Below are positions 1-64,000 of a stretch of 64,000 nt of DNA, piece by piece. This DNA is from an uncultured virus (IMG/VR IMGVR_UViG_3300013845_000001) (taxonomy: Duplodnaviria > Heunggongvirae > Uroviricota > Caudoviricetes). A program made the translations under genes and the position numbers. The notes under the pieces were generated by a model. It had not been told where the DNA came from and made no database searches. It saw nothing but the letters and a program-made list of their open reading frames with translations. Positions within the stretch are counted from its first letter, which is position 1; each line of letters starts with the position of its first letter. Where the stretch lies: IMG/VR virus record IMGVR_UViG_3300013845_000001, positions 62,001 through 126,000 of that record, one strand, 5' to 3'.

Positions 1-381
1 ATTCTCTGCATAGCCGTACATATTCAAGTTATGGACAGATATCCGCAAGCCAGATAATTCCATAATGCAATAGCTTGTCTTGTCTGTATTCCTGTTTATA
101 ACCTTGTATGGGATAAAATCCAGATAGACAAAATATTTTTTACCTTCCGTACTTGATATGGCATCACATACTGCAAAACAATCAATAATGCCGGTTTGTT
201 TCATAGCCTGGTTATAAATTGATTCAATAATGTCAACCGGAATTTTGCCATCTAGCAATGAAAAATCATATAGATACTTTTTGTTGTTGGTAAATTCTTT
301 CCGGTTCTCCACTAGTCCGGGAAATGACCTTTTCATTTTTGCAAGGCTTGACAGACAGTTTGATGTATTATATTTGTTCAT
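1..381 (-). CDS. Hypothetical phage protein, runs off the left edge
   Basis: ATG at 381-379 with GGAGG SD; frame appears open to position 1 (MNKYNTSNCLSSLAKMKRSFPG...). Confidence 0.55.
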   Translation of the reverse strand, partial: MNKYNTSNCLSSLAKMKRSFPGLVENRKEFTNNKKYLYDFSLLDGKIPVDIIESIYNQAMKQTGIIDCFAVCDAISSTEGKKYFVYLDFIPYKVINRNTDKTSYCIMELSGLRISVHNLNMYGYAEN

Positions 382-395
382 GTCTTTATTCCTCC

Positions 396-581
396 TTACC
401 TTTCCCAATAGTAGCCGTTGCCATCTAGTAAAGTGATCTGTACACCATAATCGTTAGACTGGATATCTGCAACTTGATTCATGTCAATAGTGTCTTGACT
501 TACGCTTGTAAATCTTCCAATTAAAAAAGCACTTGTCATAAGTGCTATTACTACGATAACTTTTTTAGCTTTTAATTTCAT
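396..581 (-). CDS. Small membrane-anchored or secreted hypothetical protein
   Basis: 61 aa, basic N-terminus then hydrophobic helix; AAGGAAAGAAGG upstream. Confidence 0.7.
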   Translation of the reverse strand: MKLKAKKVIVVIALMTSAFLIGRFTSVSQDTIDMNQVADIQSNDYGVQITLLDGNGYYWER

Positions 582-621
582 TGTTATACCTTCTTTCCTT
601 TTATCAGATATTTATACAGAC

Positions 622-985
622 GAAAATAGAATTTTTCAAGGGATATGACTAATTATAGAAGTTTGCCGTATGTCCCGTTTGGCGGTGGTTAGGATTCTTC
701 TATAACGTCTCACGTTTGTTTCATTGTTTTCGCCCGCATGGTGTAACTGATAAAACTGTGTTGCTTCCTATATTAATACAAGCCTTACGGCCTTAATTCA
801 TGTTTATCGCTTATTTACTTTATATACCGCTTTTGATCTGCCTCTATGCTGCCACATCAACTCAATATGGTACATAGCCTTATAGCGGTTCATTACGTCC
901 TGCCTAACGTCTTTTGGTTTCTTCCTACTATCCTTTACGGTATAGCGTCTACATATTTCATACGTTGCGGATTTATTCTATTTTC
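622..985 (-). ncRNA. Candidate structured non-coding RNA
   Basis: No credible ORF; 11-bp inverted repeat 622-632/975-985; internal stems and GNRA-type loops on the minus strand. Confidence 0.3.
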
Positions 986-1264
986 AAGGTCGTATAGGCG
1001 GATGCCCTGTCTATGCAACTTCAGCTAGACGTTTCAAAATGGGGACCATCTATGAATTGTTTTAGAGAAGCGATTGACGGCTTAGTGCGTTGTCAATCGG
1101 AAATGATGTTACTGATTTGTAATTCTCTGTTTACTTTGGGAAAACTCTCTGCCAGAATTGACAGATTGCAAGAAATGTGATAATCTCAACTTGTTGGAGT
1201 GAGACACATTCTCGTGTTTCCCTTTGGGATCGGCAGGAAGTTGGTAGCTTCCCGCCTTTGGTGA

Positions 1265-1366
1265 TTAACTTATGTATTCCAGATACTCGGCTTCTGTTGC
1301 AAATAGTTGGTAGCTATTATTTATGAAGCCCATGTAACCGGAAGGAACATAGTAGCCTTTAGGCAT
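1265..1366 (-). CDS. 33-aa hypothetical protein (MPKGYYVPSGYMGFINNSYQLFATEAEYLEYIS)
   Basis: Below the ORF-track cutoff; strong GGGAGGTGA SD. Confidence 0.65.
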   Translation of the reverse strand: MPKGYYVPSGYMGFINNSYQLFATEAEYLEYIS

Positions 1367-1867
1367 TTATATCACCTCCCAATATGTAGTTGGTTAGGGT
1401 CTGGCAGTTGGTAGCTGTCAGGCTCTTTTCCGTTCTATGTGGAGCAAGTATCGTCACTTGTATTTGTTTGTGCCTTCTAGAGTTTCTAAGGAAATATTCT
1501 CTAGTCCATATTCGTACTGACACAAAGCACGCTTGTTTTTATTTTAGAATAGGTATTGCATAGACAATATCAGCCTCTAAGAATATACCAGCTTTTTCAG
1601 ATATATCCCTTTTTATCTGCTTACACACTACAACAACTCATTTTTGTTCGCCTATTCCGCCTCGTGTTACCCATGTCGGCGCCATGCCTTTCCGTCCGTT
1701 CTCGTTGGACTCCCCCGCTCACGCTAATTTTTTATTGGAGTAGTTACCAATGGTAGCACAACTATGAGGCGTTGCTACTCATGAGCCTATGTCCGTTCAT
1801 TATGGAAACAAGTGATCCACTTGTTGATAGCCTAGTCGGGAATTGCACACTGACGGACGCTTGTCGT

Positions 1868-2032
1868 TTAGGCTTGTGCTATCTCGTAATAATCATAATT
1901 TGCTGGCTTATTCTGTTTTGCAAACTGAAGACATTTACTGCTAATCTCAGATTTTGTGGCGTTTGGATTGCATTCATAATTTAAAGTTTTAACTGCCTTT
2001 TCATTTTTGTAGTATGTGATAATATGTTTCAT
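1868..2032 (-). CDS. 54-aa hypothetical protein, first gene of the leftward unit
   Basis: ATG with GAGGT SD, downstream of a leftward sigma-A-like promoter. Confidence 0.6.
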   Translation of the reverse strand: MKHIITYYKNEKAVKTLNYECNPNATKSEISSKCLQFAKQNKPANYDYYEIAQA

Positions 2033-2103
2033 AGGTGATTACCTCGCTTTCATGATTGACTTGTTTGTGTGTTTTGTATTGCTTAACTTTATCTTATGTA
2101 CTT

Positions 2104-2243
2104 ATTATATCATCGTATTACGTATTTGTCAATCGTATTACGTATGTTTTTCATTGAATTAATATACATATTTTACATCGTATTACGTATTTTAATTGTG
2201 CACTTTGTACATGGTTGACAATGCACGTATTACGTGCTAAAAT
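2104..2243. promoter_or_regulatory. Divergent sigma-A promoters with four CGTATTACGT operator copies
   Basis: Plus: TTGACA(2215-2220)-17-TAAAAT. Minus: TTGACA(2132-2127)-17-TAATAT. Repeats start at 2114, 2134, 2179 and 2226, one inside each promoter spacer. Confidence 0.75.
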
Positions 2244-2278
2244 CGATTTAAAGACGTTTTAAATCGGGGGTAAGATAA

Positions 2279-2488
2279 ATGGCTGTAAGTAAGAAAGAAA
2301 GAGAATACAGGGACAAATACGACGCTGAAAACATGAAAGCATACACTGTGAAGTATCAGAAAGGCATTTATGAATTGGTTGAAAAGGCTATGGCTGACAC
2401 TGGAATGAACCGGAATAAATGGACAACGCAAGCTATAATTGAGAAGCTACAAAGGGAAGGATACCTGACAGACCAGGACAATGAGTGA
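2279..2488 (+). CDS. Small ribbon-helix-helix (Arc/CopG-like) DNA-binding protein
   Basis: 69 aa; alternating strand (AYTVKY) followed by two helices (GMNRNKWTTQAIIEKL). Confidence 0.65.
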   Translation: MAVSKKEREYRDKYDAENMKAYTVKYQKGIYELVEKAMADTGMNRNKWTTQAIIEKLQREGYLTDQDNE

Positions 2489-2783
2489 TCTCCTGGCAGC
2501 TGTGCAACGTATGCCCAGTGAGCCATGAACCATGGAATATATGTGCTTTTATACTGAATGTGGATATGCTTGTTATTGATGTCATTTCACTGAGTGATTA
2601 CTCATTCAAAATTAAAGCACGTGCAAAAATCGAACTTGCATTATTGTATTAGTCTATTAATACAAGATTGAATTGCGTTTCAATTTAACACAATTGCGCA
2701 GTATTATATATAGTTATCAGAACTACATGTCATGACATTAGAATATATTAATATGAAGAAATATCAGAAGTTCACTTTTTTGC

Positions 2784-3159
2784 TTGATTTATAAGGCTTT
2801 TATGGAGTTCCTGACGGGTGGGGGTAGGTTTACATTTTAGGATCGATTCCTACCTCACCAAAAGCTCCTATCTGTTACATCAACACATAAAGTTGAAAAT
2901 TGAATGTAAATCATAAACAATTCACTTTTTCACTTCGGTAGCCACTTCGGTGAAAATTCATAAAACCCAGCAAAATCAGTACTTATAAAGTTTTCAGACA
3001 ATTCAAATTCTCATCAAAACCATAAAATATCACCTCTAAAACTCCAAAAACCATTGATTTATCAAGCTTTCCTCGAAGTTTCCTCATTTTTACCAAAATC
3101 AACATATTGACCACATCAAATATCACCTCTCCAAACTCCATAAATCCCTTATAAATCAA
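2784..3159. repeat. Non-coding block of imperfect palindromes, direct repeats and inverted repeats around a G-run
   Basis: 26-nt inverted repeat with 24/26 identity (2784-2809 vs 3134-3159); AAATATCACCTCT direct repeat near 3026 and 3118; GGGTGGGGGTAGG at 2816. Confidence 0.7.
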
Positions 3160-3406
3160 TACTTTTCACGAATTCACCGAATCATAAAATACACGTCTGC
3201 CGAAGTCATCATTTTTCAACAGAAAATAATTATTGAAATATTGGGTCTAAATTGATTCAAAATTAGCAGTCAGTTAAAATGCAACAATCACAAATAAGTA
3301 AATGACCAGGTGAGTAAATAAGCTCGCCTATAAAATTATAAACAGAGAATTTATACATGTAGCCAAACTAATAATAATAAATTTCCAACGAAAGGGGGAA
3401 ACACAA

Positions 3407-3601
3407 ATGTCAAATTCAATATTATCAATCGTGCCACAACGGTTCTCATTTGAGAAACCAACACTCACCAACGCAAAAGGTGAAATCATCTCACATGGAA
3501 TAAATGTATCAATATCAATCGATGCATTCCAAGCGGATAAAATTCAATTAAAAAAGGACTTAGCTGCTATTTTTGCAGAAGTCCTTGAATACTTTGATTA
3601 A
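3407..3601 (+). CDS. Hypothetical protein
   Basis: 64 aa, AAGGGGG SD, preceded by the AGAGAAT motif. Confidence 0.55.
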   Translation: MSNSILSIVPQRFSFEKPTLTNAKGEIISHGINVSISIDAFQADKIQLKKDLAAIFAEVLEYFD

Positions 3602-4127
3602 TTTTGTCTAATGCCTTAGATGGGTCTTTTGAAGAAGAATTTGTTTCAAATGAACCATCTAAAAATTTATAATTTATGTGAAACTTTGATTCAACCCTAT
3701 CTCCTAAAGTATTATATGTAAGAATAACATCAAACTCTTCAATGGGAACATTAGCCATATCTTCTTTACTAAACACTGTTGTAAATGATTGACTTGGTGC
3801 CAAGGATAATCCTTTATAAAATTCAAACGGGTTAATTATAATATTATTAGTGGGCATTTCTGGGATGATTTTTACATCAGTAATTATTCCGGTAGATGCC
3901 CCAAAATTTTGTATTTTAATTCTTGGAACAATATCACCATATATCTTGAATGGGAATATCTCTATCTGGGCCTTATTACCCTCTTTTATTATTTTGGTGT
4001 TTTGTTTCAAAGCAGCAACAGAAATAATTATTGAAATGACACCAAGAAACAAGGCAATCATTATACTTGCAATTTGAATAATATCTGACACAGTAAGTTG
4101 AATAATGTCTGATCCTACTATTTCCAT
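3567..4127 (-). CDS. Membrane-anchored hypothetical protein (moron-like)
   Basis: N-terminal transmembrane helix, GGAGG SD, opposite orientation to its neighbours. Confidence 0.75.
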   Translation of the reverse strand: MEIVGSDIIQLTVSDIIQIASIMIALFLGVISIIISVAALKQNTKIIKEGNKAQIEIFPFKIYGDIVPRIKIQNFGASTGIITDVKIIPEMPTNNIIINPFEFYKGLSLAPSQSFTTVFSKEDMANVPIEEFDVILTYNTLGDRVESKFHINYKFLDGSFETNSSSKDPSKALDKINQSIQGLLQK

Positions 4128-4749
4128 ACATTTTTCCTCCCGTCAATATGGAATATTTTAACATAATACTTTTCAAAAGACAACTCCTCAGTCACACTCT
4201 TACAACTTTTTTCCCCACATAAGAAATAGTCAAATATGTGAATACACTCTACAACGCACCAAAATCAATTTTAAGACATTTTGCCTCTTACATGACAATT
4301 ATATCATCAAACACATTTCAAGCCTGTACAAAGCCAAATATTAACGTCAAGATGATATGCTCATGACACTATCTTTGTGTAAATCTACTGAAAATAGAAT
4401 TCAATCTTTATATATAATTACTAAACTTAATATTAATCATACCCTAATCTCATGTTTTTCAATTCTAAATACTCCTATATTATGAAAATATCTTCTTATT
4501 GCAATCACGCGTATTTCATGCTTACAGGGGTATATTTTACATCTAAACAGAGAACTACATATCACACCACTACTCCCAACATTATTATGGAAATATATTT
4601 TACTCCTTCTATTTAAAAAGTATTACTCATGGATGATATGCGCAGCTTGAAAGCCAAAATAGAAAGAACGTAAATAATTACTTTTCAAATGGAGAATAAA
4701 TCATCAGATACCCAACCACAAAGAAACATTCATAAGGAGGATAAGCAAT

Positions 4750-4980
4750 ATGAAGTTTTACACTAGAGAGCTACCACAAAAGCAATACCATTATCAATCA
4801 TCAGAAGTTAGTCTGCCAATGAACATAACTCCAAAACCAGGTGATACATTTCATGACCAATGGACTGATTACTACATTGACAGAGTTACATACTCCAAAG
4901 ACGGATTAGTCGTATATGCCACTAAGACTGAATTACAGAAACGTAGAAATAACACATGTTACAGGAAAAAGAAAAATTAA
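4750..4980 (+). CDS. Hypothetical protein
   Basis: 76 aa, AAGGAGG SD. Confidence 0.7.
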   Translation: MKFYTRELPQKQYHYQSSEVSLPMNITPKPGDTFHDQWTDYYIDRVTYSKDGLVVYATKTELQKRRNNTCYRKKKN

Positions 4981-5138
4981 TTTGAATAGAGAATAAAATC
5001 ATGTGCCAAAATACCCTCTCTAACTATACTGGAAATAATCCAAAACAACAACCAAAACACGAATTTTAATTGCGTAGCAAAATATCTTCTCTTGATAATA
5101 TGAGTCTATCTTGATATTGACCTACACAAATCCACACC

Positions 5139-5197
5139 TGGGAGGTACCTAAATGATGTTGAATTTTACTTTTGGGTACCCGTGGGAGGTACCCAAA
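5139..5197. repeat. Iteron-like direct and inverted repeats
   Basis: TGGGAGGTACC(T/C)AAA at 5139 and 5183; TTTGGGTACC/GGTACCCAAA inverted pair 5171-5197. Confidence 0.55.
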
Positions 5198-5362
5198 CGC
5201 ATTTTTCTTTAATACGCTAAAGTGTACGGTTTGAAAATGGTAAGAACGAAAGAAATGAGGTGAAATTTATTTTAGATAGAGAATGATAAAAATGAGGACA
5301 CTCCTATTTGAACTATCCGATGAGTAACTATAAATATATTTTATAAGAAAGGATTTTTAAAA

Positions 5363-6304
5363 TTGAAGAAATTAAATATTGACCCTGAATTACGAGATCT
5401 ACTACCACCTCTTACAAGCGATGAGTATAAACAGCTTGAAAAGAACATTGTCGAAAATGGATTCGATAGAAATTTTCCAATAATGGAGTGGCACGGTTTT
5501 ATAGTAGATGGACATAACCGCTATAGCATTTGTGAAAAGCATAATATTGATTTTATTTCCGGAACGCTTGCATATGAAACCAAAGAAGAAGTTATGGAAT
5601 GGATGCTTGATATTCAATTGGGACGTAGAAATCTATCTCCTATTCAGAGAATCGCCGTTACTGAGAAGTATCGTCCTATTTATGAAAGACAAGCAAAAGA
5701 AAATCTAATTACTGCCGGAAAAAATTATGGAGTTGGTAAGGAAGAAAAGCCTTTGGTAAATTTACCAAACCCTATTAATACAGTTAACACTTCCGAGAAA
5801 TTAGCATCTATCGCCGGTGTATCGGAGAAAACCTATCGCATGGGCGCGAAAGTTCTTAGTTCTGATAATGAAGAAGTAAAGAAACGTGTGTTATCAGGTG
5901 AAACATCTATTAGTGCGGGGTATAAAGAGTTAAACCAGAAAAAACAGGAAAGTGAAAATAAGAATGGAGAAAGTAATAATGTACCCCCTGTATTAGTTTC
6001 TACTAAATCAGATAATAAGCCACAAATTAGCGAGGAGGTAAAACAAATATGTGCTGATTTAAAAACAGAGAAGTCGCAAGAGTATCTTGAATCTATCTGG
6101 GATTACAAAATCGCAATCATAGAATGTACAAACGCAGGATTCAACAGGTTTTTTGATGGATTTGTTAGCACTTTGCAGGATATGGATGGGCGTGTAACAA
6201 AAAGAGAATTAGAAGAATGCATTAAAAATTCAGAATGCATGGTTGAAAAAATGCTGTCAGCAATTGAAGAATCAAAAAAAATCAAATTAAAAGTGGAGGA
6301 CTAA
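5363..6304 (+). CDS. ParB/Srx-like N-terminal domain protein with HTH
   Basis: LLPPLT..EY..L..NI..NG, IVDGHNRY, QLGRRNL motifs; EKLASIAGVSEKTY HTH. Confidence 0.8.
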   Translation: MKKLNIDPELRDLLPPLTSDEYKQLEKNIVENGFDRNFPIMEWHGFIVDGHNRYSICEKHNIDFISGTLAYETKEEVMEWMLDIQLGRRNLSPIQRIAVTEKYRPIYERQAKENLITAGKNYGVGKEEKPLVNLPNPINTVNTSEKLASIAGVSEKTYRMGAKVLSSDNEEVKKRVLSGETSISAGYKELNQKKQESENKNGESNNVPPVLVSTKSDNKPQISEEVKQICADLKTEKSQEYLESIWDYKIAIIECTNAGFNRFFDGFVSTLQDMDGRVTKRELEECIKNSECMVEKMLSAIEESKKIKLKVED

Positions 6305-6306
6305 AA

Positions 6307-7149
6307 ATGAAATTAAGAGAACTTATGAGCAAAATGGACGGAAAGATTCGAGTGGAGCATAAAGATGTTCCAATCGAAAAATTAGACTCTATGCTCGATT
6401 ATCAAAGAGATATTGATATGAATCGTGTTGAATTAATAAGTAGTGATGAGATTTTTGATGAAAATGAAGTTGACGAAGTAAAAGTCAGTGTTCGTATTGA
6501 TGGTTCTATGAAAGTTTGTGACGGGCAACATACAATAGCTATTCTTAAAAGAAGAGGTTGGTCTACTGTTCCATGTGAATTAAGACATGGACTAACCATC
6601 GAGGAAGAGAATGACTGGTTTAATATTACAAATACAAAAGAGAAACCACAATCAAGGAAAAGTACCCTTACTTCACAAATTCACGGTACATATGAAAAAA
6701 ATAAAGATGAGCAAGATTTCTACAATTGTATTAAATCTTTAGGATTTAAACTTGATATTTTTGGTGAAGATCCAGGAAACGATTATAGAATTACATGTCC
6801 TGCAAATTTGCTTAATATTTACAAAGATTATCAAAAAAGTGATTCCATTGATAACTTTGTTGAGTGTATGGATATTTTGAAAACCTGTTTTATTGGCGAT
6901 CCAGTTTCTTTGAAATGGAACTTTATAAGAGGAATGTTTGATTTTTATGAAGCGTATATTTTCGACTTTGATAGAAGCAGATTTATAAAAGTATTTAGTA
7001 AAATGTCAGCGAAAAATATTAAAACCAATGCAGAAAATGATAGCTATACTAAAAAACCATCATTGAAGTACGGAAAAATATTTGTAAGTGAGTATAATTC
7101 TAATCTTGCAAAGTCCAAAAGATTAAAAATGAGCAAACTTGAAGATTAG
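6307..7149 (+). CDS. ParB-like (DUF6551-type) protein
   Basis: DYQR and DGQHT motifs. Confidence 0.65.
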   Translation: MKLRELMSKMDGKIRVEHKDVPIEKLDSMLDYQRDIDMNRVELISSDEIFDENEVDEVKVSVRIDGSMKVCDGQHTIAILKRRGWSTVPCELRHGLTIEEENDWFNITNTKEKPQSRKSTLTSQIHGTYEKNKDEQDFYNCIKSLGFKLDIFGEDPGNDYRITCPANLLNIYKDYQKSDSIDNFVECMDILKTCFIGDPVSLKWNFIRGMFDFYEAYIFDFDRSRFIKVFSKMSAKNIKTNAENDSYTKKPSLKYGKIFVSEYNSNLAKSKRLKMSKLED

Positions 7150-7164
7150 GTGAGGTGACACGTC

Positions 7165-7944
7165 TTGCCTAACTATGTAAAGATACCAAGAGAAATAATA
7201 TACAACAAGGATTTATCAGATAAACGAGTGATTATCTTTTTATACTTATGTGCAAGGCGATCCTTAGATGACACGGTGGCGTTCAGTACAACTGAATTAT
7301 GCCACTGGTCACATCTAAAACCTAATTACAGAGATGGAAAGATTAATCAAAAGTATTATGAAGTTTTAGAAGCACTCTCACATTCCGGCTATTTCGTCAA
7401 TTTCCCAGACTTTGAAAAACTGAAAATTGAGAAGAAGAATTCAAATGAGTATCAGTTAATCAACATTGATATATCCAAGTTTGATGTACCTGATAATTTT
7501 GGGATTATATATTTTGATGAATTGGACAAGATTTTGGATTTCAAAGGAGAATTAAAAGATAGTGGTATTGATTTATCCAGAATGTCATCGGCTTATATCC
7601 TCCTACTACTATCCTACCTACGTGTGAACATGAACCGCAACGAGGACAAACCACTATGCTGCTATCGCCACTACAAGAAAATATCAGATGATATCGGACT
7701 ATCTGAGAGATACATCGGAAGAATTGTGGGAATATTAGAATCCTTAAAAATCGTGAAGTGTGTAGAAGTAAAGAGAAATAGGTATGAGAAAGATGACGTA
7801 GGTTATGGATTTATCACCGGCCCCAAAGTATTTGCAGATTACAGACGTTTTGTCAAAGATGAAAACGGTAACGTAAGATTAGATGAAAATTATGACCATA
7901 TGTCAGAAATTACAAAGCAGTTAGAAATCCTAAATGGAGCATAG
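7165..7944 (+). CDS. Putative replication or regulatory protein with winged-HTH domains
   Basis: YVKIPREII N-terminus; KISDDIGLSERYIGRIV HTH. Confidence 0.55.
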   Translation: MPNYVKIPREIIYNKDLSDKRVIIFLYLCARRSLDDTVAFSTTELCHWSHLKPNYRDGKINQKYYEVLEALSHSGYFVNFPDFEKLKIEKKNSNEYQLINIDISKFDVPDNFGIIYFDELDKILDFKGELKDSGIDLSRMSSAYILLLLSYLRVNMNRNEDKPLCCYRHYKKISDDIGLSERYIGRIVGILESLKIVKCVEVKRNRYEKDDVGYGFITGPKVFADYRRFVKDENGNVRLDENYDHMSEITKQLEILNGA

Positions 7945-8062
7945 AGCAACAGAGAATATATACATGAAACCAAATCAATCAATGGCTCACCAGAAAGGCG
8001 GTCAACGATGATGCAAGAAATAATAACAAAAATTGAATATGAGAAGGAGAATTACAAATTAC

Positions 8063-8644
8063 ATGACAGGAACAAATACATATGCAAACAGAAAACATAG
8101 AACATATGGAGGTGAAATTTCACTAGAAGATTTTAACACTACTCTCCCAAATAAAAAGAGAATTAATAATCAGATCAATGCCGATAATTTGCATTCATCA
8201 CTAGAAAATAAGAAAGTAAAAAACAATGAGGAGAGAAAGTATAAAAATATGACACTTGAAGAATTAAGAGAAATGAAAATTGTATCAAATACAAATGGAC
8301 GCCCATCTTTTACCTTGACAGATGAAAAATGGCAAAAGGAATTTAATGTTAGAAAGTTGTTTAATCAAGGATATTCAAAAGAGGTTAAGAAACTTGGTGG
8401 CAAAGGCTCAAAAGAATCAGGCTTGTGGAACGAAGAAACAAAGGGTGATTACCATGGTTGTACTAATTGGCAGCAATATTGTTGCTATATAAATGATATT
8501 TTGAGCAATATTCGCTCTGGGCAGATTGATTATTGTTATTACATATATCAAATTATGGATCTTGCAAAGTTTTACTTTGGTAAAGAACAGTTGAAGACCA
8601 AGTATCGTGATGGATATTGGGAAGTGTGGTTAGAGAATGCGTAA
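8063..8644 (+). CDS. Hypothetical protein
   Basis: Long ORF; start placed after AAGGAG. Confidence 0.6.
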   Translation: MTGTNTYANRKHRTYGGEISLEDFNTTLPNKKRINNQINADNLHSSLENKKVKNNEERKYKNMTLEELREMKIVSNTNGRPSFTLTDEKWQKEFNVRKLFNQGYSKEVKKLGGKGSKESGLWNEETKGDYHGCTNWQQYCCYINDILSNIRSGQIDYCYYIYQIMDLAKFYFGKEQLKTKYRDGYWEVWLENA

Positions 8645-8821
8645 GCTCAATGTTAAAAGAAGAAAATATCAGGTGAGTAAAACTGCACAGAATCAGTTTT
8701 ATGCTTAAAATTTCAATAACCACCATTGCACAGAAAATTCTACTGCCACTGGTGGAGAAATACTTACCTAACGAACATGCGTTTAAAAATTCAATATTAA
8801 TGAATAGAAAGGAAATTAAAT

Positions 8822-9166
8822 ATGCTTAGATACGAAACAGAGGCAAATGTAACAGTTTCAATTGATTTACAAAATGGTTATTCAGTCATTGCAATGGCGA
8901 GGTGGGATAACGAGAAAAAGAAATACTACACTACTCTTCTACTACATGAAAATACTGTGAGTAAGTGGGATCTCATTGAAGAGGCAGCAAACGTAGAAAT
9001 CGATTCAGATATGAAGACAATCAAAAGGGATATGGCTCAGTATGTTACGGATCTTCTTACAGATGGATTCTTTAAGAAATACATAGACAGGTATGAGTAT
9101 GAGCTGAAATGCTTCGATAGGGGCTTTGAGATTATGGAGAAAGAGAGGAAAAGTGCAAATGATTAA
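8822..9166 (+). CDS. Hypothetical protein
   Basis: 114 aa, AAAGGA SD. Confidence 0.75.
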   Translation: MLRYETEANVTVSIDLQNGYSVIAMARWDNEKKKYYTTLLLHENTVSKWDLIEEAANVEIDSDMKTIKRDMAQYVTDLLTDGFFKKYIDRYEYELKCFDRGFEIMEKERKSAND

Positions 9167-9449
9167 AGGACTGATTAGATTTGCAAAGAAGTTGGTTGGT
9201 GTATATGAACATGGTTATGAGTATTGGGTTAAGTTAAGCGATATACATATTACTCCTCAATTCAGGTGGTCAAGAATTAAATCAGCTAAATATAAAAGGA
9301 AATGGCAGTTTTATCATAGAAACGGATATTGCGAAAGCAGAATTGTACTGAATAGGAATTTCGAGCTGGTTGACGGGTATAGTTCTTACAAAATATATAG
9401 GTCTGCTGAAGGTGAGGATTGTAAGGTGCCGGTGTGGTTTGTTGAATAG
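9159..9449 (+). CDS. Small ParB-like hypothetical protein
   Basis: LVDGYSSY motif; ATG overlaps the end of the previous gene. Confidence 0.6.
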   Translation: MIKGLIRFAKKLVGVYEHGYEYWVKLSDIHITPQFRWSRIKSAKYKRKWQFYHRNGYCESRIVLNRNFELVDGYSSYKIYRSAEGEDCKVPVWFVE

Positions 9450-9476
9450 AAAAAAATATTATGGGAGGATACAGAT

Positions 9477-12242
9477 ATTTTAGACGTACAAATTAACATG
9501 TATTCTGTTGATACGGGACATTTTTATAGTAATCATGAAAAATATCTTCATGACATGAATTGTAAATATCGCAGAGAACGCAACTACATAAATAACAAGC
9601 TTCCTGAGTTAGAAAAACAGTTAAAAGAATTTGGATACTCTAAAGACGATATATCATTGTTTCGGTCAGATAAATCTGAAGAGGTCGAATCTGAAATATT
9701 GCCAGAACATATAGATACTATTCATGAATATATCAAATGGAATAATCTTATAAGGCATAAAAGAGAAAAAGCAAAAGAATCTAAAGACAAATTGCTTGTT
9801 ATTCTAGCAAATAGGGTATCTCAAAATGAGAAGACAAATGGTAAAGACCATACACGTAAAATAAGAAAAGATAGTTTAACAGATAATAATGTAATATCGG
9901 TCTTTGATTCCGCTCTCACCAGAACGATTGGGATAAAGCAAGATGAGCTAACAGATGCATTAATGGTTGTGCAGGTATATTATTTTGACGTATTTAAAGA
10001 TATTTCATTTTATGGGTTTACATATAACGGTGAAAAATATAAATATTTTACTTCATCTGCCGGGCAGATTCGCAAGAAAAAGGCAGTTTTTATAAAAGAA
10101 TCTGTCTGGAACCGTATTGAAAAAACCGTAATGTGCGGATTGACAATTGATAAAATCAATTCTAAAGGCGGGAATAATGTAAACAAACATCTTGCTTATA
10201 TGGCTCTTACTAATTCGGCGACTGACCAGTGGGAAGATTTCGAGATAGACAAATCAATAGTAATTGATGATTTTGAAACGAACGTATATGGTACTTTTGA
10301 TTTCATAGACGAATCAGATTATTCTATCACCAGAAAAACAGATTATGTTCCAATTCCTCACACGGACGGAGCTGGAATGATGCTACCAAGTGTAAGCCAA
10401 AAGAATTTTATGTTTCGTGCACCGTGGATTAAAGGGCTATTAGGAGTATTTGACTTTAGAAAATTTGTTGAGGTCAACCACTACTCTCCTATTATCAAAG
10501 ATATTTACGGGCAAGAACATGACATAATTAAAGAAGACATCCAAGTAATCTTTACTAAAAGCCAATTCAAAATGCAAAAATATTATGAGTCATGGGATGA
10601 GTATAAGAGTTTTTATAAAAAATATAATTGTACTTCTGGTATTTGTAATGTTGAAGAAGATAGAGTTAAGAATGCAAAAATCAATTATCAAATGCTTCAA
10701 ACTCTTACGAATATTACTGATTCTGAAATAGATATATTAACGGAAAAGTCCATCGAAAAGATAGAAAACGTATGTACGTCAAAAGATACAATGATGAATA
10801 TTCTAGGGGTTACTCCATATAACACAAAAATGACTCCTTTTCAAAAAGCCATTAAAATTTATCCTTCACTTTTATCAGATACATATGCGAAAGATGTAAT
10901 TCGTGAGGTTAAAGATAGTCTTTTAAAAAAATATCGTAGCGGAAAGCTTGAAGTGATTGGCAAATATACATTCTTACTTCCGGATTTTTATGCGGCATGT
11001 GAGTATTGGTTTGGTGGAATAGAAAATCCAAATGGATTATTAAGTGATAAGGAAGTTTTTTGTAATCTGTTCAAAAAAAGCGATAAGCTGGATTGCCTAA
11101 GAAGTCCACATCTATATAAAGAGCATGCTATAAGGTTTAATGTGGCAAGTGATGGATATGGAGATCGGGTATCAAAAATTAAAGAATGGTTTACTACTAA
11201 CGCCGTTTATACTAGTGTTCACGATTTGATAAGCAAAATTCTTCAGTTTGATGTTGATGGAGACAAGAGTCTAGTTGTGGCAGAACCTAATTTTGTTAGA
11301 ATCGCAGAAAGAAATATGAATGGGGTTGTTCCACTCTATTACAATATGAGAAAGGCTGATCCTACATTGCTTAATAACAAGACAATTTATACAGGATTAA
11401 ATGCAGCATTTACTCACGGGAATATCGGGATCTATAGTAACGACATTTCGAAAATATGGAATAATGATGTGTTTATAGCGGGAAATGAGAAAGAACAGAA
11501 GGAAGCCATTGACACCGTAAAACTTCTTTGTATGGAAAACAATTTCTGTATTGACAGTGCCAAGACACTATACATGCCAGAGAGACCAGATTGGTTTAGA
11601 CCCGTTGTTTCAAAATACACCAAAAAGAAACTACCTGCATTTTTTAAATATGCTAAGGATAAGGAAAAGGAACAGGTAGAAAAACGAAATCAGAGTTTTG
11701 TTAATAAAATTTTTGATAGAATTCCAAATAAGGCGATTAACACTAGTGGACTAAATCTTGGTTCTATAGATTATCGTTTATTGATGAGTGATGTAAATAT
11801 AGTTTGCAGTGAAGAGGTTTCTGGTTTGTATGACGAATTGAATAGAAAATATCGTTACATGATAAATATGAAAGATGAATATATTGACAATCTGAGATAC
11901 GTTGCTTGTGAAATTAGAGAGAGATTTAATGCCATTGGATACTCTGAAGAAACTACCTCTGATATGTTGGTAGAATATTTATATGGACACGAAAAACGAT
12001 ATAAACAATTGTTATGGTTCTGTTATGGTCAGAATATTGTAAATAATTTAGAAAAAAATATTCAGATTAAGAAAACCAAGTTTATTCAGTGTATTGATTG
12101 TGGAGAATGGGTTGAAGTTGATATAAAAGATACAAATACCGAGCGATGCAATGAATGTTATTTGTTATATAGAAGGAAATATAAGGCGGAAAAAGAAAAA
12201 AATAGAAGAAAAAGACTTTCGTGGACAGCTCAAGATAGCTAA
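9477..12242 (+). CDS. yonO: YonO-like single-subunit phage RNA polymerase (double-psi beta-barrel family)
   Basis: Catalytic QFDVDGD; TDGAGMM, RAPWIKG and LRSPHL motifs; C-terminal CxxC..CxxC; SPbeta-like position. Start proposed at ATT 9477 (GGAGG 8 nt upstream) rather than ATG 9498. Confidence 0.9.
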   Translation: MLDVQINMYSVDTGHFYSNHEKYLHDMNCKYRRERNYINNKLPELEKQLKEFGYSKDDISLFRSDKSEEVESEILPEHIDTIHEYIKWNNLIRHKREKAKESKDKLLVILANRVSQNEKTNGKDHTRKIRKDSLTDNNVISVFDSALTRTIGIKQDELTDALMVVQVYYFDVFKDISFYGFTYNGEKYKYFTSSAGQIRKKKAVFIKESVWNRIEKTVMCGLTIDKINSKGGNNVNKHLAYMALTNSATDQWEDFEIDKSIVIDDFETNVYGTFDFIDESDYSITRKTDYVPIPHTDGAGMMLPSVSQKNFMFRAPWIKGLLGVFDFRKFVEVNHYSPIIKDIYGQEHDIIKEDIQVIFTKSQFKMQKYYESWDEYKSFYKKYNCTSGICNVEEDRVKNAKINYQMLQTLTNITDSEIDILTEKSIEKIENVCTSKDTMMNILGVTPYNTKMTPFQKAIKIYPSLLSDTYAKDVIREVKDSLLKKYRSGKLEVIGKYTFLLPDFYAACEYWFGGIENPNGLLSDKEVFCNLFKKSDKLDCLRSPHLYKEHAIRFNVASDGYGDRVSKIKEWFTTNAVYTSVHDLISKILQFDVDGDKSLVVAEPNFVRIAERNMNGVVPLYYNMRKADPTLLNNKTIYTGLNAAFTHGNIGIYSNDISKIWNNDVFIAGNEKEQKEAIDTVKLLCMENNFCIDSAKTLYMPERPDWFRPVVSKYTKKKLPAFFKYAKDKEKEQVEKRNQSFVNKIFDRIPNKAINTSGLNLGSIDYRLLMSDVNIVCSEEVSGLYDELNRKYRYMINMKDEYIDNLRYVACEIRERFNAIGYSEETTSDMLVEYLYGHEKRYKQLLWFCYGQNIVNNLEKNIQIKKTKFIQCIDCGEWVEVDIKDTNTERCNECYLLYRRKYKAEKEKNRRKRLSWTAQDS

Positions 12243-12250
12243 ATAAAGTT

Positions 12251-12304
12251 CGTTATTTACGGACGAAAATTATAAATAAAAAATAAAATAGTCCGTAAAT
12301 AACG
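12251..12304. repeat. 14-bp perfect inverted repeat with 26-nt AT-rich spacer
   Basis: CGTTATTTACGGAC / GTCCGTAAATAACG immediately after the RNA polymerase stop. Confidence 0.8.
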
Positions 12305-12438
12305 CATTAAAATTTGTGTGTATATGGAGAACACATATCATACAAATAACTACTATAAGGAGAATTATACAATGTTATCAATTACAAATCAAGATATGTT
12401 TCTAACAAATCGAATTCGTTCAGATAGGAGGATAATAT

Positions 12439-12744
12439 TTGACGGTTACGCAAGAAAATATTATTAAAAAGATTGCTGATAAAGAAGATATGAATGTAGC
12501 AACAGTCCGACAGATTTTTAAAACGGCAGAGAATATTATATTTGACTACTTATCTTCTTCCTCTCCTACTGAAAAAATAGATATTAAAGTTTTCAATGGA
12601 TTCAGCATTGAACGAAATTATATAGGTAGAAAGACTTATACAAAGGGAATGTTTGAAGATTTAGATTGTCCAGAACATATAAATTTAAAAGCATCTGTTT
12701 CAAAGTATTATAACAACAGAGTTAATGAAAAATTGTTTACTTAA
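12439..12744 (+). CDS. HU/IHF-like DNA-binding protein (divergent)
   Basis: TQENIIKKIA helix, IKVFNGFSIE strand; GGAGG SD with TTG start. Confidence 0.7.
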   Translation: MTVTQENIIKKIADKEDMNVATVRQIFKTAENIIFDYLSSSSPTEKIDIKVFNGFSIERNYIGRKTYTKGMFEDLDCPEHINLKASVSKYYNNRVNEKLFT

Positions 12745-12802
12745 ACAAAAAAATACATAATTTTAACAAAAAACAATCGAAAATAAAAGGAGCGAATTTA
12801 AT

Positions 12803-13435
12803 ATGAGAGAAATCAGTATTACAGAAGCACTTAACGAATTAAAATTATATGATTCAAAAATCACAAAGGCCATCACCAATGCTTCATTTGTGAGCGGAAC
12901 TAAAAAGTCATCAGACAGAATCGGTGTAGTCTCAAAGGATATATTTATTGATAGAGCCAAATCTACATATCAGTCTTCCATTGATTTAATAGCAAATAGA
13001 AATTCTTTAAAGTCTGCAATTGTAAAATCTAATGCTATTACTGAAGTAAAGGTAGCCGATAAAGTCATGACGGTTGCCGAGGCCATTGAACGTAAAAACT
13101 CTATTGAGTATGAAGAAACCCTTTTGTCCGAAATGAAAAGGCAGTATGCGAATGCTAGTGAATTAGTAAATAAAGAAAATAAGAAAGTTGACAATAAGGT
13201 TGATGAGCTGCTTTCAACCCTGATTGGTAAGGACTCCGACAAGAAAATCAGCAAGGAAGATCAGGAAGCTATTGAAAAACCATACCGAGACAAAAACGAG
13301 TTTGAGCTTATTGACCCAATTGAAATTTACGACAAAATTGTTAAACTTGAAGAAGAGATTGATAATTTCAAAAGCCAGGTAGATACTCAGCTTGTCATTT
13401 CAAATGCTATTACAAAAATTGAAATTGATTTTTAA
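12803..13435 (+). CDS. Coiled-coil protein resembling the DIP1984-like family
   Basis: SITEALNELK...MTVAEAIERK...LVISNAITKIE pattern. Confidence 0.65.
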   Translation: MREISITEALNELKLYDSKITKAITNASFVSGTKKSSDRIGVVSKDIFIDRAKSTYQSSIDLIANRNSLKSAIVKSNAITEVKVADKVMTVAEAIERKNSIEYEETLLSEMKRQYANASELVNKENKKVDNKVDELLSTLIGKDSDKKISKEDQEAIEKPYRDKNEFELIDPIEIYDKIVKLEEEIDNFKSQVDTQLVISNAITKIEIDF

Positions 13436-13445
13436 GCCATAAATA

Positions 13446-13791
13446 TTTTGTAGTTATTACGAAAACCTAAAACTTACACCCCGTCACCTATGCGGGTATC
13501 TACGGATAATCATAGGTAAAATAAAATCAAGAACAATTCTTAATAGAATAATTTGAATTTATCAAATATTGATGAATGGCAAATACATTACTTACGATAG
13601 ATGTATTTACTAATACATATGATGGTAAAAGCTCAAAATTCAATATTCAGAATTTAAAGATTATATTTTAAAACTCTTTATTTATAAAGTTTAAAGCGTA
13701 ATTACTAAAATTCGATAAAACCCTTGACTAAGTTTTATTCGTGTCGTGTAATTGACGATTAGGTTTGTACAAGGCTGTAATAACTACAAAA
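13446..13791 (+). ncRNA. Candidate structured ncRNA with a 7-nt periodic tract
   Basis: 15-bp perfect terminal stem 13446-13460/13777-13791; inner stem 13463-13470/13759-13766; about 12 heptamers at 13628-13713. Confidence 0.7.
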
Positions 13792-13861
13792 ATGAATAAG
13801 GTTTTTCCTTTCAAGCCAATGGCAGCATTACTATTTCTGGTGGTGTTGTCATTGGTGTTTT

Positions 13862-13934
13862 TGACTAATAGCTCAGTTGGTAGAGCGCCTGTCTGTTAAA
13901 CAGGATGTCGTAGGTTCAAGCCCTACTTAGTCAG
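13862..13934 (+). tRNA. tRNA-Asn (GTT), CCA not encoded
   Basis: Acceptor TGACTAA/TTAGTCA; D-arm GCTC/GAGC; anticodon arm CCTGT-CTGTTAA-ACAGG; T-loop GGTTCAAGCC. Confidence 0.93.
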
Positions 13935-13981
13935 CTACCGTATTTTACGGAATACATATTAGAAAGAAGTGAATTATTACA

Positions 13982-14155
13982 TTGTTACTCATTTCAAAAA
14001 GTGAAGCAAAAGATTTACATAAACTGTATGGTATTCCATATGGTTATGAAGGAATTAGCCACACGGTTTCAAATGCAAGAACATATTACTTATGTGAATC
14101 AACTCCAAACAAAAAGTGCCTAAAGGAATATAGGAATGGTAAGATCGTCAAATGA
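13982..14155 (+). CDS. 57-aa hypothetical protein
   Basis: TTG-start ORF filling the gap between tRNA and nuclease (LLISKSEAKDLHKLYG...). Confidence 0.5.
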   Translation: MLLISKSEAKDLHKLYGIPYGYEGISHTVSNARTYYLCESTPNKKCLKEYRNGKIVK

Positions 14156-14173
14156 CGAAATAACTTATGAAGG

Positions 14174-15625
14174 GTGGTTAGTACCATCGCTGCAAAAGCA
14201 AAATTAAAAGAAGACGGAATTATGTTTTGTGGGGCAAATGCCACTGATGTTACAGGTTCTATGATTTTTATTAAATTTGGAGAAAAACGGATTTTGTTAG
14301 AGTGTGGACTGTATCAGGACAATTCATATCTCGAAGCTTACAAGGTAAACTCTGAAAAGTTCAAATTTAAACCCAGCGAAATTGATTACGTATTTGTAGG
14401 TCATACTCATGTGGATCACATTGGGTTGATTCCCAGACTGGTTAAGGAAGGGTTTACTGGAAAGATCATTATGACTCTTCCATCTTCTATTATATCCAAG
14501 CATTTATTATTGAACTGTGCATTTATCTTATCTGATGAAGCCAGGGTATTATCTAAACGATATGATAGAGATTATCAGCCAATTTACACCGATGAAGATG
14601 TGAAGAACACCTTACAATATATCTGGGTTTATAATGACTATGATAAAATTTACCAATTAGATGACGCAGTGAGTTTTCAGTGGTTGAAAAATTCTCACTG
14701 TGTGGGAGCTGCACAGCTTCAACTCATTTTAAATGATGGAATTAAAAAGAAGAAAATTTTCTATACCTCTGACATCGGAGCATTAGAAGCGAAAAATCAT
14801 TATGTAGAAAATACAGAAATCCCATCCTTTTTCAACGATATCCTTGTCCTAGAGTCAACATATGGACTTAATACAAGGACTCCAAAGAAGACCAGAGAAT
14901 TTGAAGTTGAACATCTTAGAGTGGCTATAGAGACGGTTTTAGAGCGCCAGGGAACACTTGTGCTACCGGCTTTTAGTTTCAGTCGTTCACAAGAATTACT
15001 TACGGTTTTATACGAATTGTTTGGACAAGATGAGAATTTTAAGGCACAAGTAGTCGTAGATTCTCTTTTGACTTGTGATATATGCGATACATATGGTGAA
15101 GTTTTAACAGGGGAATTTTTTGATAAATGGAATAAAGTATATAACTGGAAAAATGTAAGATATGTGCGAGAAAAGGTTGATTCGCAGGCTTGTGTGGCTG
15201 ATACCACTCCTAAAATTGTGATTTCGTCAAGCGGATTTTGTACGAACGGTAGGATCTTAACTTATTTGGATAAATATCTTCGTGATTTCAATTCTATGAT
15301 AATCTTTTCTGGATATGTAGGAACAGATGAAAGCTACCTCTCCTATCGAATCAAAAATGGCAAAACTCATAAGACAATTAATATCAATAAAAAGCCAGTT
15401 CTAAATCGGGCAGATTGTATTACAATGAGTACCTTTAGTTCCCACGCCAATTTCGATGATTTATTGAAATACGGGAGTAAGCTCAGAACTAATCAGCTAG
15501 TTTTAGTTCATGGATCAGAAGAATCAAAGAATTGTTTAAAACACCATTTAAAAGAAGAGATATCCAAAAATAACAATACCTATAAGGTAACATGTTCTAA
15601 GAAAGATATGATTATCCCGTTATAG
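14174..15625 (+). CDS. Metallo-beta-lactamase/beta-CASP ribonuclease (CPSF73/YSH1-like)
   Basis: VTGS, HTHVDH, SHCVG, SDIG, ESTYG, FSSHA and LVHG motifs. Confidence 0.9.
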   Translation: MVSTIAAKAKLKEDGIMFCGANATDVTGSMIFIKFGEKRILLECGLYQDNSYLEAYKVNSEKFKFKPSEIDYVFVGHTHVDHIGLIPRLVKEGFTGKIIMTLPSSIISKHLLLNCAFILSDEARVLSKRYDRDYQPIYTDEDVKNTLQYIWVYNDYDKIYQLDDAVSFQWLKNSHCVGAAQLQLILNDGIKKKKIFYTSDIGALEAKNHYVENTEIPSFFNDILVLESTYGLNTRTPKKTREFEVEHLRVAIETVLERQGTLVLPAFSFSRSQELLTVLYELFGQDENFKAQVVVDSLLTCDICDTYGEVLTGEFFDKWNKVYNWKNVRYVREKVDSQACVADTTPKIVISSSGFCTNGRILTYLDKYLRDFNSMIIFSGYVGTDESYLSYRIKNGKTHKTININKKPVLNRADCITMSTFSSHANFDDLLKYGSKLRTNQLVLVHGSEESKNCLKHHLKEEISKNNNTYKVTCSKKDMIIPL

Positions 15626-15658
15626 GGAAATATTACGAAATCGGAGAAATAAAAATAT

Positions 15659-16297
15659 ATGAATAAAAAGAGGGCTCAAACAGCTATTTTTGATATTGCC
15701 ATACCACAGTCTGTAGAAAATTTGCAGTTACCAGATTCTTCATTGATTACATTTTATAAGAATTTAGAGAAACGTATCTTATGGTTAGATTCAGCAGTTG
15801 ATGATTATTTTCTTGAATATGGCAAATACATTCTCCAGTGGAATCAAGAGGATGTTGGAATACCTGCTGAAGATAGACTACCTATCAGGTTATTATTTTT
15901 CTCTCCTGGCGGAAGCCTAGATATTAACAACGCCATGATTGACATTATCAAAATGAGCAAGACAAAAGTAATAGGTATCAATATGGGGATCGCCCAGTCT
16001 GCCGGTGCTTTTATCTACCTTGCATGTCATGAAAGATATACTATGCCAAAAGCGGGATTTTTGTTTCATAGGGGCCAGGGCGGATTTGAAGGTACATATG
16101 ATGAAATTATTAGTCAGGTAATGGAATATCAAAGACAGATAGAGGAACTCGAAACATATGTGCTTGAAAATACAAATATTGATGAAGAAACATTCGCTGA
16201 AAACTTTGGAACAGAATGGTTTATCTCGGCAGATGAAGCTATTAAATATGGTATCGCGCATAAGATTGTAAAAAATATTGATGAAATATATTCGTAA
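15659..16297 (+). CDS. ClpP-like serine protease
   Basis: FSPGG, AQSAG (Ser), FHRG (His), ISADEAIKYG. Confidence 0.88.
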   Translation: MNKKRAQTAIFDIAIPQSVENLQLPDSSLITFYKNLEKRILWLDSAVDDYFLEYGKYILQWNQEDVGIPAEDRLPIRLLFFSPGGSLDINNAMIDIIKMSKTKVIGINMGIAQSAGAFIYLACHERYTMPKAGFLFHRGQGGFEGTYDEIISQVMEYQRQIEELETYVLENTNIDEETFAENFGTEWFISADEAIKYGIAHKIVKNIDEIYS

Positions 16298-16358
16298 GGA
16301 GGGCGTGTTGCTCTCCTATTTTGTTGTAAATTTTGAGAATGAAAGGAAGATTTTAAAC

Positions 16359-16598
16359 ATGGGTAAAAGTAAATTAGTTTTTAAAAGAAATATTACAGAT
16401 AAATTATCGGTAAAAGGTGTTCTGTCTGAAGACGGCTCCTGCATTGCATACACAGATGAGAATGATATTGAACAGGAAGTAAAAATCTCAGATTTACTTA
16501 ATGCGTTTAAGAATCAGCCAATTGAATTTGGTGTGGCATTAAAATCTGATGAAGATCTTGAACTGATTGAATCTGATGATGAAGATGATGAAGAATAA
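16359..16598 (+). CDS. YonK-like small acidic protein
   Basis: Size, acidic tail and SPbeta-like position before the phosphoesterase. Confidence 0.6.
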   Translation: MGKSKLVFKRNITDKLSVKGVLSEDGSCIAYTDENDIEQEVKISDLLNAFKNQPIEFGVALKSDEDLELIESDDEDDEE

Positions 16599-16615
16599 GA
16601 AGGGTGGGCTGACAT

Positions 16616-17803
16616 ATAGACAGTAAGGCATTAAGACAGCCAAACGAAGAACCAAAGGCTTATCGGATAAGATTGTATAAGAATAAGGATCTTTACGGGT
16701 TAAGTAATCCGGAAATTGGAAGGCTGTGCAACGAAGCTTTTGGGGTGTGTTATGACGAATCTGCTCACCGGAAACATATGAAGAGTTATCTGGAGGGGTA
16801 CGGAGATGCAAAAGCTGAATCGTGCGATTCTGACAAGCATATGAAAGAACTACAGATTGAGAAACAGGAAATCCAGAAGGAAAAACGTAAACTTTATGAT
16901 GAAAGACTTGATATAAATCGACGGCTCAGAGAAGAAGCAAGACTTGAAACTACATTAGAAAAATTAGAAGACATGTTATCTAGTATTTCTAATGAGAGAT
17001 ATTTCAACTACTCTCCCACCATTGAAGCATCTGATAACGATATGATTGTTTGTCTTTCTGATCTTCATTTAGGAGCTACATATTATGGTTTTGACGGAGT
17101 ATATGATTCTGAAATTGCAAAAGAACGTTTAAACAAATATCTTAATGAGATTATAGAAATTCAGAAAACCAACGGGTCAGAAAACTGCTATATTCAGATA
17201 TTGGGGGATAGCGTCAGCGGCTCCATTCATAAGTCTATTTCCGTTACCAATAAGGAAAATGTCGTAGAACAGATAAAACTTGCTTGTGAATATGTTTCAG
17301 ATTTTGTATATGAATTAGGAAAATATTTTAATCATGTTGAAGTACACTCTGTCTCTGGTAATCATAGTCGTATCGAAAAGAAAGAAGATGCTCTCTTATC
17401 AGAACGATTAGACGCTTTAGTTCCTTGGTTTGTAAAATCAATGTTGGCTAACGTCAAAAACATTACAGTTGTAGATGATGAAATCGATGATACCATGTCA
17501 ACATTTTTTGTCAGGGACAAACTGTATTTTGGCGTTCATGGGGACTTTGACTCAACCTCCGACGCGGCTATTGCTAAATTAGCATTATGGGCAAAGATGA
17601 CTCCTTATTGCGTGCTTTGTGGACATAGACATTATCCCGCTATGACAGATGTATCGGGAATTAAAGTTATTCAGTCAGGAAGCCTTGGAGGATCTGGTGA
17701 TGATTATACAAGACAAAAAAGGTTAACAGGAAAGCCATCTCAGACCGTATTGGTTGTGAATGAGAAAGGAATTAAAGCTTGCTATCCTATTGAATTTAAT
17801 TAA
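16616..17803 (+). CDS. Calcineurin-like metallophosphoesterase with N-terminal coiled coil
   Basis: SDLHLG, LGDSVSG, SGNH, HGD and GHRH motifs; probable ATA start at 16616. Confidence 0.85.
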   Translation: MDSKALRQPNEEPKAYRIRLYKNKDLYGLSNPEIGRLCNEAFGVCYDESAHRKHMKSYLEGYGDAKAESCDSDKHMKELQIEKQEIQKEKRKLYDERLDINRRLREEARLETTLEKLEDMLSSISNERYFNYSPTIEASDNDMIVCLSDLHLGATYYGFDGVYDSEIAKERLNKYLNEIIEIQKTNGSENCYIQILGDSVSGSIHKSISVTNKENVVEQIKLACEYVSDFVYELGKYFNHVEVHSVSGNHSRIEKKEDALLSERLDALVPWFVKSMLANVKNITVVDDEIDDTMSTFFVRDKLYFGVHGDFDSTSDAAIAKLALWAKMTPYCVLCGHRHYPAMTDVSGIKVIQSGSLGGSGDDYTRQKRLTGKPSQTVLVVNEKGIKACYPIEFN

Positions 17804-17895
17804 AAGTCTCAGGTGAACTGACTATATTTAAGAAGAGTAATCACTACTCTTCTATTTTATTGACTAAAATTATAAGAAAACAAGGAGATTTATAC

Positions 17896-18189
17896 ATGAC
17901 TAAAGCAGAATTATTAAAAGAAATTACAAGCAGCGTTGCAGAATTATCACAGAAAGATGTTGATGCTGTATTGTCTGCATACGCGACCCTTGTTACAGAG
18001 AGTTTAACAGAAAATAAGGACGAAACTATTCCTCTTCCCGGACTTGGGACCTTTAAGGTGAAAGATGTAAATGAACGTAGAGGAACAATTATGATGGGTG
18101 ATCGCAAGGGCGAAGAATATGTGACACCAGCTCATCAGGAGCCTACCTTTAAGCTTTCAAAGTCAGTTAAGGGATTATTTATCGAATAA
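17896..18189 (+). CDS. HU family DNA-binding protein
   Basis: MTKAELLKEI, LPGLGTFKV, PTFK. Confidence 0.9.
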   Translation: MTKAELLKEITSSVAELSQKDVDAVLSAYATLVTESLTENKDETIPLPGLGTFKVKDVNERRGTIMMGDRKGEEYVTPAHQEPTFKLSKSVKGLFIE

Positions 18190-18203
18190 GGTGGTGATTT
18201 GCA

Positions 18204-18350
18204 ATGGGATACGATGAAATTTTTAAAACCATCGATCTTACAGATGATGAAATCTCAATCATAAAAGAAGTTCTCGAAGAACGACAGGATAGACGTGTAT
18301 CACTAGGAGAAATGATTACCATTGAAACACTTTTGGAAAAGTTAAATTAA
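18204..18350 (+). CDS. 48-aa hypothetical protein
   Basis: AAGGTGGTGA SD, follows HU. Confidence 0.55.
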   Translation: MGYDEIFKTIDLTDDEISIIKEVLEERQDRRVSLGEMITIETLLEKLN

Positions 18351-18414
18351 TAAAATAACTTATTGACCAAAACAAATGGTCATAAACAATATAATTTATA
18401 AGGAGGAATTACAT

Positions 18415-18612
18415 ATGATTTACGATTATAAGAATAAGAAAATCACCTTTGAGTCTCCCGCTGAGGAGATCGATTACAAGAAGCACATGGCTGAGTATGG
18501 CCCAGCTACTGGTAAATCTCATCCGGATGATTGCCCGTATTGTAAGGCTAGAGGTTGGGAGACATTTCCTGGCACTACATTCGAAGAGGAATGTAATAAG
18601 TATGCAAAGTAA
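18415..18612 (+). CDS. Small hypothetical protein with CxxC
   Basis: AAGGAGG SD; CPYC. Confidence 0.65.
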   Translation: MIYDYKNKKITFESPAEEIDYKKHMAEYGPATGKSHPDDCPYCKARGWETFPGTTFEEECNKYAK

Positions 18613-18836
18613 TTATTGAGTATACAGGTTCGTATCTGTCAAAGGATACGGGCTTATTTTAGGTTATGCCTTGCAAGCAAGACACAACCTTTAACTGCTT
18701 CTGCTATCGCAGAACCCGTCAATTATTTATTTGAATAAATTCAGTTGGACAGTGGGTAGCTCCCATTTTAGAATTCCACCTAATTCTAATTACAACTGAT
18801 TTTTATTATATGAAAATTTATATGAAAGGTGGTTAT

Positions 18837-19376
18837 ATGAATAATTTATGCAAAACAAAAGCAGAAGAAAGAAAATTAGTAGCCAAGGTAGTAGATGTAG
18901 ACACCGGAGAATGTTTGGACGACATTTATGAACAAGATAAGGTAGTTCATTACAAAGAATCGGATGAAAATAACGATAAAGTCTATAATTTTAATAAAGG
19001 AGAAAACTTTGTAAAATTATATTTAGGAGTGAATGAGTTGAGAAAACATTTAACGCCAGGTGAATTTACTATAGCCATGTCTTTGGCAGATTTTGTGTGT
19101 TATGATGACTGCATTTTAAGAAAAAGTGGACACCACAATGGAAAAATATTGAGCATAAAGGAACTTTCTGAAGAAATGAACATACAGTACGATGCTCTTA
19201 GAAAAACAATGACTTCTCTTACTAAGAAGGGTGTAATTGGAATACATAAGACTGGGTGTAAAGATAAACCAAATGTATTGGTAAAGGCCATCACCGTCAA
19301 TCCGTATATTTATTCTCGTGGAAATAACGTAAACAAAACAATTTTGTCATTGTTTGAGCATTCAAAATGGAATTAG
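18837..19376 (+). CDS. RepL-like winged-HTH protein
   Basis: VDVDTGE, FVKLY, HTH (SIKELSEEMNIQYDALRKTM), VNPY..RG. Confidence 0.65.
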   Translation: MNNLCKTKAEERKLVAKVVDVDTGECLDDIYEQDKVVHYKESDENNDKVYNFNKGENFVKLYLGVNELRKHLTPGEFTIAMSLADFVCYDDCILRKSGHHNGKILSIKELSEEMNIQYDALRKTMTSLTKKGVIGIHKTGCKDKPNVLVKAITVNPYIYSRGNNVNKTILSLFEHSKWN

Positions 19377-19787
19377 TTAAAGGAAGACAAAGAGAAATCA
19401 TTACGCGGAAATCATGAGATTTATCAAGAATATAGGGTGTTTTTAAGGTTTCCAAATGGGAGTAATATTCCCAAAACAGACTAATAATTGAGAACAATGT
19501 TCCTATTATGATTATGTGAGATTCTATGCGGTCAAACGTGTAGGGTCTATTTTTATGAGAATTGCTGATTTTTCAGTGATTCTCTTTTTGTTTGGAGAAA
19601 TAAGTAGTGTAATCCTTATCCTCTTCCTTACCGGCTTATAAGTGAATTAAGTCGCTGACCACTAAAAATTATGTGGTAGAAATTGGAGAGGCTCATGTTG
19701 GGATAACAGTGCTAAGTCCTCTCCTTTTATTGAAAATATGTGGCAATAACCACAAAAAATATTATTAAAATAAAAGGAGAAATGCGA

Positions 19788-20489
19788 ATGAATGAAATTA
19801 TTAATGTAAACTTTGAGAATGAAACAGTTTCAGCGAGAGAATTACACAAATCTGTAGGAAGTACAGAAAGATTTTCAAATTGGTTTGATCGGCAATTACA
19901 ATACGGATTTGAGGAAGGTGCTGATTATTTAGGGTGTAAAACTTATAATACTCTAGCAAAACAAGAGCTACAGGACTTTGAGTTATCTATTGATGCTGCA
20001 ATTCAAATTTGTGAAAAAATTCGCTATAGAGATACATCTAAAATACTAAATATATTACATCAATTGAGAAATAATAAATGTAAGTCCTATGTTAATAAGC
20101 CACGATTCGAGATTTGTTTTGGTGAAATGTTAGATGAAATAACTGGGTATAAATGGGACAGACAGATATTAATAGACAACGGAAAATATAGAGTTGATTT
20201 TATGTTAGGCTATGAACTCGCAGTTGAATATGATGAAGAACATCATGTTGGTCAAACAGAGGTGGATTTATATAGAGAAAAATATATTCAGGAATGGTTG
20301 AGAGACAAATATAAAGAACGTGTTGATCCAACATGCGAATACTTAATTCCGTTTATAAGAGTAAAAAAGGGCGAAGAATTACTTGGAATCAGAAGAATTA
20401 TTGAACAACTCGTTGCAAATCAAATCTTAGAATCTTATGACTCTAATTGTATTAGACACAATCCTGAAATATTAAATTTTATTAAATAA
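19788..20489 (+). CDS. AntA/AntB antirepressor domain fused to a Vsr/DUF559-like endonuclease domain
   Basis: VSARELH..FSNWF N-terminus; YRVDF..LAVEYDEEHH C-terminus. Confidence 0.75.
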   Translation: MNEIINVNFENETVSARELHKSVGSTERFSNWFDRQLQYGFEEGADYLGCKTYNTLAKQELQDFELSIDAAIQICEKIRYRDTSKILNILHQLRNNKCKSYVNKPRFEICFGEMLDEITGYKWDRQILIDNGKYRVDFMLGYELAVEYDEEHHVGQTEVDLYREKYIQEWLRDKYKERVDPTCEYLIPFIRVKKGEELLGIRRIIEQLVANQILESYDSNCIRHNPEILNFIK

Positions 20490-20735
20490 AATAAAAGAGT
20501 AAGGGGCAAATTTACATAATTAAGAAATATAAGAAATTTCAAGAGACGGATTAATTCTGTCTTTTCTTTTTATGTTTAACGGAGAAATAAATAGTGTCTA
20601 GTATTGTGCGTCATTGCTGATACTGGGATTTTGGATAGAAGACGTTTGGGAGTAGCTACCCTGACGAGTTGGTAACCTCATTCGCCACTCTTCTATCCTT
20701 ATGTTATCGAATGAGGAGAAATGAGGAAATAAATT

Positions 20736-22049
20736 ATGGGGACAAAGAACGTTGAAAAACAACTAGAAATTATTTTAAGCAAATTCCCTATGAAATTTTC
20801 AGAAGAAGTCACGCTTGATTTGCTAAATAACAATATTGATGTTTGTTATATTGAAAAAATGAAATGTAGGAAATACAAATTAAATCTTATAGACAATGAA
20901 GGCTATAAATACTTGGCTGATTACAATAATATTTTAAATACAATTGGTAAAATAAGAAATCCTAATAGATTCTTTTATAATAATCCATATACGTATGAAA
21001 ACATCAATTGGTTTTGTGAACGCAATAACATAAATATGAGAGTCGAAGGACATGGGCTTCCTTTGGTTGGATATGCCAGAGAAAAACTTGACATGATTGA
21101 TTCGTGTGGAAATATAAATAGAATTAGTTGGAATCAATTACAGCATTATACATTTCAGTATAAAGAAAATTATGAAGACGTAAAACGTAATAAATTTGAC
21201 GAATCACATATGACAAAAGAAAAAGCAAAACAAATAATTTATGATAAATATAACGAATTAAAAAGACCTCTTCTTCAAAGAGATTTTCAAGGTATAGAAA
21301 CTACTGATAGTAGCATTGGAATAAGAGTAATTTGGAGAATATGGGGTACTTTCACAAATATGGTTAGTGATCTTGGTCTTCCAGAGCATGATTATTATTA
21401 CAAACCGTATGATAAAAATTACAAACCACATTCTGAAATAATAAATTCTATAAAAATCGTATGTGATAAAGTAAAAGAATCTGGAAGAGCAACGGTTATG
21501 TATTCTGATTTTTATAAATATGCCAACATATCGGAGGTTTCTACTGTTCGCAGGCATTGTAATCTGGATGGATTAGATTTAAATGATGTTATTAAATTAT
21601 ATGGTTGTAAAATGCAGCGTTCTGGTAATGGGTTTAATTATACTTTTAGTGATGGCGAAAAGGTAGTTTCTAAGTATGAATATGATTTTAGCAAATTTCT
21701 TAGAGATAACGGATTAGTTTACAACAAAGATTACTTTAGGAATATATACTACAAAAAATTAGATTCAGAATATAATGGTAACATGAATTGTGATTATTAC
21801 ATTACATTCAATGGTATGAATACATATATTGAGCTGGCCGGTATCCTAGGAAATAAAGAACATCAAGAAGCTTACAAAAATAATTCAGTTATAAAATCAA
21901 AATCAAAAGAAGAATATCGAAGGAAACTAAATTTAAAACGAGGAATATTTGAACGCAATCATTTAAAATATTTTATTCTCCTAAAAGACGATATGAACGA
22001 AGACAATTATAAAAGAATAATGAGTAAATATTTAAAAGAAGTGGCTTAG
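20736..22049 (+). CDS. Putative free-standing homing-type endonuclease
   Basis: RIWGTFTNMVSDLGL repeat-like motif; C-terminal CDYYI..YIELAG nuclease-like core. Confidence 0.55.
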   Translation: MGTKNVEKQLEIILSKFPMKFSEEVTLDLLNNNIDVCYIEKMKCRKYKLNLIDNEGYKYLADYNNILNTIGKIRNPNRFFYNNPYTYENINWFCERNNINMRVEGHGLPLVGYAREKLDMIDSCGNINRISWNQLQHYTFQYKENYEDVKRNKFDESHMTKEKAKQIIYDKYNELKRPLLQRDFQGIETTDSSIGIRVIWRIWGTFTNMVSDLGLPEHDYYYKPYDKNYKPHSEIINSIKIVCDKVKESGRATVMYSDFYKYANISEVSTVRRHCNLDGLDLNDVIKLYGCKMQRSGNGFNYTFSDGEKVVSKYEYDFSKFLRDNGLVYNKDYFRNIYYKKLDSEYNGNMNCDYYITFNGMNTYIELAGILGNKEHQEAYKNNSVIKSKSKEEYRRKLNLKRGIFERNHLKYFILLKDDMNEDNYKRIMSKYLKEVA

Positions 22050-22089
22050 TTATCACCCACTTCTTTTTATTATGAAAGGGAGTGATAAT

Positions 22090-23130
22090 TTGGCAAAAGA
22101 AAAAATTACTAAAGTCAGATATTTTACAAAAGATAAAGAAAGATACATCAATCAAGATAATTGGAATAAATACAAGAAATATTTGCAGTCAAATATTATT
22201 AAAAATCAGGACGTTAAAGATACGACTTATAAGAGATATGAGGGGTTATTTAGACATTTTCTCATGTGGCTCGGAGAATTTTATGGGGATATTGGTTTGT
22301 ATTCAGATGATTTTATGGATAATGCAGTGGACATAATGGAATCATATATGCTCTTTTGTCAAGAAACGCTTCTTAATCGTAAGAAAATTATAAACATGAA
22401 AGTATCAACCGTTAGTTCATTTTATATCTGGTCTATGAAACGAGGATTTGTAAAGTTTCATCCATTTGATGGGAAACTAGACAGAATGAAAAAGGCAAAT
22501 GAGGAACAAGTGTTAAATCATTATTTCTTATCAGAAGAACAAATTGCAGAAATCAGAAAAGATTTATATAAAACGGAAAACAATAAATGGACAATACAAG
22601 ATCAATTATTATTTGAGATTTCTCTTTTCTCTGCAAATAGACTTGGTGCTTTAGAAAAACTTACAATTTCTTCTTTAAACCTTGATGAAATGGTATTTGA
22701 GGGAATTAGGGAGAAAGAAGGTTATAGAGTTGAAGTTTCTATAGATGAAACATGTAAAGATATGATTGAGACATGGTTATCAATGCGAAAAGATGACTTT
22801 GATTTCTTAGAGTGCGATGCTTTATTTGTACATAAATATCAAGATAAATGGATTCCGTGGTCTGGTGGTATGATATACGACAGAATGGTTAAATTCGGTA
22901 AAATAATTGGGATTCCTGATTTTCACACGCATTGTATGAGGAAGACGGCAATTAATAATATTTACGAAGAAACGGGCGATTTAAATTTAGCGGCACAGTG
23001 GGCAAATCACAAAAGTTCGGCGGTAACTCAGCAAAGTTACATTCGTCCTGCTTCAAAGAGTGATTTAAGAGAAAAGCTCAAACTTCTTAAAGCAAAGCAA
23101 AAGGAAATTATTGATAAAATGGATTCTTAA
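22090..23130 (+). CDS. Tyrosine recombinase (XerC/D-like)
   Basis: Catalytic R (ANRLG), K (REK), HxxR (HCMR), H (ANHKS), Y (QSY). Confidence 0.9.
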   Translation: MAKEKITKVRYFTKDKERYINQDNWNKYKKYLQSNIIKNQDVKDTTYKRYEGLFRHFLMWLGEFYGDIGLYSDDFMDNAVDIMESYMLFCQETLLNRKKIINMKVSTVSSFYIWSMKRGFVKFHPFDGKLDRMKKANEEQVLNHYFLSEEQIAEIRKDLYKTENNKWTIQDQLLFEISLFSANRLGALEKLTISSLNLDEMVFEGIREKEGYRVEVSIDETCKDMIETWLSMRKDDFDFLECDALFVHKYQDKWIPWSGGMIYDRMVKFGKIIGIPDFHTHCMRKTAINNIYEETGDLNLAAQWANHKSSAVTQQSYIRPASKSDLREKLKLLKAKQKEIIDKMDS

Positions 23131-23189
23131 TCAATAGAATCCGCCTTTCATTCAGAGAATAAGTACGTAAGTAATAAAAATATATTGGA

Positions 23190-23880
23190 GAACCAAGCCA
23201 GCCGTTCTATATGGCAGATTAAATCAAAATGGGACATCTACCTTGAGATTGAAGAAAGTTGGAGAAGATACAAGTTCAGAAGAGAATCTTAGTCTTGTAT
23301 TTAATGCCTTGGGATAGCAGGAGCCTGTAAGAAGCTATCGGGATTCCATAAGATATATGGCTTTTTGGTGAAGTAATATATTATGTGAATAAAGCTTTCT
23401 TAGATGATACGTCAAAGAGAGTATTTGAGAAAGAAACCATTCACATTATTGGTTCTGGTGTCGCATTTTATCCAGATTAAATGTAGTAGATGCCTTCGGG
23501 AGCGCAAAGCAGCCAATAATATCTTGTCAGCCGAAAGGTGAGACATTAGCAATAATTAAATAACTGAGTTATTAAATCGTCCGGTTGAGATAACATACCA
23601 CGGCTGTAATTGGCGGTCGGAATTCCAAGGCGTGTACTTTGTGCATAGGACGTTAAAGAAAATGAGTGAGTAGTTTTGCACTACAAAAACGAGATTGAAA
23701 TACTCTCGGCTCACGGTGAAGTCCTTGGTAGAATAAGATGGGAAACACTAATCCCCTTGCATGTAAACGTGTTTTAAACACGATGGTGAAATATAGCACA
23801 GCGTAAAGGCGTGTGGTGAGCTGCATGTGAAGTCAATTATGCAAAATTAATGTTAAGGCGAAAGGCCGATTTGAATAATA
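23190..23880 (+). ncRNA. Large structured ncRNA, ROOL/GOLLD-type candidate (ends approximate)
   Basis: About 700 nt without a credible ORF; 12-bp long-range helix 23304-23315/23622-23633; many stems with UUCG and GNRA loops. Confidence 0.65.
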
Positions 23881-23927
23881 AGAAGAGCATACTACTCTCC
23901 TATCTCACCGAAAGGAGTGAAATAAAC

Positions 23928-25700
23928 ATGAACATTAATCAAAATACAAATTTCGGGACACATAACACATCTATACGTCCCGGTAAAATAGAATATGTAG
24001 TTATACATTACGTTGGTGCCACTGGCGATGCTAAAGCAAACGTAAACTACTATAATCAGCCAACCACTACTAATGCGTCAGCTGATTTTTTTGTGGGGTT
24101 TGCCGGCGATATTTGGCAGTATAATCCCGATCCTGAAAAGAGATATTGTTGGGCGGTCGGCGGTTCAAAATTATCTACGGGTGGCGGCTCATTATACGGA
24201 ATTGCCAAAAATGTAAATTGCGTTAGCATCGAAATGTGTGTAAGGAATAATGGAAGCAAAGCAGATACAAGTAAAGATTGGTATTTTGAGGACGCTACTG
24301 TTAATTCTGCCATTGAACTTACTAAGTATTTAATGAAATTATATGAAATCCCAGCTAATCACGTAATACGTCATTATGATGTTACTGGAAAAAATTGCTT
24401 ACCATTATGTACAGAATTATATACACCAGAGGGCTGGAAGCAGTTAAAGGATATAGAAGTTGGTAATTCAGTTTTACAATACATACCAGAGTTAAATATT
24501 TGTGAATTTACATCGGTTTTAAATAAAGTGCCTCCATACAAGACGAGAACATATAAAACATCAGATTTTGAAGCAACCTCTGACCATAGAGCCATTTACT
24601 GGACGGAACGAAGGACTAAAGCCGAAGAATTTCTTGTATCAAAATGGATAGATATATTTAATGGAACGACAACAAAAAAAATAAAAAGCGAATGGAAATC
24701 GAATAATAGAGACCTCAATTTATCGGACGATGAGTTGAGGTTTTTAATTTGGATTCAGGCAGACGGTCATTATGAAAATGAGTATGGAATTACTTTTCAT
24801 TTTAAAAAAGAACGAAAAATAAAAACTGTTTGTGAATTACTTGAAAGATTGGGTTATCGTTATAAAGCATATAACAATTCTGACGGTACAGTTAAAATAA
24901 ATGTCAACAATGAAATTTTAAATATTTATGAGCCTGAATTTTTAAATAATAAGAGTTTTTCTTTATCTTTAATAAATATGTCTGACAGACAATTTCTAGT
25001 ATTTAAAAACGAGATTACAAAGGCAGACGGTCACACCAAAAACGACTGCGGATACTACTATTCAATGAACAAAGAGAACGCAGATATAGTTCAAATGATT
25101 TTTTCTTCTCATGGTTGTAGATGTAACATTCGAAAAGACAATCACGGATTATATTGGGTCAGTTTTCTCAACTCTACGAGAGGCGTAACCTCAAACATGG
25201 AGAGAAGTGTAAAAAAAGATGTATCCGTAAGTTGTGTTAGTGTCAAGAGTGGCTTTATTGCAGTAAGACAAGATGGAGTTATAACTATTACCGGCAATTG
25301 TCCGAATCCATATGTCTACAATCATACTGACCATACCTGGGAGGAATTTAAAACTGCTTTAGTAGCAGAACCAGTAAAGAAATCGGGTTGGATACAGGAA
25401 GTAGGCGGCTGGAGATTTTATCTCGGTAATATTGGACAGCCAATCCAGAATAATTGGTTATTTGATAATGATAAATGGTATTGGTTTAATGGCGCTGGAA
25501 TTATGGTGACAAATACATGGTATCAGTATAACCAAGCGTGGTATTATCTAGGGCCTGACGGCGCCATGTGTACATCTCAGTTAGTAGCAAACTCCGGAAA
25601 GATTTATGCTGTAGATGCTGATGGTAAGATGGTGACGGGTGAAATATTACTATCAACGTTAAGTGACGGAGCCTTGATTTATAAGGGATTAGTAAAGTAA
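23928..25700 (+). CDS. Endolysin: Amidase_2 N-acetylmuramoyl-L-alanine amidase with cell-wall-binding repeats, intein-containing
   Basis: VVIHY, SIEMC, VIRHYDVTGKN|CP; C-terminal WYWF/WYYL repeats; AAAGGAG SD before ATG 23928. Confidence 0.9.
   Translation: MNINQNTNFGTHNTSIRPGKIEYVVIHYVGATGDAKANVNYYNQPTTTNASADFFVGFAGDIWQYNPDPEKRYCWAVGGSKLSTGGGSLYGIAKNVNCVSIEMCVRNNGSKADTSKDWYFEDATVNSAIELTKYLMKLYEIPANHVIRHYDVTGKNCLPLCTELYTPEGWKQLKDIEVGNSVLQYIPELNICEFTSVLNKVPPYKTRTYKTSDFEATSDHRAIYWTERRTKAEEFLVSKWIDIFNGTTTKKIKSEWKSNNRDLNLSDDELRFLIWIQADGHYENEYGITFHFKKERKIKTVCELLERLGYRYKAYNNSDGTVKINVNNEILNIYEPEFLNNKSFSLSLINMSDRQFLVFKNEITKADGHTKNDCGYYYSMNKENADIVQMIFSSHGCRCNIRKDNHGLYWVSFLNSTRGVTSNMERSVKKDVSVSCVSVKSGFIAVRQDGVITITGNCPNPYVYNHTDHTWEEFKTALVAEPVKKSGWIQEVGGWRFYLGNIGQPIQNNWLFDNDKWYWFNGAGIMVTNTWYQYNQAWYYLGPDGAMCTSQLVANSGKIYAVDADGKMVTGEILLSTLSDGALIYKGLVK
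24396..25298 (+). mobile_element. Intein with LAGLIDADG homing endonuclease (301 aa)
   Basis: Block A CLPLCTELYTPEGWK; block B ATSDH; WIQADG and TKADG; block F/G VSCVSVKSG..ITGN followed by Cys+1. Confidence 0.92.
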
Positions 25701-25719
25701 GAAATGAGTATTTTATTGG

Positions 25720-26003
25720 AAGATGTAACGTAATCGTAAGTACGTGTCGTTGGTACATCAAAAAGGTTTATGTGATTCCTTTAGGCATAAGTGGGTTCTT
25801 ATGTCGTATAAAAATCACAACAATCATAGCAGAATATTTTGCAAAGGCCATGTTAAAAATATTCAAAACTGGTGAATGTACACACCGGAAAACAGCTAGT
25901 TGCATATGCTTTACGCTGTTTATATAGTGTGGAGGGTCGTAAATTAATGCTATTGGTACGCATTAATATGGAGAAATAACCATCTCCTACCTGTGAGCAC
26001 TAT
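25720..26003 (+). ncRNA. Candidate multi-hairpin ncRNA
   Basis: At least six consecutive stems in an ORF-free gap, followed by a terminator. Confidence 0.4.
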
Positions 26004-26010
26004 GATTTTT

Positions 26011-26044
26011 AAAGAGTCGTCTTTTAATTAAGGTGGCTCTTTTT
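26011..26044 (+). terminator. Intrinsic terminator
   Basis: AAAGAGTCGTCTT..AAGGTGGCTCTTT stem with T-run. Confidence 0.7.
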
Positions 26045-26246
26045 GTATTGTTTTGAAAATGATATGGAGAATTAAACATTAGTAATCTTGTGTGTTTACC
26101 AGTGGAATCCTAACCACTATTTTAAGCCTTGCAGGGTGTGGGAATAGCTACTCATACTCTGCCATTTGAAAAAGAATTAAAATATAGGATTTTTCTGATA
26201 AGCACATAACGGCTTAAAAAAAACAAAAAATAAGGAGGACATTTAT

Positions 26247-27020
26247 ATGTCAAAAATGGAAATTTTTAAGAATGAAGAATTTGGAGAAATCAGAACTGTA
26301 GAAGTTGATGGAAAACCGTATTTTGTAGCAAGTGATATCACAAAAGCGCTTGGATATTCTAATTCAAGTAAGGCTATAAAGGATCATTGTAGGTGGGTAA
26401 CGAAACGTTATATACCTCATCCACAAAATAATACAAAAACTCTAAATGTTAATGTTATACCAGAGGGAGATTTATATAGACTAATATCAAATAGCGAACT
26501 AGAATCAGCAGAAAAATTTGAATCGTGGGTATTTGATGAGGTTCTACCCACAATTCGGAAAACTGGTGGGTACATCAATAATGCTGATCTGATGGTCAAT
26601 ACATATTTTTCCGATATCCCAGATGAACAGAGAATTCTTGTAAAAGGATTACTTGTAAACATAGAAGGACTTCAAAACAAAAACAAAGTATTGTCAAATG
26701 AGAATGATTTACTTGTACAGAAAGCATTAGAGTGGGCAGACAGGCCATTGATTAATTCTTTAGTAAGAGCATATGCCGCATCTATCGGAGATTTTGGTAA
26801 AGCATGGAATACCTTCAAGAAGGAATTATTGTATAAATACGGAATTAATCTAAATTCAAGAATTACTAAGTATCAGAAAAGCACTGGTAAAAAGACACCA
26901 CCAAAAACGTTGAGTATGATAGAGGATTCAGAATTGCCAAATGCAATTAGTACGGCAGTTTCAATATGCCGAGAGAACAATGTTGATATCGATGAATTAT
27001 TACATAATAAAGCAAGTTAA
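26247..27020 (+). CDS. BRO-N domain phage antirepressor
   Basis: FKNEEFGEIRTV, IPEGDLYRLI, WVFDEVLPTIRKTGGY. Confidence 0.9.
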   Translation: MSKMEIFKNEEFGEIRTVEVDGKPYFVASDITKALGYSNSSKAIKDHCRWVTKRYIPHPQNNTKTLNVNVIPEGDLYRLISNSELESAEKFESWVFDEVLPTIRKTGGYINNADLMVNTYFSDIPDEQRILVKGLLVNIEGLQNKNKVLSNENDLLVQKALEWADRPLINSLVRAYAASIGDFGKAWNTFKKELLYKYGINLNSRITKYQKSTGKKTPPKTLSMIEDSELPNAISTAVSICRENNVDIDELLHNKAS

Positions 27021-27089
27021 GGGCAGTAGTGACCGCCCTTTTCTATTATAAAAATAACAGGTTGCGACTTACCGCTAGGAGAAAATATC

Positions 27090-27725
27090 ATGGAAAACAA
27101 AAATGTATTTGAAGAAACTGTAAAAACATTAATCGAAGATGCAAAGAAACTTCAAGCAAAATTTTCAAAGTGTCAAGAAAATAACGACTTTCGTAGCGCG
27201 CTAGATACTATGCGGTTACTGAAGGATACCCTCTCACTCATTAAAGAATATGATTGGGAACTAAAATATTCTGAATTAGAAACCACTACTGGTAAGCAGT
27301 TGAAAATCTGGGAACAGAATCATTGTGGAGAAATTAGGAACCTAAAAGAATATTATATTGACGATTCAATGGATAAGAAAAACGTATGGATTGAAAAGTT
27401 TGAATCTTGTATAAAGGATAATAAGTCTTACATTTGTACATATGGAGACGAATGCAGAGATTCTGGAAAGTCTTATGCTTTAGCAAGTCTATGTCATAAA
27501 TACAATGGTATTGTTGTATCCGAAAGAACTAATGGTTCGTTTGGAATAAAAAACAATTGTAATCAGTTTGGTTTCAATGTACCAATTTACAGTTATAGGG
27601 ACGTTTTAAGCTCAAGACAGGCAAAAAATAAGATTTTATTCCTTGATGAGTGTTCTGGACTAAGTAATGAACAAATTGATAAATTAAAAGAAAGTCATGT
27701 GGTTATAGGTTTTCAATTAACGTAA
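27090..27725 (+). CDS. Hypothetical protein with degenerate P-loop
   Basis: RDSGKS and ILFLDE resemble Walker A/B. Confidence 0.6.
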   Translation: MENKNVFEETVKTLIEDAKKLQAKFSKCQENNDFRSALDTMRLLKDTLSLIKEYDWELKYSELETTTGKQLKIWEQNHCGEIRNLKEYYIDDSMDKKNVWIEKFESCIKDNKSYICTYGDECRDSGKSYALASLCHKYNGIVVSERTNGSFGIKNNCNQFGFNVPIYSYRDVLSSRQAKNKILFLDECSGLSNEQIDKLKESHVVIGFQLT

Positions 27726-27849
27726 TCATTTTCCCGTTCTGGGTTGAATCTGCACTTTCATTTGGAAAAAATACAGAAACTATCAACAAGCACTACTTCT
27801 CTGGCGGTAAGTGCTTATTTTAATGCAAGCAGCAAAGGAGGCGGTGTTA

Positions 27850-29037
27850 TTGACAAGAATTAAAAAAGCTGACACAGTAACGCCAGCTAATCAGCAAAAA
27901 GGTAAAAAAATCTGTTCTTGTTGCCATGACGAAAAAAAACTTACAGATTTTTATATAAGTAAAAGTCCACTTTTTTCATTAGATGAACGTGTCCCGATTT
28001 GCAAGGAATGCGTCATTGGCAGTTCGTTAAATAAAGATGGGACAATAAATGATATTGAGTTAAATAAAATTCTAAGAAAAATTGATAAACCATATTATAA
28101 AGATTCCATCGAATCTGCGATAAACAGAACATTGAAAGAACATTCTTATGTAGAAAAAAATGAAATTAAATATTATGGCAAAGAGATACTTCAAGCATAT
28201 TTTACGCTTTGTGCAACTAGACAAGACCGGTATAAATCATATGAAGACTCAGAAAATGATAATTTCATCCATCAGACAAGCAATACTACAAAAGATACTA
28301 AGCGAAAAATTGCAAATAAATATGATGATGTAAATTTCATACATACTGACGATGCGTCAGAAATTGGTGATCAATCTAATGTTAAATGGACAAAAAAAGA
28401 TAAGCAAAATATGAAATACGTACTTTCTACAGTCGGATATGATCCTTTTGAAGATATTGGACTTGAAGATGCAGATAGAAAGTATTGTTACAATATTTTA
28501 GCTGGTTATTGTGATACTGATGGAATTAGCGAAGATGGGCATAAAATGCAGGGCGTTATTGAGATGACAATGCTCTACTGCCAATGTAAGAAAATAACAG
28601 AAGCGATGAATCTTGAGTTATCAAACAAAAATGTTGATGATGTGAAAATTCAAAAATTAACCTCATCTAAGTCTTCTCTTCTTTCTTCAATCGCAACTAT
28701 TGCCAAAGACAATAACATTTCTTCTAATTATAACAAAAATTCAAAACAAGGACAAAACTCATTGACTTCTAAAATGAAAGAAATGGAAGAAAATGATTTT
28801 GAAATGATTAAAGTAAATTTATTTGATATCAAAACAAGTGAAGCATTTAAACAGATTGCAGATTTAAGCAATCAAAGTATTATGGATCAGCTCACTTTTG
28901 ATAATAACGATTACACTGAAATAGTAAAAGAACAGCGTGAAATGATCCAATCCTTTGAAATAGAAATTGATTCTTTAAAGGAAGAAAATAGGAATCTAAA
29001 AAATAAAATTATTGACTTAGAAGTTCGGAAGAGGTGA
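27850..29037 (+). CDS. Zn-finger protein upstream of terminase (YonG-like, putative small terminase subunit)
   Basis: CSCC..CKEC; C-terminal coiled coil; position. Confidence 0.65.
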   Translation: MTRIKKADTVTPANQQKGKKICSCCHDEKKLTDFYISKSPLFSLDERVPICKECVIGSSLNKDGTINDIELNKILRKIDKPYYKDSIESAINRTLKEHSYVEKNEIKYYGKEILQAYFTLCATRQDRYKSYEDSENDNFIHQTSNTTKDTKRKIANKYDDVNFIHTDDASEIGDQSNVKWTKKDKQNMKYVLSTVGYDPFEDIGLEDADRKYCYNILAGYCDTDGISEDGHKMQGVIEMTMLYCQCKKITEAMNLELSNKNVDDVKIQKLTSSKSSLLSSIATIAKDNNISSNYNKNSKQGQNSLTSKMKEMEENDFEMIKVNLFDIKTSEAFKQIADLSNQSIMDQLTFDNNDYTEIVKEQREMIQSFEIEIDSLKEENRNLKNKIIDLEVRKR

Positions 29038-29042
29038 TGTAG

Positions 29043-30878
29043 ATGGAGATATACGTACCTGTTTCAGACCGCGAGTTAAGTCAGCGTAAAATCGAAGAAT
29101 ATTCAAAAATGGCAAAAATTGTTCAGTGGGGACGGCAAAACCCAGTTAAATTTTGTCAGACAGTATATGGACTTCAGCTTATAGATTATCAAAGCTATTG
29201 TTTTATGAAGACGTGGACTGCTCAATATGCTTTATGGGCAGAATGTCGTGGAGCTGGAAAGGACACTCTTGCGGCTGCTTATTATATGACAAGGCTTGCT
29301 TTAATTCCCGACTACAATTTATATATCAGTTCAAATACATACGCTCAGTCTGTTGAGTCATTTTCTAAATTGCGTGACATTGCCTTAAAAAGAATACCTT
29401 CTTTCAAAAGTGCTACTGATATATTCGCAAGAGAAGTTGATAAAAATGGTAGTAATAGCGAAACTGGCTTTTTACAAGCTCCAACTTGTAAATTTAGATT
29501 ATATAACAATTCGAAGATGGAAGCCCTATCTTCTAATCTTGAAGCCATTCGTGGTAAGCGTGGAGCCGTTTGGTTTAATGAAACCGCATGGAAAACTGCT
29601 GAAGAATTGGCTGTTGTAGAAAACTTTGCCAATGTAGATTCCAGTTTTTCCACTTCTACTGAAAAGATTCAATATTATGAACCTCAACAAATGCCGTTGC
29701 AAATCTTATATACATCATCTGTTGGAGATGTAACTTACCCGTTCTTTGATAAATATAAAACATTTTTCAAAAAAATGGTAGTGGGTAATAGTAATTATTT
29801 TTGCTTTGACATAGACGCATACGATGTTTTAAACCACTCTTCAATCAATGGAAAACCTATCAAATCGCATCTTACAGAAGACAAGATAATGAAGGATATT
29901 GAAGAAGATCCTGATAACGCCGATGTTGAATTATTTAACAAATTCAGAAAAGGTGGAGGTCAAAATGCTGTTGTAACAATGGACGAACTTATTAGAAACT
30001 CCGTTGTAAGAAAGCCTCTTCTCTATAATGACACAGGTAAGAAGAAATTTATTTTTTGTTATGATCCAGCTAGAAACTTCGACGGTAGTGTTCTTAGTAT
30101 TTTTGAAGTAATTGATGATAAAGAAGTTGGGTATAAATTGAAGCTTGTCAATGTCGTTTCGATGGTTGACAGAAACACCAAAAATAAAACCCCTCTGCCA
30201 ATGCCGCAACAATTAGAAATAATTAAAGATTTGATGATTAAGTATAACGGAGGACGCTCCGCAGAATGGGAAAATATAGAGTTTTATATTGATAGCGGAA
30301 GTGGCGGCGGAGGAATATCCGCTGTCGGGGATCAATTGATGGATGATTGGATTGATGGGTTGGGTAATAAACATCGCGGTATCATAGACCCAGATCACAA
30401 ACAATATGAAACGGCCAGAAAGAAATATACAAATGCAATGCCTATTGTTCATTTGATAGACCCACAGGGATATAAGAAAATTATGTACGATGCTGTATCA
30501 AAGATGGTAAAACTAAATCTAATTGAATTTGCTGATTATGATAACAAAGAGTATATCATGATGGAAAATAAAGACGGCGGATTCGATTCGATTGAACTAA
30601 CAACAGAAGAAATTGTCGCTTTGGCAAATATGAATACTGCAAAAATGCAATTATCTTATATGTGTAGATATGATACCCCAAACGGAGGTGTTCAGTACGA
30701 ATTATCAAAAGATAAAAAAGGTATGCATGATGATGCAGCTTATACTATGGCTATGGGGGCTTATGCTTTAGCTTTATTAAGACGTACTGATTTAATAAGT
30801 ATCCCTACGTTTTCATTCAATGCCCAGTCATACGCTCAATCCCTGTCTAGGTTAAACAAAAAACCAAAAATCTATTAA
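29043..30878 (+). CDS. Terminase large subunit (YonF-like)
   Basis: CRGAGKD Walker A, IRGKR..WFNE, YTSS, nuclease motifs YDPAR and MHDD. Confidence 0.92.
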   Translation: MEIYVPVSDRELSQRKIEEYSKMAKIVQWGRQNPVKFCQTVYGLQLIDYQSYCFMKTWTAQYALWAECRGAGKDTLAAAYYMTRLALIPDYNLYISSNTYAQSVESFSKLRDIALKRIPSFKSATDIFAREVDKNGSNSETGFLQAPTCKFRLYNNSKMEALSSNLEAIRGKRGAVWFNETAWKTAEELAVVENFANVDSSFSTSTEKIQYYEPQQMPLQILYTSSVGDVTYPFFDKYKTFFKKMVVGNSNYFCFDIDAYDVLNHSSINGKPIKSHLTEDKIMKDIEEDPDNADVELFNKFRKGGGQNAVVTMDELIRNSVVRKPLLYNDTGKKKFIFCYDPARNFDGSVLSIFEVIDDKEVGYKLKLVNVVSMVDRNTKNKTPLPMPQQLEIIKDLMIKYNGGRSAEWENIEFYIDSGSGGGGISAVGDQLMDDWIDGLGNKHRGIIDPDHKQYETARKKYTNAMPIVHLIDPQGYKKIMYDAVSKMVKLNLIEFADYDNKEYIMMENKDGGFDSIELTTEEIVALANMNTAKMQLSYMCRYDTPNGGVQYELSKDKKGMHDDAAYTMAMGAYALALLRRTDLISIPTFSFNAQSYAQSLSRLNKKPKIY

Positions 30879-30899
30879 TAAAGGAGGTGATTCACAAAT

Positions 30900-32459
30900 A
30901 TGCCAAGACCAAAAGGCTCGAAAAACAAGCCAAAGAATTTTACTACGCCACTCCCCTCTTCTACTATTAATTCACAACAAATCTATGAACGGGACGAATC
31001 AAATTTCAATAAATCTATGAATGGGGACAAGCCTGTTGATTGGTCTGGATTTAAGCGTCTCATGATAAATGATTTGTATTTGAACAATATAATAGAGACA
31101 TATCGCTGCGGAAATTATTCTTTAGATGATATTAATTTGGCTTTAGAACATCCACATTCATCGTCTCAAATTTTATTATCTACAAGTGATTTTCTTATGC
31201 GTATTTCGCCTCATTATAATAGATTAAATACATATTACAGTAACATGGCTCTTTTTGATTGGGGAATTGATTTATATGATGTAAAAGAAAGCTATAACTT
31301 GGATACGTTAAAAAAGAGTTATTTTGCTTTAGCGGCGCAACTTGAAAAAATGAGTTTGAAACATGAATTCTCCAAGATTATGAAAGTTCTACCTTATCAA
31401 GATGTTTTTTATGGAGTTATTTTAGAGAATTCTACTGACTTTTTTATTCAGCAATTGGATAACCGTCATTGTAAATTAAGACAGGTTCAGGATGGATTAT
31501 ACAATTTCAAATTTGATTTATCAAGTATTAATCCTCTAAATATAGGTGCTTATCCAGATTATATTCAGCAAGCTTATATTGACTATCGTAATGGAGATAT
31601 TATTAATTGGTATATCCCACCTTCAGACAAGCAGATATGTATAAAATTAAATAGTCATCTAACATATCCGTATCCGTTACTAATTTCTATAGTAAGGGAT
31701 ATTTTTGATTTGGACACTTATAAAAAATTAAAATTACAATCAGCTAGAACAGATAATTATAAAGCAATTTTAGTTCAGGTTCCAATAGATGAAAGCACCG
31801 TTGATAAGCCATTATTGACACCTGATACTCTGGCTGTTTTTGCAGAATTGAATAAAGAAAGCATGTCTGATGATATTGGATTAATCCATACTTTAGGTTC
31901 ACAAGCAGAAGCTATTAGTTTTAAAGATTCGAGCAATACTCGAAATAATGTCGCTGATGCTACTACTGATACCTATAACTCTGCTGGTGTTTCAAATGAA
32001 ATGTTTAATGGTTCATCTAGTGGTACGGCGTTGGGGTATTCAATAGAAAATGATTCTGGATTAATATACGGCATTTACCGTCAGTTTGAACGCTGGATAA
32101 ATAGATATATCAAATTAAACAAGCACAATAAATTGAATTATAAGTTTTCATTCTTTTTGCTTGATATTACTATATACAACCGAAAAGAGGTTATAGATCG
32201 ATATCAGTCTAGTTGTTCATTTGGCGCACCCGTTATACCAAAATGGCTTGCTGCACTGGATATGACACCTTCTAAGATTGATGGTTCTTTTATTTTACAG
32301 CAAAAGATATTTGACTTCCAAAATAATTTGATACCACTTTCATCTTCTTACACTCAAAGTAAAGACAGCGGTGGTAGACCTACAAACGCTTCAAAAGGTG
32401 AACCATTAGATACCGCTGGCGAACAAACAGAAAATAGTGATGGGAATGCAAAAAGATAA
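30900..32459 (+). CDS. Portal protein (YonE-like)
   Basis: Follows terminase, 519 aa, C-terminal PLSSSYTQS..GGRP. Confidence 0.85.
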   Translation: MPRPKGSKNKPKNFTTPLPSSTINSQQIYERDESNFNKSMNGDKPVDWSGFKRLMINDLYLNNIIETYRCGNYSLDDINLALEHPHSSSQILLSTSDFLMRISPHYNRLNTYYSNMALFDWGIDLYDVKESYNLDTLKKSYFALAAQLEKMSLKHEFSKIMKVLPYQDVFYGVILENSTDFFIQQLDNRHCKLRQVQDGLYNFKFDLSSINPLNIGAYPDYIQQAYIDYRNGDIINWYIPPSDKQICIKLNSHLTYPYPLLISIVRDIFDLDTYKKLKLQSARTDNYKAILVQVPIDESTVDKPLLTPDTLAVFAELNKESMSDDIGLIHTLGSQAEAISFKDSSNTRNNVADATTDTYNSAGVSNEMFNGSSSGTALGYSIENDSGLIYGIYRQFERWINRYIKLNKHNKLNYKFSFFLLDITIYNRKEVIDRYQSSCSFGAPVIPKWLAALDMTPSKIDGSFILQQKIFDFQNNLIPLSSSYTQSKDSGGRPTNASKGEPLDTAGEQTENSDGNAKR

Positions 32460-32480
32460 CGAAAGGTGGTGATAGACAAA

Positions 32481-33947
32481 ATGGATATTAAAAAACTAGA
32501 CAATTATTCTGTTCCTGTTATGTTCCAAAAACTAAATGAGATGGATACATCTGATGGGAGATTTACTAAAGTAAGAATCTGGATGATGCATCTACAAGAT
32601 AATTATAACGGATCAATTTTTGAACGCCCCGTCGTTGACAACGCAATCCCATCAATTGAGTACATCCCGATCGTCGGTTTTATAGAGAAAAATTCTTTGG
32701 GTGAAGATGACTTTAGTGATCACAGATACATAATCACGAAAAAAGATGGAAACGTTGAAAAAAAATATGCCGGTTCAGCGTATGGCGTCATATTAAGTTC
32801 CGAAGATAATAACGCACATTATGAAGATAGACTATGTGACGATGGCATAACGCGTACATTTTTAGTCGTAGATGGAATTATTTGGAACATGTTTGATAAA
32901 AGTTCAGAAATTATCAATAGGGATTTGGTTAAATCTCATTCAATGGAATTATGGGATTCTATTGAAGGGTGGGAAGACGAAAATAATCTATTCCACTTTA
33001 CCAAGTTTTCATTTAGAGCAGCTTGTATATTGGGCAATGACCAAGAACCAGGTATGCACAATTCCACAATTGAAGTCCAGTTTACAATGAGTGATTTTGT
33101 AAAAAGCATTCAAAGTGAATTGTCAAATAAATTAAAGACTTACACAGATTATGTTAAACAAAACAATAATAAAGGAGGTACACAAATGGCAAAACCAGAA
33201 GAAACAAAAACTGATTTCTCTTTAACTGCAATGCAACAGTTTAGTGAAATAGATAATATAGTTTCTGCACATGAACAGTATCGAGATCGTTGGGGCGACT
33301 TAAGGGTAAGATATTCTGCTGTAGACTTACAGAATGATGAAGTAATTTGTATTGATAGGGCAGAAAATTATACTTATTTCGGCTTCAAATTTGCAATGAA
33401 TGGAGATAAGCCGACTGTAGATTTTGCAACTAAAACAAGAAAGAAAATTGAATACACAAATTTTGAAGAAGGCACTCAGGTAATTGAAAGTGCTTTTTCT
33501 TTTGCAAATGAAGTGGAAGATTTCTGTAAAACCGCTGATAAAAAGATTGGTGAGTTGACAACCGAGAAAGAAACCGCCGAAACAAACTACTCTTCTATTA
33601 AATCAGAGTATGACGAAATCAAACCGAAATATGAAGATTTTGTTAAAGAAAAAGCTGAAAATGAAAAGAAAGCTGTTGAACTTAAAAAAGATGAGTGTTT
33701 TGCGAAATTTGATGAACATTTAAGTACAGTAGATGAATATACCGCACTTAAAAATGAGAAAGATAATTTATCTTTGGATCAGATTGAGGCAAAATGTGCA
33801 ATTTTATTTACACAAAAATCTTTAAGTACAAATTTTACAAAGAAACAGAAAAACAATGACACTTTAACCGCTGATATTGTTGATTATTCATCTAATGATG
33901 AGGGAGTCGTTCAGACAAAATATGGCGCAATTAAAGTAAGCAAATAA
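32481..33947 (+). CDS. Prohead protease/scaffold (YonD-like)
   Basis: HSMEL, ACILG..EPGM; C-terminal coiled coil; position. Confidence 0.75.
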   Translation: MDIKKLDNYSVPVMFQKLNEMDTSDGRFTKVRIWMMHLQDNYNGSIFERPVVDNAIPSIEYIPIVGFIEKNSLGEDDFSDHRYIITKKDGNVEKKYAGSAYGVILSSEDNNAHYEDRLCDDGITRTFLVVDGIIWNMFDKSSEIINRDLVKSHSMELWDSIEGWEDENNLFHFTKFSFRAACILGNDQEPGMHNSTIEVQFTMSDFVKSIQSELSNKLKTYTDYVKQNNNKGGTQMAKPEETKTDFSLTAMQQFSEIDNIVSAHEQYRDRWGDLRVRYSAVDLQNDEVICIDRAENYTYFGFKFAMNGDKPTVDFATKTRKKIEYTNFEEGTQVIESAFSFANEVEDFCKTADKKIGELTTEKETAETNYSSIKSEYDEIKPKYEDFVKEKAENEKKAVELKKDECFAKFDEHLSTVDEYTALKNEKDNLSLDQIEAKCAILFTQKSLSTNFTKKQKNNDTLTADIVDYSSNDEGVVQTKYGAIKVSK

Positions 33948-33966
33948 TTAAGGAGGATATTGAACT

Positions 33967-34512
33967 ATGGCTATTTATGGAGTATATGAGTCAGTAAATC
34001 AGAAGAGTACTCGTGGTGCAGAAAGAATATTTGATTGTGTAGCAAGTACAGATATTGAAAACGGTACATTTGGATATTTAAATGGTTTAGCAACGGGAGA
34101 AAGTGTTGTTTATAATTTTGCAGTCGGTACGTCCGATGGAAAGGAAATTGTTGTTGTAGATCAGCCAGCTTGGACGGCAGATACTACATACAAGTCCAAT
34201 CAGAGAAAAGATAAATTTATTATTCCGGCTGGAACAAAATTCAGAGTCAGAGTTATCGCTGATAATGATGAATTTGCAGTAAATACAGCATGTGTTACTA
34301 CTGCTTCTGTAGCTAATTTTGCGGTTGATGCATTTGTAACAATTGACGCTACCACTGGAAAATTAGTAGCTTCTGCTACTACAACAGCAGATGTTGCATT
34401 TGAGGGAACTGTAATAAGAAAACGTGTACAGGGCGCAACACTCGTAACTGCCGCAAATACATATGGATATTCAAGAGATATGTATGAGATTAAAGTTACG
34501 ACACTGGCTTAA
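33967..34512 (+). CDS. Head decoration or minor capsid protein (YonC-like)
   Basis: DIENG motif; lies between scaffold and major capsid. Confidence 0.7.
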   Translation: MAIYGVYESVNQKSTRGAERIFDCVASTDIENGTFGYLNGLATGESVVYNFAVGTSDGKEIVVVDQPAWTADTTYKSNQRKDKFIIPAGTKFRVRVIADNDEFAVNTACVTTASVANFAVDAFVTIDATTGKLVASATTTADVAFEGTVIRKRVQGATLVTAANTYGYSRDMYEIKVTTLA

Positions 34513-34542
34513 TTTCAATTATTAAAGGAGGGATATTTAATT

Positions 34543-35583
34543 ATGAATAGAAATAAATTAACTTTTTCTAAAGAAGAAACAAAGATTTATGATTTAACTC
34601 TTGATCTAGCAAGGGGTGATTATACACAGAATATTGATTCTGAAAAGCTGTCTAGGGTAGACTTAGAAAATTATCTTAGAGATAAGATTAATAAAGATAT
34701 GCTTCAGGGTAAAAGCCTGTATCAGGCATACAGAAGAAATAATCTTGTGCTTTTTGAAATCATGGAAGAAATCACAAATATTACCATTGGTGAGAATGTG
34801 TTAAATTCTCCTTTCATTGATGCATTTGTTGAAGTTAAAAATAGAGCACTTAATGATATGACAGCCTTTTATTCTGAAGGTGGATTATTGTCTGTGGCAA
34901 GTTTTGCAGGTAATCACTGGGATACAAATCGTCAGGCTATTGATGTAGGAGCTGAGATTACACTTCCTTCCGAATGGATTTATATTCATGTTTATGAGGA
35001 TTTGGAAAGATTCTTACTTGGCATCACTGGTCTTGAAAAGATTATGGACAAGATTTATAAATCTACTAATAAGTATATTCAGGATAGATTATATGCACAG
35101 TTCCAGAATGTTGCAAACTCTGTTCCTGATGAATTTTCTAAGTCTGGAAACGATGAATCAGCACTTGGTTCTCTTGTAGATTTAGTACAGGGTGCTGGTG
35201 GATATAGCTCTATGACATTAGCCGGTACTAAGGGGGCGTTAAGGAAACTTGCAAATGCCGTTCCTGATAAGATGTTTGCAGATTCTCAGAAACAGGCAAA
35301 AGCAGCAACTGGATCAATCGGTGACTGGGAAGGTAATACTCTGATGGTTATTCCTCAGACATTGAAATCAGGAACTTTTGAATTAGCTCTTGATGATTCA
35401 AAGGTATTTGTTATGGGCGGAGACGTAAAGCCAATTAAGCTTGAATTTATTGGTGATACCAGATCTGATATGGACACAACTGGTAAAAAGAACAACGACC
35501 AGAGTGTAGATATTCAGATTCAGACAAAATTAGGAATGGGGTTACTGCTTCCTCCTTATTTTGGTGTATTTACTTTTGCCTAA
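34543..35583 (+). CDS. Major capsid protein (YonB-like)
   Basis: 346 aa, strong SD, synteny. Confidence 0.8.
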   Translation: MNRNKLTFSKEETKIYDLTLDLARGDYTQNIDSEKLSRVDLENYLRDKINKDMLQGKSLYQAYRRNNLVLFEIMEEITNITIGENVLNSPFIDAFVEVKNRALNDMTAFYSEGGLLSVASFAGNHWDTNRQAIDVGAEITLPSEWIYIHVYEDLERFLLGITGLEKIMDKIYKSTNKYIQDRLYAQFQNVANSVPDEFSKSGNDESALGSLVDLVQGAGGYSSMTLAGTKGALRKLANAVPDKMFADSQKQAKAATGSIGDWEGNTLMVIPQTLKSGTFELALDDSKVFVMGGDVKPIKLEFIGDTRSDMDTTGKKNNDQSVDIQIQTKLGMGLLLPPYFGVFTFA

Positions 35584-35618
35584 TGCATAAAAAATAATAT
35601 AAGAGGTGGTTAGAAAAT

Positions 35619-36182
35619 ATGGCTAATACTAGCAAAAAGACTACAACCACAACAACCGAAGACACTATTGTAGAGGAATCTACAGTGGTGTCTTCTGACG
35701 TAGTTGTGGAAAAGAAAACAGTTGATACTAAAACACTAAAAGATGATGATGATATTATTGTCGTATCATTGATTCCTCATGTTTCATACAAAGATTCTAA
35801 GAACAATGATTTTTATGAATGGGATACAGTTGGCCACGAAGAAGTCATGACATATTCTGCTTTAAAGGATATGAATAGAAATTATAAATCATACTTTAAG
35901 GATTTATGGTTGGAGCCAAAAGATGATAGAGTTGTCAAAGCGTTTGGATTGGTTTCTGTTTATAAAAATTATGCAGATTTAATGGATGGCTCAATTTACA
36001 CTATCGAAAATATGTCAGATATCAAAGAAAAATTTGACGCGTTACCTCCAAGGGGAGTTAAGAATACTATCGTAACAAAAATTAAGAACATGGTAGTTAG
36101 CGGAGATATTTCCGATGTTAAGGTAGTTAAAAGTTTGGAAAGGCTGTTGAATATAGATTTATTTGATTTGCTTGATTTATAG
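35619..36182 (+). CDS. Phage protein (YonA-like)
   Basis: Position after the major capsid gene. Confidence 0.65.
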   Translation: MANTSKKTTTTTTEDTIVEESTVVSSDVVVEKKTVDTKTLKDDDDIIVVSLIPHVSYKDSKNNDFYEWDTVGHEEVMTYSALKDMNRNYKSYFKDLWLEPKDDRVVKAFGLVSVYKNYADLMDGSIYTIENMSDIKEKFDALPPRGVKNTIVTKIKNMVVSGDISDVKVVKSLERLLNIDLFDLLDL

Positions 36183-36193
36183 GAGGTGCTCTT

Positions 36194-36610
36194 ATGGCAA
36201 CTCTATATACAGTAATTTATGACAGTGTGCTACCAAAGCTAAAAGATTTTGATATTCCTTTAATGGAAGAAAATGAAGTATATGAAATGTTGCATGAACA
36301 TTTAAGACCTGCAATTGTTGCTTTTCACACGTGTAAAAAAGATTTATCAAGTAAAAATGAAGCAGAAGGTAAATTCAACGATGATTTAGATGATATGGAA
36401 ATAGAAATATTATCCAATTACTTGCTTTTATCTTTTATAGATTCAAACTATATTAGAGTTCCTACAGTTCTAAAGGCAAGTCTTTCCTCTAAAGATTTTA
36501 ACGCATTTTCTCCCGCAAATTTTTTAGACAAGTTAATGTTAATGCATAATACATATCTCAAAGAAAATGAAACATTATTGTCAAGATATTCATGGAGAAA
36601 GCAAAAATAA
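36194..36610 (+). CDS. Head-tail adaptor
   Basis: FNDDLDDMEIEIL..DFNAFSPAN; synteny. Confidence 0.65.
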   Translation: MATLYTVIYDSVLPKLKDFDIPLMEENEVYEMLHEHLRPAIVAFHTCKKDLSSKNEAEGKFNDDLDDMEIEILSNYLLLSFIDSNYIRVPTVLKASLSSKDFNAFSPANFLDKLMLMHNTYLKENETLLSRYSWRKQK

Positions 36611-36634
36611 TATAAAGAATGGAGGTGTGGATAA

Positions 36635-37645
36635 TTGAGCGCTTTAGAAAATTTTAAGAAAAGAGTGCTAAATTCTAGCGGTTTAACTATGAGAGATGAA
36701 AATATTAAAAACAGTAAAATATTATTACAGTCTACATTTTACGATGATCCATCATTTAACCCACACATATCATTTTGGGAATCTGACGATAAACTAGACT
36801 GTAGAATATTTAGCAGAAAAAAAAGTTCAAACTTAGTTATATCTACTATTCAAACATTATTAGATAGCAATCTTTCGGTAGGTAATATTATATTTGATAG
36901 CAATACTAAAGAATATTGGTTGTGTACAAATCTATTTAATATTGGTGAAATACATAAACAGGGAGAACTTACATTATGTAATTATACTCTCTTATTCCAA
37001 TCACCAGAAGGGGCTATACTCTCATATCCTTGTGTTGACAATTCGAATAACACAACGGGAACTGATGAAGATACGACTCTCACAACATTAAATGGTGTAC
37101 ATCGTATCAAGCTTCCATTTGATGAGAACACAAAATTAATCAGAGAAGATCGAAGATTCTTTTTGGACAAATATGGCAACACCACATATGCAGTCACAAA
37201 TGTAAACAACACTACCTTTAATTACGGAAACAAAGGGTTAATTGAATTAACGTTACAACAAGATAGCTCTTATAATCGTGAGACCGATAAAAATGGCGTG
37301 TGCAATTATTTTGAACCAGCTACCGCCCCACCTAATCCAGATCCACCCGATGAAACAGCGAATTTATTTGCAAATATCAGCGGAAATACCAACTTAAAGG
37401 TCGGATATTCGAGAAGTTACTTGGTTAATTTTACAGACAAAGATGGAGCTGCCGTTGAGGACGTTGATTTCGAATGGAATGTGGAGGGTGACTTTGCTGA
37501 TAAGGTGAAAAAGACTGTTTCTGGGAATACAATTAAATTGCAAGTGGATGATGATTCTCTAATTGGGAGTCATTTTTTGTTGGAAATTTGGGTAGAGGGC
37601 AAAAAAATTGGTGAAATTGATATTACTATTGTAGAAAGTTTTTAG
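36635..37645 (+). CDS. Head-closure/neck protein with C-terminal Ig-like domain
   Basis: Synteny; Pro-rich linker then beta-rich domain. Confidence 0.6.
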   Translation: MSALENFKKRVLNSSGLTMRDENIKNSKILLQSTFYDDPSFNPHISFWESDDKLDCRIFSRKKSSNLVISTIQTLLDSNLSVGNIIFDSNTKEYWLCTNLFNIGEIHKQGELTLCNYTLLFQSPEGAILSYPCVDNSNNTTGTDEDTTLTTLNGVHRIKLPFDENTKLIREDRRFFLDKYGNTTYAVTNVNNTTFNYGNKGLIELTLQQDSSYNRETDKNGVCNYFEPATAPPNPDPPDETANLFANISGNTNLKVGYSRSYLVNFTDKDGAAVEDVDFEWNVEGDFADKVKKTVSGNTIKLQVDDDSLIGSHFLLEIWVEGKKIGEIDITIVESF

Positions 37646-37657
37646 GGAGGTGAAATC

Positions 37658-38149
37658 ATAGGTAAGGCAAGAAGCTATGAAATAATTGAGTATCGTAAAT
37701 TGATTATGGATCAAATTTGTAGATCGAAAGAATTGGTGAAATTACTAGGCGTTGCCGATGAAGAATATCCGGAAGATGTTATCCCTTATAAATGGTCTTT
37801 TCCGCATGAGTATATACCTGAAACCATTACCAAAACTGATAGGTTTATTAATTTTGAGATAAGCGCCCTGATTGATCCAAAGAATGATGTATATAAGGAT
37901 TTGACTATATCCTTCTATGTAATTTGCCATCAAGATGCAATAAGATATAAAGAGAATGAAAGAACATATCTCTGGTACGATAAGGTGGTTTGTGAATTGG
38001 ATAACATATTTTCAGAAAAAAATATTTTAGGAGTTGGAACAACTACTTTGGTTAGCAACGTACCATATTGGCCACAACAAAAGTTTAAAGGTCGTTTAAT
38101 TAAATTCACTGTAAAAGACTTCAATAATGGGATTAAATATGGAAGATAA
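37658..38149 (+). CDS. Putative tail terminator/completion protein
   Basis: Synteny; probable ATA start 5 nt after GGAGGTG. Confidence 0.6.
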   Translation: MGKARSYEIIEYRKLIMDQICRSKELVKLLGVADEEYPEDVIPYKWSFPHEYIPETITKTDRFINFEISALIDPKNDVYKDLTISFYVICHQDAIRYKENERTYLWYDKVVCELDNIFSEKNILGVGTTTLVSNVPYWPQQKFKGRLIKFTVKDFNNGIKYGR

Positions 38150-38867
38150 AAAGAGTTTGTTAATATCTGACCATGTAAATATTACAGATAAAATAAAACT
38201 TCGCATTCCCAAAGTTGGAGAGATTCTCGAAGATGAACAGGCATATTATTCTACTATTTCATCTCTCACTGCGGTTCCATTTCAGTACATGGTACAGTTA
38301 GATGATATGGGGATTGATTATACCGAAATATCGAATTATGAGTTGTTTATGTCACTTTTTCCTATGTATGGTAAATCAGATTTGTCGATGCTGTTTTTCA
38401 ATATGAATACAAATGATTATGGTATTTATGTAGATCAAACCAACAATACAAATATTTTGTATAGTCCCACAAATGGAATGGATTATAAAATTGATGAATT
38501 CATATACCTTAAAATCGTAGAGGCGCTTAGAAAAATCAACGGTTTAGAAGAGGTTAAATCAAAACCAGGTAACGAAGAAGGAAAACGTTATTTACTAGAA
38601 AAAGAAAGAAAGAGACAGAAACGCAATGCCAACAAACCGTATAAATCATATCTTGAAAACTTGATAGTCGCATTGGTAAATAGACCAGAATTTAAATATA
38701 ACTATGAAAGCGTGATGGATTTATCAATACATAAATTCAATCAAAGTTTTAAGCAAATACAAAAAAGTATTACTTTTGATAAAACCATGATAGGTGTTTA
38801 TTCTGGAACAGTTGACACTTCGAAAATGACCGATAAGTCATGTTTATCGTGGATTGACAATAAGTAA
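38139..38867 (+). CDS. Phage protein (YomV-like), possible tail assembly factor
   Basis: Position before tail tube; GVYSGTVD C-terminus. Confidence 0.6.
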   Translation: MEDKKSLLISDHVNITDKIKLRIPKVGEILEDEQAYYSTISSLTAVPFQYMVQLDDMGIDYTEISNYELFMSLFPMYGKSDLSMLFFNMNTNDYGIYVDQTNNTNILYSPTNGMDYKIDEFIYLKIVEALRKINGLEEVKSKPGNEEGKRYLLEKERKRQKRNANKPYKSYLENLIVALVNRPEFKYNYESVMDLSIHKFNQSFKQIQKSITFDKTMIGVYSGTVDTSKMTDKSCLSWIDNK

Positions 38868-38920
38868 CAAAGATCCGTTTTGGCGGGTCTTATTTTTATA
38901 TAACTAAAGGAGGATTTAAA

Positions 38921-39694
38921 ATGGCAGATATTGATGTAAGTAAATTGAGCATTACTGAAATTGATCAGATTACATGTTTTAATAATGCTGGTGAACTTGA
39001 ATTTATCATGGATGAAATTCAGGAAGGAGCAATTAATAGTACTCAGGAAAAAGTAGACATCACCGGACGCGGAGGACGTAAGATTGGTTCTTTAAAAAAG
39101 AATAAAGCCGTTACAATTACTGCCACTAACGGTGTATTGGTAGGGGGTGCTCTAGCAGCTCAGACTGGTACAGCTATTGAACAGGGAAGTTTTAAGGTAA
39201 GAAAGACAGAAATCGCTACCGTTAGTTCTAATAAAGCGACACTGACGGGCACCCCAGTGGGAACTGCCGGTGCAGAAATTGGGTATGCTTATTTAAAGAA
39301 TGCAAGCGGCTCTCTCGGTAAGAAATTTGAACAGGATGCAACTGCTTCCGCTACGGGGAAATTTGCATATGATACAAAAGAAATTACATTTTTTGCTGGT
39401 GATGTTCCCGATGGAGCAGAGATCGTAGTTTTCTATGACGAAGAAGTGACTTCTGCAAAAATTTCCAATGATTCTGAGACTTATAGTAAGACTCTCAAAA
39501 TGTATGTTGACGTGACAGCAACCGATCCCTGTGATCAGTTATTCCACGGTCAGTTTATCATCAACAGAGCCGATTTCAGTGGAGAATTTAACCTTTCTAT
39601 GGGTGGCGATCCCACTGTTCACGCTATTGAAGCAGAATCTCTTGCTGGCGGTTGTTCTGGATCTACAAATTTATGGGACTTTATCGTCTATTAA
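38921..39694 (+). CDS. Major tail tube protein
   Basis: Gly/Ala/Thr-rich beta protein, strong SD, downstream hairpin. Confidence 0.7.
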   Translation: MADIDVSKLSITEIDQITCFNNAGELEFIMDEIQEGAINSTQEKVDITGRGGRKIGSLKKNKAVTITATNGVLVGGALAAQTGTAIEQGSFKVRKTEIATVSSNKATLTGTPVGTAGAEIGYAYLKNASGSLGKKFEQDATASATGKFAYDTKEITFFAGDVPDGAEIVVFYDEEVTSAKISNDSETYSKTLKMYVDVTATDPCDQLFHGQFIINRADFSGEFNLSMGGDPTVHAIEAESLAGGCSGSTNLWDFIVY

Positions 39695-39747
39695 TCCACG
39701 CCTAAGAGAGGGAACCCCTCTCTTATTATTGTAAAGAAGGGAGATTT

Positions 39748-39987
39748 ATGGCGTATAAAGTACAGAAACCATGTAAAATATGTGGAAATCTATATACTCC
39801 ATGTGGAGATTGTGAACGTGATAATGTCGCGTTTCATTGGAGAACTGTCGCCTGTTCGTACGAATGTGGTCAAAAATATTTGAAAAAAGTCATGACCGCC
39901 AGAGAACTCGACAAACCCAAAGAATTAAAGTCCAAGAAGAATAGTTCTAAAAACGAGAATAACAAGGAAAGCGAGCAGATTGAATAG
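39748..39987 (+). CDS. Small Zn-binding protein
   Basis: CKICG..PCGDC..ACSYECG. Confidence 0.7.
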   Translation: MAYKVQKPCKICGNLYTPCGDCERDNVAFHWRTVACSYECGQKYLKKVMTARELDKPKELKSKKNSSKNENNKESEQIE

Positions 39988-40065
39988 AGAGATGGGATGC
40001 ATAAAACTCTTTTAATCTGTGGATAGAGGTTTTATGCATCCCATTTTTTTACGACTAGTATAAAT

Positions 40066-40263
40066 ATGGAAAATAAAAGTAAGTGGGATAAAGAGTATGC
40101 AACTTCTTTCGTAAATGAGGTTGCTTTTTTAAAGTCCAAAGGTATTCGTTATACGTGGGTTTATACAAGCAATGAGGGAATCTCTATTTGGAAATACAGG
40201 AAGTGTAAATCTTTATGGGATGCGTTATCTGAAATGTACTCAGATAGAAAATACGAAAATTAG
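40066..40263 (+). CDS. Hypothetical protein
   Basis: 65-aa ORF. Confidence 0.6.
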   Translation: MENKSKWDKEYATSFVNEVAFLKSKGIRYTWVYTSNEGISIWKYRKCKSLWDALSEMYSDRKYEN

Positions 40264-40402
40264 TAACAGACATTATAGGTTGCTCAAGACAATGAGCGTA
40301 AAAGTAGATGAGATATACTTGTGACCACATGACACTCAGCATATGTAGGAATAGTCGAGAATCTACTACTCTCCTATTCTATCTCGAAATGGAGGAATTA
40401 TT

Positions 40403-40657
40403 ATGGAATTTTTAAATGAATTTATGTTACCAGTGGTTTTAGGTATCTGTTTGTGTGTGGGTTTTGTTGTAAAGAAATGGGTGGATGATGTTGATAATAA
40501 GTTTATTCCTACAATTTGTGCAGTACTTGGTGTATTTCTGTCCATCTGGATTAGCAATTGGGTAATTACTCCTCAGATTGTATTATCGGGCCTAATTTCA
40601 GGATTATCTGCAACAGGCGGATACGAATTATTTAAACAGTATTTAGAAAAGAAGTGA
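40403..40657 (+). CDS. Holin
   Basis: 84 aa, three hydrophobic segments, NKFIP and SGLSATG motifs. Confidence 0.85.
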   Translation: MEFLNEFMLPVVLGICLCVGFVVKKWVDDVDNKFIPTICAVLGVFLSIWISNWVITPQIVLSGLISGLSATGGYELFKQYLEKK

Positions 40658-40692
40658 TTTGTGATGTTTACGAAAGGCGGGATATATGATGC

Positions 40693-41202
40693 ATGAACGA
40701 ATTAAAGTCACTATTACAAGTTGATTTCCCACTTGTACTTTCAAGTATACTTATAATTTTTACGGGATTTAAAGGCATCGTTACTCTTTTAGAGTGGGTA
40801 GCTGACAAGACTGGACTGGAATTTAAGTGGCTTAGAAAAAAGCGTGAAGATCACGAATTGTTGATGAAGACGGCTAGCGAGTTGGTTGAGTTAAGAAACC
40901 AAAGAAATATAGATGTAGAAGAATCTATTAAACATGATGTGGCAATCAGGTCAGACTTGGCTGAATTAAAAACTATGTTTATCGACAGAGAAATTGATAC
41001 CATGAGGTGGGAAATAATTAATTTTTCCACTAAAATCTCGGAGGGCAAATCTTGCAATAAGGACAGTTACAAACACTGTCTTCGAATTTACGAAAAATAT
41101 GAGAAGATGCTTGAAGATAATCATATGACTAACGGAGAAGTAGATTTATCAATGGAAATTGTAAACGAGTCATATAAGGAAAAACTAAAGAATGGATTTT
41201 AA
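40693..41202 (+). CDS. Membrane-anchored coiled-coil protein next to holin
   Basis: N-terminal TM; YEK....H.TNG motif. Confidence 0.7.
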   Translation: MNELKSLLQVDFPLVLSSILIIFTGFKGIVTLLEWVADKTGLEFKWLRKKREDHELLMKTASELVELRNQRNIDVEESIKHDVAIRSDLAELKTMFIDREIDTMRWEIINFSTKISEGKSCNKDSYKHCLRIYEKYEKMLEDNHMTNGEVDLSMEIVNESYKEKLKNGF

Positions 41203-41282
41203 GTTGAAAGGGCGATTTCATTTCGAAGTCGCTCTTTTGGTATATCAAAACGGAGAATATTAAGATGGGAGGTGATAATTAA

Positions 41283-42401
41283 ATGTTTAAATCGTATAAG
41301 TATCGAATATATCCTAACGCACAACAAGAAGATCTTATTCAGAAAACCTTTGGAAGTTGCAGGTTTGTGTATAATCAGACTCTTTCGTATAGAAAAAAGC
41401 TATATGAAGTCGAAGGAAAATCATTAAGTAAATTAGACTGTAAAGCTTATATGAGTCGCACTTTAAAGAAAGAACACACGTGGTTAAGTGAAGTTGATAA
41501 ATTTTCTTTAGAAAATTCGATATTTGATCTTGATTTTGCTTATAAAATGTTCTTTAAAAGCCACGCGGGGTATCCTAAGTACAAAAGTAAACACAACAAT
41601 AGGAATTCATATAAAACAAATTGTAACTATTGTGGAAAACCAACCATTGAAGTTTCTTTTGAAGAAAGCGAAATTAAACTTCCAAAGCTAAGATGGGTAA
41701 AAGCAAAGATTCATAGAGAATTTATAGGTAAAATAAAATCAGCAACAATTTCACAAGTACCATCTGGTAAGTATTTCGTATCTATATTAATAGAAACAGA
41801 ACATATTCCACTGGAATCTACTGGTCATATGATAGGTATAGATCTTGGCATTAAAGATTTACTTATCACTTCCGATAGAGAAAAGTTTGATAATGTTCGC
41901 CCCACTAAAAAATATGAATATAAATTGGCGAAAGAACAACGTAAACTCTCTTGTAAACAAAAGGGTAGTAAGAATTGGAATAAACAAAGGATCAAAGTAG
42001 CTAAAGTCTATGAAAAAATTCATAATACCAGAATTGATAATCTACATAAAATTACACACAAACTAATCAGCGATAACCAAGTGATAGTTAGTGAGAATTT
42101 GGCAGTTTCAAACATGGTAAAGAATCACAATCTTGCAAAAGCAATAACTGATTGTGGGTGGTATGAACTTACGAGACAATTACAGTATAAGGCTGATTGG
42201 AATAATCGAGATTATATCAAAATCGGTAGATTTGTTCCAAGTAGTCAGTTGTGTTCTAATTGTGGTTATCAGAATCCAGACACAAAGAATTTATCTGTTA
42301 GAGAATGGACTTGTCCTATATGTGTAACTATTCACGACAGAGACGTTAATGCTGCAAAGAATATATTAAATGAGGGATTAAGGCTATTAAGTGTATCTTA
42401 G
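41283..42401 (+). CDS. tnpB: IS200/IS605-family RNA-guided endonuclease TnpB
   Basis: YKYRIYP HTH; RuvC GIDLG, ENL and DRDVNAAKN; Zn finger CSNC..CPIC. Confidence 0.95.
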   Translation: MFKSYKYRIYPNAQQEDLIQKTFGSCRFVYNQTLSYRKKLYEVEGKSLSKLDCKAYMSRTLKKEHTWLSEVDKFSLENSIFDLDFAYKMFFKSHAGYPKYKSKHNNRNSYKTNCNYCGKPTIEVSFEESEIKLPKLRWVKAKIHREFIGKIKSATISQVPSGKYFVSILIETEHIPLESTGHMIGIDLGIKDLLITSDREKFDNVRPTKKYEYKLAKEQRKLSCKQKGSKNWNKQRIKVAKVYEKIHNTRIDNLHKITHKLISDNQVIVSENLAVSNMVKNHNLAKAITDCGWYELTRQLQYKADWNNRDYIKIGRFVPSSQLCSNCGYQNPDTKNLSVREWTCPICVTIHDRDVNAAKNILNEGLRLLSVS

Positions 42402-42527
42402 ATGATATTAGTACGGCAGGAACTGTCGGAATTTACGCTTGTGGAGATAGTAGGTTACGAGGTCAGCGAAGCAAGAAATTGTGTTAATTTATATCACAAT
42501 TGTTCACCGACAATAAGTTGATGCAAA
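42402..42527 (+). ncRNA. Putative TnpB omegaRNA 3' scaffold/right end plus guide
   Basis: GTACGGCAGGAACTGTCGGAATTTACGCTTGTGGAG..AAGCAAGAA, hairpin, then TTCAC ending at 42507; inferred guide CGACAATAAGTTGATGCAAA. Confidence 0.6.
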
Positions 42528-42646
42528 AGTTTGGTCTATATATGAAATATAGGCCCGTTACATATGTTACTAAAAAGGGATTAGAATACATTCGTAAGAT
42601 TCTTCGCAAGGACGGGTATTATGATTGCGATTTAGTGACTGAATAA
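42521..42646 (+). pseudogene. Remnant of an antirepressor (KilAC/ANT) C-terminus
   Basis: VTYVTKKGLEYIRKIL motif, no SD, directly after the IS right end. Confidence 0.55.
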
Positions 42647-42691
42647 AAATATAGACACGACTCCACTAGTTGATGTGGTGGAGTTTTTATT

Positions 42692-42898
42692 ATGCTGAAA
42701 AAGGAGAAATATATGAATTTTGATAGGAATTTACCTAGAGAAATGCAGTGGAATATATCGTTAGATGAAGATTTCGACGGGTCAAAGAAAAAGATACTCA
42801 ATATTCTTAAAGAACAAAAAGTATCTTTATCCAAAACAAGAGCTTTGTTTAATAGTATTTTAGATGAAATTGAAGATCTCAACCCGATCACATTATAG
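42692..42898 (+). CDS. Hypothetical protein
   Basis: Short ORF; AAGGAG precedes an internal ATG. Confidence 0.5.
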   Translation: MLKKEKYMNFDRNLPREMQWNISLDEDFDGSKKKILNILKEQKVSLSKTRALFNSILDEIEDLNPITL

Positions 42899-43075
42899 AA
42901 ACTTAATGTTATGATATTCACTTTCAATCGCATCACATATAATACTGGATATCTTTGCAATCTCTGCTATTTGGTCAGGAATATTCATTTGACTGCAGTT
43001 TAATAATCGATTTTGCTTAACATATTCCATTGTAAGCTGATGTGCGAGTTGTTTGCCTTCTTGCGTTTGAAGCAT
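42893..43075 (-). CDS. Hypothetical protein (moron-like)
   Basis: AAGGAGGTG SD and TATAAT upstream on the minus strand. Confidence 0.65.
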   Translation of the reverse strand: MLQTQEGKQLAHQLTMEYVKQNRLLNCSQMNIPDQIAEIAKISSIICDAIESEYHNIKFL

Positions 43076-43140
43076 GTGACACCTCCTTAATATTGATACA
43101 TGAATTATAGCATTTTATAAAAAGAAAAGGAAGTGAAGTT

Positions 43141-43593
43141 ATAAACAGAACTAAATTTAATGTATCCAAAGATATAGATAAGAGAACTTATGATGGAATC
43201 GTGTTTGATTCAGTATTAGAAATGAAATACTACAGAGACGTTCTATTACCGCTGGTGAAGAGTGGTGATGTGGTAAATTATGAATTGCAAAAACCATACG
43301 AGTTACAACCAAAGTTCGTACACGATACGAAATCAGTTCAGCCAATTAAATATGTGGCTGACTTTTTTATTGTTTATAAAGATGGGCATGAAGAAGTTAT
43401 AGATACAAAAGGTTGTCCAGACAGTGTCGCCACTTTAAAGAGGAAATTGTTTTGGTACCACTACCCCACCGTAAATTATAAATGGATTTGTTATTCAAAA
43501 ATTGACGGAGGCTGGTGTGAATATGAAACCGTTAAGAAAGCAAGGTCTGAACGGAAACGAATAAAGAAAAGCTCTATCAATAACAGAGTTTAA
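43141..43593 (+). CDS. DUF1064-family PD-(D/E)xK nuclease
   Basis: RTYDGIVFDS..E, YVADF..DTKG; probable ATA start at 43141. Confidence 0.85.
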   Translation: MNRTKFNVSKDIDKRTYDGIVFDSVLEMKYYRDVLLPLVKSGDVVNYELQKPYELQPKFVHDTKSVQPIKYVADFFIVYKDGHEEVIDTKGCPDSVATLKRKLFWYHYPTVNYKWICYSKIDGGWCEYETVKKARSERKRIKKSSINNRV

Positions 43594-43789
43594 TATACAT
43601 CACCATAAGATACCAACATTGGTAAAACTACACAAAGGAAATTGTCAAAACAACGCTTAAGACAGAATAACCAACGCTTATGTAAGGTTGCACAACCGCA
43701 ACGCATTATGTGCTATATTGTACATAATAAATTTATTAGTAAATGCAGATACTATCTTCATAAAATAAAACTTATAAAGGTGGCATTGC

Positions 43790-43999
43790 ATGAAAATTAA
43801 ACTGCGCAGTTTAAGAATTAAACAACACATGTCTATGGAAGATTTGGCAATAAAAGCTTTGATTAGCAAATCTACAATAAGCAGGATTGAATCTGGGGAT
43901 ATGATTCCGTCTATTGATATATTGTGTAGGTTATGCGTAGCTCTTGGCGTCACTTTAAACGACATGGTGGACTGCAAAGGAGGTTTTTATGATGACTGA
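43790..43999 (+). CDS. XRE-family HTH regulator
   Basis: MSMEDLA..ISKSTISRIESG..PS. Confidence 0.9.
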   Translation: MKIKLRSLRIKQHMSMEDLAIKALISKSTISRIESGDMIPSIDILCRLCVALGVTLNDMVDCKGGFYDD

Positions 44000-44237
44000 A
44001 TTTATTATTGATGGTGGTGTAGGTGTGGAATTTAATCCAATACAAGATGTGGTTGAAAAACAAACTGTAAAAGTAGTGTGTTTTGCTGATGATGGAGCTT
44101 TCGAGTTTCGTGTGTTAGAAAAGGCTATTATACCATTATATGATGTGCATGAATTTATTAAATCTAGATTCAATCTACATAGAAATGCTAAATGGTTATT
44201 GTTGCCACATGAGGTAGAAATTAGTGAAACTGAATAA
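43989..44237 (+). CDS. Hypothetical protein
   Basis: AGGAGG SD, coupled to the XRE gene. Confidence 0.7.
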   Translation: MMTEFIIDGGVGVEFNPIQDVVEKQTVKVVCFADDGAFEFRVLEKAIIPLYDVHEFIKSRFNLHRNAKWLLLPHEVEISETE

Positions 44238-44296
44238 TAGTATATTTTAAGAGCTGATCGCGATGGTCGGCTCTTATTTAAATTGGAGGAAAATCT

Positions 44297-44503
44297 ATGA
44301 TTAATTATATTAAATCAAAGTTATTCTTTGCGAAACTTAAGATGGAGTTATATAAAGCGTTATCTCACAGCGAAGATTATTTAGAGATGTTCACAAAGTT
44401 GGCTGTTGCTTCTAAGGATATGACACCCGAAGAAGTAAAAAGTGAATTTCTTAAGGAGTTTGCTGGTGTCGTCCATGATTATGTACATAGAGATGATAAG
44501 TAA
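44297..44503 (+). CDS. Hypothetical protein
   Basis: GGAGG SD. Confidence 0.7.
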   Translation: MINYIKSKLFFAKLKMELYKALSHSEDYLEMFTKLAVASKDMTPEEVKSEFLKEFAGVVHDYVHRDDK

Positions 44504-44943
44504 TGGCTAGAACTTTTAAATCTTTTATTGAAATGGAAAACTTTATTGACTCAGCATGTGAAAATGCCGTAAAGAAAACTTGCAATAGATTACTTGGGAC
44601 TTTGCAAGAATTAATTATGTCAGAATACTATGATGCGTATGAACCCAAACAGTACCAAAGAACTATGCAGTTCTATGAATCAGCAATGACAGAAATGCTT
44701 ACTAGTACTTGTGGACAGATCTTTATGAATCCAGACAAGATGGATTATCCTTTTAGCGGAAGGGGTTGGTCATGGGACGGCGCTACTCAGATATCCGCTG
44801 CTAATGAAGGAATTCATGGTGGCTGGACAACTAAAGAGTCAGTACAACATAGATACTGGGATGAATTTGAAAGTTATTGTGATAACAACGCTCTGAAAAT
44901 TCTCAAAGAGGAACTTAAAAGGGCGGGCGTAGATACAAAATAA
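44503..44943 (+). CDS. Virion morphogenesis protein (HK97 gp10-like neck protein)
   Basis: YYDAYEPKQYQRT motif; directly before the tape measure gene. Confidence 0.6.
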   Translation: MARTFKSFIEMENFIDSACENAVKKTCNRLLGTLQELIMSEYYDAYEPKQYQRTMQFYESAMTEMLTSTCGQIFMNPDKMDYPFSGRGWSWDGATQISAANEGIHGGWTTKESVQHRYWDEFESYCDNNALKILKEELKRAGVDTK

Positions 44944-45041
44944 AATCTCCACCATATTATAGTCAACATTTATTTATTAACCCACTCTCCTTTCACACAA
45001 GGGGAGTTTTTTATTGTGTAAATTTTTGAGAGGAGAATTAT

Positions 45042-46595
45042 ATGGCTGATTTTAGAACTCTCGTAGAACTTATATTTGATAAAGCAAAAGCGAGAAATGA
45101 ATTAAATAGCATTTTAAAGGAATTACAAAAAGACGCCAATTTAAAAACGGAAATAAAAGTCGGTACTTCTGAGGCAAAAAAGGATTTAAATGAAACCGCT
45201 TCAGCAATTGGGAAGATTGTAACTGAATCTAGGCAGTTGTCAAAAGTTAATACAATTAAGACATGGGCTGACAACAACACTAAAGCCATGAAGATGTTTG
45301 GTGATCAGATTCAGGACATCATCACCAAAATGGGAAAGGCTAATCTTTCGCTGTCTGATTTTAAAGGTCTAGATGCCGATTTTAATAGGATTAAAATAGC
45401 GTCCAGAGATATGAATTTACTTGGTAAGACCTGGGGTGATTCGTTTAAGGCAGACGCAAGCAAATTTGCTTCATGGTTGCTTCCTTCTGGCGGAATCATG
45501 ACTGCCATTAGTGGACTACGTAAAATGAAGGACTCTATCGTTGACATAGATACTGCTCTGACTAATCTCTATAAAGTATCCGATGAAACTGGTTCAAAAT
45601 ATAGACAGGTTCTTCAAAGTTCTAATGTGGAGGCTCAAAAACTTGGCAGAACTGTATCCAGTCTTATTGAACAAACTGCAACATGGAAAAAGCTTGGTTT
45701 TACTATAGATGAATCTTCTGAACTTTCAAAAGTATCTTCTATTTATGCTAACGTAGGCGAAGTATCAGATGACGTTGCTGTTTCTGATTTAGTAACCGCA
45801 ATGAAAGCCTTTAACATTGCTGGCTCAGACAGTATAACAATTGTAGATTCGCTTAACAAGCTAGGTAATGAGTTTGCTACTGATTCCGCTTCGTTAGGTG
45901 AAGGTCTTAAAAATTCTGCATCTTCTCTACGTCTTGCTGGAAATGATATTAATCAAACTCTTGCAATGCTAACAGGTGGTACAGAAATTATTCAAAACGC
46001 AGGAGAAATGGGTAATGCTCTGAAAATACTAAGTATGAGAATACGAGGTATGAAGGGCGAGCTAGAAGCACTCGGAGAAGAATATGACAATGTGGAGTCA
46101 ATATCAAAAATACAAACCCAGATCTTGAATCGTACTGGCGGTACAGTAAATATATTTGACAATAATGGAAACTTCAAATCTACATATGAAATACTAAAGG
46201 GAATATCGGAAGTATGGGATAAAATTTCTCAAACCGACCAGGCTGACCTTTTAGAAGTTATCGCAGGCAAACAACGCGGCAACAGTGCTGCAGCTTTAAT
46301 TCAATCATTCCAATCTGGTCAAGTACAAAAGGCTCTTGAAGCTTCAACAAAATCCGCAGGATCGGCATATGAAGAACAAGAAAAATGGATGGAATCAATT
46401 GAGGCGAAGACCAAACAGTACGAAGCCTCGTTCCAGTCACTATCACAAACTATTATTAATTCAAATTTCTTAAAGTTTCTTATAGATTCTGGTACGACAT
46501 TTAATAATGTATTAGATAAGACAATAAACGGCTTTGGTGTTTTGTCTACTACGCTTTCCGGTGCTGGTATAGCGGCATTCATTAAAAACTACGGT
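45042..46595 (+). CDS. Tail tape measure protein, exon 1 (TP901-type core)
   Basis: IDTALTNLYKV, LNKLGNEFA, GNALKILSMRIRG, AGKQRGN; ends ..KNYG with the stop supplied by the first intron codon. Confidence 0.92.
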
Positions 46596-47112
46596 TAACT
46601 CTGTAATAAGAGTTACGCTTAAATTTCCGAGGGATTTAAGTTGGCCTATCATGGGGAAGAATATATCATAATGGCGATATAAACAATTCCATGGGACGAA
46701 AGTTTTAAAATAAAAAGAGGATTAATTGCTTGAAAGTGTAATGCTCACTACTCTTCTATTTTAGAAGAAACCGAAAAATAAGGTAAATAAGTCAAACGGT
46801 TTACACACCGGAGTGAGATTTCTAGGGATAAAAAATAATTCCCGACAGATGTACAATCACCAACGAAGCAGCTAGCCCTATCTGTGTATCACGATGTATA
46901 ATCCGATGGTAACAATTGCGCAAGCAATGTCGGGATAAGATCATTAATGATAGGGAGTGTTCAGAGAGCACCACTCCTCACAGTACATGAAAGCCATATT
47001 TCATTGTGCTGTTAACGCATGTTCCAAAGTGTACACGATATCAACGCTTCACGAGGCGCTGGATATTATAATGTTGTAAAAGATATGGGCTACAGCCTAT
47101 CATTGAGCGTAA
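46596..47112 (+). ncRNA. Group I ribozyme core
   Basis: P AAUUGCUUGAAA (46724-46735); Q CGAAGCAGC (46864-46872); R GUUCAGAGAGCA (46959-46970); S AACGCAUGUUCC (47014-47025); P3 GAGGA/UCCUC; P6a CCCUAUC/GAUAGGG; P8 46980-47012. Confidence 0.85.
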
Positions 47113-47285
47113 TATGGAAAAGTTAATCGTTTCTATGTTATGTATCAAAATAGTTATGTAGATTCTCCCATATTTTTAAATAAAGTATTTATTCGCCTTT
47201 TTATATGATTGAATACTAATATAATGTACCATCCTATATATTGTTTGAATATAATACAATAAATCAAATGGAGATGTATAGAAAT

Positions 47286-47444
47286 ATGACGAAAAAAATT
47301 ATTAATTTGACCGAAGAAGGCGAAGCTCTAGGATATCCAAAAACTCCAGATTCTGAGATGATAGAGATGGGTATATTTGATGGAAAGATAATCAATTTTA
47401 TAAAAGTAATGTTTATAAAGATAGTTAAAATGATGAAAAGGTAG
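47286..47444 (+). CDS. Small hypothetical protein (intron cargo)
   Basis: GGAG SD, TATAAT upstream, hydrophobic/basic C-terminus, followed by a hairpin. Confidence 0.5.
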   Translation: MTKKIINLTEEGEALGYPKTPDSEMIEMGIFDGKIINFIKVMFIKIVKMMKR

Positions 47445-47457
47445 TCAATAGACTACC

Positions 47458-47619
47458 TTATTCCTCGTTCTTTTTATTTTTGTCGTTATCATTAACATGT
47501 TTAATTTCTGAGAACATCTCTACCACATATTCTGGTCTAGGCGTACTTGGATACTGTTCTCCTTTTTCATTGGTGTTATTAGTACTTGTCATCTTGATAA
47601 CATTTTCATCGTCTGACAT
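47458..47619 (-). CDS. 53-aa hydrophilic protein (intron cargo)
   Basis: GGAGGAG SD, overlaps the end of the membrane-protein gene. Confidence 0.6.
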   Translation of the reverse strand: MSDDENVIKMTSTNNTNEKGEQYPSTPRPEYVVEMFSEIKHVNDNDKNKKNEE

Positions 47620-48187
47620 TTATTTCTCCTCCTTCTATATGAATATTTTGTATATTATTATTATTTATAAATTTGGTCTCATAGTAATCAATACCGACAC
47701 CGAATGTATACGATAAAATAGATACTGCGAAAGTGATGCATATGAAATAACTCAACGATTTATGTTTCATGTTCTTTGTAATGTTCACATTTCTATTATG
47801 AATGGCTTCATTAATAAAACATTCACAGAGCATATTATTTACATGTATATCTGCTTTTTTAATATGCTTTTTATCTGTCATTTGATATGTTTGTGAGATC
47901 GCAACAGCCATATCTTTAATTGGGAAATAACTCATTTTATAGCCAGAGTATGCTTTATAAAACTTGTGCAAGCAAATTATAAATAAAATCGTTGACAAAG
48001 CGCAAAATATCAAGTAAACAATAGTACACCATGATAAAGAAAAACGAACAAATTGTGACCAAAGTAATATTTGTGCACTACCAAGTATTGTAAGAAACGT
48101 AATACAAGTATTAATTTTATTACTTAATCTATCGGAATATTCTATCTCCTTATAATATAAGTCTTTGTATTCTTCAAGCAATTCCAT
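47606..48187 (-). CDS. Three-TM membrane protein (intron cargo)
   Basis: Three hydrophobic helices; AAGGAG SD; topology reminiscent of Pycsar-effector/SLATT-like proteins. Confidence 0.8.
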   Translation of the reverse strand: MELLEEYKDLYYKEIEYSDRLSNKINTCITFLTILGSAQILLWSQFVRFSLSWCTIVYLIFCALSTILFIICLHKFYKAYSGYKMSYFPIKDMAVAISQTYQMTDKKHIKKADIHVNNMLCECFINEAIHNRNVNITKNMKHKSLSYFICITFAVSILSYTFGVGIDYYETKFINNNNIQNIHIEGGEINVRR

Positions 48188-48473
48188 ATGATGATGTTCT
48201 CCTTTGTATCATATGGAATATTTTACCATCGTCAATACAATAAAACAAGAAACAGATGTTTGTCGATGAGGATATAAAATCGACATATTTCGACATTTAT
48301 AATATTGAGTTAGTCATTAAGCTGTATATTAAAATAACATAAGCTGAACCCCTCTTTTATACTACAATCTTGCGTCTTACTAGCTTCATTGTTTTCAAAA
48401 TTTTTATACCTATCTGGAAATTTCTTCCACTCCATGATATAATAATTTTTAAAAGAGATACAGGAGGGATTGT

Positions 48474-49565
48474 ATGAAAAGGTTATTATCAATTGTATTA
48501 GTTTTTATTTTCTCTATTAGTTTACTCATGACGTCTTCTGCCGAAGAATATATGGGAGCATGGGTCACAGATGATATTGGAACTTGGTATCGATATAATG
48601 ATGGAACATATCCTTCTTCCTGTTTTATAAAGAAAGATAGAAAACTTTATTATATTAATCAAGATGGGTATGTAGCCCCTAATGTATCACTGTTTGGAGG
48701 ATATCAAACAGATTCTCAAGGAACAGTTATAGGATATACTACTAAAAATAATGTCTATTCTTTATTGCATACGTCTGATGGTTGGAGACAAGATGCAAAT
48801 GGTTGGTGGTATCAATACCCAGACGGTTCTTACCCTAAAAATACTGATATTACTGTAAATGGTAAACTTTATTGGTTAGGAATTGACGGATATATGTTGC
48901 ATGATTGTTATGCAAGAAATCATGGTTATTATGGAAGCGATGGCTCTTATGCTAATAAACTTGATAAAAATGCAAAGATTACTATACAGCAACCAGCATC
49001 AGATACAAGAAGCGATGGAGCCGGGGTTGAAAATACATCGAATGAAGCTTTTCTTAATCTAGTCCATCCAGTCGATATAATAGGTGGCGGCTTTGTTGAA
49101 AATTATGTGGGTGGAATAAGTCCTAGCGTCGCTTTTAGAAACAACTCGGGTAAAGATATAAAATATGTAACCCTTGAAATGACACCTTATAACAGAGTTG
49201 GAGATCCTGTGAATTGTACAATCCGAAACTATTCAACAACAACATGTAGAGCCACGGGTCCATACGCTCCTGATATGGGTGTTGGACAAGGAGCATATTC
49301 AATTACTTCTGGACTGGTACCAATATTTGATCATGATACAGATCACCCTTATTATTATACATCACGCACTTTCGAAAAGAGGGAATTAGAAAAGGCAGCA
49401 TATGCAAAGACATTTAATAACATGCCAGGTTGGGAAAATGTTTGGTATAATAGCAATATATATAAAATAAAAATCACAAAAGCTATTATTGATTATATGG
49501 ATGGTACAAGTGACACAATATCCTCTTTAGATATTACAATGTTCCACGACGATTCCCTCAATTAA
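48474..49565 (+). CDS. Secreted cell-wall-binding repeat protein (intron cargo)
   Basis: Signal peptide MKRLLSIVLV..SSA; GWRQDANGWWYQYPDGSYP-type repeats. Confidence 0.88.
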   Translation: MKRLLSIVLVFIFSISLLMTSSAEEYMGAWVTDDIGTWYRYNDGTYPSSCFIKKDRKLYYINQDGYVAPNVSLFGGYQTDSQGTVIGYTTKNNVYSLLHTSDGWRQDANGWWYQYPDGSYPKNTDITVNGKLYWLGIDGYMLHDCYARNHGYYGSDGSYANKLDKNAKITIQQPASDTRSDGAGVENTSNEAFLNLVHPVDIIGGGFVENYVGGISPSVAFRNNSGKDIKYVTLEMTPYNRVGDPVNCTIRNYSTTTCRATGPYAPDMGVGQGAYSITSGLVPIFDHDTDHPYYYTSRTFEKRELEKAAYAKTFNNMPGWENVWYNSNIYKIKITKAIIDYMDGTSDTISSLDITMFHDDSLN

Positions 49566-49596
49566 ACAAACAGTTAATTGATATAATATGAAATTC

Positions 49597-49630
49597 AAAA
49601 GACCTTTATCAACAAAGGTCTTTTTTCTTT
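49597..49630. terminator. Bidirectional intrinsic terminator inside the intron
   Basis: AAAAGACCTTT-ATCAAC-AAAGGTCTTTT followed by T-run, between convergent genes. Confidence 0.85.
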
Positions 49631-50036
49631 AAAATTTACTCCCACAATTATTGCATTTCCAAGTCTTACCGTTATCTCCCATGCCGAAAATTCCAAATGC
49701 AGCTATCTTTGCGACCTTTTTTGTTGCGGATATTTTAGAGAGGTTTGTGCTGCTACATGTGGGGCATTTTGGAATATTATTTTCTACCTGTTTTTGCGCC
49801 GCCCACATAGCCTCTTGCTCAGGAGTAGCTAAACCTACTGTTCTATTGCACTGAGGACAGATATATTCATTATTTTTTATTGAATAATTCATCTTGATCT
49901 TATTAGGCAACCCAAAATTACAATAAGGGCATTCTACTGTATTTTTTATTAGATCAAGATTAAAGCCACAATGTGGGCATGATTTTGCACTATCGCTAAT
50001 ATTATTATCGCATTCTGGACATTTAATTAAAGCCAT
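49629..50036 (-). CDS. Multi zinc-ribbon protein (intron cargo)
   Basis: MALIKCPEC..CPHCG, CPYC, CPQC, PKCPTCSS..WKCNNCG. Confidence 0.88.
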   Translation of the reverse strand: MALIKCPECDNNISDSAKSCPHCGFNLDLIKNTVECPYCNFGLPNKIKMNYSIKNNEYICPQCNRTVGLATPEQEAMWAAQKQVENNIPKCPTCSSTNLSKISATKKVAKIAAFGIFGMGDNGKTWKCNNCGSKF

Positions 50037-50067
50037 AAATATATTCCCCCACTTATTATTTATGCAT

Positions 50068-50096
50068 ATTATACTTCTATTTATTGTTTAATGCAA
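50068..50096 (-). promoter_or_regulatory. Sigma-A promoter for the zinc-ribbon gene, overlapping the 3' splice site
   Basis: TTGCAT (50096-50091)-17-TATAAT (50073-50068). Confidence 0.65.
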
Positions 50097-53000
50097 CTTA
50101 AAGACCTCGGAAATCTTTCAAACGTTTTAAAGAATATAAATAGTAGTAACAATATAGCTGACAGTTTTAATGCTCTTGAAGTAAGTATGCAAAAGTGTGT
50201 GCTCGCCAGCGGAAAGTTAAGTGTTGCACAACTGGATGCAATAAATTCAGGTACCATATGGAAAACCAACATTGATGGTACTATGGTTTCTGTATCAGGT
50301 CTTTCTAAGACTGAATTAGAAGCAGCAATTTCCACTACCACTCTCTCCGCTTCACAGACCACTGCAACAGCAACTACAACTGGATTCGGTACTGCCCTTA
50401 AAGGTCTTTGGGCAACCATGATGGCAAATCCTTTAATTGCAATAGGAATGGCCGTAACAGCTATCTCAACAGCATGGAATATTTATAATCAGTCCATCGA
50501 AAAAACAAGACAAGCTTCAGCTGATGCGGCGGGCGCATTAAACGAAACCACCTCATCAATTAATGATTATGCTGAAAAGTATAAAAAATTACACGATGAA
50601 CTTGTCAAGGCAAACACTACCGAAGAACGACAGCATGAAATAAAAAGTGATCTTCTTGCGCTCCAACAAGAATTAAACGATAAGTACGGAGATGAGTACG
50701 GAAAATTAAATCTTGTTACAGATGCTTATAATGATCAGACCGATGCAATCTTGGCAAGAAATAAAGCCGCTGCACAAAATTACCTTCTTGAAAATAGAAA
50801 AGGTATAGCTGATGCGACTAAGCAAATGGAACAAGACCGTACCTATACGCTTGGCAGCACTGGTAATTTATCAAACGACTATGCAAAAGAAATATATAGT
50901 ATAGCTTCAAAATACTCTAACCAGGGTATAAAACTAGAGTCTCTTAAAAATAACGGAGTAGATGCCTATACCATCAAGTTTTTTGGAAATGCCGAAAATG
51001 CAGAAAAAGTCATACGTAATCTCTCCAATGAGATTCAAGATCTTGGAAATAAATATGAAGACAACAACTTCATCAATGGGTTCTTAGATAACTCAACAAA
51101 TGCACTTAAAGAGAACCAAAAAATATTAGATAAATACGATGAAATATATAACTCCGCATTGATGTCTCAAATTGCCACTGATAACGAACTATCAGAAGGT
51201 TATAATAAGGCTACAAATGCCGTTAAAGCATATAACGATGCACTAATTTCTGGTGACGAATCTAAAATATTATCGGCAAGAGATGATCTTAGGGAAGTAA
51301 AAAATTCCATTGATTTAACAAGCGATAACTGGAAACGATATGGAAATGTAATGACTGATATTTTCGATCAGGCTAATACTGGACTATACGATTTTAGAGA
51401 TGCGCTCTCTTCAAATAACGATAATATCAAAGATTATGCTAAAAATCTAAAAGGTTTATCAAAAACAGATGTATTATCCATGGCAAATGATGGAAAAGAT
51501 GATAGTTTTGATAAAATTGTTGAATCTGCCAATAAATATGGATTAAGTATTAACCAGGTCATTGATGAATTGGTCAGATTGAAATTTGTTCAAGATGATG
51601 TAGCAAAATCTGGTGAAGTAGCATTCACTCCTCTCTCCAAGCAAGAAGTAATTTCAAACATCAACTCTCTATCTGAAGGTTTTGAATCTTTAGATAAAAT
51701 TATGAAGAGTATATCCGACAAAGATAATCCGTTTGACTATGCTCTACTAGATGACAAAAAGTTCAAAGATAATTTTAAAGACTTGGGAGAATCATATACC
51801 GATTTCGTTGAAAAAGTATCTTCTTCACCAAAAGATATTAATATCACAAAATCTGCATTCAATGATCTCGTAACTACATGGATTGATAGTTCTGGTGTAT
51901 TAAATGGACTTACAGACGAAAACGCCAATCTTGCTACTGCTATGCTTCAGAACATGGGTGTTGCTAATGCGGAAGAAGTTGTAATGTCTCGATTAGCAAT
52001 TGCACAGGAGCATTTAGCTGCTGAAAAAGCTTATACGGCAGAAGTAAGTAATGACCTCGCAAATGCTACCGCCAGTGAGATTCCAGGAATCATAGATGAG
52101 GCAACTCAAAGTGATATCGCTAAGGTTGCGCTTGCCGGGCTGGTATTAGAGAAGGAATTTTTCAATGGAAATGCACTTGATACTAGTGGAGATATTCAAA
52201 ATATCATCTCTCTTATCGGGGTCATCGGTACTGCCAATACAGCACTCAAAGCGTTAAATACCTTGAAAGCCGGTGGAAATGTAGGAGGCAATATTGGGGG
52301 AAAAGAAGGCTATGATGCTCTTGTAAGAAACGCACAACAGGAAGTAGATGAAGCAATAAAGGCTGCTTCTGAGTATAAGGGCAAGGGTTCAAGTGTCAAC
52401 GCATCGTATACAGGTGGTACAAAAACAAACAAGCCCTCTTCTGGTTCTAAAAAAGATAAAAAAGACACCGAGAAACCTATTGACTGGATTGAGCGACAGC
52501 TAAAATTGCTTAAAGATAAAAGGTCAGAACTGGTCAGTAAAATTTCTGACACCTATTCTGCATTTTCCACAGCTACGCATGATCAAATTCTGGAGCTGGA
52601 CAAAACACTCATTGACGAATATGCAAACGCAGTTAATCAGTATCAGCAGGAATATGATAAAGCTGTTAGTAAAATATCGGCTCAAAACAAAGCAAAAATA
52701 GAAAATGGGTCTATGTCTGTAGACACTCTTTCTGGTACTGAATTAGAAAATGTGCAATCAGCAATGGACGCTTATGATAAACTCGCTGGTACACAGAAGG
52801 AACAATCTGAAGCACAAAAAACGCATCTAGATGATATAAAGTCTAAATATGATGCTATTTCAAAATCTATTGAGAATGAAAACAATAAATTAAAAGATTC
52901 TAATTCTATACTAGAAAGCCAGATGGAATATTACAAGTCATCTGGTATTGTTATCGACTCTTCATTTTACGACAGGCTTATTCGGAATACGTCAGGATTA

Positions 53001-55040
53001 ATTTCTAATGCCAGAGATACAATTAGTAATAAACGAGCGGAATTAAGGGATCTGCTTGCTAATGGAGCAGACAAGTCCTCACAAGAGTATATTGATCTGA
53101 AAAGTGAAATTGCTGATGCAGAGAATAATGTATATGCTCTAAAAAAGGCGCAGGAAGAATACAGTAACCAACTACTCCAAATGCCAATAGACCACCTCTC
53201 CACATTAGTTTCGATGTATCAGGATATTGGAACCGCTATTTCGGATTGGGGAGCCGAGGTTGAGGCCTCTGGAAAGAAATTGGACGCAGGATATTACCAG
53301 CGTTTAATATCTAATAGTGCAAAAGTCGTAGATAATTTGAAAGAACAAGCATCATTAATTGAAGATACCATGTCTGAATATGAAGTGGGAAGTGACCGCT
53401 ACCTTGAACTCTATAATCAGTTACGGTCTGTTAACTCTGAAATGTCTACCACCGTCCAGAACATGCGTAAGCTAAATGAAGAGATGTTGAAACTTCCGCT
53501 TGAAAATATCGGTAGTTTTTCAACAGAGTTGCAGAAAGTAGCAGATGCATTAAGCAAGGTGCAAGAAGAACAGGATTTAGTTATCTCGGCAGTCACGAAC
53601 GCTATTCAGAAACAGATTGATGTTATTAACGACCAGAAAAACGCATACCAGGAAGCTAACGAATCACAGAAGAAGGGTTTAAAGGATAAACTTGACTTAC
53701 TTCAAAAGCAGAATACCCAATTAAAGCGACAGACCGACTATGAACAGTCTTTATATGATCTTCAAAAAGTGAACCAGCAAGCCACCGAGGCTGTAATTCG
53801 TGATGGAGAAAAAGTTTATGAGGTAAACGCAGATAAGCAAAGAGAAGCTCTCGAAAAAGTTCAAGATGCAAAATTCGCTCTCGAAACCGGAAAGATTCAA
53901 GATGAAATTGACGCACTCGATGAAGCGCTTGAAAAACAGAATGAATTATATGATTCACAGATAAAGAATCTTGAAACTATTGCAGATCGATGGAAACAAA
54001 TTGCAGAGAACATCAAAATTGCACAGGACGAAGCAAAGGCCGATGATATTCTAGGCGCCGGCTGGAAAGACAAGATACTCTCTGGTAATGACACTGCCCT
54101 ATTTAATACATTCTCAGGAATGTACGCAAACACCGCTGAACAGCTCAAAAAGTATCAAGATCAAATAGACTCCACAAATAATATTCAGTCATTGTTAGAG
54201 GATTACATTGCTTCATATAAGGAAGGAACAATCACTTACGATGAAGCCGTAAAAGGTATCAATAATCTCCTATCTCAGCTCAATCAGAAAATGTCTGCCA
54301 CAGATAATTTGAAGAATATCTTTGATTATTTAGGTACCGTAAATGACACGGCTGCTAACGCAGATGCGATTCTGACGGGTATCCAAAGTGGATTGAAAGA
54401 TACTGCCACTGAGTTACTAAAGTCCTTAGAACAGTACAATAAGAATGCTGGAATGATATCTGAATATACGTCTAGTTGGCAGAAACTTACCGACAACGTG
54501 TCTTCAATGCTTGAAGTGCTAAAAGAAGTCAGAAACAATTTAGAAGATAGTTATGATTATGAGCGAGATCGTGACAATGATAATACTAGATATGGAGGAG
54601 GAAAAGACGGAAGTCCCGGAACTCCCGGAAAGGGCGACTACGTAAATAGTGGCCCTGGTGTATATGCTGATGGCATCAAAAATGGACTTGTTGGGAAATC
54701 TACAGATTCTGAGCGAGAAAAGATGCTCAAACATCTTGCTACAAATAATTTGAAGCCGGGAGAAGTTCCAATACTTGCTCATGAGGGAGAGGCTATCTTT
54801 AATGATGAACAACAGAATAATCTTCTAAAGAACTTGGCGTCTGCTAATAGTTTTAAGCCTAATATTCCTGATTATGGCAGTTTTCTAAATCAAATTACAG
54901 TAAGAGAATCGACTCCAAAGCAAGAGTTTAATTTTGGGGATATCAACATTCAGAAATGTGATGCTCCAGATCAATTAGCACAAGGAATATTAGATGGTAA
55001 ACTTGCATTGGCATTAGGACAAAGACTCGGAAAAAGATAA
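50094..55040 (+). CDS. Tail tape measure protein, exon 2
   Basis: ALKGLWATMMANP, long helical region, IDWIER, EVPILAHEGEAIFN; no SD before ATG 50091. Confidence 0.9.
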   Translation, partial: QLKDLGNLSNVLKNINSSNNIADSFNALEVSMQKCVLASGKLSVAQLDAINSGTIWKTNIDGTMVSVSGLSKTELEAAISTTTLSASQTTATATTTGFGTALKGLWATMMANPLIAIGMAVTAISTAWNIYNQSIEKTRQASADAAGALNETTSSINDYAEKYKKLHDELVKANTTEERQHEIKSDLLALQQELNDKYGDEYGKLNLVTDAYNDQTDAILARNKAAAQNYLLENRKGIADATKQMEQDRTYTLGSTGNLSNDYAKEIYSIASKYSNQGIKLESLKNNGVDAYTIKFFGNAENAEKVIRNLSNEIQDLGNKYEDNNFINGFLDNSTNALKENQKILDKYDEIYNSALMSQIATDNELSEGYNKATNAVKAYNDALISGDESKILSARDDLREVKNSIDLTSDNWKRYGNVMTDIFDQANTGLYDFRDALSSNNDNIKDYAKNLKGLSKTDVLSMANDGKDDSFDKIVESANKYGLSINQVIDELVRLKFVQDDVAKSGEVAFTPLSKQEVISNINSLSEGFESLDKIMKSISDKDNPFDYALLDDKKFKDNFKDLGESYTDFVEKVSSSPKDINITKSAFNDLVTTWIDSSGVLNGLTDENANLATAMLQNMGVANAEEVVMSRLAIAQEHLAAEKAYTAEVSNDLANATASEIPGIIDEATQSDIAKVALAGLVLEKEFFNGNALDTSGDIQNIISLIGVIGTANTALKALNTLKAGGNVGGNIGGKEGYDALVRNAQQEVDEAIKAASEYKGKGSSVNASYTGGTKTNKPSSGSKKDKKDTEKPIDWIERQLKLLKDKRSELVSKISDTYSAFSTATHDQILELDKTLIDEYANAVNQYQQEYDKAVSKISAQNKAKIENGSMSVDTLSGTELENVQSAMDAYDKLAGTQKEQSEAQKTHLDDIKSKYDAISKSIENENNKLKDSNSILESQMEYYKSSGIVIDSSFYDRLIRNTSGLISNARDTISNKRAELRDLLANGADKSSQEYIDLKSEIADAENNVYALKKAQEEYSNQLLQMPIDHLSTLVSMYQDIGTAISDWGAEVEASGKKLDAGYYQRLISNSAKVVDNLKEQASLIEDTMSEYEVGSDRYLELYNQLRSVNSEMSTTVQNMRKLNEEMLKLPLENIGSFSTELQKVADALSKVQEEQDLVISAVTNAIQKQIDVINDQKNAYQEANESQKKGLKDKLDLLQKQNTQLKRQTDYEQSLYDLQKVNQQATEAVIRDGEKVYEVNADKQREALEKVQDAKFALETGKIQDEIDALDEALEKQNELYDSQIKNLETIADRWKQIAENIKIAQDEAKADDILGAGWKDKILSGNDTALFNTFSGMYANTAEQLKKYQDQIDSTNNIQSLLEDYIASYKEGTITYDEAVKGINNLLSQLNQKMSATDNLKNIFDYLGTVNDTAANADAILTGIQSGLKDTATELLKSLEQYNKNAGMISEYTSSWQKLTDNVSSMLEVLKEVRNNLEDSYDYERDRDNDNTRYGGGKDGSPGTPGKGDYVNSGPGVYADGIKNGLVGKSTDSEREKMLKHLATNNLKPGEVPILAHEGEAIFNDEQQNNLLKNLASANSFKPNIPDYGSFLNQITVRESTPKQEFNFGDINIQKCDAPDQLAQGILDGKLALALGQRLGKR

Positions 55041-55099
55041 AATGTTAAGAGGAATCTGGAGATATCTGGATTCCTCATTTTTGAATGGTAGGTGATGAA

Positions 55100-55729
55100 T
55101 TGAATTTAAATTGGCAAGAAGTATTCAATAAATTTTCTGATGATTTAGTAAATGCTTTTGATTTATTTACAGGCAATTTGAAATTAACTAAAGTATTTAA
55201 AGCTACTATAATTGAAAAAATAAATGACACAGTATATAAGGTTTTATATAAAAATGCAGAATATAAAGTGAAATCATACTATGACTTGATTATTGGAGAT
55301 ATAGTATGGGTATGTGCACCCGGAGGAGATTGGGATTCATTATTCGTGCAAAGTTATAATGGGTTTTTGGATCGAATAGTCACCACAGATAAGGTTGTAA
55401 ACAATTTAACCACTAACGTAGCTGGCACTGTATTAGACGGCAGAATGGGAAAGAGTTTAAAGGATCAGCTTGATACGGTAAATAGCAATTTGACTAATGT
55501 ATTGATGCTTAGAGGTTATGCGTCAGGGAACGCAAATAATTATTCAGAAACTGGCATTTATCAGATCATATCTTCGGAAGGGTCGACTATGCTGAATCTC
55601 GGTTTTAAAGGTCCCAGTATCTTTTTGGTATATGCAACCTCTAACTACATAGCTCAAGAACAGATTTATGCAGATGGATCACTTAAAAGGTTCAGGAATA
55701 GCGCTGGAGAATGGTCGGCATGGAAATGA
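55100..55729 (+). CDS. Tail-tip protein with switchable C-terminus (current variant)
   Basis: OB-fold-like N-terminus, VVNNLTT..VLDGRMGK linker, NSNL crossover, C-terminus ending WSAWK. Confidence 0.8.
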   Translation: MNLNWQEVFNKFSDDLVNAFDLFTGNLKLTKVFKATIIEKINDTVYKVLYKNAEYKVKSYYDLIIGDIVWVCAPGGDWDSLFVQSYNGFLDRIVTTDKVVNNLTTNVAGTVLDGRMGKSLKDQLDTVNSNLTNVLMLRGYASGNANNYSETGIYQIISSEGSTMLNLGFKGPSIFLVYATSNYIAQEQIYADGSLKRFRNSAGEWSAWK

Positions 55730-55956
55730 TCATTTCGTCCACACAGTAGCCCAGACACCATCAATACTTCTAGCATACACAAGCGGACCATCGTCGTAAA
55801 TTTCAAGCTGGTAAAAAGATGTGGCTGACACGGTGAACCTTATGTATGTTCTATCGCCTGCACGTCCAAATGTAACATTGGCTAATGCATCTAAGCCACC
55901 AGTAACTTTTCCGATTAAATCGCTTTTATCAGCTTTGTTATTTAAATTGCTATTTA
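55479..55956. mobile_element. Putative invertible segment bounded by 13-bp inverted repeats
   Basis: TAAATAGCAATTT 55479-55491 and AAATTGCTATTTA 55944-55956. Confidence 0.8.
55730..55954 (-). other. Silent alternative C-terminal cassette (74 aa, NSNLNNKADK...VWATVWTK)
   Basis: Start-less open frame beginning in the inverted repeat in the same NSNL frame; its stop abuts the forward stop (TGATCA). Confidence 0.8.
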
Positions 55957-55991
55957 ACTAAGTTTTATTTTTACAATAGAAAGGAAATTTT

Positions 55992-56381
55992 ATGGATAAA
56001 TTAATTTTATATGATTCAACATCAATTGAAATAGAGGAGGAAAGTTCCGAATATTCTTTTACAAAATCTTTTAATTCCATTGATGAGTTTTATACAACAC
56101 TCATACTACTTACTGAAACAAATCTGAGTTCATATACTATAAAAAATAGTTCAGGACTTATTTCTGCTACATACTCAAATAAAAGATGTAAGTCAACTTC
56201 CGTGACAATAACATGGAACGATGACGAAGAAATATCTGGTTTTCTCGTAGTATTCACATTGGAAGATATAGATTTAATTGAAAAGGAGCTTAAAAATTTA
56301 AGAGCTAGCCAAAAAGCTCAAAACTCTGCAATTATTGAACTTGCAGCGCTAATTACAGAATTAAAAGGAGGTACTGAATAA
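55992..56381 (+). CDS. Phage tail-associated protein
   Basis: C-terminal coiled coil QNSAIIELA; position. Confidence 0.7.
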   Translation: MDKLILYDSTSIEIEEESSEYSFTKSFNSIDEFYTTLILLTETNLSSYTIKNSSGLISATYSNKRCKSTSVTITWNDDEEISGFLVVFTLEDIDLIEKELKNLRASQKAQNSAIIELAALITELKGGTE

Positions 56382-56485
56382 TGGTAGATTTATATGTAAA
56401 TATGATTATAAATGACGAATATAGTATAGATGACGTTCTTGAACCATGGAGAGCCGCAGTTGAAGAGGCGTTAATGAAGCGATAA
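56381..56485 (+). CDS. 34-aa CD1375/XkdX-like protein
   Basis: Y...I....YSIDDV..PWRAAVEEAL; AGGAGG SD. Confidence 0.7.
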   Translation: MVDLYVNMIINDEYSIDDVLEPWRAAVEEALMKR

Positions 56486-56498
56486 GGGGGTACGACCG

Positions 56499-58169
56499 AT
56501 GTACGCAACAATACATACAATAGCTCCATTTGATTCTTCTGTCGGTACAAATATTAACTTCACTTGGTCTGGTAATCAAATCTATAAAGTGAGATGTATC
56601 ATAAAAAATAATGCTACGGGAGTAACGGCATACGATAGTACAATAGATACAATGAAGCAAGTCTATATTCTTCCACCCACTCCCACCTTAATAAATGGTA
56701 CAAAATACGTAGCCTATATCACTGTATTTGATGTAAACAATAATGAATCTACAATACAGAATATAGGTACTCCATTCTATTGTTTTACAACCCCAACCTT
56801 CAATTTATCAGTTTCAAATGGAGACATTATCAGAGCATCATCATATTCTATCGGGTTAACTTATTCGCAGGTCGAAAGTGAATTATTAAACTGGTTTAAT
56901 ATTACGTTGTATAGTTATCAAAAGACACTTGTTGATTCGTCTGGACAAATATATGACACGACTAATCTATCCTATATCGTAAGTAATTTGCAAAATGCAA
57001 CCCAATATTATATCCGTGCTACAGGGGAAACCGTAAACGGAATGAGCTTGGATACAGGATATGTACTTGTCACTGTATCATACACTACTGCCCAAGTTTT
57101 CAGTACATTAGAATTAAATAATATATCAGATACTGGTGCGATTGAAATAAAAAGCAATATAATTTCAGCCGAAGGAGAATCAGAATCGGATGTTACATAC
57201 ATAGATGGCGAATCGGCAGATTTGCGTGATAATAGTGTAATATTTAAGGAAGGATTTTTGTTAGATGGAGATTTTACAAAAATATATAAGTTTAGCAAGG
57301 CAACCAGAAACAAATCAATTATTACATTCGGAACCACAGATGGTTTGACTGTAAATGTGTACTATCGTATTGGGAGTTGGTCGGATTCTGATGGTGAAAA
57401 AGCATACTTTGAACTAGTTGCTAATTCATGTGGGATAAATTATATTTCAAATAGTGGATACGTTGCTACACATTCAGACGATTATCACCAGTATTCGTTG
57501 TTGATTAATCGAGTCAATGGTTTATTTGATTTAAAAGCAGAGGTTGTCAGTTCAGTAATTAGATATTCCGCAAGTGCAGATGGTAGTAATATGACAACCA
57601 CGAAACAAAGTAATTCTGCTTATGTTGGAGTTTGTGATGTACCAGACGAGATAATTACGTTGTGGGAGAGTAGCGGAAGGAATCTACTAAGGTATAGCGA
57701 TTTTAAAGAATTAAATTCAAGTTGGTATTCAGTAAGGGGGAGTGCTTATTCGTTATCCATCGACGATAATATTACTAATGGGCATAAATCATTAAAGATA
57801 ATAGGTAATGCTGCGGGACAGGCTGGCCAAGATATACAGTTTAAGACTGCTATAACAGCTAATGATGGTGAACACTGTGTTTTGTCGTTCTATGCTAAAT
57901 CCAATGTTGAATGTGTTCTTTCTGCGAGGTGGGGGCTTACTTCATCATATAAAATAGTACAAGTTACAAATGAGTGGATTAAGTATACTATGGAACTACC
58001 TAGAAACCTAAGCCAACCTCACGATTCTATATACATTATTTTTAACAAAATAGGAGAGTTCTATATTAATAGTCCAAAATTAGAGAGAGGTTCCACCGCA
58101 ACTCCCTGGACACCCGCTCCTTCTGATTATATTTCAGACAATACTAATTACACTTGGACTGCACTATAA
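56499..58169 (+). CDS. Tail protein with FN3-like and carbohydrate-binding-like domains
   Basis: LQNATQYYIR; GRNLL..PKLERGSTATPWTPAP. Confidence 0.75.
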   Translation: MYATIHTIAPFDSSVGTNINFTWSGNQIYKVRCIIKNNATGVTAYDSTIDTMKQVYILPPTPTLINGTKYVAYITVFDVNNNESTIQNIGTPFYCFTTPTFNLSVSNGDIIRASSYSIGLTYSQVESELLNWFNITLYSYQKTLVDSSGQIYDTTNLSYIVSNLQNATQYYIRATGETVNGMSLDTGYVLVTVSYTTAQVFSTLELNNISDTGAIEIKSNIISAEGESESDVTYIDGESADLRDNSVIFKEGFLLDGDFTKIYKFSKATRNKSIITFGTTDGLTVNVYYRIGSWSDSDGEKAYFELVANSCGINYISNSGYVATHSDDYHQYSLLINRVNGLFDLKAEVVSSVIRYSASADGSNMTTTKQSNSAYVGVCDVPDEIITLWESSGRNLLRYSDFKELNSSWYSVRGSAYSLSIDDNITNGHKSLKIIGNAAGQAGQDIQFKTAITANDGEHCVLSFYAKSNVECVLSARWGLTSSYKIVQVTNEWIKYTMELPRNLSQPHDSIYIIFNKIGEFYINSPKLERGSTATPWTPAPSDYISDNTNYTWTAL

Positions 58170-58187
58170 TGAAAGGAGATTTAACTT

Positions 58188-59081
58188 ATGATATTAGGAT
58201 ACAGTTTCGCGGCATCAAAAGAATCATTTAGTACATCTCCTGCCGCTTCGACTGCGATAGATTATATTACAATAAAATCGGCGATTTATGATGAAATGTA
58301 TGCTTCGTCTGAAGTCATAGAGACAGACGATTTTGATGGCTCTATACCGTCTACATGGGATAATGATACCAGATTACATGCATATTTCCAAGAAGATTTA
58401 TATGCAGGTAACGTAAACTTTACCGAAGATATAGTTGAGTCAGTGAGAATTAAACGGAAAACATCTAAAGATAGCAAATACAAAACGATTTACGAAAAGA
58501 CAATTACAACGAAAGAAGATTTTGCAATAGATCTTATGCACTATTATGCTCCTGTTGGTTCTGTATCATTTGCATATGTGCCAGTAATATCAGGCGGAGA
58601 AAGTGATTATATTATCAACACAGTAGAGTCAAAATTTGACTCTTATTTTATTTGTGAAAATAATGTATCATACCCAATGGTTTTGGATACCAATTTCAAT
58701 AAAAAGCGCATTCAGCGAACAGGACTGATTGAACCACTTGGCAGAGAAAAAGCCATTATTTTCAAGGGTGGAAGAACAAATTACATTACAGGAGACATTG
58801 AGTGTTGCTTTATTGATAACACAAATTGTGTGTGGCAAACAGAAACGTCATGGGATTATCGTAATACCATTTATGACTTCTTAACGAATAGCAATGTAAA
58901 AATTCTCAAGGATTATTTTGGTAATGTATGGTTGATTGGAGTTACTAGTGATGAAATAACTGAGGAATCTGATCATCCACTCCATGTAATATCTAAGTTT
59001 AGTATTGCAGAATGTGGAGATGCATATAGCACAAATGATTTGTATTATAATGGTTTGCTTGATACAAATATAGATGGATAG
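58188..59081 (+). CDS. Distal tail or baseplate protein
   Basis: KILKDYFGNVWLI motif; synteny. Confidence 0.65.
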   Translation: MILGYSFAASKESFSTSPAASTAIDYITIKSAIYDEMYASSEVIETDDFDGSIPSTWDNDTRLHAYFQEDLYAGNVNFTEDIVESVRIKRKTSKDSKYKTIYEKTITTKEDFAIDLMHYYAPVGSVSFAYVPVISGGESDYIINTVESKFDSYFICENNVSYPMVLDTNFNKKRIQRTGLIEPLGREKAIIFKGGRTNYITGDIECCFIDNTNCVWQTETSWDYRNTIYDFLTNSNVKILKDYFGNVWLIGVTSDEITEESDHPLHVISKFSIAECGDAYSTNDLYYNGLLDTNIDG

Positions 59082-59095
59082 ATTGGTGGTGAAAT

Positions 59096-60580
59096 ATGGG
59101 ATACGTTGTTACACAGGAAGATATTAATATTTTACACCAAGGCGAACAAGAAATAAGAATCAAGGTAGAACTACTGAATCAGGATTTTAAGACATTGGAT
59201 TCGCTAGAGGGGGTTATTATATCCGATAATTTCTCACAAGATTCTGAATCAATTCAGCGGAGAACCTATTCTTGTGATATGGCAATTTTAGATTCAACCT
59301 TCATTATTGGTAGCGATAAGAAGATTTGGTTAGATAAAAGATTGAGAGTTTATTATGGTTTGCGAAGCCAAAGAAGTAAAGAAATAATATGGTATAAATT
59401 GGGGACTTTCTGTTATGTCAGCATGAAATATACCTATTCGAAGAATCAAAAGCTACTCGCTCTCACTTGTGCCGATTTAATGACTCAATATGATGGAACT
59501 CTAAATGGTCAACTAATAGGTTATGGCTCCGCAAATGGCTCACCGAGTTATACTATTAAAAGTTTGTCCATTCCAGCTGGTGAGGACATCAGGACTTCGA
59601 TTATTGGGACACTTAAATTAGCTGGAATTACCAATTACGTGGTAGAAGATATAGGCAAAGAAATACCTTACGATTTAACCTTTAGTACGGGTTCTACATT
59701 TGCCGATATATGGAAAAAGATAAGTGACTTATATGATTCTTGGGAATTCTTCTTTGATGAAGATGGAGTGTTTGTATGGGGACAAATACCAACTTGCTTA
59801 GAAGAAGATGTAATCTTGAATGATGGAGTGTTAGAAGGATTGGTGACAAATGAGGAAACCTCAAGTGGTTTTTCTGGGATATATAATGTTACAGAGGTGT
59901 GGGGAAAGGTATTAGAACTTGAAAATAAAGATCGGTACTCTTCCACTTCTACATATTCAAATAATACTTACACTGTTGCTTTTTCTGGATATTCATCTTG
60001 GGACGATGTAGATAATCTAACACAGTTAGCATTTAAAGTATCCACTACAAACTTGGATTCTCCTAAATTTTCAATAAACGGATATGCCGCTATTCCCATT
60101 GTAGACGGAGATGGAAAAACGTTGGAAGCGGGTGCACTTGAAAATAATACTATATACGTGTTTAGATATAGGCGCTCTATATCCGGGAACTCTCTTTATT
60201 TACTCGGAAATTTTCAATGCTATGGTAGATACGAAGAAAAATCAGAAGACTGTCCGTTTTCAACAACAAAACTAGGCTATGAAATATTAAGGTCAGTTGA
60301 ATATGATACATTAAGCGACGATGCAGCCTGTTATAATCAAGCAGAGTATTTAACATATCAAACCACAGCAATGATGGATACAATTATGCTTAACCTGGTG
60401 GTAATTCCATGGTTGACCGTAAATAAAAAAATCGAATATACGCCAAAATATAACAACAAAAAAAGCCAATATATTATAAAAAACCTAAGTTGGAATTCTG
60501 GCAATGGAACAATGACAATGACTCTCTATAAGTTTATGGAGAGTTTTTCTTATGTTTACGATAGAAAATATAGAAACTAG
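59096..60580 (+). CDS. Baseplate hub/tail-tip protein (DUF5048-like)
   Basis: IQRRT, DGTLNG, FFFDEDGVF, IPWL motifs. Confidence 0.7.
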   Translation: MGYVVTQEDINILHQGEQEIRIKVELLNQDFKTLDSLEGVIISDNFSQDSESIQRRTYSCDMAILDSTFIIGSDKKIWLDKRLRVYYGLRSQRSKEIIWYKLGTFCYVSMKYTYSKNQKLLALTCADLMTQYDGTLNGQLIGYGSANGSPSYTIKSLSIPAGEDIRTSIIGTLKLAGITNYVVEDIGKEIPYDLTFSTGSTFADIWKKISDLYDSWEFFFDEDGVFVWGQIPTCLEEDVILNDGVLEGLVTNEETSSGFSGIYNVTEVWGKVLELENKDRYSSTSTYSNNTYTVAFSGYSSWDDVDNLTQLAFKVSTTNLDSPKFSINGYAAIPIVDGDGKTLEAGALENNTIYVFRYRRSISGNSLYLLGNFQCYGRYEEKSEDCPFSTTKLGYEILRSVEYDTLSDDAACYNQAEYLTYQTTAMMDTIMLNLVVIPWLTVNKKIEYTPKYNNKKSQYIIKNLSWNSGNGTMTMTLYKFMESFSYVYDRKYRN

Positions 60581-60594
60581 AAAGGAGGAATTAA

Positions 60595-61215
60595 ATGGCT
60601 TACGAAGAATATCCACGTAGTCAATTTCCTGATGCAATAGATAATTTTGATAATATGCAGGATATTACAGCAGCTTTAGTTGGTGCTATGGTGTCTTATC
60701 AAACGGCTATAACAAATAAGGATTTCACAACCGCTGCGAATGTGATAACTAATAATCCGGATTTATTGAAGGTTTTAATAAATGCAGATAGAATAAATTC
60801 ACTACAAGACGCAATTAAGGCAATTGAGAAATATTATAAAGATGACGTTGGAAACATGGTAACTCATATTGCTCAGAACACAATTGGAATTAACGATATG
60901 GCTACCGGTAATGATAAGAAGACAAATGCTTATTCAGCAGAAAAAACAGAGTATCTTTCAGGTGTGGTTATCGCGTCTAATATTAAAATTCCAATAAGTT
61001 CATGGGGAAGTAATTTGACTTATGTATATAGCAACTCTGCAATACTGGCAAATGATCGGGTAGAAATTGACTTTGTATCATCAAGCATATTAAATGCATC
61101 AAAAGCTTTAATCTATATACAAGATGACACAGGTGCTGGAAACATTACATTTAAAGCAAATAAACTACCCAAATCAGAACTAATGATAAAAGAGATAAGG
61201 GTGGTGAGGAAATAA
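60595..61215 (+). CDS. Baseplate or upper fibre protein
   Basis: SQFPDAID, INADRINSLQDAI; position. Confidence 0.65.
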   Translation: MAYEEYPRSQFPDAIDNFDNMQDITAALVGAMVSYQTAITNKDFTTAANVITNNPDLLKVLINADRINSLQDAIKAIEKYYKDDVGNMVTHIAQNTIGINDMATGNDKKTNAYSAEKTEYLSGVVIASNIKIPISSWGSNLTYVYSNSAILANDRVEIDFVSSSILNASKALIYIQDDTGAGNITFKANKLPKSELMIKEIRVVRK

Positions 61216-62090
61216 TGGCAAAAAGCGGCATTACAAATATTAGTGGCGGAGGAATTGGTTCTGATGAACTAACTGCTACAAAGAAACAGGTGCTAAAGGG
61301 TAAAACATATGTTGGCGCAGATACAAATGATGAAATAGGTGCCGGAGAGTTGGATCTTGGCGTTATATCTGCCGGCTCAGGCGATGTATTGGCTTCAAAG
61401 GTTATAGTTGATAAGGATGGGAATCCAATAACCGGGACATTGGCATTGACAGGAAATGCGTCAGATGGTCAGGTATTGGCCGGGAGTACTTATTACAGCA
61501 CCGATCCCAAGACCAAGCGGACGGGAACCATACCGAATAAAGGAACAGCAATTGCTAGTGTTGGAAGGGGACTTAATACTCAGGGATTATATTACCATAT
61601 TCCAAAAGGATATTATGCAGAAGATCCTAATAACCCCTGGGTTTACAGTACAAGAGCAGAAGTAGCGAGTGCTATTGGATTGACAGCAGAAAAAATGGTG
61701 AAAGGACAGTCATGTTTAGATATGAACGGATCAACCGATTGGGTTTATAAACCTGCAAAAAACGAGGTTATTGTTGATATAACGAAAAGTCCATACGTTG
61801 TCTCAGGATTAACCAATTTGGAAGGAGCACAATGGGATACCGGGTTATTATGGCAAGGGTATATTCACCCAGAGTGGCCGGTAGTATTTCTAAGATTCAA
61901 TTTTGGACTCTATTGCGCTGTTGCCGAGGGTTTATCAGAACCTCTATTTGCCGTGGAGGATGGAAAAGCCTATAGGTTGGTGTATAACAGATCGAATGGA
62001 TATACAAGTATATATCTTATATCAACGAGTTCAGCGTCAAATATATTCAGGGTTAGATGTAGCGGAGGATCATCAGCAAACCCTTATTAA
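61215..62090 (+). CDS. Tail fibre/receptor-binding-like protein
   Basis: Repeated VLKGKTY/VLAGSTYY units; last gene of the tail operon. Confidence 0.65.
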   Translation: MAKSGITNISGGGIGSDELTATKKQVLKGKTYVGADTNDEIGAGELDLGVISAGSGDVLASKVIVDKDGNPITGTLALTGNASDGQVLAGSTYYSTDPKTKRTGTIPNKGTAIASVGRGLNTQGLYYHIPKGYYAEDPNNPWVYSTRAEVASAIGLTAEKMVKGQSCLDMNGSTDWVYKPAKNEVIVDITKSPYVVSGLTNLEGAQWDTGLLWQGYIHPEWPVVFLRFNFGLYCAVAEGLSEPLFAVEDGKAYRLVYNRSNGYTSIYLISTSSASNIFRVRCSGGSSANPY

Positions 62091-62188
62091 GGTTTGGGCA
62101 TTCAGGGTAATACACTGAATCTCTAAAAAAGAATACCTGAATGTCATCGGAAAAGAGTATAAGAAAGAATAATATGCATATATAACAT

Positions 62189-62232
62189 TAAGGGAATAGT
62201 TGAGTATAATACTCTTCTATTCCCTATTTTTT
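62189..62232. terminator. Terminator between convergent units
   Basis: AGGGAATAG..CTATTCCCT stem with T-run. Confidence 0.65.
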
Positions 62233-62251
62233 ACTATATAAAAGCACTCTT

Positions 62252-63187
62252 TCATGCGTCATCTTCTTTAATTCTACATTCTCTTGGTAACTTGTTTTCT
62301 CTCACACTTTTAAACGTTGGTTGACGAATACCCTCTTTTTCAGAAGGCATATATTCAATAGTACATACCATTGGTTCCATCCATGTCGCATCAGCATACC
62401 CTTTTAAGTTTTTTATAGGACAATTAGAAATTCTCATTCCGTGTTGGTTGAGCTTAGCGATACTTACGCCAAGAGAAACGTGGTTAGTGATAATTAATTC
62501 ATCGTCGTCATTGTACTTCGCCAGAATCAGCGTTGTCATACTGTTCTTATTAGGAATATATCCTATGCAGACAAAATCTTCTTCTTTAAGCACTTTGATC
62601 TTCTTCCAATCCCTAGATCGCTTTCCAAACCAATATAGACTTGCCTTCTTTTTTCCAACGACTCCTTCCAAGCCATTTTCCTCTGCAAAATTGTATATCG
62701 CAATTCCATTCTTTTCAACGTATCGAGATTTTGACAATATGTCACTTTCAGATATTACTTCGTCTAATAACTTTTTACGCTCAATTAGTGGTAAATCAGT
62801 TACTTGTTTATCTTTATAGTAAAGTATATCATAAACTACAAAATTTGCTGGGTGTTTTTTATACGCTAGTTCTATCTTAAAGGGATCAGTTAAAACCGTC
62901 CTTCTTTGAACTTCGTAAAAATCCGGCTTCCCATTAACCAATACGTTTAACTCCCCGTCGAGTATGCATTTCTGTTTGCAGCCCTTAAACAATAATTCTA
63001 ATTCCGGAAACCTTGACAACAAGCTCATATTTCGCTTATTTCTCAAATCGGTAGATTTATAATCATTATAAGCAATGCATCTGATCCCATCAAATTTAAG
63101 CTCAAAGATAGAATCCACATCATCATACGGATCAACTCTTTCAGATATAAGCATGGGCTTAATACCCTTTTCATCGAAAATATCCAT
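62252..63187 (-). CDS. ATP-dependent DNA ligase (LigD/LigC ligase-domain type)
   Basis: ELKFDGIR, LDGEL, YDIL, EGVVGK, WKKIK. Confidence 0.92.
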   Translation of the reverse strand: MDIFDEKGIKPMLISERVDPYDDVDSIFELKFDGIRCIAYNDYKSTDLRNKRNMSLLSRFPELELLFKGCKQKCILDGELNVLVNGKPDFYEVQRRTVLTDPFKIELAYKKHPANFVVYDILYYKDKQVTDLPLIERKKLLDEVISESDILSKSRYVEKNGIAIYNFAEENGLEGVVGKKKASLYWFGKRSRDWKKIKVLKEEDFVCIGYIPNKNSMTTLILAKYNDDDELIITNHVSLGVSIAKLNQHGMRISNCPIKNLKGYADATWMEPMVCTIEYMPSEKEGIRQPTFKSVRENKLPRECRIKEDDA

Positions 63188-63266
63188 TATACCCTCTTGT
63201 TTCGCTTTGCCATATTATCAGTGATCTAATTATTGTACTAATAACCGAAAATCCTATACATGCACT

Positions 63267-63578
63267 TTATATTACCATGATCCACTTACACGATTCCATA
63301 TAAAAAACCAGTTTAAATTCATGACGTATGCCGCCAATGATTGCATCACAGTGAAATTCTTTTGATGGAATTCCATTATAATTTTTATCTTCAGTGCATT
63401 TTATAATTATATCAGATATTGTTTGTATCACGCCATCATCGCCTTCAAATTTGAAACTTAGGGGGCGAGGGCTGCAATTAGCGGTAAACCAAGCCTTGCA
63501 AGCAATATTGTACTTCTTACCGTGTAGCTCTCCGCTATCAATCTCTTTTACATTTGTTCCAATCCCAAATGCACTCAT
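63267..63578 (-). CDS. Hypothetical protein of the mutagenesis cassette
   Basis: Lies between the Y-family polymerase and ligase. Confidence 0.7.
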   Translation of the reverse strand: MSAFGIGTNVKEIDSGELHGKKYNIACKAWFTANCSPRPLSFKFEGDDGVIQTISDIIIKCTEDKNYNGIPSKEFHCDAIIGGIRHEFKLVFYMESCKWIMVI

Positions 63579-63591
63579 GTTACCTTACCAC

Positions 63592-64000
63592 CTATAATAT
63601 ATTTTGAGTTTCATAATTCACGGTTCTCTTTTCACGACTGATTCCGCCGCTCATATGGTCAACTTTATCGGCCTTAATAAAACTTGCTCTTACAATGGAA
63701 TCTGTGCCAAACCTTTTCCTTATATCGTCCACCGCTCTATCTAGACGCTCCTGTTTCTCATAATCCATATCATCAAATAGGTTGAGCTGTCTTGTATCTT
63801 CAGTTACTACTTGGCTGGTATGAATACCAAGATGTCGGATTGGAACCTTATCCCACATTTCATCAAACACTTGGCAAGCTGATTCGTAGATTTCTCTTGT
63901 TATGTTGGTGGCAGTTTTCAGTTTCTTTTGGTGGCTGTAATACCCAAGGTTATAATCCCTTATTCCAACAGATATTACTTTGATTTTCACGTTGTTATCT
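63592..64000 (-). CDS. Y-family DNA polymerase (DinB/UvrX-like), C-terminal part, runs off the right edge
   Basis: PIRHLGI little-finger domain, QLNLF clamp motif, LDRAVDDIRKRFG. Confidence 0.85.
   Translation of the reverse strand, partial: DNNVKIKVISVGIRDYNLGYYSHQKKLKTATNITREIYESACQVFDEMWDKVPIRHLGIHTSQVVTEDTRQLNLFDDMDYEKQERLDRAVDDIRKRFGTDSIVRASFIKADKVDHMSGGISREKRTVNYETQNIL

Follow-up and report, generated by a model that had tools for sequence, protein, structure and literature searches.

To our knowledge, large structured RNAs with strong covariation and without an assigned function are rare. Earlier RNAs of this kind proved to be ribozymes, riboswitches, scaffolds of ribonucleoproteins (RNPs) or self-assembling cages. 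In type III toxin-antitoxin systems, the RNA is encoded upstream of the toxin gene and carries tandem repeats of about 36 nt, and the toxin is a compact endoribonuclease. The oligomeric proteins TRAP and HutP read evenly spaced triplets in the trp leader and the hut mRNA, respectively. According to a study on phage K (PMC9241854), the RNAs GOLLD and ROOL adjoin tRNA genes and are highly transcribed.

Here we analyse a protein gene and an adjacent RNA in a 64-kb stretch of DNA (64,000 nt, hereafter the window) from the 128,564-bp genome of an uncultured tailed phage. The pair seems to be previously undescribed. Like GOLLD and ROOL, which are treated in PMC9241854 and 10.1101/2024.12.08.627333, the RNA is phage-borne, in viral loci often adjoins tRNA genes on the same strand and combines a conserved half with a variable half that is able to hold a tRNA (here in the relatives L190 and L194). 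Unlike them, it has no match in Rfam, is about half their size, contains a single-stranded tract with heptad spacing and is tied to one protein gene even where no tRNA is nearby. With the targets of TRAP and HutP it shares short conserved motifs that recur at a fixed distance in otherwise unpaired RNA, as seven units with an exact spacing of 7 nt and without predicted pairing were found. However, the protein has no homology to TRAP or HutP, fold searches with it returned generic helical bundles, and the tract belongs to a large RNA with a pseudoknot that lies 3' of the gene, whereas TRAP and HutP act on a 5' leader that controls termination. As in ToxIN and other type III systems, a protein gene adjoins a non-coding RNA with repeated units, and such pairs occur on phages, mobile elements and chromosomes. 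Yet the gene order is reversed, the sole tandem periodicity consists of 7-nt instead of about 36-nt units, the RNA forms a large structured scaffold, and a helical bundle instead of an endoribonuclease fold is predicted for the protein.

Architecture of the RNA element

The protein gene is an open reading frame of 210 codons for amino acids at positions 12803-13435 of the plus strand, and the structured RNA lies immediately downstream on the same strand at 13446-13791. A reading made from the sequence only had claimed an element of 346 nt, delimited by the outer ends of a perfect closing stem, that begins 10 nt past the stop codon. This proved correct: the two arms of this stem (P1), TTTTGTAGTTATTAC at 13446-13460 and GTAATAACTACAAAA at 13777-13791, are 100% complementary over 15 bp and enclose 316 nt. 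A family HMM matched positions 13440-13789 (E 1.8e-60) as the sole copy in the window, and the whole genome contains one full copy of the RNA. The P1 15-mer occurs at the two arms only, plus one site with 2 mismatches. A 27-nt similarity at 41724-41750 of the window was rejected as a second copy using the family HMM.

Across 57 aligned homologues, P1 was paired in 87.5% of the cells, and all of its 15 pairs showed changes on both sides. Immediately 3' of its 5' strand follows a conserved junction, YGAAAAC (13461-13467), seen in RNAduplex listings, with G26 and A27 almost without variation in alignment A3. A conserved GGCUG directly precedes the 3' strand. The next stem, P2, pairs AAACCUAA (13463-13470) with UUAGGUUU (13759-13766) and is identical to the nested stem AAACCTAA/TTAGGTTT of the sequence-only reading; in the six pairs counted, 75.1% of the cells were paired, and all six had changes on both sides. 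Stem P3* is formed by UUACAC (13474-13479) and GUGUAA (13746-13751), covaries and was paired in 81.5-89.1% of the cells, one of its pairs occurring as AU 22, CG 13, GC 4 and UA 4 times. It was taken in place of an earlier partner for the conserved AACUUA (13471-13476 with 13729-13734), which was paired in only 50.9%. Finally, CCUUG (13722-13726) pairs with CAAGG (13770-13774) to form Px, which crosses P2 and P3* and reached 96.0% paired cells with types such as AU 21, UA 21, GC 5 and CG 3. P1, P2, P3* and the crossing Px form a pseudoknotted core that is supported by covariation. The most conserved box of the RNA, UUCGAUAAAAYCC (13711-13723), overlaps the 5' strand of Px; in A3, A284 and C287 never vary and the bases around them hardly do.

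Other parts of the element are less uniform among relatives. A 5' H-type pseudoknot (13480-13517) consists of CCCG (13480-13483) paired with CGGG (13493-13496), crossing ACCUAUG (13486-13492) paired with CAUAGGU (13511-13517). The latter is the stem ACCTATG/CATAGGT that had been noticed before as a nested stem. In a search for crossing stems with trimmed helices, the real sequence was better than all 30 shuffles in 28 of the 57 sequences, and reading of the listing placed the knot 16-21 nt after P1 in about 24 of 57, with differing sequences. The knot belongs to a part of the family only. The third stem proposed earlier, GATAAAAC/GTTTTATT, exists in the window sequence; among relatives, 61.8% of its cells pair, without real covariation. 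The 5' pseudoknot is followed by a variable region with local hairpins (13518-13625), which differs in length and sequence among relatives (gap-rich columns about 200-445 of A3). A complete tRNA gene lies inside it in L190 and in L194, and L095 has a borderline tRNA there. Among relatives, the whole RNA measures about 300-450 nt and always lies on the strand of the gene, directly 3' of it.

Downstream of the element, a long hairpin followed by a T run (13815-13856) resembles a terminator and lies between the RNA and a tRNA-Asn gene (GTT; 13862-13935), which is located on the same strand 70 nt past the RNA. Similar hairpins are visible in four relatives (L009, L011, L013 and L014), and a terminator-like hairpin also follows the RNA in the phages Jenst and phiPsa374.

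Covariation and strand of the RNA

A 361-nt stretch had a predicted folding energy of -72.8 kcal/mol compared to -53.07 +/- 4.68 kcal/mol for shuffled sequences (z -4.22), and none of 100 shuffles was as good. The minus strand also folds well (z -4.78), and folding energy alone can therefore not assign the strand. Of the 17 pairs predicted by RNAalifold, 15 had compensatory changes. For P1, P2, P3*, Px and two local stems taken together, 77.8% of the cells pair versus 56.6% in shuffles (0/500 as high), and the covariation score of the same helices was 0.541 versus 0.179 (0/500), with slid controls reaching at most 0.14. In P1, P2 and Px, 131 cells were G-U or U-G and 41 were A-C or C-A. This excess indicates an RNA on the plus strand. 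The structured RNA postulated from the sequence is thereby backed, as a plus-strand element, by both covariation and the G-U excess.

A conserved seven-nucleotide register

The central part of the element had been described as a run of degenerate heptamers in register. This register is real and conserved, as lag 7 gave the highest identity of all lags from 1 to 13 in each of the 57 aligned homologues (mean 0.56 compared to 0.31 in shuffled sequences). Tract 1 (13626-13678) comprises seven in-register units of the form n-U-Y-A-A-a-g and has no predicted conserved pairing partner; RNAalifold placed no pairs in it. In the window, its lag-7 identity was 0.587 versus 0.351 +/- 0.066 after shuffling (p 0.0002), and TRF with a relaxed threshold reported a period of 7 at 13633-13658 (3.7 copies, score 31). 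In each unit, the U is present in 50-56 and the A in 56-57 of the 57 sequences, and the tract shows almost no indels among homologues. UAA at 7-nt spacing, used as a search pattern, retrieved homologues. A second tract (13685-13712), read from the sequence, adds four UAA-led units (UAAAGUU, UAAAGCG, UAAUUAC and UAAAAUU). One of its spacings is 8 in some relatives. The two tracts are separated by a candidate small hairpin, CUUUA/UAAAG (13676-13689), which is uncertain, with 55.2% of the cells paired in a gapped part of the alignment.

Conservation of the gene-RNA pair

The closing stem and the 7-nt periodicity downstream of the gene are kept in the aligned homologues. Starting from the protein, the RNA profile matched immediately downstream of the gene in 80/80 viral contigs after iteration; before HMM iteration, 69 of these 80 loci had a match at E<=10. 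Iteration of an nhmmer profile carries a risk of drift in AT-rich DNA, but a control search of the whole viral loci on both strands argues otherwise, as all of its 80 matches fell where the RNA was expected and there were no others. The RNA was found in 77 of 80 loci from bacterial genomes, and the three misses were two contig ends and one relative with 35% identity. Five out of five cultured phages carry the RNA after the gene, in each case in an unannotated gap: Jenst (E 3.3e-23), LIBA2945 (3.8e-13), T5 (1.5e-7), Av-05 (4e-5) and phiPsa374 (2.4e-4). Starting from the RNA, 27 of 106 loci selected by pattern carry it, and the gene lies upstream in all 19 with enough upstream DNA, the remaining 8 having less than 135 nt. 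Gene and RNA are thus a conserved pair by all four counts (80/80 viral, 77/80 bacterial, 5/5 cultured phages and 19/19 RNA-first loci). In Jenst, a skipping-rope RNA lies between the two, and extra hairpins do so in L148, L191 and L194.

The distribution of the family is patchy and wide, covering phages and bacteria of many phyla. Phages that bear the pair include T5, T5-like, rV5-like, Otagovirus and Bcp1-like phages and large Clostridium and Clostridioides phages, and their hosts are Gram-positive as well as Gram-negative.

The helical protein

The window protein belongs to phrog_1491 over its full length (E 2.9e-62; profile positions 2-210 of 211 are aligned to residues 1-209). This family also includes the T5 gene T5.085, and a relative of the protein occurs in 735 phage records. 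We found no support for its annotation as 'tail fiber', and the window protein has no match in Pfam or NCBIfam.

The sequence-only reading had called the protein a DIP1984-like coiled coil. Its helical nature is borne out by an AlphaFold2 model (mean pLDDT 85.2), but the model is a helical bundle with short strands forming small beta hairpins, which does not support a plain coiled coil. As to the DIP1984 label, the window protein stays below every threshold of NF038048 and PF20935 (DUF6847), and sub-threshold matches occur in some relatives: NF038048, with a curated cut-off of 70 bits, was touched by only 3 of 14 relatives (best E 0.0048) and PF20935 by only 4 of 14 (best E 0.0032), in both cases far under the curated cut-off. 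Further hints are the Corynebacterium diphtheriae structure 3kdq at Foldseek rank 3 (E 0.35) and a nearby protein Atlas cluster (score 0.87) with DUF6847 in 15% of its members, while the window protein exceeds the 149-position model by about 60 residues. By these comparisons, the label is weak, and a distant kinship to DIP1984/DUF6847 is possible.

Other searches gave no closer relative. Foldseek with the window protein model against the PDB returned no match at E<=0.001, and the wide VIA fold search gave generic helical bundles only, the best being a syntaxin at Z 9.4, which lies under the level that this tool deems meaningful for helical proteins. Uncharacterised phage proteins were the only matches in BFVD, viral clusters without names the only ones in the protein Atlas, and 8bjw_A (E 0.07) the only one in a sequence-profile search of the PDB. 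The anti-retron protein Rad of the T5-like phage SP15 was considered and proved distinct, having 189 amino acids and a TOPRIM-like domain. All 14 family members analysed are acidic (pI 5.0-6.8), unlike most RNA-binding proteins, and this counts against RNA binding.

Searches for known RNA families

In agreement with the earlier statement that this is not a recognised system, the RNA matches no described Rfam family. Only the tRNA-Asn reached the gathering score of an Rfam 15 model in the window. At E<=10, nothing credible was detected over 13380-13960 (best Spd-sr37, 23.3 bits compared to a cut-off of 45), and in ten homologous loci nothing matched the RNA itself save the borderline tRNA within the L095 copy. 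ARAGORN, run on the window and on 18 related loci, detected no tmRNA. In 50,697 phage records, blastn with the region as query matched tRNA-Asn only; the RNA is too diverged for blastn, and profile searches were therefore required. The long non-coding RNAs that lie beside tRNAs in phage K (PMC9241854) were rejected as relatives, as the first 50 kb of KF766114 contain neither the RNA nor the protein. Literature searches, including T5.085 and the stable RNAs of T5, yielded nothing that names this RNA or protein. The conserved box is absent from the six searchable supplementary files of a survey of more than 10,000 viral structured RNAs (PMC10690425); these files are a part of the survey, and the RNA may thus be among its unnamed candidates.

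Genomic context and transcription

Only the gene and the RNA are constant, and the neighbouring genes differ widely. tRNA genes occur within 1.5 kb in 55/80 viral loci versus 9/80 bacterial loci, and all 123 tRNAs near those viral loci are on the strand of the RNA. Over the 20 kb inspected in each of two bacterial chromosomes, the pair stands alone amid metabolic and regulatory housekeeping genes, with an IS3-type transposase or an AbiEii-like gene as a neighbour, and there are no phage structural genes within these 20 kb. A DNA methyltransferase gene adjoins about 20 Lysinibacillus loci.

A scan for promoter-like sites was not above chance (11 sites compared to 8.2 +/- 2.9 expected). Metatranscriptome contigs from two runs of different studies cover only 13460-13781 (X19) and 13553-13704 (X18), whereas a contig from a DNA run crosses both ends of the RNA (13146-13862). 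This coverage is a weak hint of a discrete RNA species, since the runs are represented by assembled contigs of relatives with shares of at most 0.30, which cannot show starts, ends, strand, level or habitat.

Possible functions of the module

The sequence-only reading had suggested an RNP in which the protein oligomerises on the heptamers. The conserved pair, the structured plus-strand RNA, the conserved register and the lack of a described family speak for this interpretation, and the acidic protein speaks against it. We judge the matter evenly balanced as to whether the locus is a two-part module, in which the gene for a helical protein of about 210 amino acids and the structured non-coding RNA on its 3' side would form an RNP with the repeats as a docking ruler. 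The RNA would be co-transcribed with the gene and persist as a separate, stable molecule with P1 as the site of protection or trimming. The tract of about 50 nt without a conserved pairing partner, with its seven units followed by the four further UAA-led units, projects from the pseudoknotted core, and several copies of the protein, or surfaces of an oligomer, may read the evenly spaced U-Y-A units in a manner comparable to TRAP and HutP. Shared transcription alone could also account for the tight linkage of gene and RNA, and the tract could have a part in the tertiary or quaternary structure of the RNA or bind a host factor instead of the neighbouring protein. A role of the module in phage-host conflict, either in counter-defence or as a toxin-antitoxin-like pair, is our favoured guess because of its settings, which are tRNA-rich regions in phages and mobile islands with IS, AbiEii-like and methyltransferase genes. 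More tentatively, we propose a hitherto unrecognised class of RNP, widespread in tailed phages and free-standing in bacterial chromosomes, in which a helical protein would sit on a pseudoknotted ruler of seven 7-nt units (plus four units) and act in phage-host conflict as counter-defence or as an RNA-restrained effector.

Alternatively, the RNA might act alone as a large ornate RNA of the GOLLD/ROOL type, for instance by assembling itself into a scaffold associated with tRNA clusters, with the gene supplying the promoter and being a passenger in function. The frequent same-strand tRNA genes at viral loci, the tRNA genes inside the variable region, the complex pseudoknotted core and the acidic partner protein would fit such a role, as would the position of GOLLD and ROOL beside tRNA genes and their high transcription according to the phage K study (PMC9241854). 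We nevertheless regard it as rather improbable, as no Rfam match appeared even at E<=10, 71/80 bacterial loci have the RNA but no tRNA close by, the gene accompanies the RNA wherever this could be tested, and the pair persists outside phages. As a special case of the RNP, by analogy with toxin-antitoxin pairs, the repeats might hold the protein inactive, and the released protein would harm the cell or a competing phage. Such a conflict module is in keeping with the repeated units in the RNA, the patchy and wide distribution, the stand-alone pairs beside an IS3-type transposase or an AbiEii-like gene and the methyltransferase gene at the Lysinibacillus loci. Moreover, the tRNA-rich region of T5-like phages has been called an anti-defence island (10.1101/2023.03.15.532788). 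The downstream position of the RNA, the 7-nt units within a large scaffold and the helical bundle are unlike the known type III systems, and we hold this special case to be unlikely.

The element could also be a cis-acting 3' UTR, without a function in trans, that stabilises or regulates the upstream mRNA, for example by protein feedback or as a barrier to 3' exonucleases, which is suggested by its start 10 nt past the stop codon, its invariable position on the gene's strand directly 3' of the gene and the terminator-like hairpin behind it in Jenst and phiPsa374. However, a stabiliser would need far less than 300-450 nt containing crossing helices and invariant boxes of single-stranded RNA, other elements separate gene and RNA in Jenst, L148, L191 and L194, and, as a weak hint, contigs from RNA runs cover the element and not the gene, so that we think a purely cis-acting role quite unlikely. 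A DNA-level feature such as a miniature inverted-repeat transposable element, an iteron replication origin or a packaging site would explain the perfect 15-bp terminal inverted repeats, the AT-rich centre with short repeats and the equally good folding of both strands in silico. This reading is already largely refuted, and we consider it highly improbable: the 128.6-kb genome holds a single copy and not several dispersed ones as for a miniature inverted-repeat transposable element, the place and orientation relative to one gene are always the same, and no target-site duplication was seen at the element ends in the sequence. In addition, the compensatory changes and the 131 G-U versus 41 A-C cells fit one transcribed strand only, and a period of 7 bp does not match the DNA helical repeat.

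The preferred RNP interpretation is directly testable, as the RNA has a genetic partner and a ruler of exactly 7 nt that calls for a structural explanation, the pair is present in T5, a phage of E. coli K-12, and a free-standing form exists in bacteria. If it is true, it would add a new family to Rfam and correct the label 'tail fiber protein', which has been copied through many phage annotations. It would also mean that an RNA with an elaborate fold and its own protein partner has gone unannotated in T5, a model phage studied for seventy years, and in hundreds of other sequenced phages. The T5 copy of the RNA is located downstream of T5.085 (at about 3640-3990 of locus L206), within about 43,140-43,510 of the minus strand of the T5 record. 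Unlike T5 non-coding RNAs such as rnaX, it lacks an annotation in NC_005859, and like them it lies in the tRNA-rich early region of the phage.

A structured RNA directly follows the gene for a 210-aa protein

The window represents bases 62001–126000 of a viral record of 128,564 bp, which has direct terminal repeats and was rated complete. On its + strand, an ORF for a protein of 210 aa (12803–13435) is followed by a perfectly complementary closing stem, P1 (TTTTGTAGTTATTAC at 13446–13460 and GTAATAACTACAAAA at 13777–13791), whose 5' arm begins ten bases past the stop codon. As the two arms enclose the whole element, it spans 346 nt. This stem, its offset and the size of the element had been proposed in a sequence-only reading and are all present, as are the remaining stems listed there. 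The element folds far better than its shuffles (z −4.22), and so does its reverse complement (z −4.78); therefore, folding energy is uninformative with regard to the strand.

Gene and RNA are coupled across viral and bacterial relatives

The element was located directly after the stop codon in all seven viral contigs encoding a 58–76% identical protein, and tRNA genes come next in most of these. Differences in P1 among relatives were compensatory (TTGCAATTATTAC/GTAGTAATTGCAA in locus L010, GGCAGCTATTGC/GCAATGGTTGCC in L015). Searches with an HMM built on the first alignment (A1) and with a degenerate pattern based on the conserved 3' box revealed additional copies in highly diverged contigs, including G+C-rich ones. 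We then analysed the best 80 of 316 viral relatives retrieved with the protein alignment A2 (37–76% identity). The first RNA HMM (E ≤ 10) matched downstream of the gene in 69 of these loci, and after four rounds of iteration it matched all 80 as well as the window. Applied to both strands of the whole viral loci, the final HMM yielded 80 matches, every one at the expected place and none outside it. Among the best 80 of 95 relatives in bacterial genome contigs, 77 had a match; two of the others end shortly after the gene and the third is a 35%-identity relative.

Five cultured phages were chosen among 735 phage records carrying the protein. In each, the element occupies an unannotated gap: Brevibacillus phage Jenst (E 3.3e-23), Clostridioides phage LIBA2945 (E 3.8e-13), Escherichia phage T5 downstream of T5.085 (E 1.5e-7), Escherichia phage Av-05 (E 4e-5) and Pseudomonas phage phiPsa374 (E 2.4e-4). 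In the reverse direction, the RNA was found in 27 of 106 pattern-selected loci, and the gene lay upstream in all 19 with enough upstream DNA. The check suggested by the sequence-only reading, whether all homologues carry the element, was thereby run in the viral, bacterial and cultured-phage sets and in reverse, and it turned out in favour of the pairing. We read gene and RNA as one functional unit, mainly because the gene alone stays constant beside the RNA.

The T5 copy (~3640–3990 of locus L206, corresponding to NC_005859 ~43,140–43,490, minus strand) lies in a 364-nt gap after T5.085 and has the closing stem CTAGTAAATCGGTAGAC/GTTTATCGGTTTACTAG; the NC_005859 annotation of this gap consists of a promoter feature at its far end. 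In phage Jenst (L204), a skipping-rope RNA (RF02924, 67.6 bits; 3125–3202) is situated between stop codon and element, and a BsrG-family match (RF01412, 119 bits; 3660–3934) just past the element.

A pseudoknotted core encloses a conserved heptamer tract

The structure was analysed in an alignment (A3) of 57 elements, comprising 52 of 60 non-redundant viral sequences and the five cultured phages; L124, L136, L137, L158, L180, L184, L185 and L193, close relatives of retained rows, were omitted. RNAalifold predicted 17 pairs, 15 with compensatory changes. P1 was paired in 87.5% of cells, with both sides changing in 15 of 15 pairs, P2 (13463–13470/13759–13766; six pairs counted) in 75.1%, and the covarying P3* (13474–13479/13746–13751) in 81.5–89.1%. 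Px (13722–13726/13770–13774), paired in 96.0%, crosses P2 and P3*, which ties the 5' and 3' ends into a pseudoknotted core. The covariation score of the whole helix set was 0.541 compared to 0.179 for shuffled alignments, none of which (0 of 500) reached the real value; with slid partners the score was no higher than 0.14. Cells of P1, P2 and Px contained 131 G-U against 41 A-C combinations, which assigns the RNA to the + strand, that of the gene. The proposed GATAAAAC/GTTTTATT stem was paired in 61.8% of A3 cells and lacked covariation, and a putative small hairpin (13676–13689) was paired in 55.2%. For a further pseudoknot, of H type and close to the 5' end, the real sequence beat all shuffles in 28 of 57 cases; it appears to be a trait of only part of the family.

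The middle of the element varies among relatives. This region houses a complete tRNA gene in L190 (2206–2281, Ile-TAT) and L194 (2287–2358, Gln-TTG), and a borderline tRNA in L095. At the corresponding position, several more relatives have GGTTCRAnnCC hairpins that resemble a T arm. In L098 (1–300) the 3' half is intact and the 5' half is swapped for coding-like sequence, which may stem from rearrangement or from an insertion into the variable part.

RNAalifold placed no pairs in the stretch that separates the variable region from the 3' core. Mean identity at lag 7 in this stretch was 0.56 compared to 0.31 after shuffling (57 sequences); lag 7 was the highest of lags 1–13 in every sequence, and the signal recurred at lags 14 and 21. 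Column counts define seven units n-U-Y-A-A-a-g, with U in 50–56 and A in 56–57 of 57 sequences per unit, and there are hardly any indels. The heptamer register noted in the sequence-only reading is therefore real, conserved and exact. Beyond the putative small hairpin, four further UAA-led units precede UUCGAUAAAAYCC, the best-conserved box of the element.

The protein is a predicted helical bundle

The protein belongs to phrog_1491 (E 2.9e-62); no support was found for the 'tail fiber' label of this family. An AlphaFold2 model (pLDDT 85.2) predicts long helices packed into a bundle, plus three short strand elements, and the only matches in fold searches were to uncharacterised phage proteins and to helical bundles of generic type. 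The link to DIP1984/DUF6847, named in the earlier description as 'DIP1984-like', is faint. Two copies of the motif S-N-A-x-T, each leading into a short strand, are present (residues ~73–84 and ~197–208; cores ~76–80 and 200–204). Both are among the best-conserved positions of A2 and suggest that the protein contains an internal duplication. The 14 proteins analysed for charge are all acidic.

Expression and possible function

Expression data consisted of assembled contigs of relatives. Metatranscriptome contigs from two runs of different studies cover only 13460–13781 (run X19) and 13553–13704 (X18) of the element, while a contig from a DNA run continues across both element ends; this is a weak hint at a discrete RNA. 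An Rfam search gave no family on the element at gathering scores or at E ≤ 10, the records examined contained no annotation of it, and literature searches on the RNA, the protein, T5 stable RNAs and GOLLD/ROOL returned no paper describing it, in agreement with the initial impression that this is not a described system. A 2023 survey reports more than 10,000 unnamed viral RNA candidates (PMC10690425), among which the element may be found; the conserved motif was absent from six searched supplementary files of that survey.

We give about an even chance to a self-contained RNA-protein module, in which the heptad tract would be a putative docking ruler. A function of the RNA alone, as for GOLLD/ROOL, would accommodate the covarying core and seems rather improbable beside a gene that constantly accompanies it. 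A toxin-antitoxin-like pair, a special case of the RNA-protein module, would involve both partners and is considered unlikely. With the element directly after the stop codon, a cis-acting 3' UTR comes into question; it is a still less likely reading, and the confined RNA-run contigs point, weakly, to a discrete RNA. A DNA-level element, with which the folding of both strands would be compatible, is largely refuted and highly improbable; the G-U excess speaks for RNA.

Genomic setting

In phages, the pair often resides in tRNA clusters: tRNA genes occurred within 1.5 kb in 55 of 80 viral loci, with 123 of 123 tRNAs on the same strand, compared to just 9 of 80 bacterial loci. Neighbouring genes were diverse across 77 bacterial loci. 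Two bacterial chromosomes, one Lysinibacillus and one Brevibacillus, were examined over 20 kb (L288, gene 9933–10595 followed by the RNA; L289, gene 10031–10651). The pair lies there on its own among metabolic and regulatory or housekeeping genes, with no phage structural genes in these 20 kb; an IS3-type transposase adjoins one copy, and the other has an AbiEii-like nucleotidyltransferase gene nearby. In about twenty of the Lysinibacillus loci L248–L277, the module is preceded by a phrog_2034 gene and followed by a DNA methyltransferase gene (phrog_11787) on the opposite strand; these loci may represent a conserved island. Among bacterial assemblies, the module most similar to that of the window (L207; 96% protein identity, RNA then tRNA-Asn) is on a 299.6-kb contig labelled as a Lachnospiraceae bacterium, which suggests Lachnospiraceae as the host group.

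In the window, the element is followed by a tRNA-Asn gene (13862–13935), and a 19-pair hairpin with a subsequent T run (13815–13856) lies in between; similar GGTGGCGGT...ATCGTCA hairpins occur at the matching position in L009, L011, L013 and L014. Just past the tRNA, a metallo-beta-lactamase/beta-CASP/RMMBL protein (RNase J or CPSF-like) is encoded at 14174–15625, followed by an ORF (15659–16297) that is ClpP-like as judged by eye alone. At 9498–12242, a candidate YonO-like single-subunit RNA polymerase of 914 aa is encoded, which has an RdRP-type (PF05183) and a strong phrog_8308 match; its family is also encoded upstream of the module in the Lachnospiraceae loci L207, L209, L211 and L246.

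Follow-up and report, generated by a model that had tools for sequence, protein, structure and literature searches.

The phage DNA analysed here (the window, 64,000 nucleotides) raises the question of how a complete tape-measure protein could be made from a gene that is broken in two by several kilobases of other sequence. The first-pass annotation took the two flanking open reading frames to be exons of one gene, joined by long-range guided splicing of its RNA. The insertion point, 46595/50094, can be placed by comparison with a relative (L009) whose tape-measure frame of ~2,230 codons is unbroken at the same junction:

45042..46595, + strand: exon 1 of the tape-measure gene, a 518-codon ORF with its own Shine-Dalgarno (SD) sequence
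46596..50093, + strand: the whole insert, 3,498 nt, its junction set by the uninterrupted L009 gene, with an in-frame TAA first and G50093 last
50094..55040, + strand: exon 2, 1,648 codons plus stop, with weak tape-measure PHROG matches

The end of exon 1 (...AAC TAC GGT, last base 46595, then in-frame TAA) and the ATG at 50091-50093 that opens the downstream ORF are read directly from the sequence, as originally annotated. Exon 1 matches Pfam PhageMin_Tail (9.4e-21) and the tape-measure family PHROG 4211 (8.5e-74), and its anti-SD duplex energy is -9.1 kcal/mol. The tape-measure family matches and the continuous L009 frame support the reading of the two ORFs as halves of a single tape-measure gene, with 518 + 1,648 = 2,166 codons. 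The annotation had also described the downstream ORF as lacking an SD, and this holds: the sequence upstream of exon 2 gives +1.6 kcal/mol in a duplex with the anti-SD, where 40 window ORFs of at least 150 aa have a median of -7.6 kcal/mol, and no SD is visible in the printed junctions of relatives. The triplet preceding exon 2 is ATG, TTG or GTG in 16 of the 19 junctions read and a non-start triplet in the remaining three (TCG in L054, AAG in L066, TAG in G364), the last of these placing an in-frame stop immediately 5' of exon 2. The last base of the insert is a terminal G (omega G) in all 19. Some relatives bear additional inserts within exon 1.

The first ~470 nt of the insert form a conserved RNA structure whose topology is that of group I, P3 to P9 with a P3/P7 pseudoknot. 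Identity in this module is 86-93% in three relatives (L003, L006, L007) and drops off beyond it; homologues in Lachnospiraceae genomes are 72-97% identical, and the relatives include a 97%-identical prophage in Lacrimispora sp. HJ-01. Its elements are as follows:

46596..47067, + strand: conserved ribozyme module, P1 to P9, delimited by the identity pattern in relatives and by comparative structure
46649..46694, + strand: P2 and inner hairpin, six pairs changed on both sides
46717..46721, + strand, partner 46975-46979: P3 5' strand, invariant and paired in 15/15 sequences, without covariation
46726..46731, + strand, partner 46866-46871 (Q-like): P4 5' strand (P-like), both-sided changes in 4/6 pairs
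46876..46955, + strand: P6 and extensions, including a GNRA-capped hairpin, from comparative structure
46966..46970, + strand, partner 47020-47024: P7 5' strand, within the R-like element, paired in 15/15 sequences
46980..47012, + strand: P8 hairpin of 13 pairs, both-sided changes in 10/13
47013..47019, + strand: J8/7, 7 nt, nearly invariant in alignments

Across all helices in 12 sequences, 96.8% of 1,182 cells are paired, against 39.8-43.4% when the partners are slid, and 34 of 101 pairs have changed on both sides, against 3-9 in the slid controls; none of 500 shuffles matched the observed value. When only core helices are considered, in 15 sequences from four lineages, 95.9% are paired (40-50% slid) and 20 of 45 pairs show double-sided changes (3-9 slid). 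Within the core, P4, P5, P6 and P8 show covariation. The P3/P7 pseudoknot is supported mainly by conservation, since P3 is invariant and only one compensatory change (pair 421/477 in L028) occurs in P7. A 3-bp covarying helix, 46957-46959/46972-46974, encloses the P7 5' strand and lies outside the standard group I scheme. P7.1/P7.2 are absent, a mere 4 nt separating the P7 5' strand from P3'. The P/Q/R/S-like motifs follow the canonical order, with P and Q cores present and an R element that agrees with the RF00028 consensus line at 9 of 12 positions, as judged by eye and unscored.

RF00028 itself gave no match at its gathering score or at E<=10, either in a 501-nt query or in the whole 128.5-kb genome; in control searches the model gives matches in 8 of 14 genomes. 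In a related phage it finds a canonical intron elsewhere in the tape-measure gene (L002:9364-9754, 56.2 bits). That the insert goes undetected while this second intron of a relative is detected marks it as an atypical group I member, and the group I-type core that had been described downstream of the guide is backed by comparative structure rather than by Rfam. Searches of Pfam, PHROG and PADLOC found no homing endonuclease (LAGLIDADG, GIY-YIG, HNH, PD-(D/E)xK or similar) in the inserts of the window and its relatives. Taken together, these comparisons suggest that the insert is probably a self-splicing intron of group I type, from an atypical lineage, occupying a fixed tape-measure site in SPbeta-sized Lachnospiraceae phages.

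How such an intron might find a 3' splice site several kilobases away is suggested by the sequences around its two ends:

46593..46600, + strand: P1 5' strand, made up of 3 bases from the exon end and 5 from the intron start; U46595 supplies the U of the wobble pair
46596..46615, + strand: local hairpin of the intron's first 7 nt, a predicted P1 competitor (-6.6 kcal/mol)
46623..46643, + strand: extended guide (P10 core plus extension), pairing with exon 2 nt 1-21 (19 pairs, -28.6 kcal/mol)
46639..46646, + strand: internal guide sequence (P1 3' strand), whose 5' five bases also serve P10
50094..50114, + strand: guide target at the start of exon 2, an inverted-repeat arm recovered in the RNAduplex scan

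P1, in which GGU|UAACU pairs with AGUUGGCC with U.G at the junction, is present as first described and is kept in all 11 sequences covering the region (98.9% of cells paired). All 15 sequences from the four lineages retain its U.G, and three versions of the exon -2 pair are found among them (C-G in 6, G-C in 6, A-U in 3); in L023 an unpaired A-C appears in P1 and in the P10 core alike. Directly 5' of the wobble G, the guide bases pair with exon 2 to form P10, with a five-base core and an extension. The two arms, 46623-46643 and 50094-50114, constitute a 21-nt inverted repeat that is 90% complementary and is the top pair within 44500-51500. The match exceeds chance expectation. Scanned by RNAduplex against all 63,974 + strand 26-nt windows (background mean -6.1, sd 2.5 kcal/mol), the guide has its single best target at 50090-50094 (-27.5 kcal/mol), and the proposed pairing of 19 out of 21 positions was recovered as the best available.

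The guide and its target also change together, and a lack of such covariation had been named in advance as evidence against guided splicing. In Hungatella hathewayi (L055), changes at exon positions 15 and 18 are matched by changes in the guide, and the two positions mismatched in the window are paired, and in L052 a co-change at exon position 21 yields 12 contiguous pairs. The P10 core differs in sequence in other lineages yet remains complementary. G.U is tolerated in the pairing, at position 12 in L055 and position 3 in L053. In each of 11 phages the cognate duplex has a predicted energy between -21.5 and -29.8 kcal/mol, whereas the L039 and L055 guides or exons fall to -6 to -10 kcal/mol with the non-cognate partners compared, except for the L039 guide with the window-type exon (-20.1 kcal/mol). 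Over nt 26-100 of exon 2, 7 phages compared pairwise have a mean identity of 61%, yet over the first 25 nt all 21 pairs are identical. Co-conversion fails to explain this perfect match, because the intron DNA directly upstream differs.

Four ribozyme lineages occupy the same tape-measure site, and three have long guides. Lineage A (L061, L070, L072, L073) carries guides of its own, with 21-23 pairs; for that of L070, none of 9,918 other windows scores equally well. Lineage C (L071) has a guide of 18 pairs. Lineage B (L066, L067, G364) is without a long stable extension: P10 has 7-8 contiguous pairs in L067 and G364, and in L066 6 contiguous pairs among 17 predicted that are scattered and weak (-7.0 kcal/mol). 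Since its inserts nonetheless span 1.2-3.9 kb, a long guide is not strictly required for a long insert.

Between the ribozyme and the 3' splice site, sequence content changes from phage to phage. Inserts range from 950 nt to 11.5 kb, with genes on both strands, and in the window this stretch contains:

47606..48187, - strand: cargo ORF of 193 aa, no family match
48474..49565, + strand: cargo ORF of 363 aa with its own SD and with repeats matching endolysin PHROGs in their cell-wall-binding part
49597..49624, + strand: terminator-like hairpin inside the insert, on the tape-measure gene's own strand
49629..50036, - strand: zinc-ribbon ORF of 135 aa, directly next to the 3' splice site; relatives have its C-terminal module too

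Elsewhere in the family the cargo includes a MazF-like toxin, an NYN nuclease, an antirepressor, secreted wall-binding proteins and tail-collar proteins. With this variety, the intron is a hot spot for accessory genes that had so far gone unrecognised. Pfam searches of the window's cargo and of the relatives' 23 cargo ORFs found no IS200/IS605 or IS607 transposase. An IS66 Orf2-like protein in L008 is the sole transposon-related cargo match.

The long-range guided splicing of tape-measure RNA that was proposed at first reading is supported by these comparisons. They establish the split, the conserved fold, the guide pairing with its covariation and the variable cargo; catalysis, the order of the conformational steps and action in cis on one transcript we infer, in the following course. 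The ribozyme would be complete within the first ~470 nt, and everything from P9 to the 3' splice site would be interchangeable cargo. P1, formed by the exon's last three and the intron's first five bases with the internal guide sequence, would direct cleavage at U46595.G46644 by external guanosine. The freed 5' end of the intron could then refold as the hairpin 46596-46615, releasing the guide bases. Exon 2, already tethered through the 16-nt extension (46623-46638 with 50099-50114), would complete P10 with its first five bases, and G50093 would enter the guanosine site. Ligation of exon 1 to C50094 would yield a tape-measure protein of 2,166 residues (...KNYG|QLKDLGN...). The long guide would thus serve as a unique address for a 3' splice site 1-11 kb away, past foreign genes.

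A terminator-like hairpin and opposite-strand genes lie ahead of exon 2, so a single precursor would need read-through. One alternative is action at least partly in trans, in which exon 1 and the ribozyme end at the cargo terminator and the ~20-nt guide joins them to a separately transcribed exon 2. The ribozyme is complete in the 5' piece, which would leave the splice acceptor as the only part needing recruitment; the duplex predicted with the 3' junction RNA is stable (-27 to -29 kcal/mol), cargo genes occupy both strands, and the + strand terminator-like hairpin is followed, shortly before the 3' splice site, by a promoter-like sequence at 50016-50045. Promoter-like matches, however, are only modestly enriched (45 found, 27.8 expected), and the AT-rich stretch before the 3' splice site must also house the promoter of the divergent zinc-ribbon gene. 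Moreover, the parts are colinear and in a single orientation in every genome seen, and the same-strand cargo of L008, such as tail-collar proteins, suggests that late transcription crosses the insert. We consider action in trans improbable. Equally to be weighed is the absence of any splicing, with two separate tape-measure polypeptides and a conserved RNA that is a relic or regulator. The in-frame stop after exon 1, the potential start codon at most junctions and the negative RF00028 result are all compatible with two proteins. Against this stand the missing SD, both in the window and in the printed junctions, and the three junctions that lack a start codon, including the stop in G364. A relic, furthermore, would retain neither 96% pairing and 34 covarying pairs nor a guide that covaries with exon 2; we find this account hard to credit.

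An event at the level of DNA would make the inverted repeat the ends of a transposon or of an invertible or excisable segment. The repeat does flank variable DNA, and terminal inverted repeats equally predict arm covariation, because one enzyme would read both arms. The right arm, however, belongs to the coding sequence of the host gene and has its homologue in the uninterrupted gene, and the left arm lies 27 nt within the insert, abutting the P1 guide. If the segment between the arms were inverted, the exons would still be apart. The arms tolerate the G.U positions of L055 and L053, Pfam and PHROG identify no recombinase or transposase in the window's insert, and no 46595-50094 link is present among the 15 of 24 DNA-contig joints listed, from 4 runs. 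We give a DNA-level event almost no credence.

Guided splicing of a group I-type intron would have consequences beyond this gene. Covarying guides of 18-23 pairs in a natural family would reveal how a ribozyme chooses its 3' splice site over 1-11 kb, and tools for RNA repair and circularisation could draw on such guides as evolution-tested designs. Phage introns of an entire lineage also escape standard covariance models, with the result that large phage tail genes are annotated as fragments. Going further, one may speculate, at rather long odds, that this is a natural programmable RNA-joining device. A ribozyme on exon 1 that addresses exon 2 by a ~20-nt guide would then accept any content between the exons, multi-kilobase islands, opposite-strand genes and terminators included, and perhaps even an exon 2 in trans, and would provide a protected docking site for accessory genes within an essential gene. 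If so, phages could swap cargo between two conserved flanks, the ribozyme on one side and the 25-nt exon target on the other, and an exon 2 from a separate transcript would represent group I trans-splicing in bacteria or phages.

To our knowledge, long guides have so far been a feature of engineered ribozymes. Full-text literature searches found no case of a natural extended or long P10, and those on group I introns with tape measure, trans-splicing or Lachnospiraceae likewise found no natural long-P10 case. Natural P10 is described as a short pairing (review PMC3984707). Engineered group I ribozymes for trans-splicing, as described in excerpts of PMC6155759 and PMC3895272, similarly gain specificity for a distant or separate RNA from an extended guide, far longer than the few base pairs found in nature. 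There, however, the extension pairs with the 5'-exon substrate and the ribozyme carries its own 3' exon, whereas here the extension is natural, lies on the P10 side and would recruit the 3' exon. IStrons, namely CdISt1, BcISt1 and relatives (Tourasse et al. 2014, PMC4227781, in excerpt; review PMC3984707), share with the present intron a complete 5' ribozyme, Clostridia hosts and bulk inserted after P9, which puts the 3' splice site kilobases away. On the excerpted account they are IA2 introns that were found by means of RF00028, and their genes are those of IS200/IS605 or IS607. The present insert has no transposase of these kinds, its cargo varies between phages, and a long guide addresses the 3' exon.

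The canonical intron of L002 shares the gene, the phage group and the P/Q/R/S order with the present intron, and differs in being scored by RF00028, which gives the latter no reportable score. The closest published parallels are the tape-measure introns TMP-IVS1, IVS2, IVS3a and IVS3b of Bacillus cereus-group prophages (Tourasse and Kolsto 2008, PMC2504315). As far as the excerpted text of that report describes them, they lie in the same essential late gene, at several sites per gene, with P1/P10 adapted to the site; they are of type IA1/IA2 and ordinary size, their P10 is short, and none has more than one homing endonuclease gene. The present intron, by contrast, is missed by RF00028, lacks P7.1/P7.2 and holds 1-11 kb of unrelated genes, with an 18-23-pair guide in three of four lineages. 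Since group I introns of tape-measure genes are already published in that report, what appears new at this site is the guide and the cargo.

The tape-measure gene is divided between two open reading frames, as the first-pass annotation had claimed, one of 518 codons (45042-46598) ending ...AAC TAC GGT TAA and another (50091-55040) beginning with the codons ATG CAA CTT. The record is 128,564 bp long with direct terminal repeats, and the window is its bases 62001-126000. Exon 1 matches Pfam PhageMin_Tail (9.4e-21) and tape-measure PHROG 4211 (8.5e-74); exon 2 matches tape-measure PHROGs weakly, and its first 500 residues have no protein match among GenBank phages. No ribosome-binding site precedes exon 2: its anti-Shine-Dalgarno duplex energy is +1.6 kcal/mol, whereas exon 1 reaches -9.1 and 40 ORFs of at least 150 aa have a median of -7.6. 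In a tblastn search of related phage contigs, the relative L009 was found to carry both halves in a single open frame of ~2,230 codons, unbroken across the window's cut point. The split feature is real.

Elsewhere in the window, a terminator-like hairpin lies directly upstream of the tape-measure start (44984-45007, plus strand), and a tRNA gene (RF00005, 72 bits) occupies 13862-13934. Long plus-strand ORFs at 9498-12242, 14174-15625, 22072-23130, 23850-25700 and 32466-33947 lack a Shine-Dalgarno match at their mechanically set starts; these may be wrongly set starts or additional split genes.

In all relatives but the uninterrupted L009, the two halves are separated by DNA of widely differing length.

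Length of the insert between the tape-measure exons (L numbers, loci of related phages and prophages; G364, the genome with locus L060)
L055 (Hungatella hathewayi): 950 nt
G364: 1,187 nt
L006: 1,796 nt
L070: 2,244 nt
L071: 2,945 nt
L002: 3,084 nt
Window: 3,498 nt
L007: 4,238 nt
L003: 4,416 nt
L061: 4,818 nt
Contig of L008/L023: 11,474 nt (arithmetic on contig coordinates)

Conservation is limited to the insert's initial ~472 nt (86-93% in L003, L006 and L007), with divergence beyond; L002 matches the window at 99.7% over 1,889 nt before it too diverges. DNA contigs of 4 runs aligned to the window represent relatives with swapped cargo, and the 46595/50094 exon-exon joint is not among the 15 joints listed of 24 in these contigs.

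Rfam searches of the window (64 kb, 4.1 kb and 501 nt) gave no relevant hit, whether the cut-off was the gathering score or E<=10, and the group I intron model RF00028 at E<=10 matched neither the 501 nt nor the whole genome. Eight relatives' loci likewise gave nothing relevant at gathering score, a search in which the canonical intron of L002 was missed too. In control runs RF00028 matched 8 of 14 genomes, and it finds the separate canonical intron in the tape-measure gene of L002 (L002:9364-9754, 56.2 bits). Because RF00028 does not detect the insert, a structure model was built by comparison.

Elements of the comparative structure model (intron nt 1 = 46596)
P1: exon nt -3 to -1 plus nt 1-5, with 44-51
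P2: 54-61 with 92-99
P3: 122-126 with 380-384
P4: 131-136 with 271-276
P5 and extensions: in the model, without coordinates
P6: 281-287 with 354-360
P7: 371-375 with 425-429
P8: 385-417
J8/7: 418-424
P9: near 443-470

Across 12 sequences, standard pairs occupy 96.8% of 1,182 cells, compared with 39.8-43.4% in controls with the partners slid by 1-3 columns, and both-sided changes occur in 34 of 101 pairs (3-9 when slid); the observed values were reached in none of 500 shuffles. The core helices behave similarly in 15 sequences from four lineages (95.9% of cells paired, 40-50% slid; both-sided change in 20/45 pairs, 3-9 slid; 0/500 shuffles as high). The U.G of P1 is kept in 15/15 sequences, while the exon/guide pair next to it has three forms (C-G in 6, G-C in 6, A-U in 3), and both sides have changed in 4 of the 6 pairs of P4 and 10 of the 13 pairs of P8. 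The P, Q, R and S motifs fall in the same order as in the RF00028 consensus line, with R agreeing at 9/12 positions when compared by eye. The comparative structure thus bears out, in 12 and in 15 sequences, the group I core that had been proposed to follow the split, with RF00028 negative.

Certain features of this fold are unusual. P3 does not vary, and P7 shows a single compensatory change (in the relative L028), which separates its downstream partner from an identical upstream copy; both helices lack the covariation seen in the others, and this counts against the model. P7.1 and P7.2 are absent, a departure from the textbook group I scheme. Also outside the standard scheme, an extra 3-bp helix (46957-46959 with 46972-46974) encloses the 5' strand of P7; one of its pairs covaries, as G-C in 6 sequences and A-U in 6, and the helix may be an inactive alternative pairing. 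An early assignment of P7 to the 3' strand of P8 was abandoned, since covariation extends over the whole of P8. Comparison by eye of the bases after P7 with those before the terminal G gave no consistent P9.0 covariation.

Directly upstream of the bases that pair with exon 1, in the expected place of P10, is the guide. Positions 46623-46643 and 50094-50114 are the two arms of a 21-nt inverted repeat with 90% complementarity, the top pair in 44500-51500. The 19 pairs with a tandem mismatch described in the first-pass annotation were recovered between the guide and exon 2 nt 1-21 (-28.6 kcal/mol), and the start of exon 2 is the guide's best target among 63,974 plus-strand windows. In 11 phages of the window's lineage, duplexes of each guide with its own exon range from -21.5 to -29.8 kcal/mol.

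Covariation between guide and exon in homologues, which the same annotation had named as a check, is present. In H. hathewayi neither guide nor exon is identical to that of the window: exon positions 15 and 18 have each changed in step with the base opposite, two pairs replace the tandem mismatch, and pairing is lost at two other positions, so that the total is again 19/21. Paired with its own exon, this guide reaches -22.4 kcal/mol; a window-type exon gives -20.1, and exons of three other types give -8.6 to -9.8. The H. hathewayi exon scores -6 to -9.7 with the other guides. The relatives L052 and L053 have 12 contiguous guide pairs, and position 21 has changed on both sides. The first 25 nt of exon 2 are identical in 7 phages (21/21 pairs), compared with an average identity of 61% over the next 75 nt, and the intron DNA just upstream of exon 2 is unrelated.

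For the three more divergent lineages, pairing was computed from coordinates only. Lineage A (L061, L070, L072, L073) has 21-23 pairs in three blocks, with windows as good as the true target numbering 0/9,918 in L070 and 7/9,429 in L061. Lineage C (L071) has 18 pairs, equalled elsewhere in 8/9,920 windows. Lineage B (L066, L067, G364) has no long, stable guide extension: P10 comprises 7-8 contiguous pairs in G364 and L067 (L067 has 12 predicted pairs altogether, -8.3 kcal/mol) and 6 in L066 (17 scattered predicted pairs, -7.0 kcal/mol). From these counts, the long guide is common in the intron family, not universal. A 24-nt, 75% inverted repeat in L067 was rejected as a guide, its target lying outside the tape-measure frame and many equal repeats being present; a lineage B splice site after CCU conflicted with the reading frame, and the homologous register was used instead.

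The last intron base is G in 19/19 junctions. Together with the two bases before it, this G makes ATG, TTG or GTG in 16 of them and TCG, AAG and TAG in the other three; the conserved element is the G. The preceding base is U in 17/19 junctions; this U, or the start-like triplet, may reflect a contact of the P9.0 type or a reserve translation start. When the 5' region is folded alone, the guide is predicted to pair with a short stretch inside the intron that copies exon-2 sequence, and the first 7 nt of the intron to form a hairpin (-15.8 kcal/mol); with the 3' junction RNA added, the guide hairpin is predicted to open for the exon-2 duplex (-37.3 kcal/mol). From these alternative predicted foldings we infer that splicing may be ordered. 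The predicted placeholder hairpin between the guide and the intron's copy of the exon-2 start spans 46616-46643 and has other letters in H. hathewayi and in other lineages. One transcript may run across the insert, or the two halves may be joined in trans; because a terminator-like hairpin lies inside the insert on the gene's strand (49597-49624), as joining in trans would accommodate, we leave the two as alternatives.

Between ribozyme and 3' splice site, the window carries three cargo ORFs.

Cargo ORFs of the window
Minus strand: 193 aa
Secreted-type protein, 363 aa: repeats with matches to the wall-binding region of endolysin PHROGs
49629-50036, minus strand: zinc-ribbon protein, 135 aa

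Cargo in relatives includes an NYN nuclease, YbjQ, a PemK/MazF-like protein, a PBECR3 nuclease, an HTH regulator, a Bro-N/KilAC antirepressor, an IS66 Orf2-like protein, tail-collar proteins and choline-binding repeats. No homing endonuclease or IS200/605 transposase was found in the cargo of the window or its relatives. Within the cargo of L007, two tandem skipping-rope RNAs (L007:4835-5021; RF02924, 77.2 and 59.8 bits) lie beside the PBECR3 nuclease ORF.

In nearly all relatives an opposite-strand ORF adjoins the 3' splice site, as does 49629-50036 (-) in the window (L007:7479-7928, L008:7541-7954, L002:14287-14727, L060:11028-11648). These ORFs have a common C-terminal module of CPxC, a hydrophobic stretch and CxxCG; in an alignment of 12, C20, G24, C91, P92 and C94 are near-invariant, L003 lacks the module and L055 ends after the first CPxC. 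This zinc-ribbon ORF could encode the intron's own protein.

Pattern scans located copies of the ribozyme in prophages of Lacrimispora sp. HJ-01 (97%), Clostridium sp. HBUAS56010 (85%), Lachnospiraceae bacterium 54-53 (83%) and H. hathewayi WAL-18680 (72%), as well as the three further, more distant lineages, all at this site in the gene. The module occurs in 2 of 401 genomes searched in a Lachnospiraceae sample, and the ribozyme DNA has no match among GenBank phages. Additional inserts interrupt exon 1 elsewhere, at L002:9364-11429 (the canonical RF00028 intron, then a 478-aa ORF without Pfam match), L006:1869-3456, L012:1131-1460 (330 nt, canonical-looking by eye, without an Rfam match) and upstream of 9620 in L061, L070 and L072. 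G364 (L060:6354-11730) has two copies, 3.6 kb apart, of the end of exon 1, the ribozyme, the zinc-ribbon ORF and the 3' junction; between the copies is a two-ORF element that is IS3-type by eye from its translations.

Very probably the insert is a group I-type intron that splices itself, belongs to an atypical lineage and has a natural, extended guide to the 3' exon; catalysis by the ribozyme is predicted from sequence. Our literature searches found no report of this intron family, and full-text searches found no natural extended P10; P10 is described in a review as a short pairing (PMC3984707). The arrangement of 5' ribozyme and 3' cargo resembles that of IStrons, which, unlike the window's insert, are IA2 introns found with RF00028 that carry IS200/605 or IS607 genes (PMC4227781). 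Tape-measure group I introns are themselves described for Bacillus cereus-group prophages (PMC2504315); the present analysis contributes the guide, its covariation with the exon, the four lineages and a survey of cargo.

Follow-up and report, generated by a model that had tools for sequence, protein, structure and literature searches.

The phage tape measure gene in the window (the whole stretch of DNA analysed, 64 kb in length) is interrupted by a 3498-nt insert (46596-50093), which is probably a cis-spliced group I-type intron of unusual layout, whereby exon 2 would be captured by a long guide on a read-through late transcript. Exon 1 (45042-46595, plus strand) comprises the N-terminal 518 codons of the gene, ending in AAC UAC GGU, and was recognised as an open reading frame with a Pfam PhageMin_Tail match. 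Exon 2 (50094-55040, plus strand) encodes the C-terminal part in 1648 codons followed by a stop codon. In protein alignments with full-length homologues, each of ~2130 aa, the exon 1 product matches residues 1-519 and the exon 2 product matches residues ~522 onward, and the junction across the insert is seamless (KNF|QDLKNAG in the homologues vs KNYG|QLKDLG in the window). The alignment fixes the 3′ splice site at G50093|C50094, and with it the terminal G (omega G) of the intron at 50093 on the plus strand. The length of the insert is a multiple of three, its first codon is an in-frame stop (UAA, 46596-98), and uninterrupted tape measure alleles are found in L004 and L005. The original prediction had given the coordinates 46613-50114, which are corrected here.

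The 5′ end of the insert is occupied by a group I-type ribozyme core (46596-47066, plus strand), as had been proposed. The core contains an L1 hairpin, the guide, P2, P2.1, P3, P4, P5 with extensions, P6-P6c, P7, P8 and P9, and the canonical helix order could be drawn for both the P4-P6 domain and the P3-P7-P8-P9 domain, including a P3/P7 pseudoknot. Helices were drawn by hand and 115 pairs were scored for covariation across relatives; 96.3% of the alignment cells are paired, and double (compensatory) changes occur in 41 of these pairs vs 14.7 ± 2.2 in shuffles, a level reached by 0/500 shuffles. Covariation is present in P1, P2, P2.1 and P5-P9, P7 among them, and P3 is without such support because it is invariant. 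P7 is built from G46964, a bulged A46965 and GAGCA (46966-70) paired with UGUUC (47020-24), followed by C47025. The bulged A adjoins a G-C pair and is flanked by R- and S-like elements, features which are canonical for group I introns, and the P7 versions covary (GAGCA/UGUUC, GAGUA/UACUC, GACUA/UAGUC). By its anatomy and covariation, the insert therefore appears to be a group I-type self-splicing intron, with catalytic activity predicted from sequence.

The Rfam group I model RF00028 gave no match in this region, whether the gathering score or a limit of E <= 10 was applied, nor anywhere in the 128-kb genome. The same model also misses the relatives and the R/S-bearing second intron in L003, and matches in 8/14 control genomes. 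The core is kept among relatives with diverging flanks and is also present in DNA contigs of four runs; divergence of the relatives and the contigs begins at about 47062-47069. The conserved ribozyme accordingly ends near 47066 instead of at 47112, where a 10-bp helix had been thought to close the domain on itself. The complementarity behind that helix is real, with UUACGCUUAA (46613-46622) able to pair with UUGAGCGUAA (47103-47112), both on the plus strand, over 10 bp with one G-U among these. As a structural element it was not upheld, given that an equally long complementary run arose in 26/200 cargo shuffles, which is chance level, and that it is not conserved. Among nine introns it occurs only in the window and in L258, both of which carry the same cargo module, and the best runs of the other seven are scattered in place or at chance level. 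Furthermore, its 5′ strand overlaps the conserved L1 hairpin, where indels vary among relatives, and its 3′ strand lies in variable cargo past the conserved core.

P1 is only 3 base pairs long, and pairs GGU at the end of exon 1 (46593-46595, plus strand) with GCC (46644-46646), leaving a U46595-G46644 wobble at the splice site. This wobble is UG in 10/10 rows with letters at that place, position -2 of P1 covaries (GC:5, CG:4, AU:1), and in L007 and in the L280 clade P1 is GAU/GUC under the same U-G rule. Exon 1 ends in U in 13/13 introns, and the intron-terminal G is invariant in the 13 whose 3′ ends were mapped. The internal guide (46624-46646, plus strand) is bipartite, with 46644-46646 forming the P1 strand and the 20 nt of 46624-46643, which abut it at G46644, forming P10 with exon 2. 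Pairing is possible at 18/20 positions between these 20 nt and the exon-2 strand of P10 (CAACUUAAAGACCUCGGAAA, 50094-50113, plus strand), which is the single best guide target in the window (the runner-up scores 16). In L006, the start of exon 2 is 100% identical over 26 nt, with the flanking gene about 72% identical. Covariation between the guide and exon 2 has given three versions, one each in the window clade, in L268 and in the L280 clade, and together with the 18 pairs this bears out the earlier suggestion of an extended guide. At about 20 bp this P10 is much longer than usual; ordinary exon pairing is quoted as 'last 4-6 nt' in PMC2504315.

The same plan is kept in 13 related introns of 0.83-5.7 kb. 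In each of the 13 with mapped ends, exon 2 follows exon 1 on that strand at a distance of 0.83-5.7 kb, rather than at a separate locus, and in L265, L271 and L007 exon 2 was not found within the available sequence of each. No conserved sequence or helix was found to close the intron tail before the 3′ splice site. The L007-type core is a divergent homologue of the window ribozyme (nhmmer E 4.6e-6) and matches 162-174 phage records; a blastn search of the phage collection with the window's own core gave nothing.

In 9/13 introns, the terminal G is the last letter of an ATG or TTG codon, which, with the stop codon at the intron start, is the pattern that would be left if the exons were never ligated and two proteins were made, the first ended by the stop at 46596 and the second started at ATG 50091, the ribozyme being a relic. 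Databases contain many 'tape measure' proteins, about 1000 aa in length, that stop at this same place, as such an arrangement would have it. However, these short proteins are products of exon 1 in which the reading frame runs on into a homologous intron, and for one of them the ribozyme directly follows in the 5 closest of 11 loci. The junction codon is without a start in the other 4/13 introns (UCG in L259; ACG in L280, L281 and L284), and no Shine-Dalgarno sequence was seen upstream of ATG 50091 on reading the window; exon 2 is therefore unlikely to be translated on its own. In addition, P1, P7 and P10 have been kept intact by covariation across clades, which is unexpected for a relic, and the production of two unjoined proteins is considered very unlikely.

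For the favoured cis-spliced intron, the following route is proposed. The whole catalytic core lies in the first ~470 nt, and everything past P9 is an unconstrained tail, in which accessory genes with transcription of their own could settle, with the antisense zinc-ribbon gene at its end. The late-operon transcript would read through this tail, and the ribozyme would cleave at U46595 via the 3-bp P1. The 20-nt bipartite guide beside the P1 strand would then pair with exon 2 over its first 20 nt and place G50093 in the guanosine site, allowing the exons to be ligated in cis into one protein of ~2166 residues. No RNA run was found to contain this stretch. The anatomy, its covariation and the retention of the plan in 13 introns are shown here, and from these we infer both the read-through transcription and the joining in cis, not in trans.

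The region between the core and the 3′ splice site (47067-50036, both strands) was characterised by open reading frames and family scans. It holds ORFs at 47241-47444 on the plus strand, 47458-47619 on the minus strand, 47606-48187 on the minus strand (no family found), and 48474-49565 on the plus strand, the last encoding a secreted protein with endolysin-family matches within residues 21-153. A zinc-ribbon gene (49629-50036, minus strand; Pfam zinc-ribbon matches) adjoins the 3′ splice site, and the presence of antisense genes noted earlier is confirmed by this and the other two minus-strand ORFs. The C-terminal ~48 aa of the zinc-ribbon protein are conserved across intron clades, and this motif is found in the last antisense ORF of 11/13 introns, including the 832-nt one. 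Comparison with relatives locates module exchange points at 47068/9, 48395, 48469, 49629-41, 49778 and 50090. Across the introns, the cargo is variable and lies on both strands, comprising nucleases (PBECR3, NYN and GmrSD-like), a MazF-like toxin, antirepressors, Kiwa-like genes and secreted wall-binding proteins. The scans detected no homing endonuclease domain (GIY-YIG, HNH, LAGLIDADG, His-Cys or PD-(D/E)XK) in any of the five cargo ORFs of the window, nor in 44 scanned cargo ORFs of relatives.

Cargo this large, modular and prophage-borne is also what might be expected of a developmentally excised element, removed from the DNA by a recombinase before late expression. Against such excision, family scans of the cargo ORFs revealed no recombinase in the window's insert, no direct repeats were noticed at the insert ends on reading the junctions, the virus record, which has terminal repeats, retains the insert, and a clean 46595|50094 joint appeared in no contig among four runs. 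Excision at the DNA level is thus extremely improbable.

Several transcription signals that had been predicted in the tail were recovered. A hairpin between convergent ORFs (47439-47459, both strands) folds at -16.4 kcal/mol with a z of -4.2. A bidirectional terminator had been expected near 49597, and a terminator-like hairpin at 49597-49624, with an 11-bp stem then a U-run (-11.6 kcal/mol), folds on both strands (z -4.5 on the plus strand and -3.6 on the minus strand) and lies in the gap that separates the sense ORF 48474-49565 from the antisense zinc-ribbon ORF. The predicted antisense promoter can also be read from the sequence (50068-50096, minus strand) as TTGCAT (50096-50091), a 17-nt spacer and TATAAT (50073-50068), with the -35 hexamer spanning G50093|C50094. 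The promoter scan missed this site because its -35 matches only 3/6 positions, and in the relatives L262 and L279 the scan found TTGCAA-16/17-TATAAT at the equivalent antisense place. A 3.5-kb precursor could be hindered by the hairpin in the tail, by the terminator-like hairpin with its U-run, by the three antisense ORFs and by the antisense promoter over the 3′ splice site.

The U-run of the 49597-49624 hairpin lends itself to one of the two proposals in the original prediction, an anti-termination checkpoint whereby the full precursor, and with it the full-length tape measure protein, would be made only when a terminator-resistant late transcription complex reads through the tail, limiting tail assembly to lytic growth. 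The late operon carries 17 sense-strand terminator-like hairpins vs 7.1 ± 3.0 in shuffles, which suggests that late transcription is prone to read-through. The same enrichment weakens the idea that the intron adds anything special, and a hairpin of similar strength (44984-45007) stands directly ahead of the tape measure start codon. Since such hairpins are frequent in the operon and one precedes the gene itself, read-through would be needed with or without the intron, and no special checkpoint is required. Moreover, a sense terminator-like site is present in the tail of 2/4 introns scanned and in neither L262 nor L279, and late genes are, as a general rule, already limited to lytic growth by their own promoters. 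The checkpoint is therefore judged unlikely.

The second proposal was natural trans-splicing, in which an RNA of exon 1 and the ribozyme would end in the tail, and a separate RNA started in the tail, carrying G50093 and exon 2, would be captured by the 20-nt guide and ligated in the second step. A guide that far exceeds the quoted 'last 4-6 nt' (PMC2504315), a tail that nothing conserved closes, and the terminator-like hairpins and antisense genes separating the core from exon 2 are all consistent with this, as are weak sense promoter-like sites at 50016-50045 in the window and 6087-6115 in L262. However, these sites occur in only 2/4 introns scanned, which is about background given a density of 51 vs 36 in shuffles over 7.5 kb, and no conserved sense promoter was found ahead of exon 2. 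Sense terminator-like sites are likewise confined to half of the introns scanned, and the window scan found none from the core end (about 47066) to the first cargo gene. L268, a relative of only 832 nt, has retained this bipartite guide despite its nearby 3′ splice site, and colinearity of exon 2 on the same strand holds for 13/13 introns. Joining in trans is for these reasons improbable, and cis-splicing is preferred.

Organellar trans-spliced group I introns are broken within the ribozyme, with the halves apart in the genome, unlike the intact ribozyme and colinear exon 2 described here. In Isoetes cox1 (PMC2731911) and Prasinoderma rnl (PMC3873408), such ribozymes are described as built from or acting on separate transcripts, as the trans-splicing proposal would have it for the window. 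No bacterial or phage trans-spliced group I case was present among the matches listed for literature on trans-splicing and bacteriophages. If true, the proposal would make this a natural phage example of group I trans-splicing, and the kilobases between the core and the 3′ splice site would be free to evolve as an independently transcribed defence/moron island within an essential tail gene.

Among comparable group I introns, the T4 sunY (nrdD) intron has its core at the 5′ end, an ORF downstream and a remote 3′ splice site, as here. In sunY, conserved 3′-terminal helices assist the core and the ORF is a homing endonuclease, whereas in the window intron nothing is conserved before the terminal G and the long P10 would provide the tether. 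Group I introns are also held by the tape measure genes of Bacillus cereus group prophages (Tourasse and Kolsto, 2008; PMC2504315), and these share with the present introns the host gene, several insertion sites per gene, splice-site choice by P1/P10 and an in-frame stop at or near the intron start. Group I intron sizes are given in the same paper as ranging from 200 bp to more than 1 kb, according to a homing endonuclease ORF; the present introns, by comparison, span 0.83-5.7 kb, the scans found no endonuclease in that of the window, accessory genes are carried on both strands, and P10 extends over about 20 bp. In hexacoral mitochondria, the giant group I intron ND5-717 similarly harbours many unrelated genes (PMC6545197). 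Its cargo is described there as essential mitochondrial genes in the P8 loop, with removal in mushroom corals via back-splicing of a permuted precursor, unlike the accessory, variable and partly antisense cargo after P9 in the present intron.

One phage record matched by the L007-type core is Thomasclavelia phage TR-TP1 (PQ571309.1), where two HNH endonuclease genes split the tape measure gene. The match to this record, like those to intergenic stretches in Staphylococcus and Enterococcus Herelleviridae, is at 74-79% and covers about 105-110 nt in the P3-P5 region. There, a sense-strand HNH endonuclease ORF directly follows the core, unlike in the window.

The virus record comprises 128,564 bases with direct terminal repeats, and the window spans its bases 62001-126000. 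Between approximately 26 and 62 kb of the window almost every large open reading frame (ORF) lies on the plus strand, as in a structural or late operon. Here the tape measure gene is encoded in two parts that share a reading frame, an N-terminal part (ORF 45042-46598, plus strand; 518 aa with a Pfam PhageMin_Tail domain) and a C-terminal part (ORF 50091-55040, plus strand; 1649 aa). Both parts are covered by approximately 10 homologues of 1865-2537 aa, among database proteins of 908-2590 aa, and the homologue alignment is seamless over the insert (...GAFVKNF/QDLKNAG... versus ...AAFIKNYG, a stop and (M)QLKDLG... in the window). Base-level reading places the last base of exon 1 at U46595 (in GGU) and the first base of exon 2 at C50094. 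The insert (46596-50093, plus strand) is 3498 nt long, a length divisible by three, opens with the codon UAA and ends with G50093. Using the end of the N-terminal part as a query, 14 related loci were identified in viral contigs. The tape measure gene of three of these (L002, L003 and L006) is broken at the same codon as in the window, and that of L004 and L005 is uninterrupted. The first ~440-470 nt of the three inserts (the core) are highly conserved and the remainder (the tail) differs.

Rfam gave no group I or group II match at gathering score across the whole window, at E ≤ 10 in 46300-50400, or in four relatives, nine further loci and a Silviavirus region. Its model RF00028, which rings in 8 of 14 control genomes, found no match in the whole virus record, and likewise missed a related region of a Staphylococcus phage and the second insert of L003 (6465-8556). 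This 2.1-kb second insert, which has no counterpart in the window, lies in exon 1 at a position equivalent to window 46405; it includes a 478-aa ORF as well as group I motifs resembling R and S (GUUCAACGACUAGA ... AAAUAGUC). The sole window match above gathering score was a tRNA gene (13862-13934, plus strand; 72 bits). Searches with blastn and megablast against 50,697 phage records returned no match for the window region or its core, and only five short matches for the core type of locus L280. Two 14-mer scans of viral contigs produced mostly chance matches, so that nhmmer-confirmed relatives alone were retained, and one over-specific motif pattern retrieved only three loci, all already known. 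A profile of the conserved part detected, at the corresponding site of the gene in L007/L008, a divergent copy (E 4.6e-6). This copy contains GUUCAGAGACUA ... UAUAGUCC, which we take to be the R and S elements classically found in group I introns.

These motifs guided the hand drawing of a complete helix set in the window, comprising P1, an L1 hairpin, P2, P2.1, P3, P4, P5 with four extension hairpins, P6 to P6c (with a GCAA loop), P7, P8 and P9. P3 and P7 are interlocked, and P7 has a bulged A beside a G-C pair. A motif scan of three collections added further members, among them Clostridium sp. HBUAS56010 and the chromosome of Lacrimispora sp. HJ-01 (NZ_CP173277.1, locus L272), a cultured strain with a 3857-nt version of the intron. 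Covariation was assessed over 115 pairs in an alignment of 13 sequences (12 distinct), with L007 and the L280 clade, which was found later, left out and their pairs compared by eye. Cells were paired in 96.3% of cases as drawn, compared with 90.9 ± 0.4% in column shuffles and 41-45% when partners were slid by 1-3 columns; pairs changed on both sides numbered 41, compared with 14.7 ± 2.2 and 3-9, respectively. Neither observed value was attained in any of 500 shuffles. P3 is uninformative because it never varies. Given the conservation among relatives, the R and S motifs, the helix set and the covariation, the front of the insert is read as a putative group I-type ribozyme that escapes the curated model, a membership based on our own structure and covariation rather than on that model. 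RNAalifold proposed that AAAAACU of exon 1 pairs with AGUUUU at 46701-46706 in an additional helix; this helix shows one compensatory change (L268, L007), is mismatched in the L280 clade and counts as no more than a tentative candidate.

The splice sites appear to be recognised by a single strand of the core. In P1, the final three bases of exon 1 pair with GCC at 46644-46646, with U46595 opposing G46644. The middle pair covaries among the alignment rows (G-C in five, C-G in four, A-U in one), and GAU/GUC is additionally found in L007 and the L280 clade. Directly 5' of this strand lies the guide sequence 46624-46643 (UUUCCGAGGGAUUUAAGUUG), which forms nine pairs, a 2x2 mismatch and nine further pairs with exon 2 bases 50094-50113. 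This is the best guide-complementary site in the entire window (18 of 20, against 16 for the runner-up). As the guide pairs with both exon ends, ligated exons would form one continuous duplex with it. The arrangement is the P1/P10 layout common to group I introns, but the pairing in the window is ~20 bp long. At the start of exon 2, 26 bases are 100% identical in L006, whereas the surrounding gene is only ~72% identical. Two other clades have different guides and exon 2 starts that match them, with four pairs, a loop and 10 pairs in L268 and ~21 contiguous pairs, G-U included, in the L280 clade.

Both ends were mapped in 13 distinct introns of 832, 1796, 1873, 3084, 3498, 3857, 4238, 4406, 4416, 4686, 5453, 5493 and 5702 nt; in every one of them the 5' splice site is preceded by U and the 3' splice site by G. 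Three loci were excluded from this count. Guide complementarity and protein searches of the available DNA gave nothing convincing for exon 2 of L007, and exon 2 of L265 and L271 was likewise not found there. L265 (reverse strand, 5378-9891), where a 797-aa tail-collar-domain ORF and an IS66 transposase come after the ribozyme, may therefore be a rearranged or decaying copy.

The original prediction was that the ribozyme closes on itself through a 10-bp helix (46613-46622 with 47103-47112). The two 10-mers are indeed complementary, but an equally long run arose in 26 of 200 cargo shuffles, and among nine introns tested the helix occurred at that place only in the window and L258, which share the cargo module containing its 3' strand. 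Its 5' strand overlaps the conserved L1 hairpin and has indels in relatives. Conservation, and the DNA contigs of four public sequencing runs (X1-X4), break off at 47062-47069, upstream of the 3' strand. Since conservation stops there and the helix is at chance level and not conserved, the ribozyme ends with P9 at ~47066, with no conserved element closing the tail. Other predicted features held up. The hairpin at 47439-47459 is real, the proposed terminator is borne out as a U-tailed hairpin (49597-49624), and a promoter-like site of the last antisense cargo gene (TTGCAT-17-TATAAT; 50096-50068, minus strand) lies over the 3' splice site, which its -35 element crosses. A scan tool found TTGCAA-16/17-TATAAT at the equivalent place in L262 and L279.

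Several lines of evidence argue for ligation of the exons rather than production of two separate proteins: all 13 introns are colinear, P1, P7 and P10 covary, four of the 13 lack a start codon at the junction, and ATG 50091 is not preceded by a ribosome-binding sequence. From the terminator and the other obstacles in the tail, it had been proposed that either only a terminator-resistant phage polymerase makes the full precursor or exon 2 is a separate transcript captured by the guide. Sense terminator-like hairpins are enriched on the plus strand of window 26000-45100 (17 versus 7.1 ± 3.0 in shuffles), and one of them (44984-45007), 35 nt upstream of the tape measure start, has about the stability of that at 49597-49624. 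Late transcription must therefore pass such sites anyway. The enriched hairpins sit between structural genes (e.g., at 37550, 38870, 39703, 42659, 44248 and 44984). As, furthermore, only two of four introns scanned have a sense terminator-like site in the tail, plain cis-splicing of a read-through transcript is the simplest account and most likely the route. Trans-splicing of exon 2 from a separate RNA is possible, because the guide alone ties exon 2 to the core; however, there is no conserved sense promoter upstream of exon 2, and no terminator-like site from the core end to the first cargo gene in the window. In the favoured cis-splicing model, the long guide would locate a distant splice site across kilobases of unstructured tail that keeps changing. 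No public RNA run was found to contain the sequence, and the DNA contigs of X1-X4 contained no clean exon-exon joint; one X4 contig joint (47033 to 50090) has unknown letters between its two sides.

The tail of the window intron carries five cargo ORFs. Two are on the plus strand, one of 67 aa and one of 363 aa with a signal-like N-terminus, residues 21-153 of which match two PHROGs endolysin families. The predicted antisense genes are present as three minus-strand ORFs of 53, 193 and 135 aa, the last (49629-50036) being a zinc-ribbon protein. Among relatives, whole modules are swapped at sharp borders, and DNA contigs of X1-X4 show cargo swaps. Relatives' cargo includes NYN and PBECR3 nucleases, YbjQ-like proteins, a MazF/PemK-like protein, Bro-N/ANT antirepressors, HTH and S24 repressor-like, GmrSD/NsnA-like, KwaA-like and KwaB-like, and choline-binding-repeat proteins. 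No homing-endonuclease family was found in the five window ORFs or in the relatives' scanned cargo. In 11 of the 13 introns, including that of 832 nt, the last ORF upstream of the 3' splice site runs antisense and terminates in a shared ~48-residue zinc-ribbon motif. This C-terminal motif (CPxC ... FG(I/L)(F/L) ... CxxC) accompanies the intron 3' end in three clades, and Pfam, NCBIfam, PHROGs, PADLOC and Atlas gave no function for the protein. In L282 (10634-12128), the intron-borne KwaA-like and KwaB-like ORFs face opposite ways on the two strands, an unusual arrangement for a Kiwa pair. A 95-nt block (window 48395-48488; L006:7136-7230) is 90% identical between otherwise different cargo sets and contains a promoter-like TGGAAA-17-TATAAT with an extended -10, as if it were a promoter cassette moving with cargo genes.

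Phage tail genes are well known to harbour group I introns. In prophages of the Bacillus cereus group, one tape measure gene can contain several such introns, with splice sites selected through P1/P10 and with stop codons that come early; group I introns are given a size range of 200 bp to more than 1 kb (PMC2504315). Matches to the L007-type core occur in 162-174 phage records (74-79% over stretches of about 105-110 nt), including Thomasclavelia phage TR-TP1, in which two HNH endonuclease genes cut the tape measure gene. A remote 3' splice site is known from the T4 sunY intron. The nearest case found is the coral mitochondrial ND5-717 group I intron, which also carries cargo, described as essential genes within the P8 loop (PMC6545197). 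The cargo of the window is accessory and follows the core. A limited literature search found no description of a phage group I intron with accessory or defence genes inside it, or of a natural ~20-bp P10. What appears to be undescribed is a post-core tail that serves as a neutral bay, in which exchangeable accessory genes can take up as much as about 5 kb, together with the ~20-bp programmable pairing that fetches the 3' splice site of that intron. Nuclease, toxin-like, repressor and antirepressor genes are among this cargo, as are defence genes of GmrSD-like and Kiwa-like type. If confirmed, this would constitute a new kind of accessory-gene hotspot in prophages and a natural ribozyme that recognises both exons by long, retargetable pairing, and would account for many of the "short" tape measure annotations that protein databases contain. 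The curated Rfam model overlooks an entire clade of phage introns.

Many tape measure proteins of ~930-1080 aa (entries P0004, P0005, P0007, P0011, P0018, P0024, P0029-P0031 and P0043) stop a few to ~15 residues past KN(F/V/I)(D/G), with unrelated tails. For one short protein, a search gave 11 loci; the ribozyme lies immediately 3' in five of them (E about 1e-69 to 1e-71), and the remaining six gave no ribozyme match. The end of these ~1000-aa proteins is not a natural boundary, their tails being read-through into a homologous intron, as shown at the DNA level for the P0005 type. Further interruptions of 1.3-1.9 kb occur at other codons of the N-terminal part in L262 (1868-3457), L268 (reverse strand, 2885-4324), L281 (7149-8437) and L282 (6915-8820), and these tape measure genes therefore carry at least two inserts.

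Follow-up and report, generated by a model that had tools for sequence, protein, structure and literature searches.

A probable divergent group I-type intron with an exchangeable gene cargo in the tape-measure gene of temperate phages

The tape-measure gene of an uncultured virus (IMG/VR IMGVR_UViG_3300013845_000001) is split by an insertion of 3,498 bases. A conserved RNA in which base pairs covary follows the break directly, one segment of this RNA pairs with the start of the second half of the gene, and the genes that come after it turn over from one relative to the next. The window analyzed here is the 64,000-nucleotide stretch 62001-126000 of that record, and all positions are counted from its first letter. 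Taken as a whole, these observations are probably best explained by a divergent group I-type self-splicing intron in which a guide sets the 3' splice site and which carries an exchangeable cargo bay.

Results and discussion

The split tape-measure gene

The tape-measure gene breaks between 46595 and 50094 in the window, and the intron (46596-50093, + strand) begins with a conserved structured RNA (46596-47067), after which come five ORFs. Exon 1 (45042-46595, + strand) has 518 codons, ends in KNYG and matches PhageMin_Tail (Pfam, 9.4e-21). The first codon of the intron is a TAA stop (46596-46598), and the exon 1 ORF thus runs from 45042 to 46598. Exon 2 (50094-55040, + strand; ORF 50091-55040) opens with approximately 21 bases complementary to the guide described below. 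Together the two ORFs match uninterrupted tape-measure proteins of about 2,130 aa across the break, and exon 1 was 60% identical to an uninterrupted 2,139-aa protein (P0001) over residues 3-522. In uninterrupted homologs the motif KNF[EQD][QDN]LKN spans the site (six of the 120 listed proteins: P0001-3, P0055, P0071 and P0120), and an in-frame KNYG|QLKD results when 46595 is joined to 50094. About 20 database proteins of the "996-aa" kind terminate a few codons inside an intron of the same type. In annotation, such tape-measure genes get split by gene callers.

An ATG or TTG lies directly 5' of exon 2 in six of the seven records compared, and many prophages are defective. Both points would fit an RNA that no longer splices, leaving either a pair of polypeptides, of 518 aa and (from the ATG at 50091) 1,649 aa, or defective phages, with the insertion acting as an accessory-gene island. 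This appears improbable, as no Shine-Dalgarno-like sequence precedes 50091, a minus-strand -35 box, TTGCA(A/T), would account for the (A/T)TG as well, and the genome has terminal repeats and a rating of complete. In the relative L006 the codon directly 5' of exon 2 is ACG, not a start codon, yet the first nine exon 2 codons of L006 and the window differ by six synonymous and no non-synonymous changes. Because of the ACG and the synonymous-only change from the very first codon, translation must enter exon 2 from exon 1. The conservation of the RNA core and of the guide, described in the following sections, also argues against loss of splicing.

The intron RNA core

In an alignment of ten sequences the elements follow one another in the order P3, P4-P6, P7, P3', P8, P7', which is that of the group I pseudoknot. 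P1 has three exon pairs only: its exon side is GGU (46593-46595, + strand, like all elements given here), and the last exon base, U46595, stands opposite G46644. The U.G wobble at the 5' splice site was found in all ten aligned sequences, as was the outer G-C pair, and the middle pair was G-C in six, A-U in three and C-G in one. The first intron hairpin (UAACUCU...AGAGUUA, 46596-46615) has seven pairs, one of them changed on both sides (A-U in six sequences, G-C in four), and its 5' arm could alternatively pair with the guide. A first model of P1, with hairpin 46596-46619 as the guide, was dropped because in L006 the splice-site U faces no G there. Downstream is a long P2.1-like hairpin of the 5' domain (46649-46694), which has two helices with both-side changes in eight of 12 pairs. 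The 5' strand of P3 (GAGGA, 46717-46721) is matched in the alignment to the 3' strand UCCUC (46975-46979) through five pairs, one of which is G-C in nine of ten sequences and A-U in the other. The P4-P5-P6 domain with its extensions occupies 46726-46956; its P6-like stem (46876-46882 with 46950-46956) has both-side changes in five of seven pairs, and one pair of P4 shows a compensatory change.

P7 is formed by G(A)GAGC (46964-46969), in which an A is bulged, and GUUCC (47021-47025), where the segment common to all relatives ends. Its outer pair is G-C in seven and A-U in three of ten sequences. The candidate guanosine-binding pair, G46966-C47024, is an invariant G-C after the bulged A (a C in one lineage), an arrangement of the G(A)GAGC/GUUCC helix that may resemble P7 of Tetrahymena. 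P7 is invariant in the close group, and its covariation comes from one three-sequence lineage and from the distant L019, in which the five pairs read UA, AU, AU, GC and AU. Between the P7 strands lies the P8 hairpin (46980-47012; both-side changes in seven of 12 pairs), and the core is followed, in the closer relatives only, by a P9-like hairpin (47037-47067). AAAAGAUAUGGGCUAC at 47079-47095 was considered as P7' and dropped, as it is absent from L003, L007 and L006.

RNAalifold predicted 87 pairs from the ten sequences, 36 of them with a compensatory change. Once P1 and P7 were included, 98.5% of the cells were paired, compared to 38-45% when the partners were slid, and 38 of 88 pairs showed both-side change, compared to 2-8 when slid; this covariation was counted on the very alignments that had served to derive the structure. 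None of 500 shuffles reached the observed value for four of five measures, and 41 of 500 did so for the fifth, further pair types. Lineages of 68-72% identity retain the core, with compensatory changes, which speaks against an RNA that has ceased to splice. What can be cited for that alternative is that Rfam is blind to any group I intron here: there was no group I match (RF00028) in the window at either the gathering threshold or E ≤ 10, and none at E ≤ 1 in L006, L016, L018 or L001. The same model scores 56.2 bits on a neighboring intron of L002. The comparative data support the RNA as a real, divergent group I layout, which would be expected to splice. Searches with DNA and with the RNA model, the latter applied to 151 family genomes and to the loci compared here, found a single copy of the core in the genome; a 10-mer at 32520, considered as a second copy, is not in any core.

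A long guide pairing with exon 2

The guide segment (46618-46646, + strand) is complementary to both exons: 46622-46643 pairs with exon 2, as an extended P10, and 46644-46646 (GCC) with exon 1, in P1. The complementarity of about 21 nt to the start of exon 2 was detected by blastn-short. In 12 of 13 records, 20-22 of 24 positions are paired, compared to means of 8.1-8.8 (standard deviation 2.3-2.4) in other registers and 16-17 in the next best register. By the same measure an ordinary, Rfam-positive intron located 190 nt upstream in L002 reaches only 13-15 of 24. The extended P10 is contiguous with P1 and much longer than usual.

Guide and exon 2 change together between lineages. Three pairs differ on both sides between the window and L006 (C-G to U-A, C-G to A-U and A-U to C-G), and this tracking of exon 2 by the guide is again difficult to reconcile with a non-splicing RNA. 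When L020-L024 were scanned with the guide alone, the best complement fell after a G and continued the reading frame (IKNFD|HLKDLGNL). The intron's terminal G (50093) is matched by a G 5' of exon 2 in all 12 records where the 3' splice site could be placed. The best P1/P10 candidate in L019 gave no open frame, and the 7 kb locus of L025 yielded no convincing 3' site, its best register pairing 18 of 24 positions, with ties. The guide can alternatively form a P2-like hairpin of its own, and therefore the long exon 2 pairing and the guide hairpin compete. From the sequence comparison we infer that the long guide pairing may select the 3' splice site. Because such pairing would fix the site without any 3' intron structure, the cargo would be free to vary.

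The cargo of the window

The five ORFs that the first-pass annotation had placed in the insertion, in both orientations, were recovered by ORF calling. It had opened the insertion at 47113, and the variable part in fact opens slightly earlier: the cargo bay, which is replaced whole or by modules in relatives, extends from 47068 to 50067. The first ORF (47241-47444, + strand) is a doubtful gene of 67 aa (TTG start) or 52 aa (ATG at 47286); it is the weakest of the five calls, has no family match and is common to L002 only. It is followed on the minus strand by a 53-aa ORF (47458-47619), also without a family match, which overlaps the end of the next ORF by 14 nt and has, by eye, a Shine-Dalgarno-like GGAGGAG 8 nt before its ATG. 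The next product (47606-48187, minus strand) is a membrane protein of 193 aa, for which three transmembrane segments had been proposed; its hydrophobic stretches, residues 46-78 and 144-167, are compatible with two to three spans.

The fourth ORF (48474-49565, + strand) encodes a 363-aa protein of exported type with a signal-like hydrophobic N-terminus and two endolysin-type repeats that match PHROG endolysin families (3e-16 and 9e-10). The N-terminus agrees with the description of this product as secreted; cell-wall binding is plausible, and there was no Pfam match at E ≤ 0.01. The fifth (49629-50036, minus strand) adjoins the 3' splice site and encodes the multi-zinc-ribbon protein of 135 aa that had been predicted, with several zinc-ribbon Pfam matches (1.4e-9 and weaker); a protein atlas returned generic viral zinc-ribbon clusters only. 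Homologs are found in the same position in L002, L006, L012, L022 and L019, with a frameshifted copy in L011. Over the first 94 codons the window and L012 share 65 identical codons, with 21 synonymous and eight non-synonymous differences. This antisense gene is a conserved resident of the intron family and not a mere passenger. The cargo of the window thus appears to comprise envelope-type proteins and the conserved antisense zinc-ribbon gene.

Relatives and cargo turnover

Another 12 records have this core at the identical site, among them prophages integrated in chromosomes of Hungatella hathewayi and Lacrimispora. A blastn comparison of 46300-50400 to 50,697 phage records gave no match. There are at least 11 different cargo sets among the 13 records with the core, and intron lengths are 950, 1170, 3084, 3498, 3857, 4406, 4416, 4686, 5453, 5493 and (twice) 5702 nt. 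The proposal of a hotspot for exchange 3' of the core is supported by this comparison of gene content, in which nearly every record differs and the invariance of cargo that would have spoken against it is not seen among the 13 records. Homology to relatives breaks at 47067 (L003), 47068 (L007) and 47066 (L012) in blastn alignments. Contigs from four sequencing runs, which represent DNA and in which uncovered parts of the stretch carry no meaning, have a joint at 47068, loose ends at 47062, 47067 and 47069, and further cargo variants. The one contig that skips, from 47033 to 50090, has a shorter flank of only 30 letters, and unknown letters separate its two flanks.

Such frequent exchange raises the question of whether the 21-nt complementarity instead marks the inverted repeats of a transposon, or of a recombination cassette, that is removed or exchanged as DNA. 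The inverted arms do flank core and cargo, the genome encodes three ORFs with a Phage_integrase (tyrosine-recombinase) domain, and the cargo of L025 contains an IS66 element. However, the right arm is exon 2 coding sequence and the left arm abuts the bases that pair with exon 1 without a gap. Because the U.G wobble sits exactly at the in-frame junction, the register of the guide makes sense for RNA only. Furthermore, there are G.U pairs within the duplex in L006, L011 and L020-L024, the cargo break points (47066-47069) are away from the left arm, and no well-supported contig in the four runs joins the exons without the element. A DNA cassette is therefore considered very improbable, and the complementarity is treated below as an RNA guide.

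Endonucleases, defense genes and lysogeny

None of the five ORFs of the window matches a homing endonuclease family in Pfam or PHROGs, as the first-pass annotation had stated, and none of the 50 cargo ORFs scanned matches LAGLIDADG, GIY-YIG, HNH or His-Cys box families (Pfam, at the E-values used). An HNH-like ORF of 478 aa in L002 belongs to the neighboring intron. The 50 cargo ORFs also include no tnpA or tnpB of IS200/IS605 or IS607 (Pfam), only weak zinc-ribbon likenesses.

The cargo had been interpreted as superinfection-exclusion or defense genes. Recognized defense-type genes are present in relatives: L020 and L021 carry a GmrSD_N/NsnA-like nuclease, and L024 carries a KwaA-like gene (187 aa; PADLOC 1.9e-15) and a KwaB-like gene (314 aa; Pfam 5.8e-8, PADLOC 2.3e-6). 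The latter two are adjacent but convergent, and Kiwa is defined by one kwaA and kwaB operon. No recognized defense gene is among the five ORFs of the window, for which a PADLOC search gave no model of weight (best PglX, 0.0023). The earlier interpretation is therefore supported in its intron layout, its lack of an endonuclease, its exchange hotspot and, through the relatives, its defense genes, and falls short for the window's own cargo; it had overlooked the residency of the zinc-ribbon gene and the long guide pairing with exon 2.

L011 and L012 sit in bacterial chromosomes and one relative is classed as a provirus, and the three Phage_integrase-domain ORFs of the window's genome also fit a temperate life. 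Since relatives are chromosomal prophages, expression in lysogens is possible, and the cargo may be both expressed in and beneficial to lysogens.

Transcription signals

The cargo had also been credited with host-type promoter elements, which found partial confirmation only. Two promoter-like sites are well placed in the gap between the divergent genes: TGGAAA-17-TATAAT with a TG (48415-48443, + strand) ahead of the 363-aa gene, and TTGACG-16-TATGAT (48235-48208, minus strand) ahead of the 193-aa gene. There is no clear overall excess, as 31 sigma-70-like sites were observed in this AT-rich stretch compared to 23.2 ± 4.8 in shuffled sequence. On the minus strand, TTGCAT-17-TATAAT (50068-50096, found by eye) straddles the 3' splice site and faces the zinc-ribbon gene. 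Its first hexamer fails the four-of-six rule of the scan, and the equivalent sites in L006, L003 and L007 pass it. A hairpin resembling an intrinsic terminator (49597-49624) lies on the + strand, that of the tape-measure gene, with an 11-pair stem followed by TTCTTT.

Because + strand terminator-like hairpins and antisense genes precede exon 2, a single pre-mRNA needs read-through. The "neutral" part of the proposed landing pad is thus an assumption, as the tape-measure transcript must cross both. The halves could instead be joined in trans, with an RNA of exon 1 and core ending at a cargo terminator, a second RNA starting near exon 2, and the guide duplex of about 21 bp joining the two. The entire core is 5' of the cargo, the 3' side supplies only the terminal G and exon 2, and the duplex is long enough for pairing between two molecules. 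In addition to the terminator-like hairpins within the intron, a promoter-like TGGACA-18-TATATT (50016-50045, + strand) lies 48 nt ahead of exon 2, and no closing stem spans the cargo: in five of five loci, duplex energies between the sequence after the core and that before the 3' site were no better than in shuffles. Trans-splicing is nevertheless unlikely. Promoter-like sites are not enriched, scans of L006, L003 and L007 showed no conserved + strand promoter before exon 2, the relatives of 950 and 1,170 nt offer little room or need for it, and phage late transcription commonly passes terminators.

Proposed mechanism

In the cis-splicing intron that we favor, the whole catalytic core, from P1 to P7 with the P9-like hairpin, would lie within the first ~470 nt, and the RNA would have no need of the sequence from 47068 up to the terminal G. 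The 3' splice site would be set by the guide (46622-46643) on the start of exon 2 rather than by 3' intron structure. The guide runs straight into the GCC that pairs with exon 1, and therefore both exons would be aligned on one strand. Because this design sets the 3' site, the stretch between core and exon 2 could hold any DNA, and temperate phages of Lachnospiraceae may swap accessory genes with their own signals in it. Homologous recombination would be the simplest route of exchange, anchored on the left by the core and on the right by either the zinc-ribbon gene or exon 2.

A more far-reaching hypothesis, which we regard as tentative and somewhat short of an even chance, is that the guide duplex took over the choice of the 3' site so that the ribozyme needs only the terminal G, opening in an essential tail gene a gene bay in which envelope, regulatory and defense genes are swapped. 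It would also allow joining in trans, because with a guide duplex of this design halves transcribed apart could be brought together.

Comparison with known systems

Introns in phage tail genes and introns fused to transposons are already known; an exchangeable accessory or defense island is a different use of self-splicing RNA. Open-access papers and preprints gave no description of an intron as such an island, and nothing direct on a long P10 or on cargo other than endonucleases in phage introns; PMC11318856 concerns group II elements only. Surveys of defense genes would overlook the interior of a structural gene.

Prophage morons and defense hotspots hold accessory genes that bring promoters and terminators of their own, and many of these genes are envelope-targeted or defense-related. 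The cargo likewise changes from one related temperate phage to another at one fixed position, but morons are located between genes, whereas the bay is inside an intron of an essential structural gene. In hexacoral mitochondria the ND5-717 intron reportedly houses ordinary mitochondrial genes. This giant group I intron (PMC6545197) is similar in having non-endonuclease genes inside, and different in being organellar, with fixed, essential passengers in a core loop and no exchange hotspot.

Tape-measure genes of Bacillus cereus-group prophages carry the group I introns TMP-IVS1, IVS2 and IVS3a/b (Tourasse and Kolsto 2008, PMC2504315). These too interrupt a prophage tape-measure gene, mostly lack a complete homing endonuclease, are inherited with the prophage, and have homologous cores that adapt the guide sequence to the site; they belong to IA1/IA2 and are ORF-less or carry one endonuclease gene (PMC2504315). 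In contrast, the family described here is Rfam-negative, contains from one to about eight unrelated genes on both strands and has an exon 2 guide of about 21 nt.

IStrons combine a group I ribozyme with an IS200/IS605 or IS607 element (Tourasse et al. 2014, PMC4227781). They share the 5' core, the 3' coding load, the 3' splice site kilobases away and the occurrence in Clostridia and their phages, but their load is tnpA/tnpB inside an inverted-repeat stem and the element transposes (PMC4227781). The present family has no TnpA or TnpB, no closing stem beyond chance, one fixed site in a single gene and a variable load.

In engineered trans-splicing group I ribozymes a lengthened guide duplex also grips an exon that is structurally untied (PMC3895272, PMC6155759). 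Those are man-made and extended on the 5' exon target, while the extension in the window is natural and on the 3' exon. If guide pairing sets the 3' site, it would provide a simple rule for carrying unconstrained cargo and a natural model of guide-directed 3' exon selection.

Organization of the split tape-measure gene

The parent virus record is 128,564 bp in length with direct terminal repeats. Its tape-measure gene was found as two plus-strand ORFs, a 5' part at 45042-46598 (518 aa, PhageMin_Tail 9.4e-21) and a 3' part at 50091-55040 (1,649 aa); tape-measure proteins without interruption, of about 2,130 aa, are known from the database protein matches. Alignment to one of these, P0001, followed the first ORF to its final residues and then the second ORF further along, and in 6 proteins among the 120 matches listed the motif KNF[EQD][QDN]LKN was unbroken over the site. 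Joining U46595 to C50094 gave an in-frame KNYG/QLKD (the slash marks the junction), with a U preceding the break and a G (50093) preceding exon 2. In L006, a metagenomic relative, the triplet before exon 2 is ACG, which is not a start codon, and the first nine codons of exon 2 differ from those of the window by six synonymous and no non-synonymous changes, indicating that these codons are translated and therefore that translation enters from exon 1. The sequences argue that the tape-measure gene is split and that its halves must be rejoined.

About 20 database proteins of approximately 996 aa, among the matches listed (P0005-P0034), end in KNFDWLCNKSYLKIA followed by a stop. They represent exon 1 extended by a few codons of a cargo intron of this type, and thus gene callers routinely truncate such tape-measure genes. 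The final bases of exon 1 (46589-46595) are able to fold a mini-hairpin, C(UACG)G in the window and C(UUCG)G in the relatives L006, L011 and L020-L024, which may be due to chance or may have a role in presenting the splice site. Just upstream of the tail genes (43201-43999) are encoded a DUF1064 protein (1.4e-26) and a Cro/CI-type HTH protein (1.2e-14). Three Phage_integrase-domain ORFs were found in this one 128-kb genome with terminal repeats (G000:C1:188-727, 49843-50418 and 84528-85052, the last at window 22528-23052).

Guide pairing with both exons

In a short-word blastn search of the genome with the intron core, 46623-46643 proved to be the reverse complement of 50094-50114. The string AAGUUG.GCC (46638-46646) aligns the two exons: its GCC pairs to the GGU at the end of exon 1, with a U.G at the splice site, while AAGUUG and the preceding 15 bases pair to the first bases of exon 2. 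Each of the seven records analysed at the outset scored 20-22 of 24 in this register, compared to a mean of 8.1-8.8 (sd 2.3-2.4) for other registers and 16-17 for the next best. Compensated changes in P1 were found in Hungatella (exon GGU/guide GCC to GCU/GGC) and in L020-L024 (to GAU/GUC), three third-codon changes in exon 2 of L006 were matched by its own guide, and the sister phage L002, with an exon 2 start unrelated in other respects, kept the pairing. In a blind test, the guide of each of five further loci was used to scan that locus for its best complement; the resulting sites followed a G, continued the frame as IKNFD/HLKDLGNL, and scored 21-22 of 24 (next best 19). An ordinary intron of L002 scored only 13-15 of 24, and no stem closing the cargo was found. 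Because of the register scores, the compensation, the blind scan and the lack of a closing stem, the long pairing is interpreted as a putative device for finding the 3' splice site. In L019, which has a distant core, the best P1/P10 candidate (GGAU / ... AAGUGAGUCC ... G / UCACUU) gave no open reading frame.

Support for a group I layout of the intron RNA

Rfam searches of the window up to E<=10, and of three divergent relatives, identified no group I intron. RF00028 scored 56.2 bits on the ordinary L002 intron (L002:9364-11462, equivalent to window 46405), which shares a gene with the cargo intron and lies 190 nt upstream of it, is absent from the window, and encodes a 478-aa HNH-like protein (phrog_559, 1.8e-19). 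This indicates that the tool works here and that the cargo-intron RNA is atypical.

RNAalifold predicted 87 pairs from ten sequences, 36 of them with compensatory change; two helices of this model were swapped for P1 and the P7 pseudoknot before pairs were counted. In the edited model 98.5% of cells pair, compared to 38-45% with partners slid, and 38 of the 88 pairs have both-side changes, compared to 2-8 with partners slid, in a structure derived from the same alignments used for these counts. The observed value was reached in none of 500 shuffles for four of five measures, and in 41 of 500 for the fifth (further pair types). The order of the core, all on the plus strand, is P3 (46717-21), the P4-P6 domain, P7 (46964-69), P3' (46975-79), P8 (46980-47012) and P7' (47021-25). 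P7 has a bulged base and then an invariant G-C. Seven sequences have G-C and three have A-U as the outer pair of P7, and L019 has two further compensated P7 pairs. This comparative evidence supports a group I layout.

Cargo genes and their turnover

The five ORFs that the first-pass annotation had placed in the intron were all located between the tape-measure halves, on both strands, and it was right that they include no recognizable homing endonuclease: none of the five matched such a family, nor did any of the 50 cargo ORFs scanned. Its multi-zinc-ribbon protein is a 135-aa ORF with several zinc-ribbon matches. For the 363-aa protein no Pfam match was obtained at E<=0.01; its N-terminus is signal-like, and two repeats within it match PHROG endolysin families. 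Residues 46-78 and 144-167 of the 193-aa protein form hydrophobic stretches. Nothing searched matched the 53-aa or the 67-aa ORF, and it is doubtful that the latter is a gene. Between these two convergent ORFs is a hairpin (GGTAGTC AAT AGACTACC, 47440-47457), found by eye and not called in the terminator scan.

Twelve further records carry the intron core at the identical position: L002, L003 and L020-L025 from IMG/VR, L006 and L007 from metagenomes, and the bacterial L011 (Hungatella hathewayi WAL-18680) and L012 (Lacrimispora sp. HJ-01). A search of 151 family genomes added L019, in which a distant core (L019:1-6400, G134:C55; 48.7 bits) precedes a zinc-ribbon gene of 136 aa, in antisense, and a tape-measure-like ORF of 1,704 aa. 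In L003, L007 and L012, homology to the window ends at 47066-47068 and restarts at 50089 or within the zinc-ribbon gene. L002 shares 46405-48484 at 99.4% and is divergent beyond, a contig from run X1 has 1,362 other letters replacing 47069-48468, and two more runs have loose ends at 47062-47069, representing further variants. Intron lengths were 950, 1170, 3084, 3498, 3857, 4406, 4416, 4686, 5453, 5493 and 5702 (twice) nt, excluding L025, in which no 3' splice site was found within 7 kb of sequence. Comparison across related phages, as had been proposed, thus revealed that contents and lengths differ between records. Relatives encode an NYN nuclease, YbjQ-domain proteins, lipoproteins, a TIGR04255 protein, a LexA-like repressor adjoining a 582-aa GmrSD_N/NsnA-like protein (5e-22; 1.3e-28), a convergent KwaA-like/KwaB-like pair, a P63C protein and an IS66 element. 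The last, in L025, is complete (transposase 5e-90, Orf2 3e-39), and tail-collar-domain ORFs (797 aa, 296 aa) follow the core there (L025:9125-15647). As regards the earlier proposal of defence cargo, defence-like genes were found in relatives, as the GmrSD_N/NsnA-like and KwaA-like/KwaB-like proteins, and not in the window, whose five ORFs had no match of any weight to defence models.

An antisense zinc-ribbon gene adjoins the 3' splice site in the window, L002, L006, L012, L022 and L019, and a frameshifted copy is at the same place in L011. That copy (L011:5518-5917) is in two frames overlapping at a T/A run, for which a frameshift, a pseudogene and a sequencing error are all possible explanations. 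The first 94 codons of the window and L012 genes have 21 synonymous and 8 non-synonymous differences, an excess indicating that the gene is real. A minus-strand promoter-like site lies across the splice junction in L006, L003 and L007, as does, by eye, TTGCAT-17-TATAAT in the window, and this also explains why (A/T)TG recurs ahead of exon 2. Among candidates for a gene linked to the intron as such, the zinc-ribbon gene ranks first.

Proposed mechanism and relation to known systems

Most likely, this is a divergent group I intron spliced in cis, in which a long exon 2 guide would free the 3' part for exchangeable genes. The cargo genes are predicted to be expressed, probably in lysogens and from their own signals. 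Plus-strand terminator-like hairpins and antisense genes stand in the path of the tape-measure transcript, so either read-through or trans-splicing would be needed. That the endonuclease-less intron spreads by hitch-hiking on an HNH intron next to it, such as that of L002, is no more than a speculation.

In the open-access papers and preprints covered, no phage group I intron was described as carrying several non-endonuclease genes, nor was any natural guide of about 20 bp for exon 2. Group I introns in prophage tape-measure genes have already been described (PMC2504315). The element in the window differs from IStrons (PMC4227781), which carry their coding load 3' of the group I core, in that it failed tests for transposase genes and for the closing repeat.
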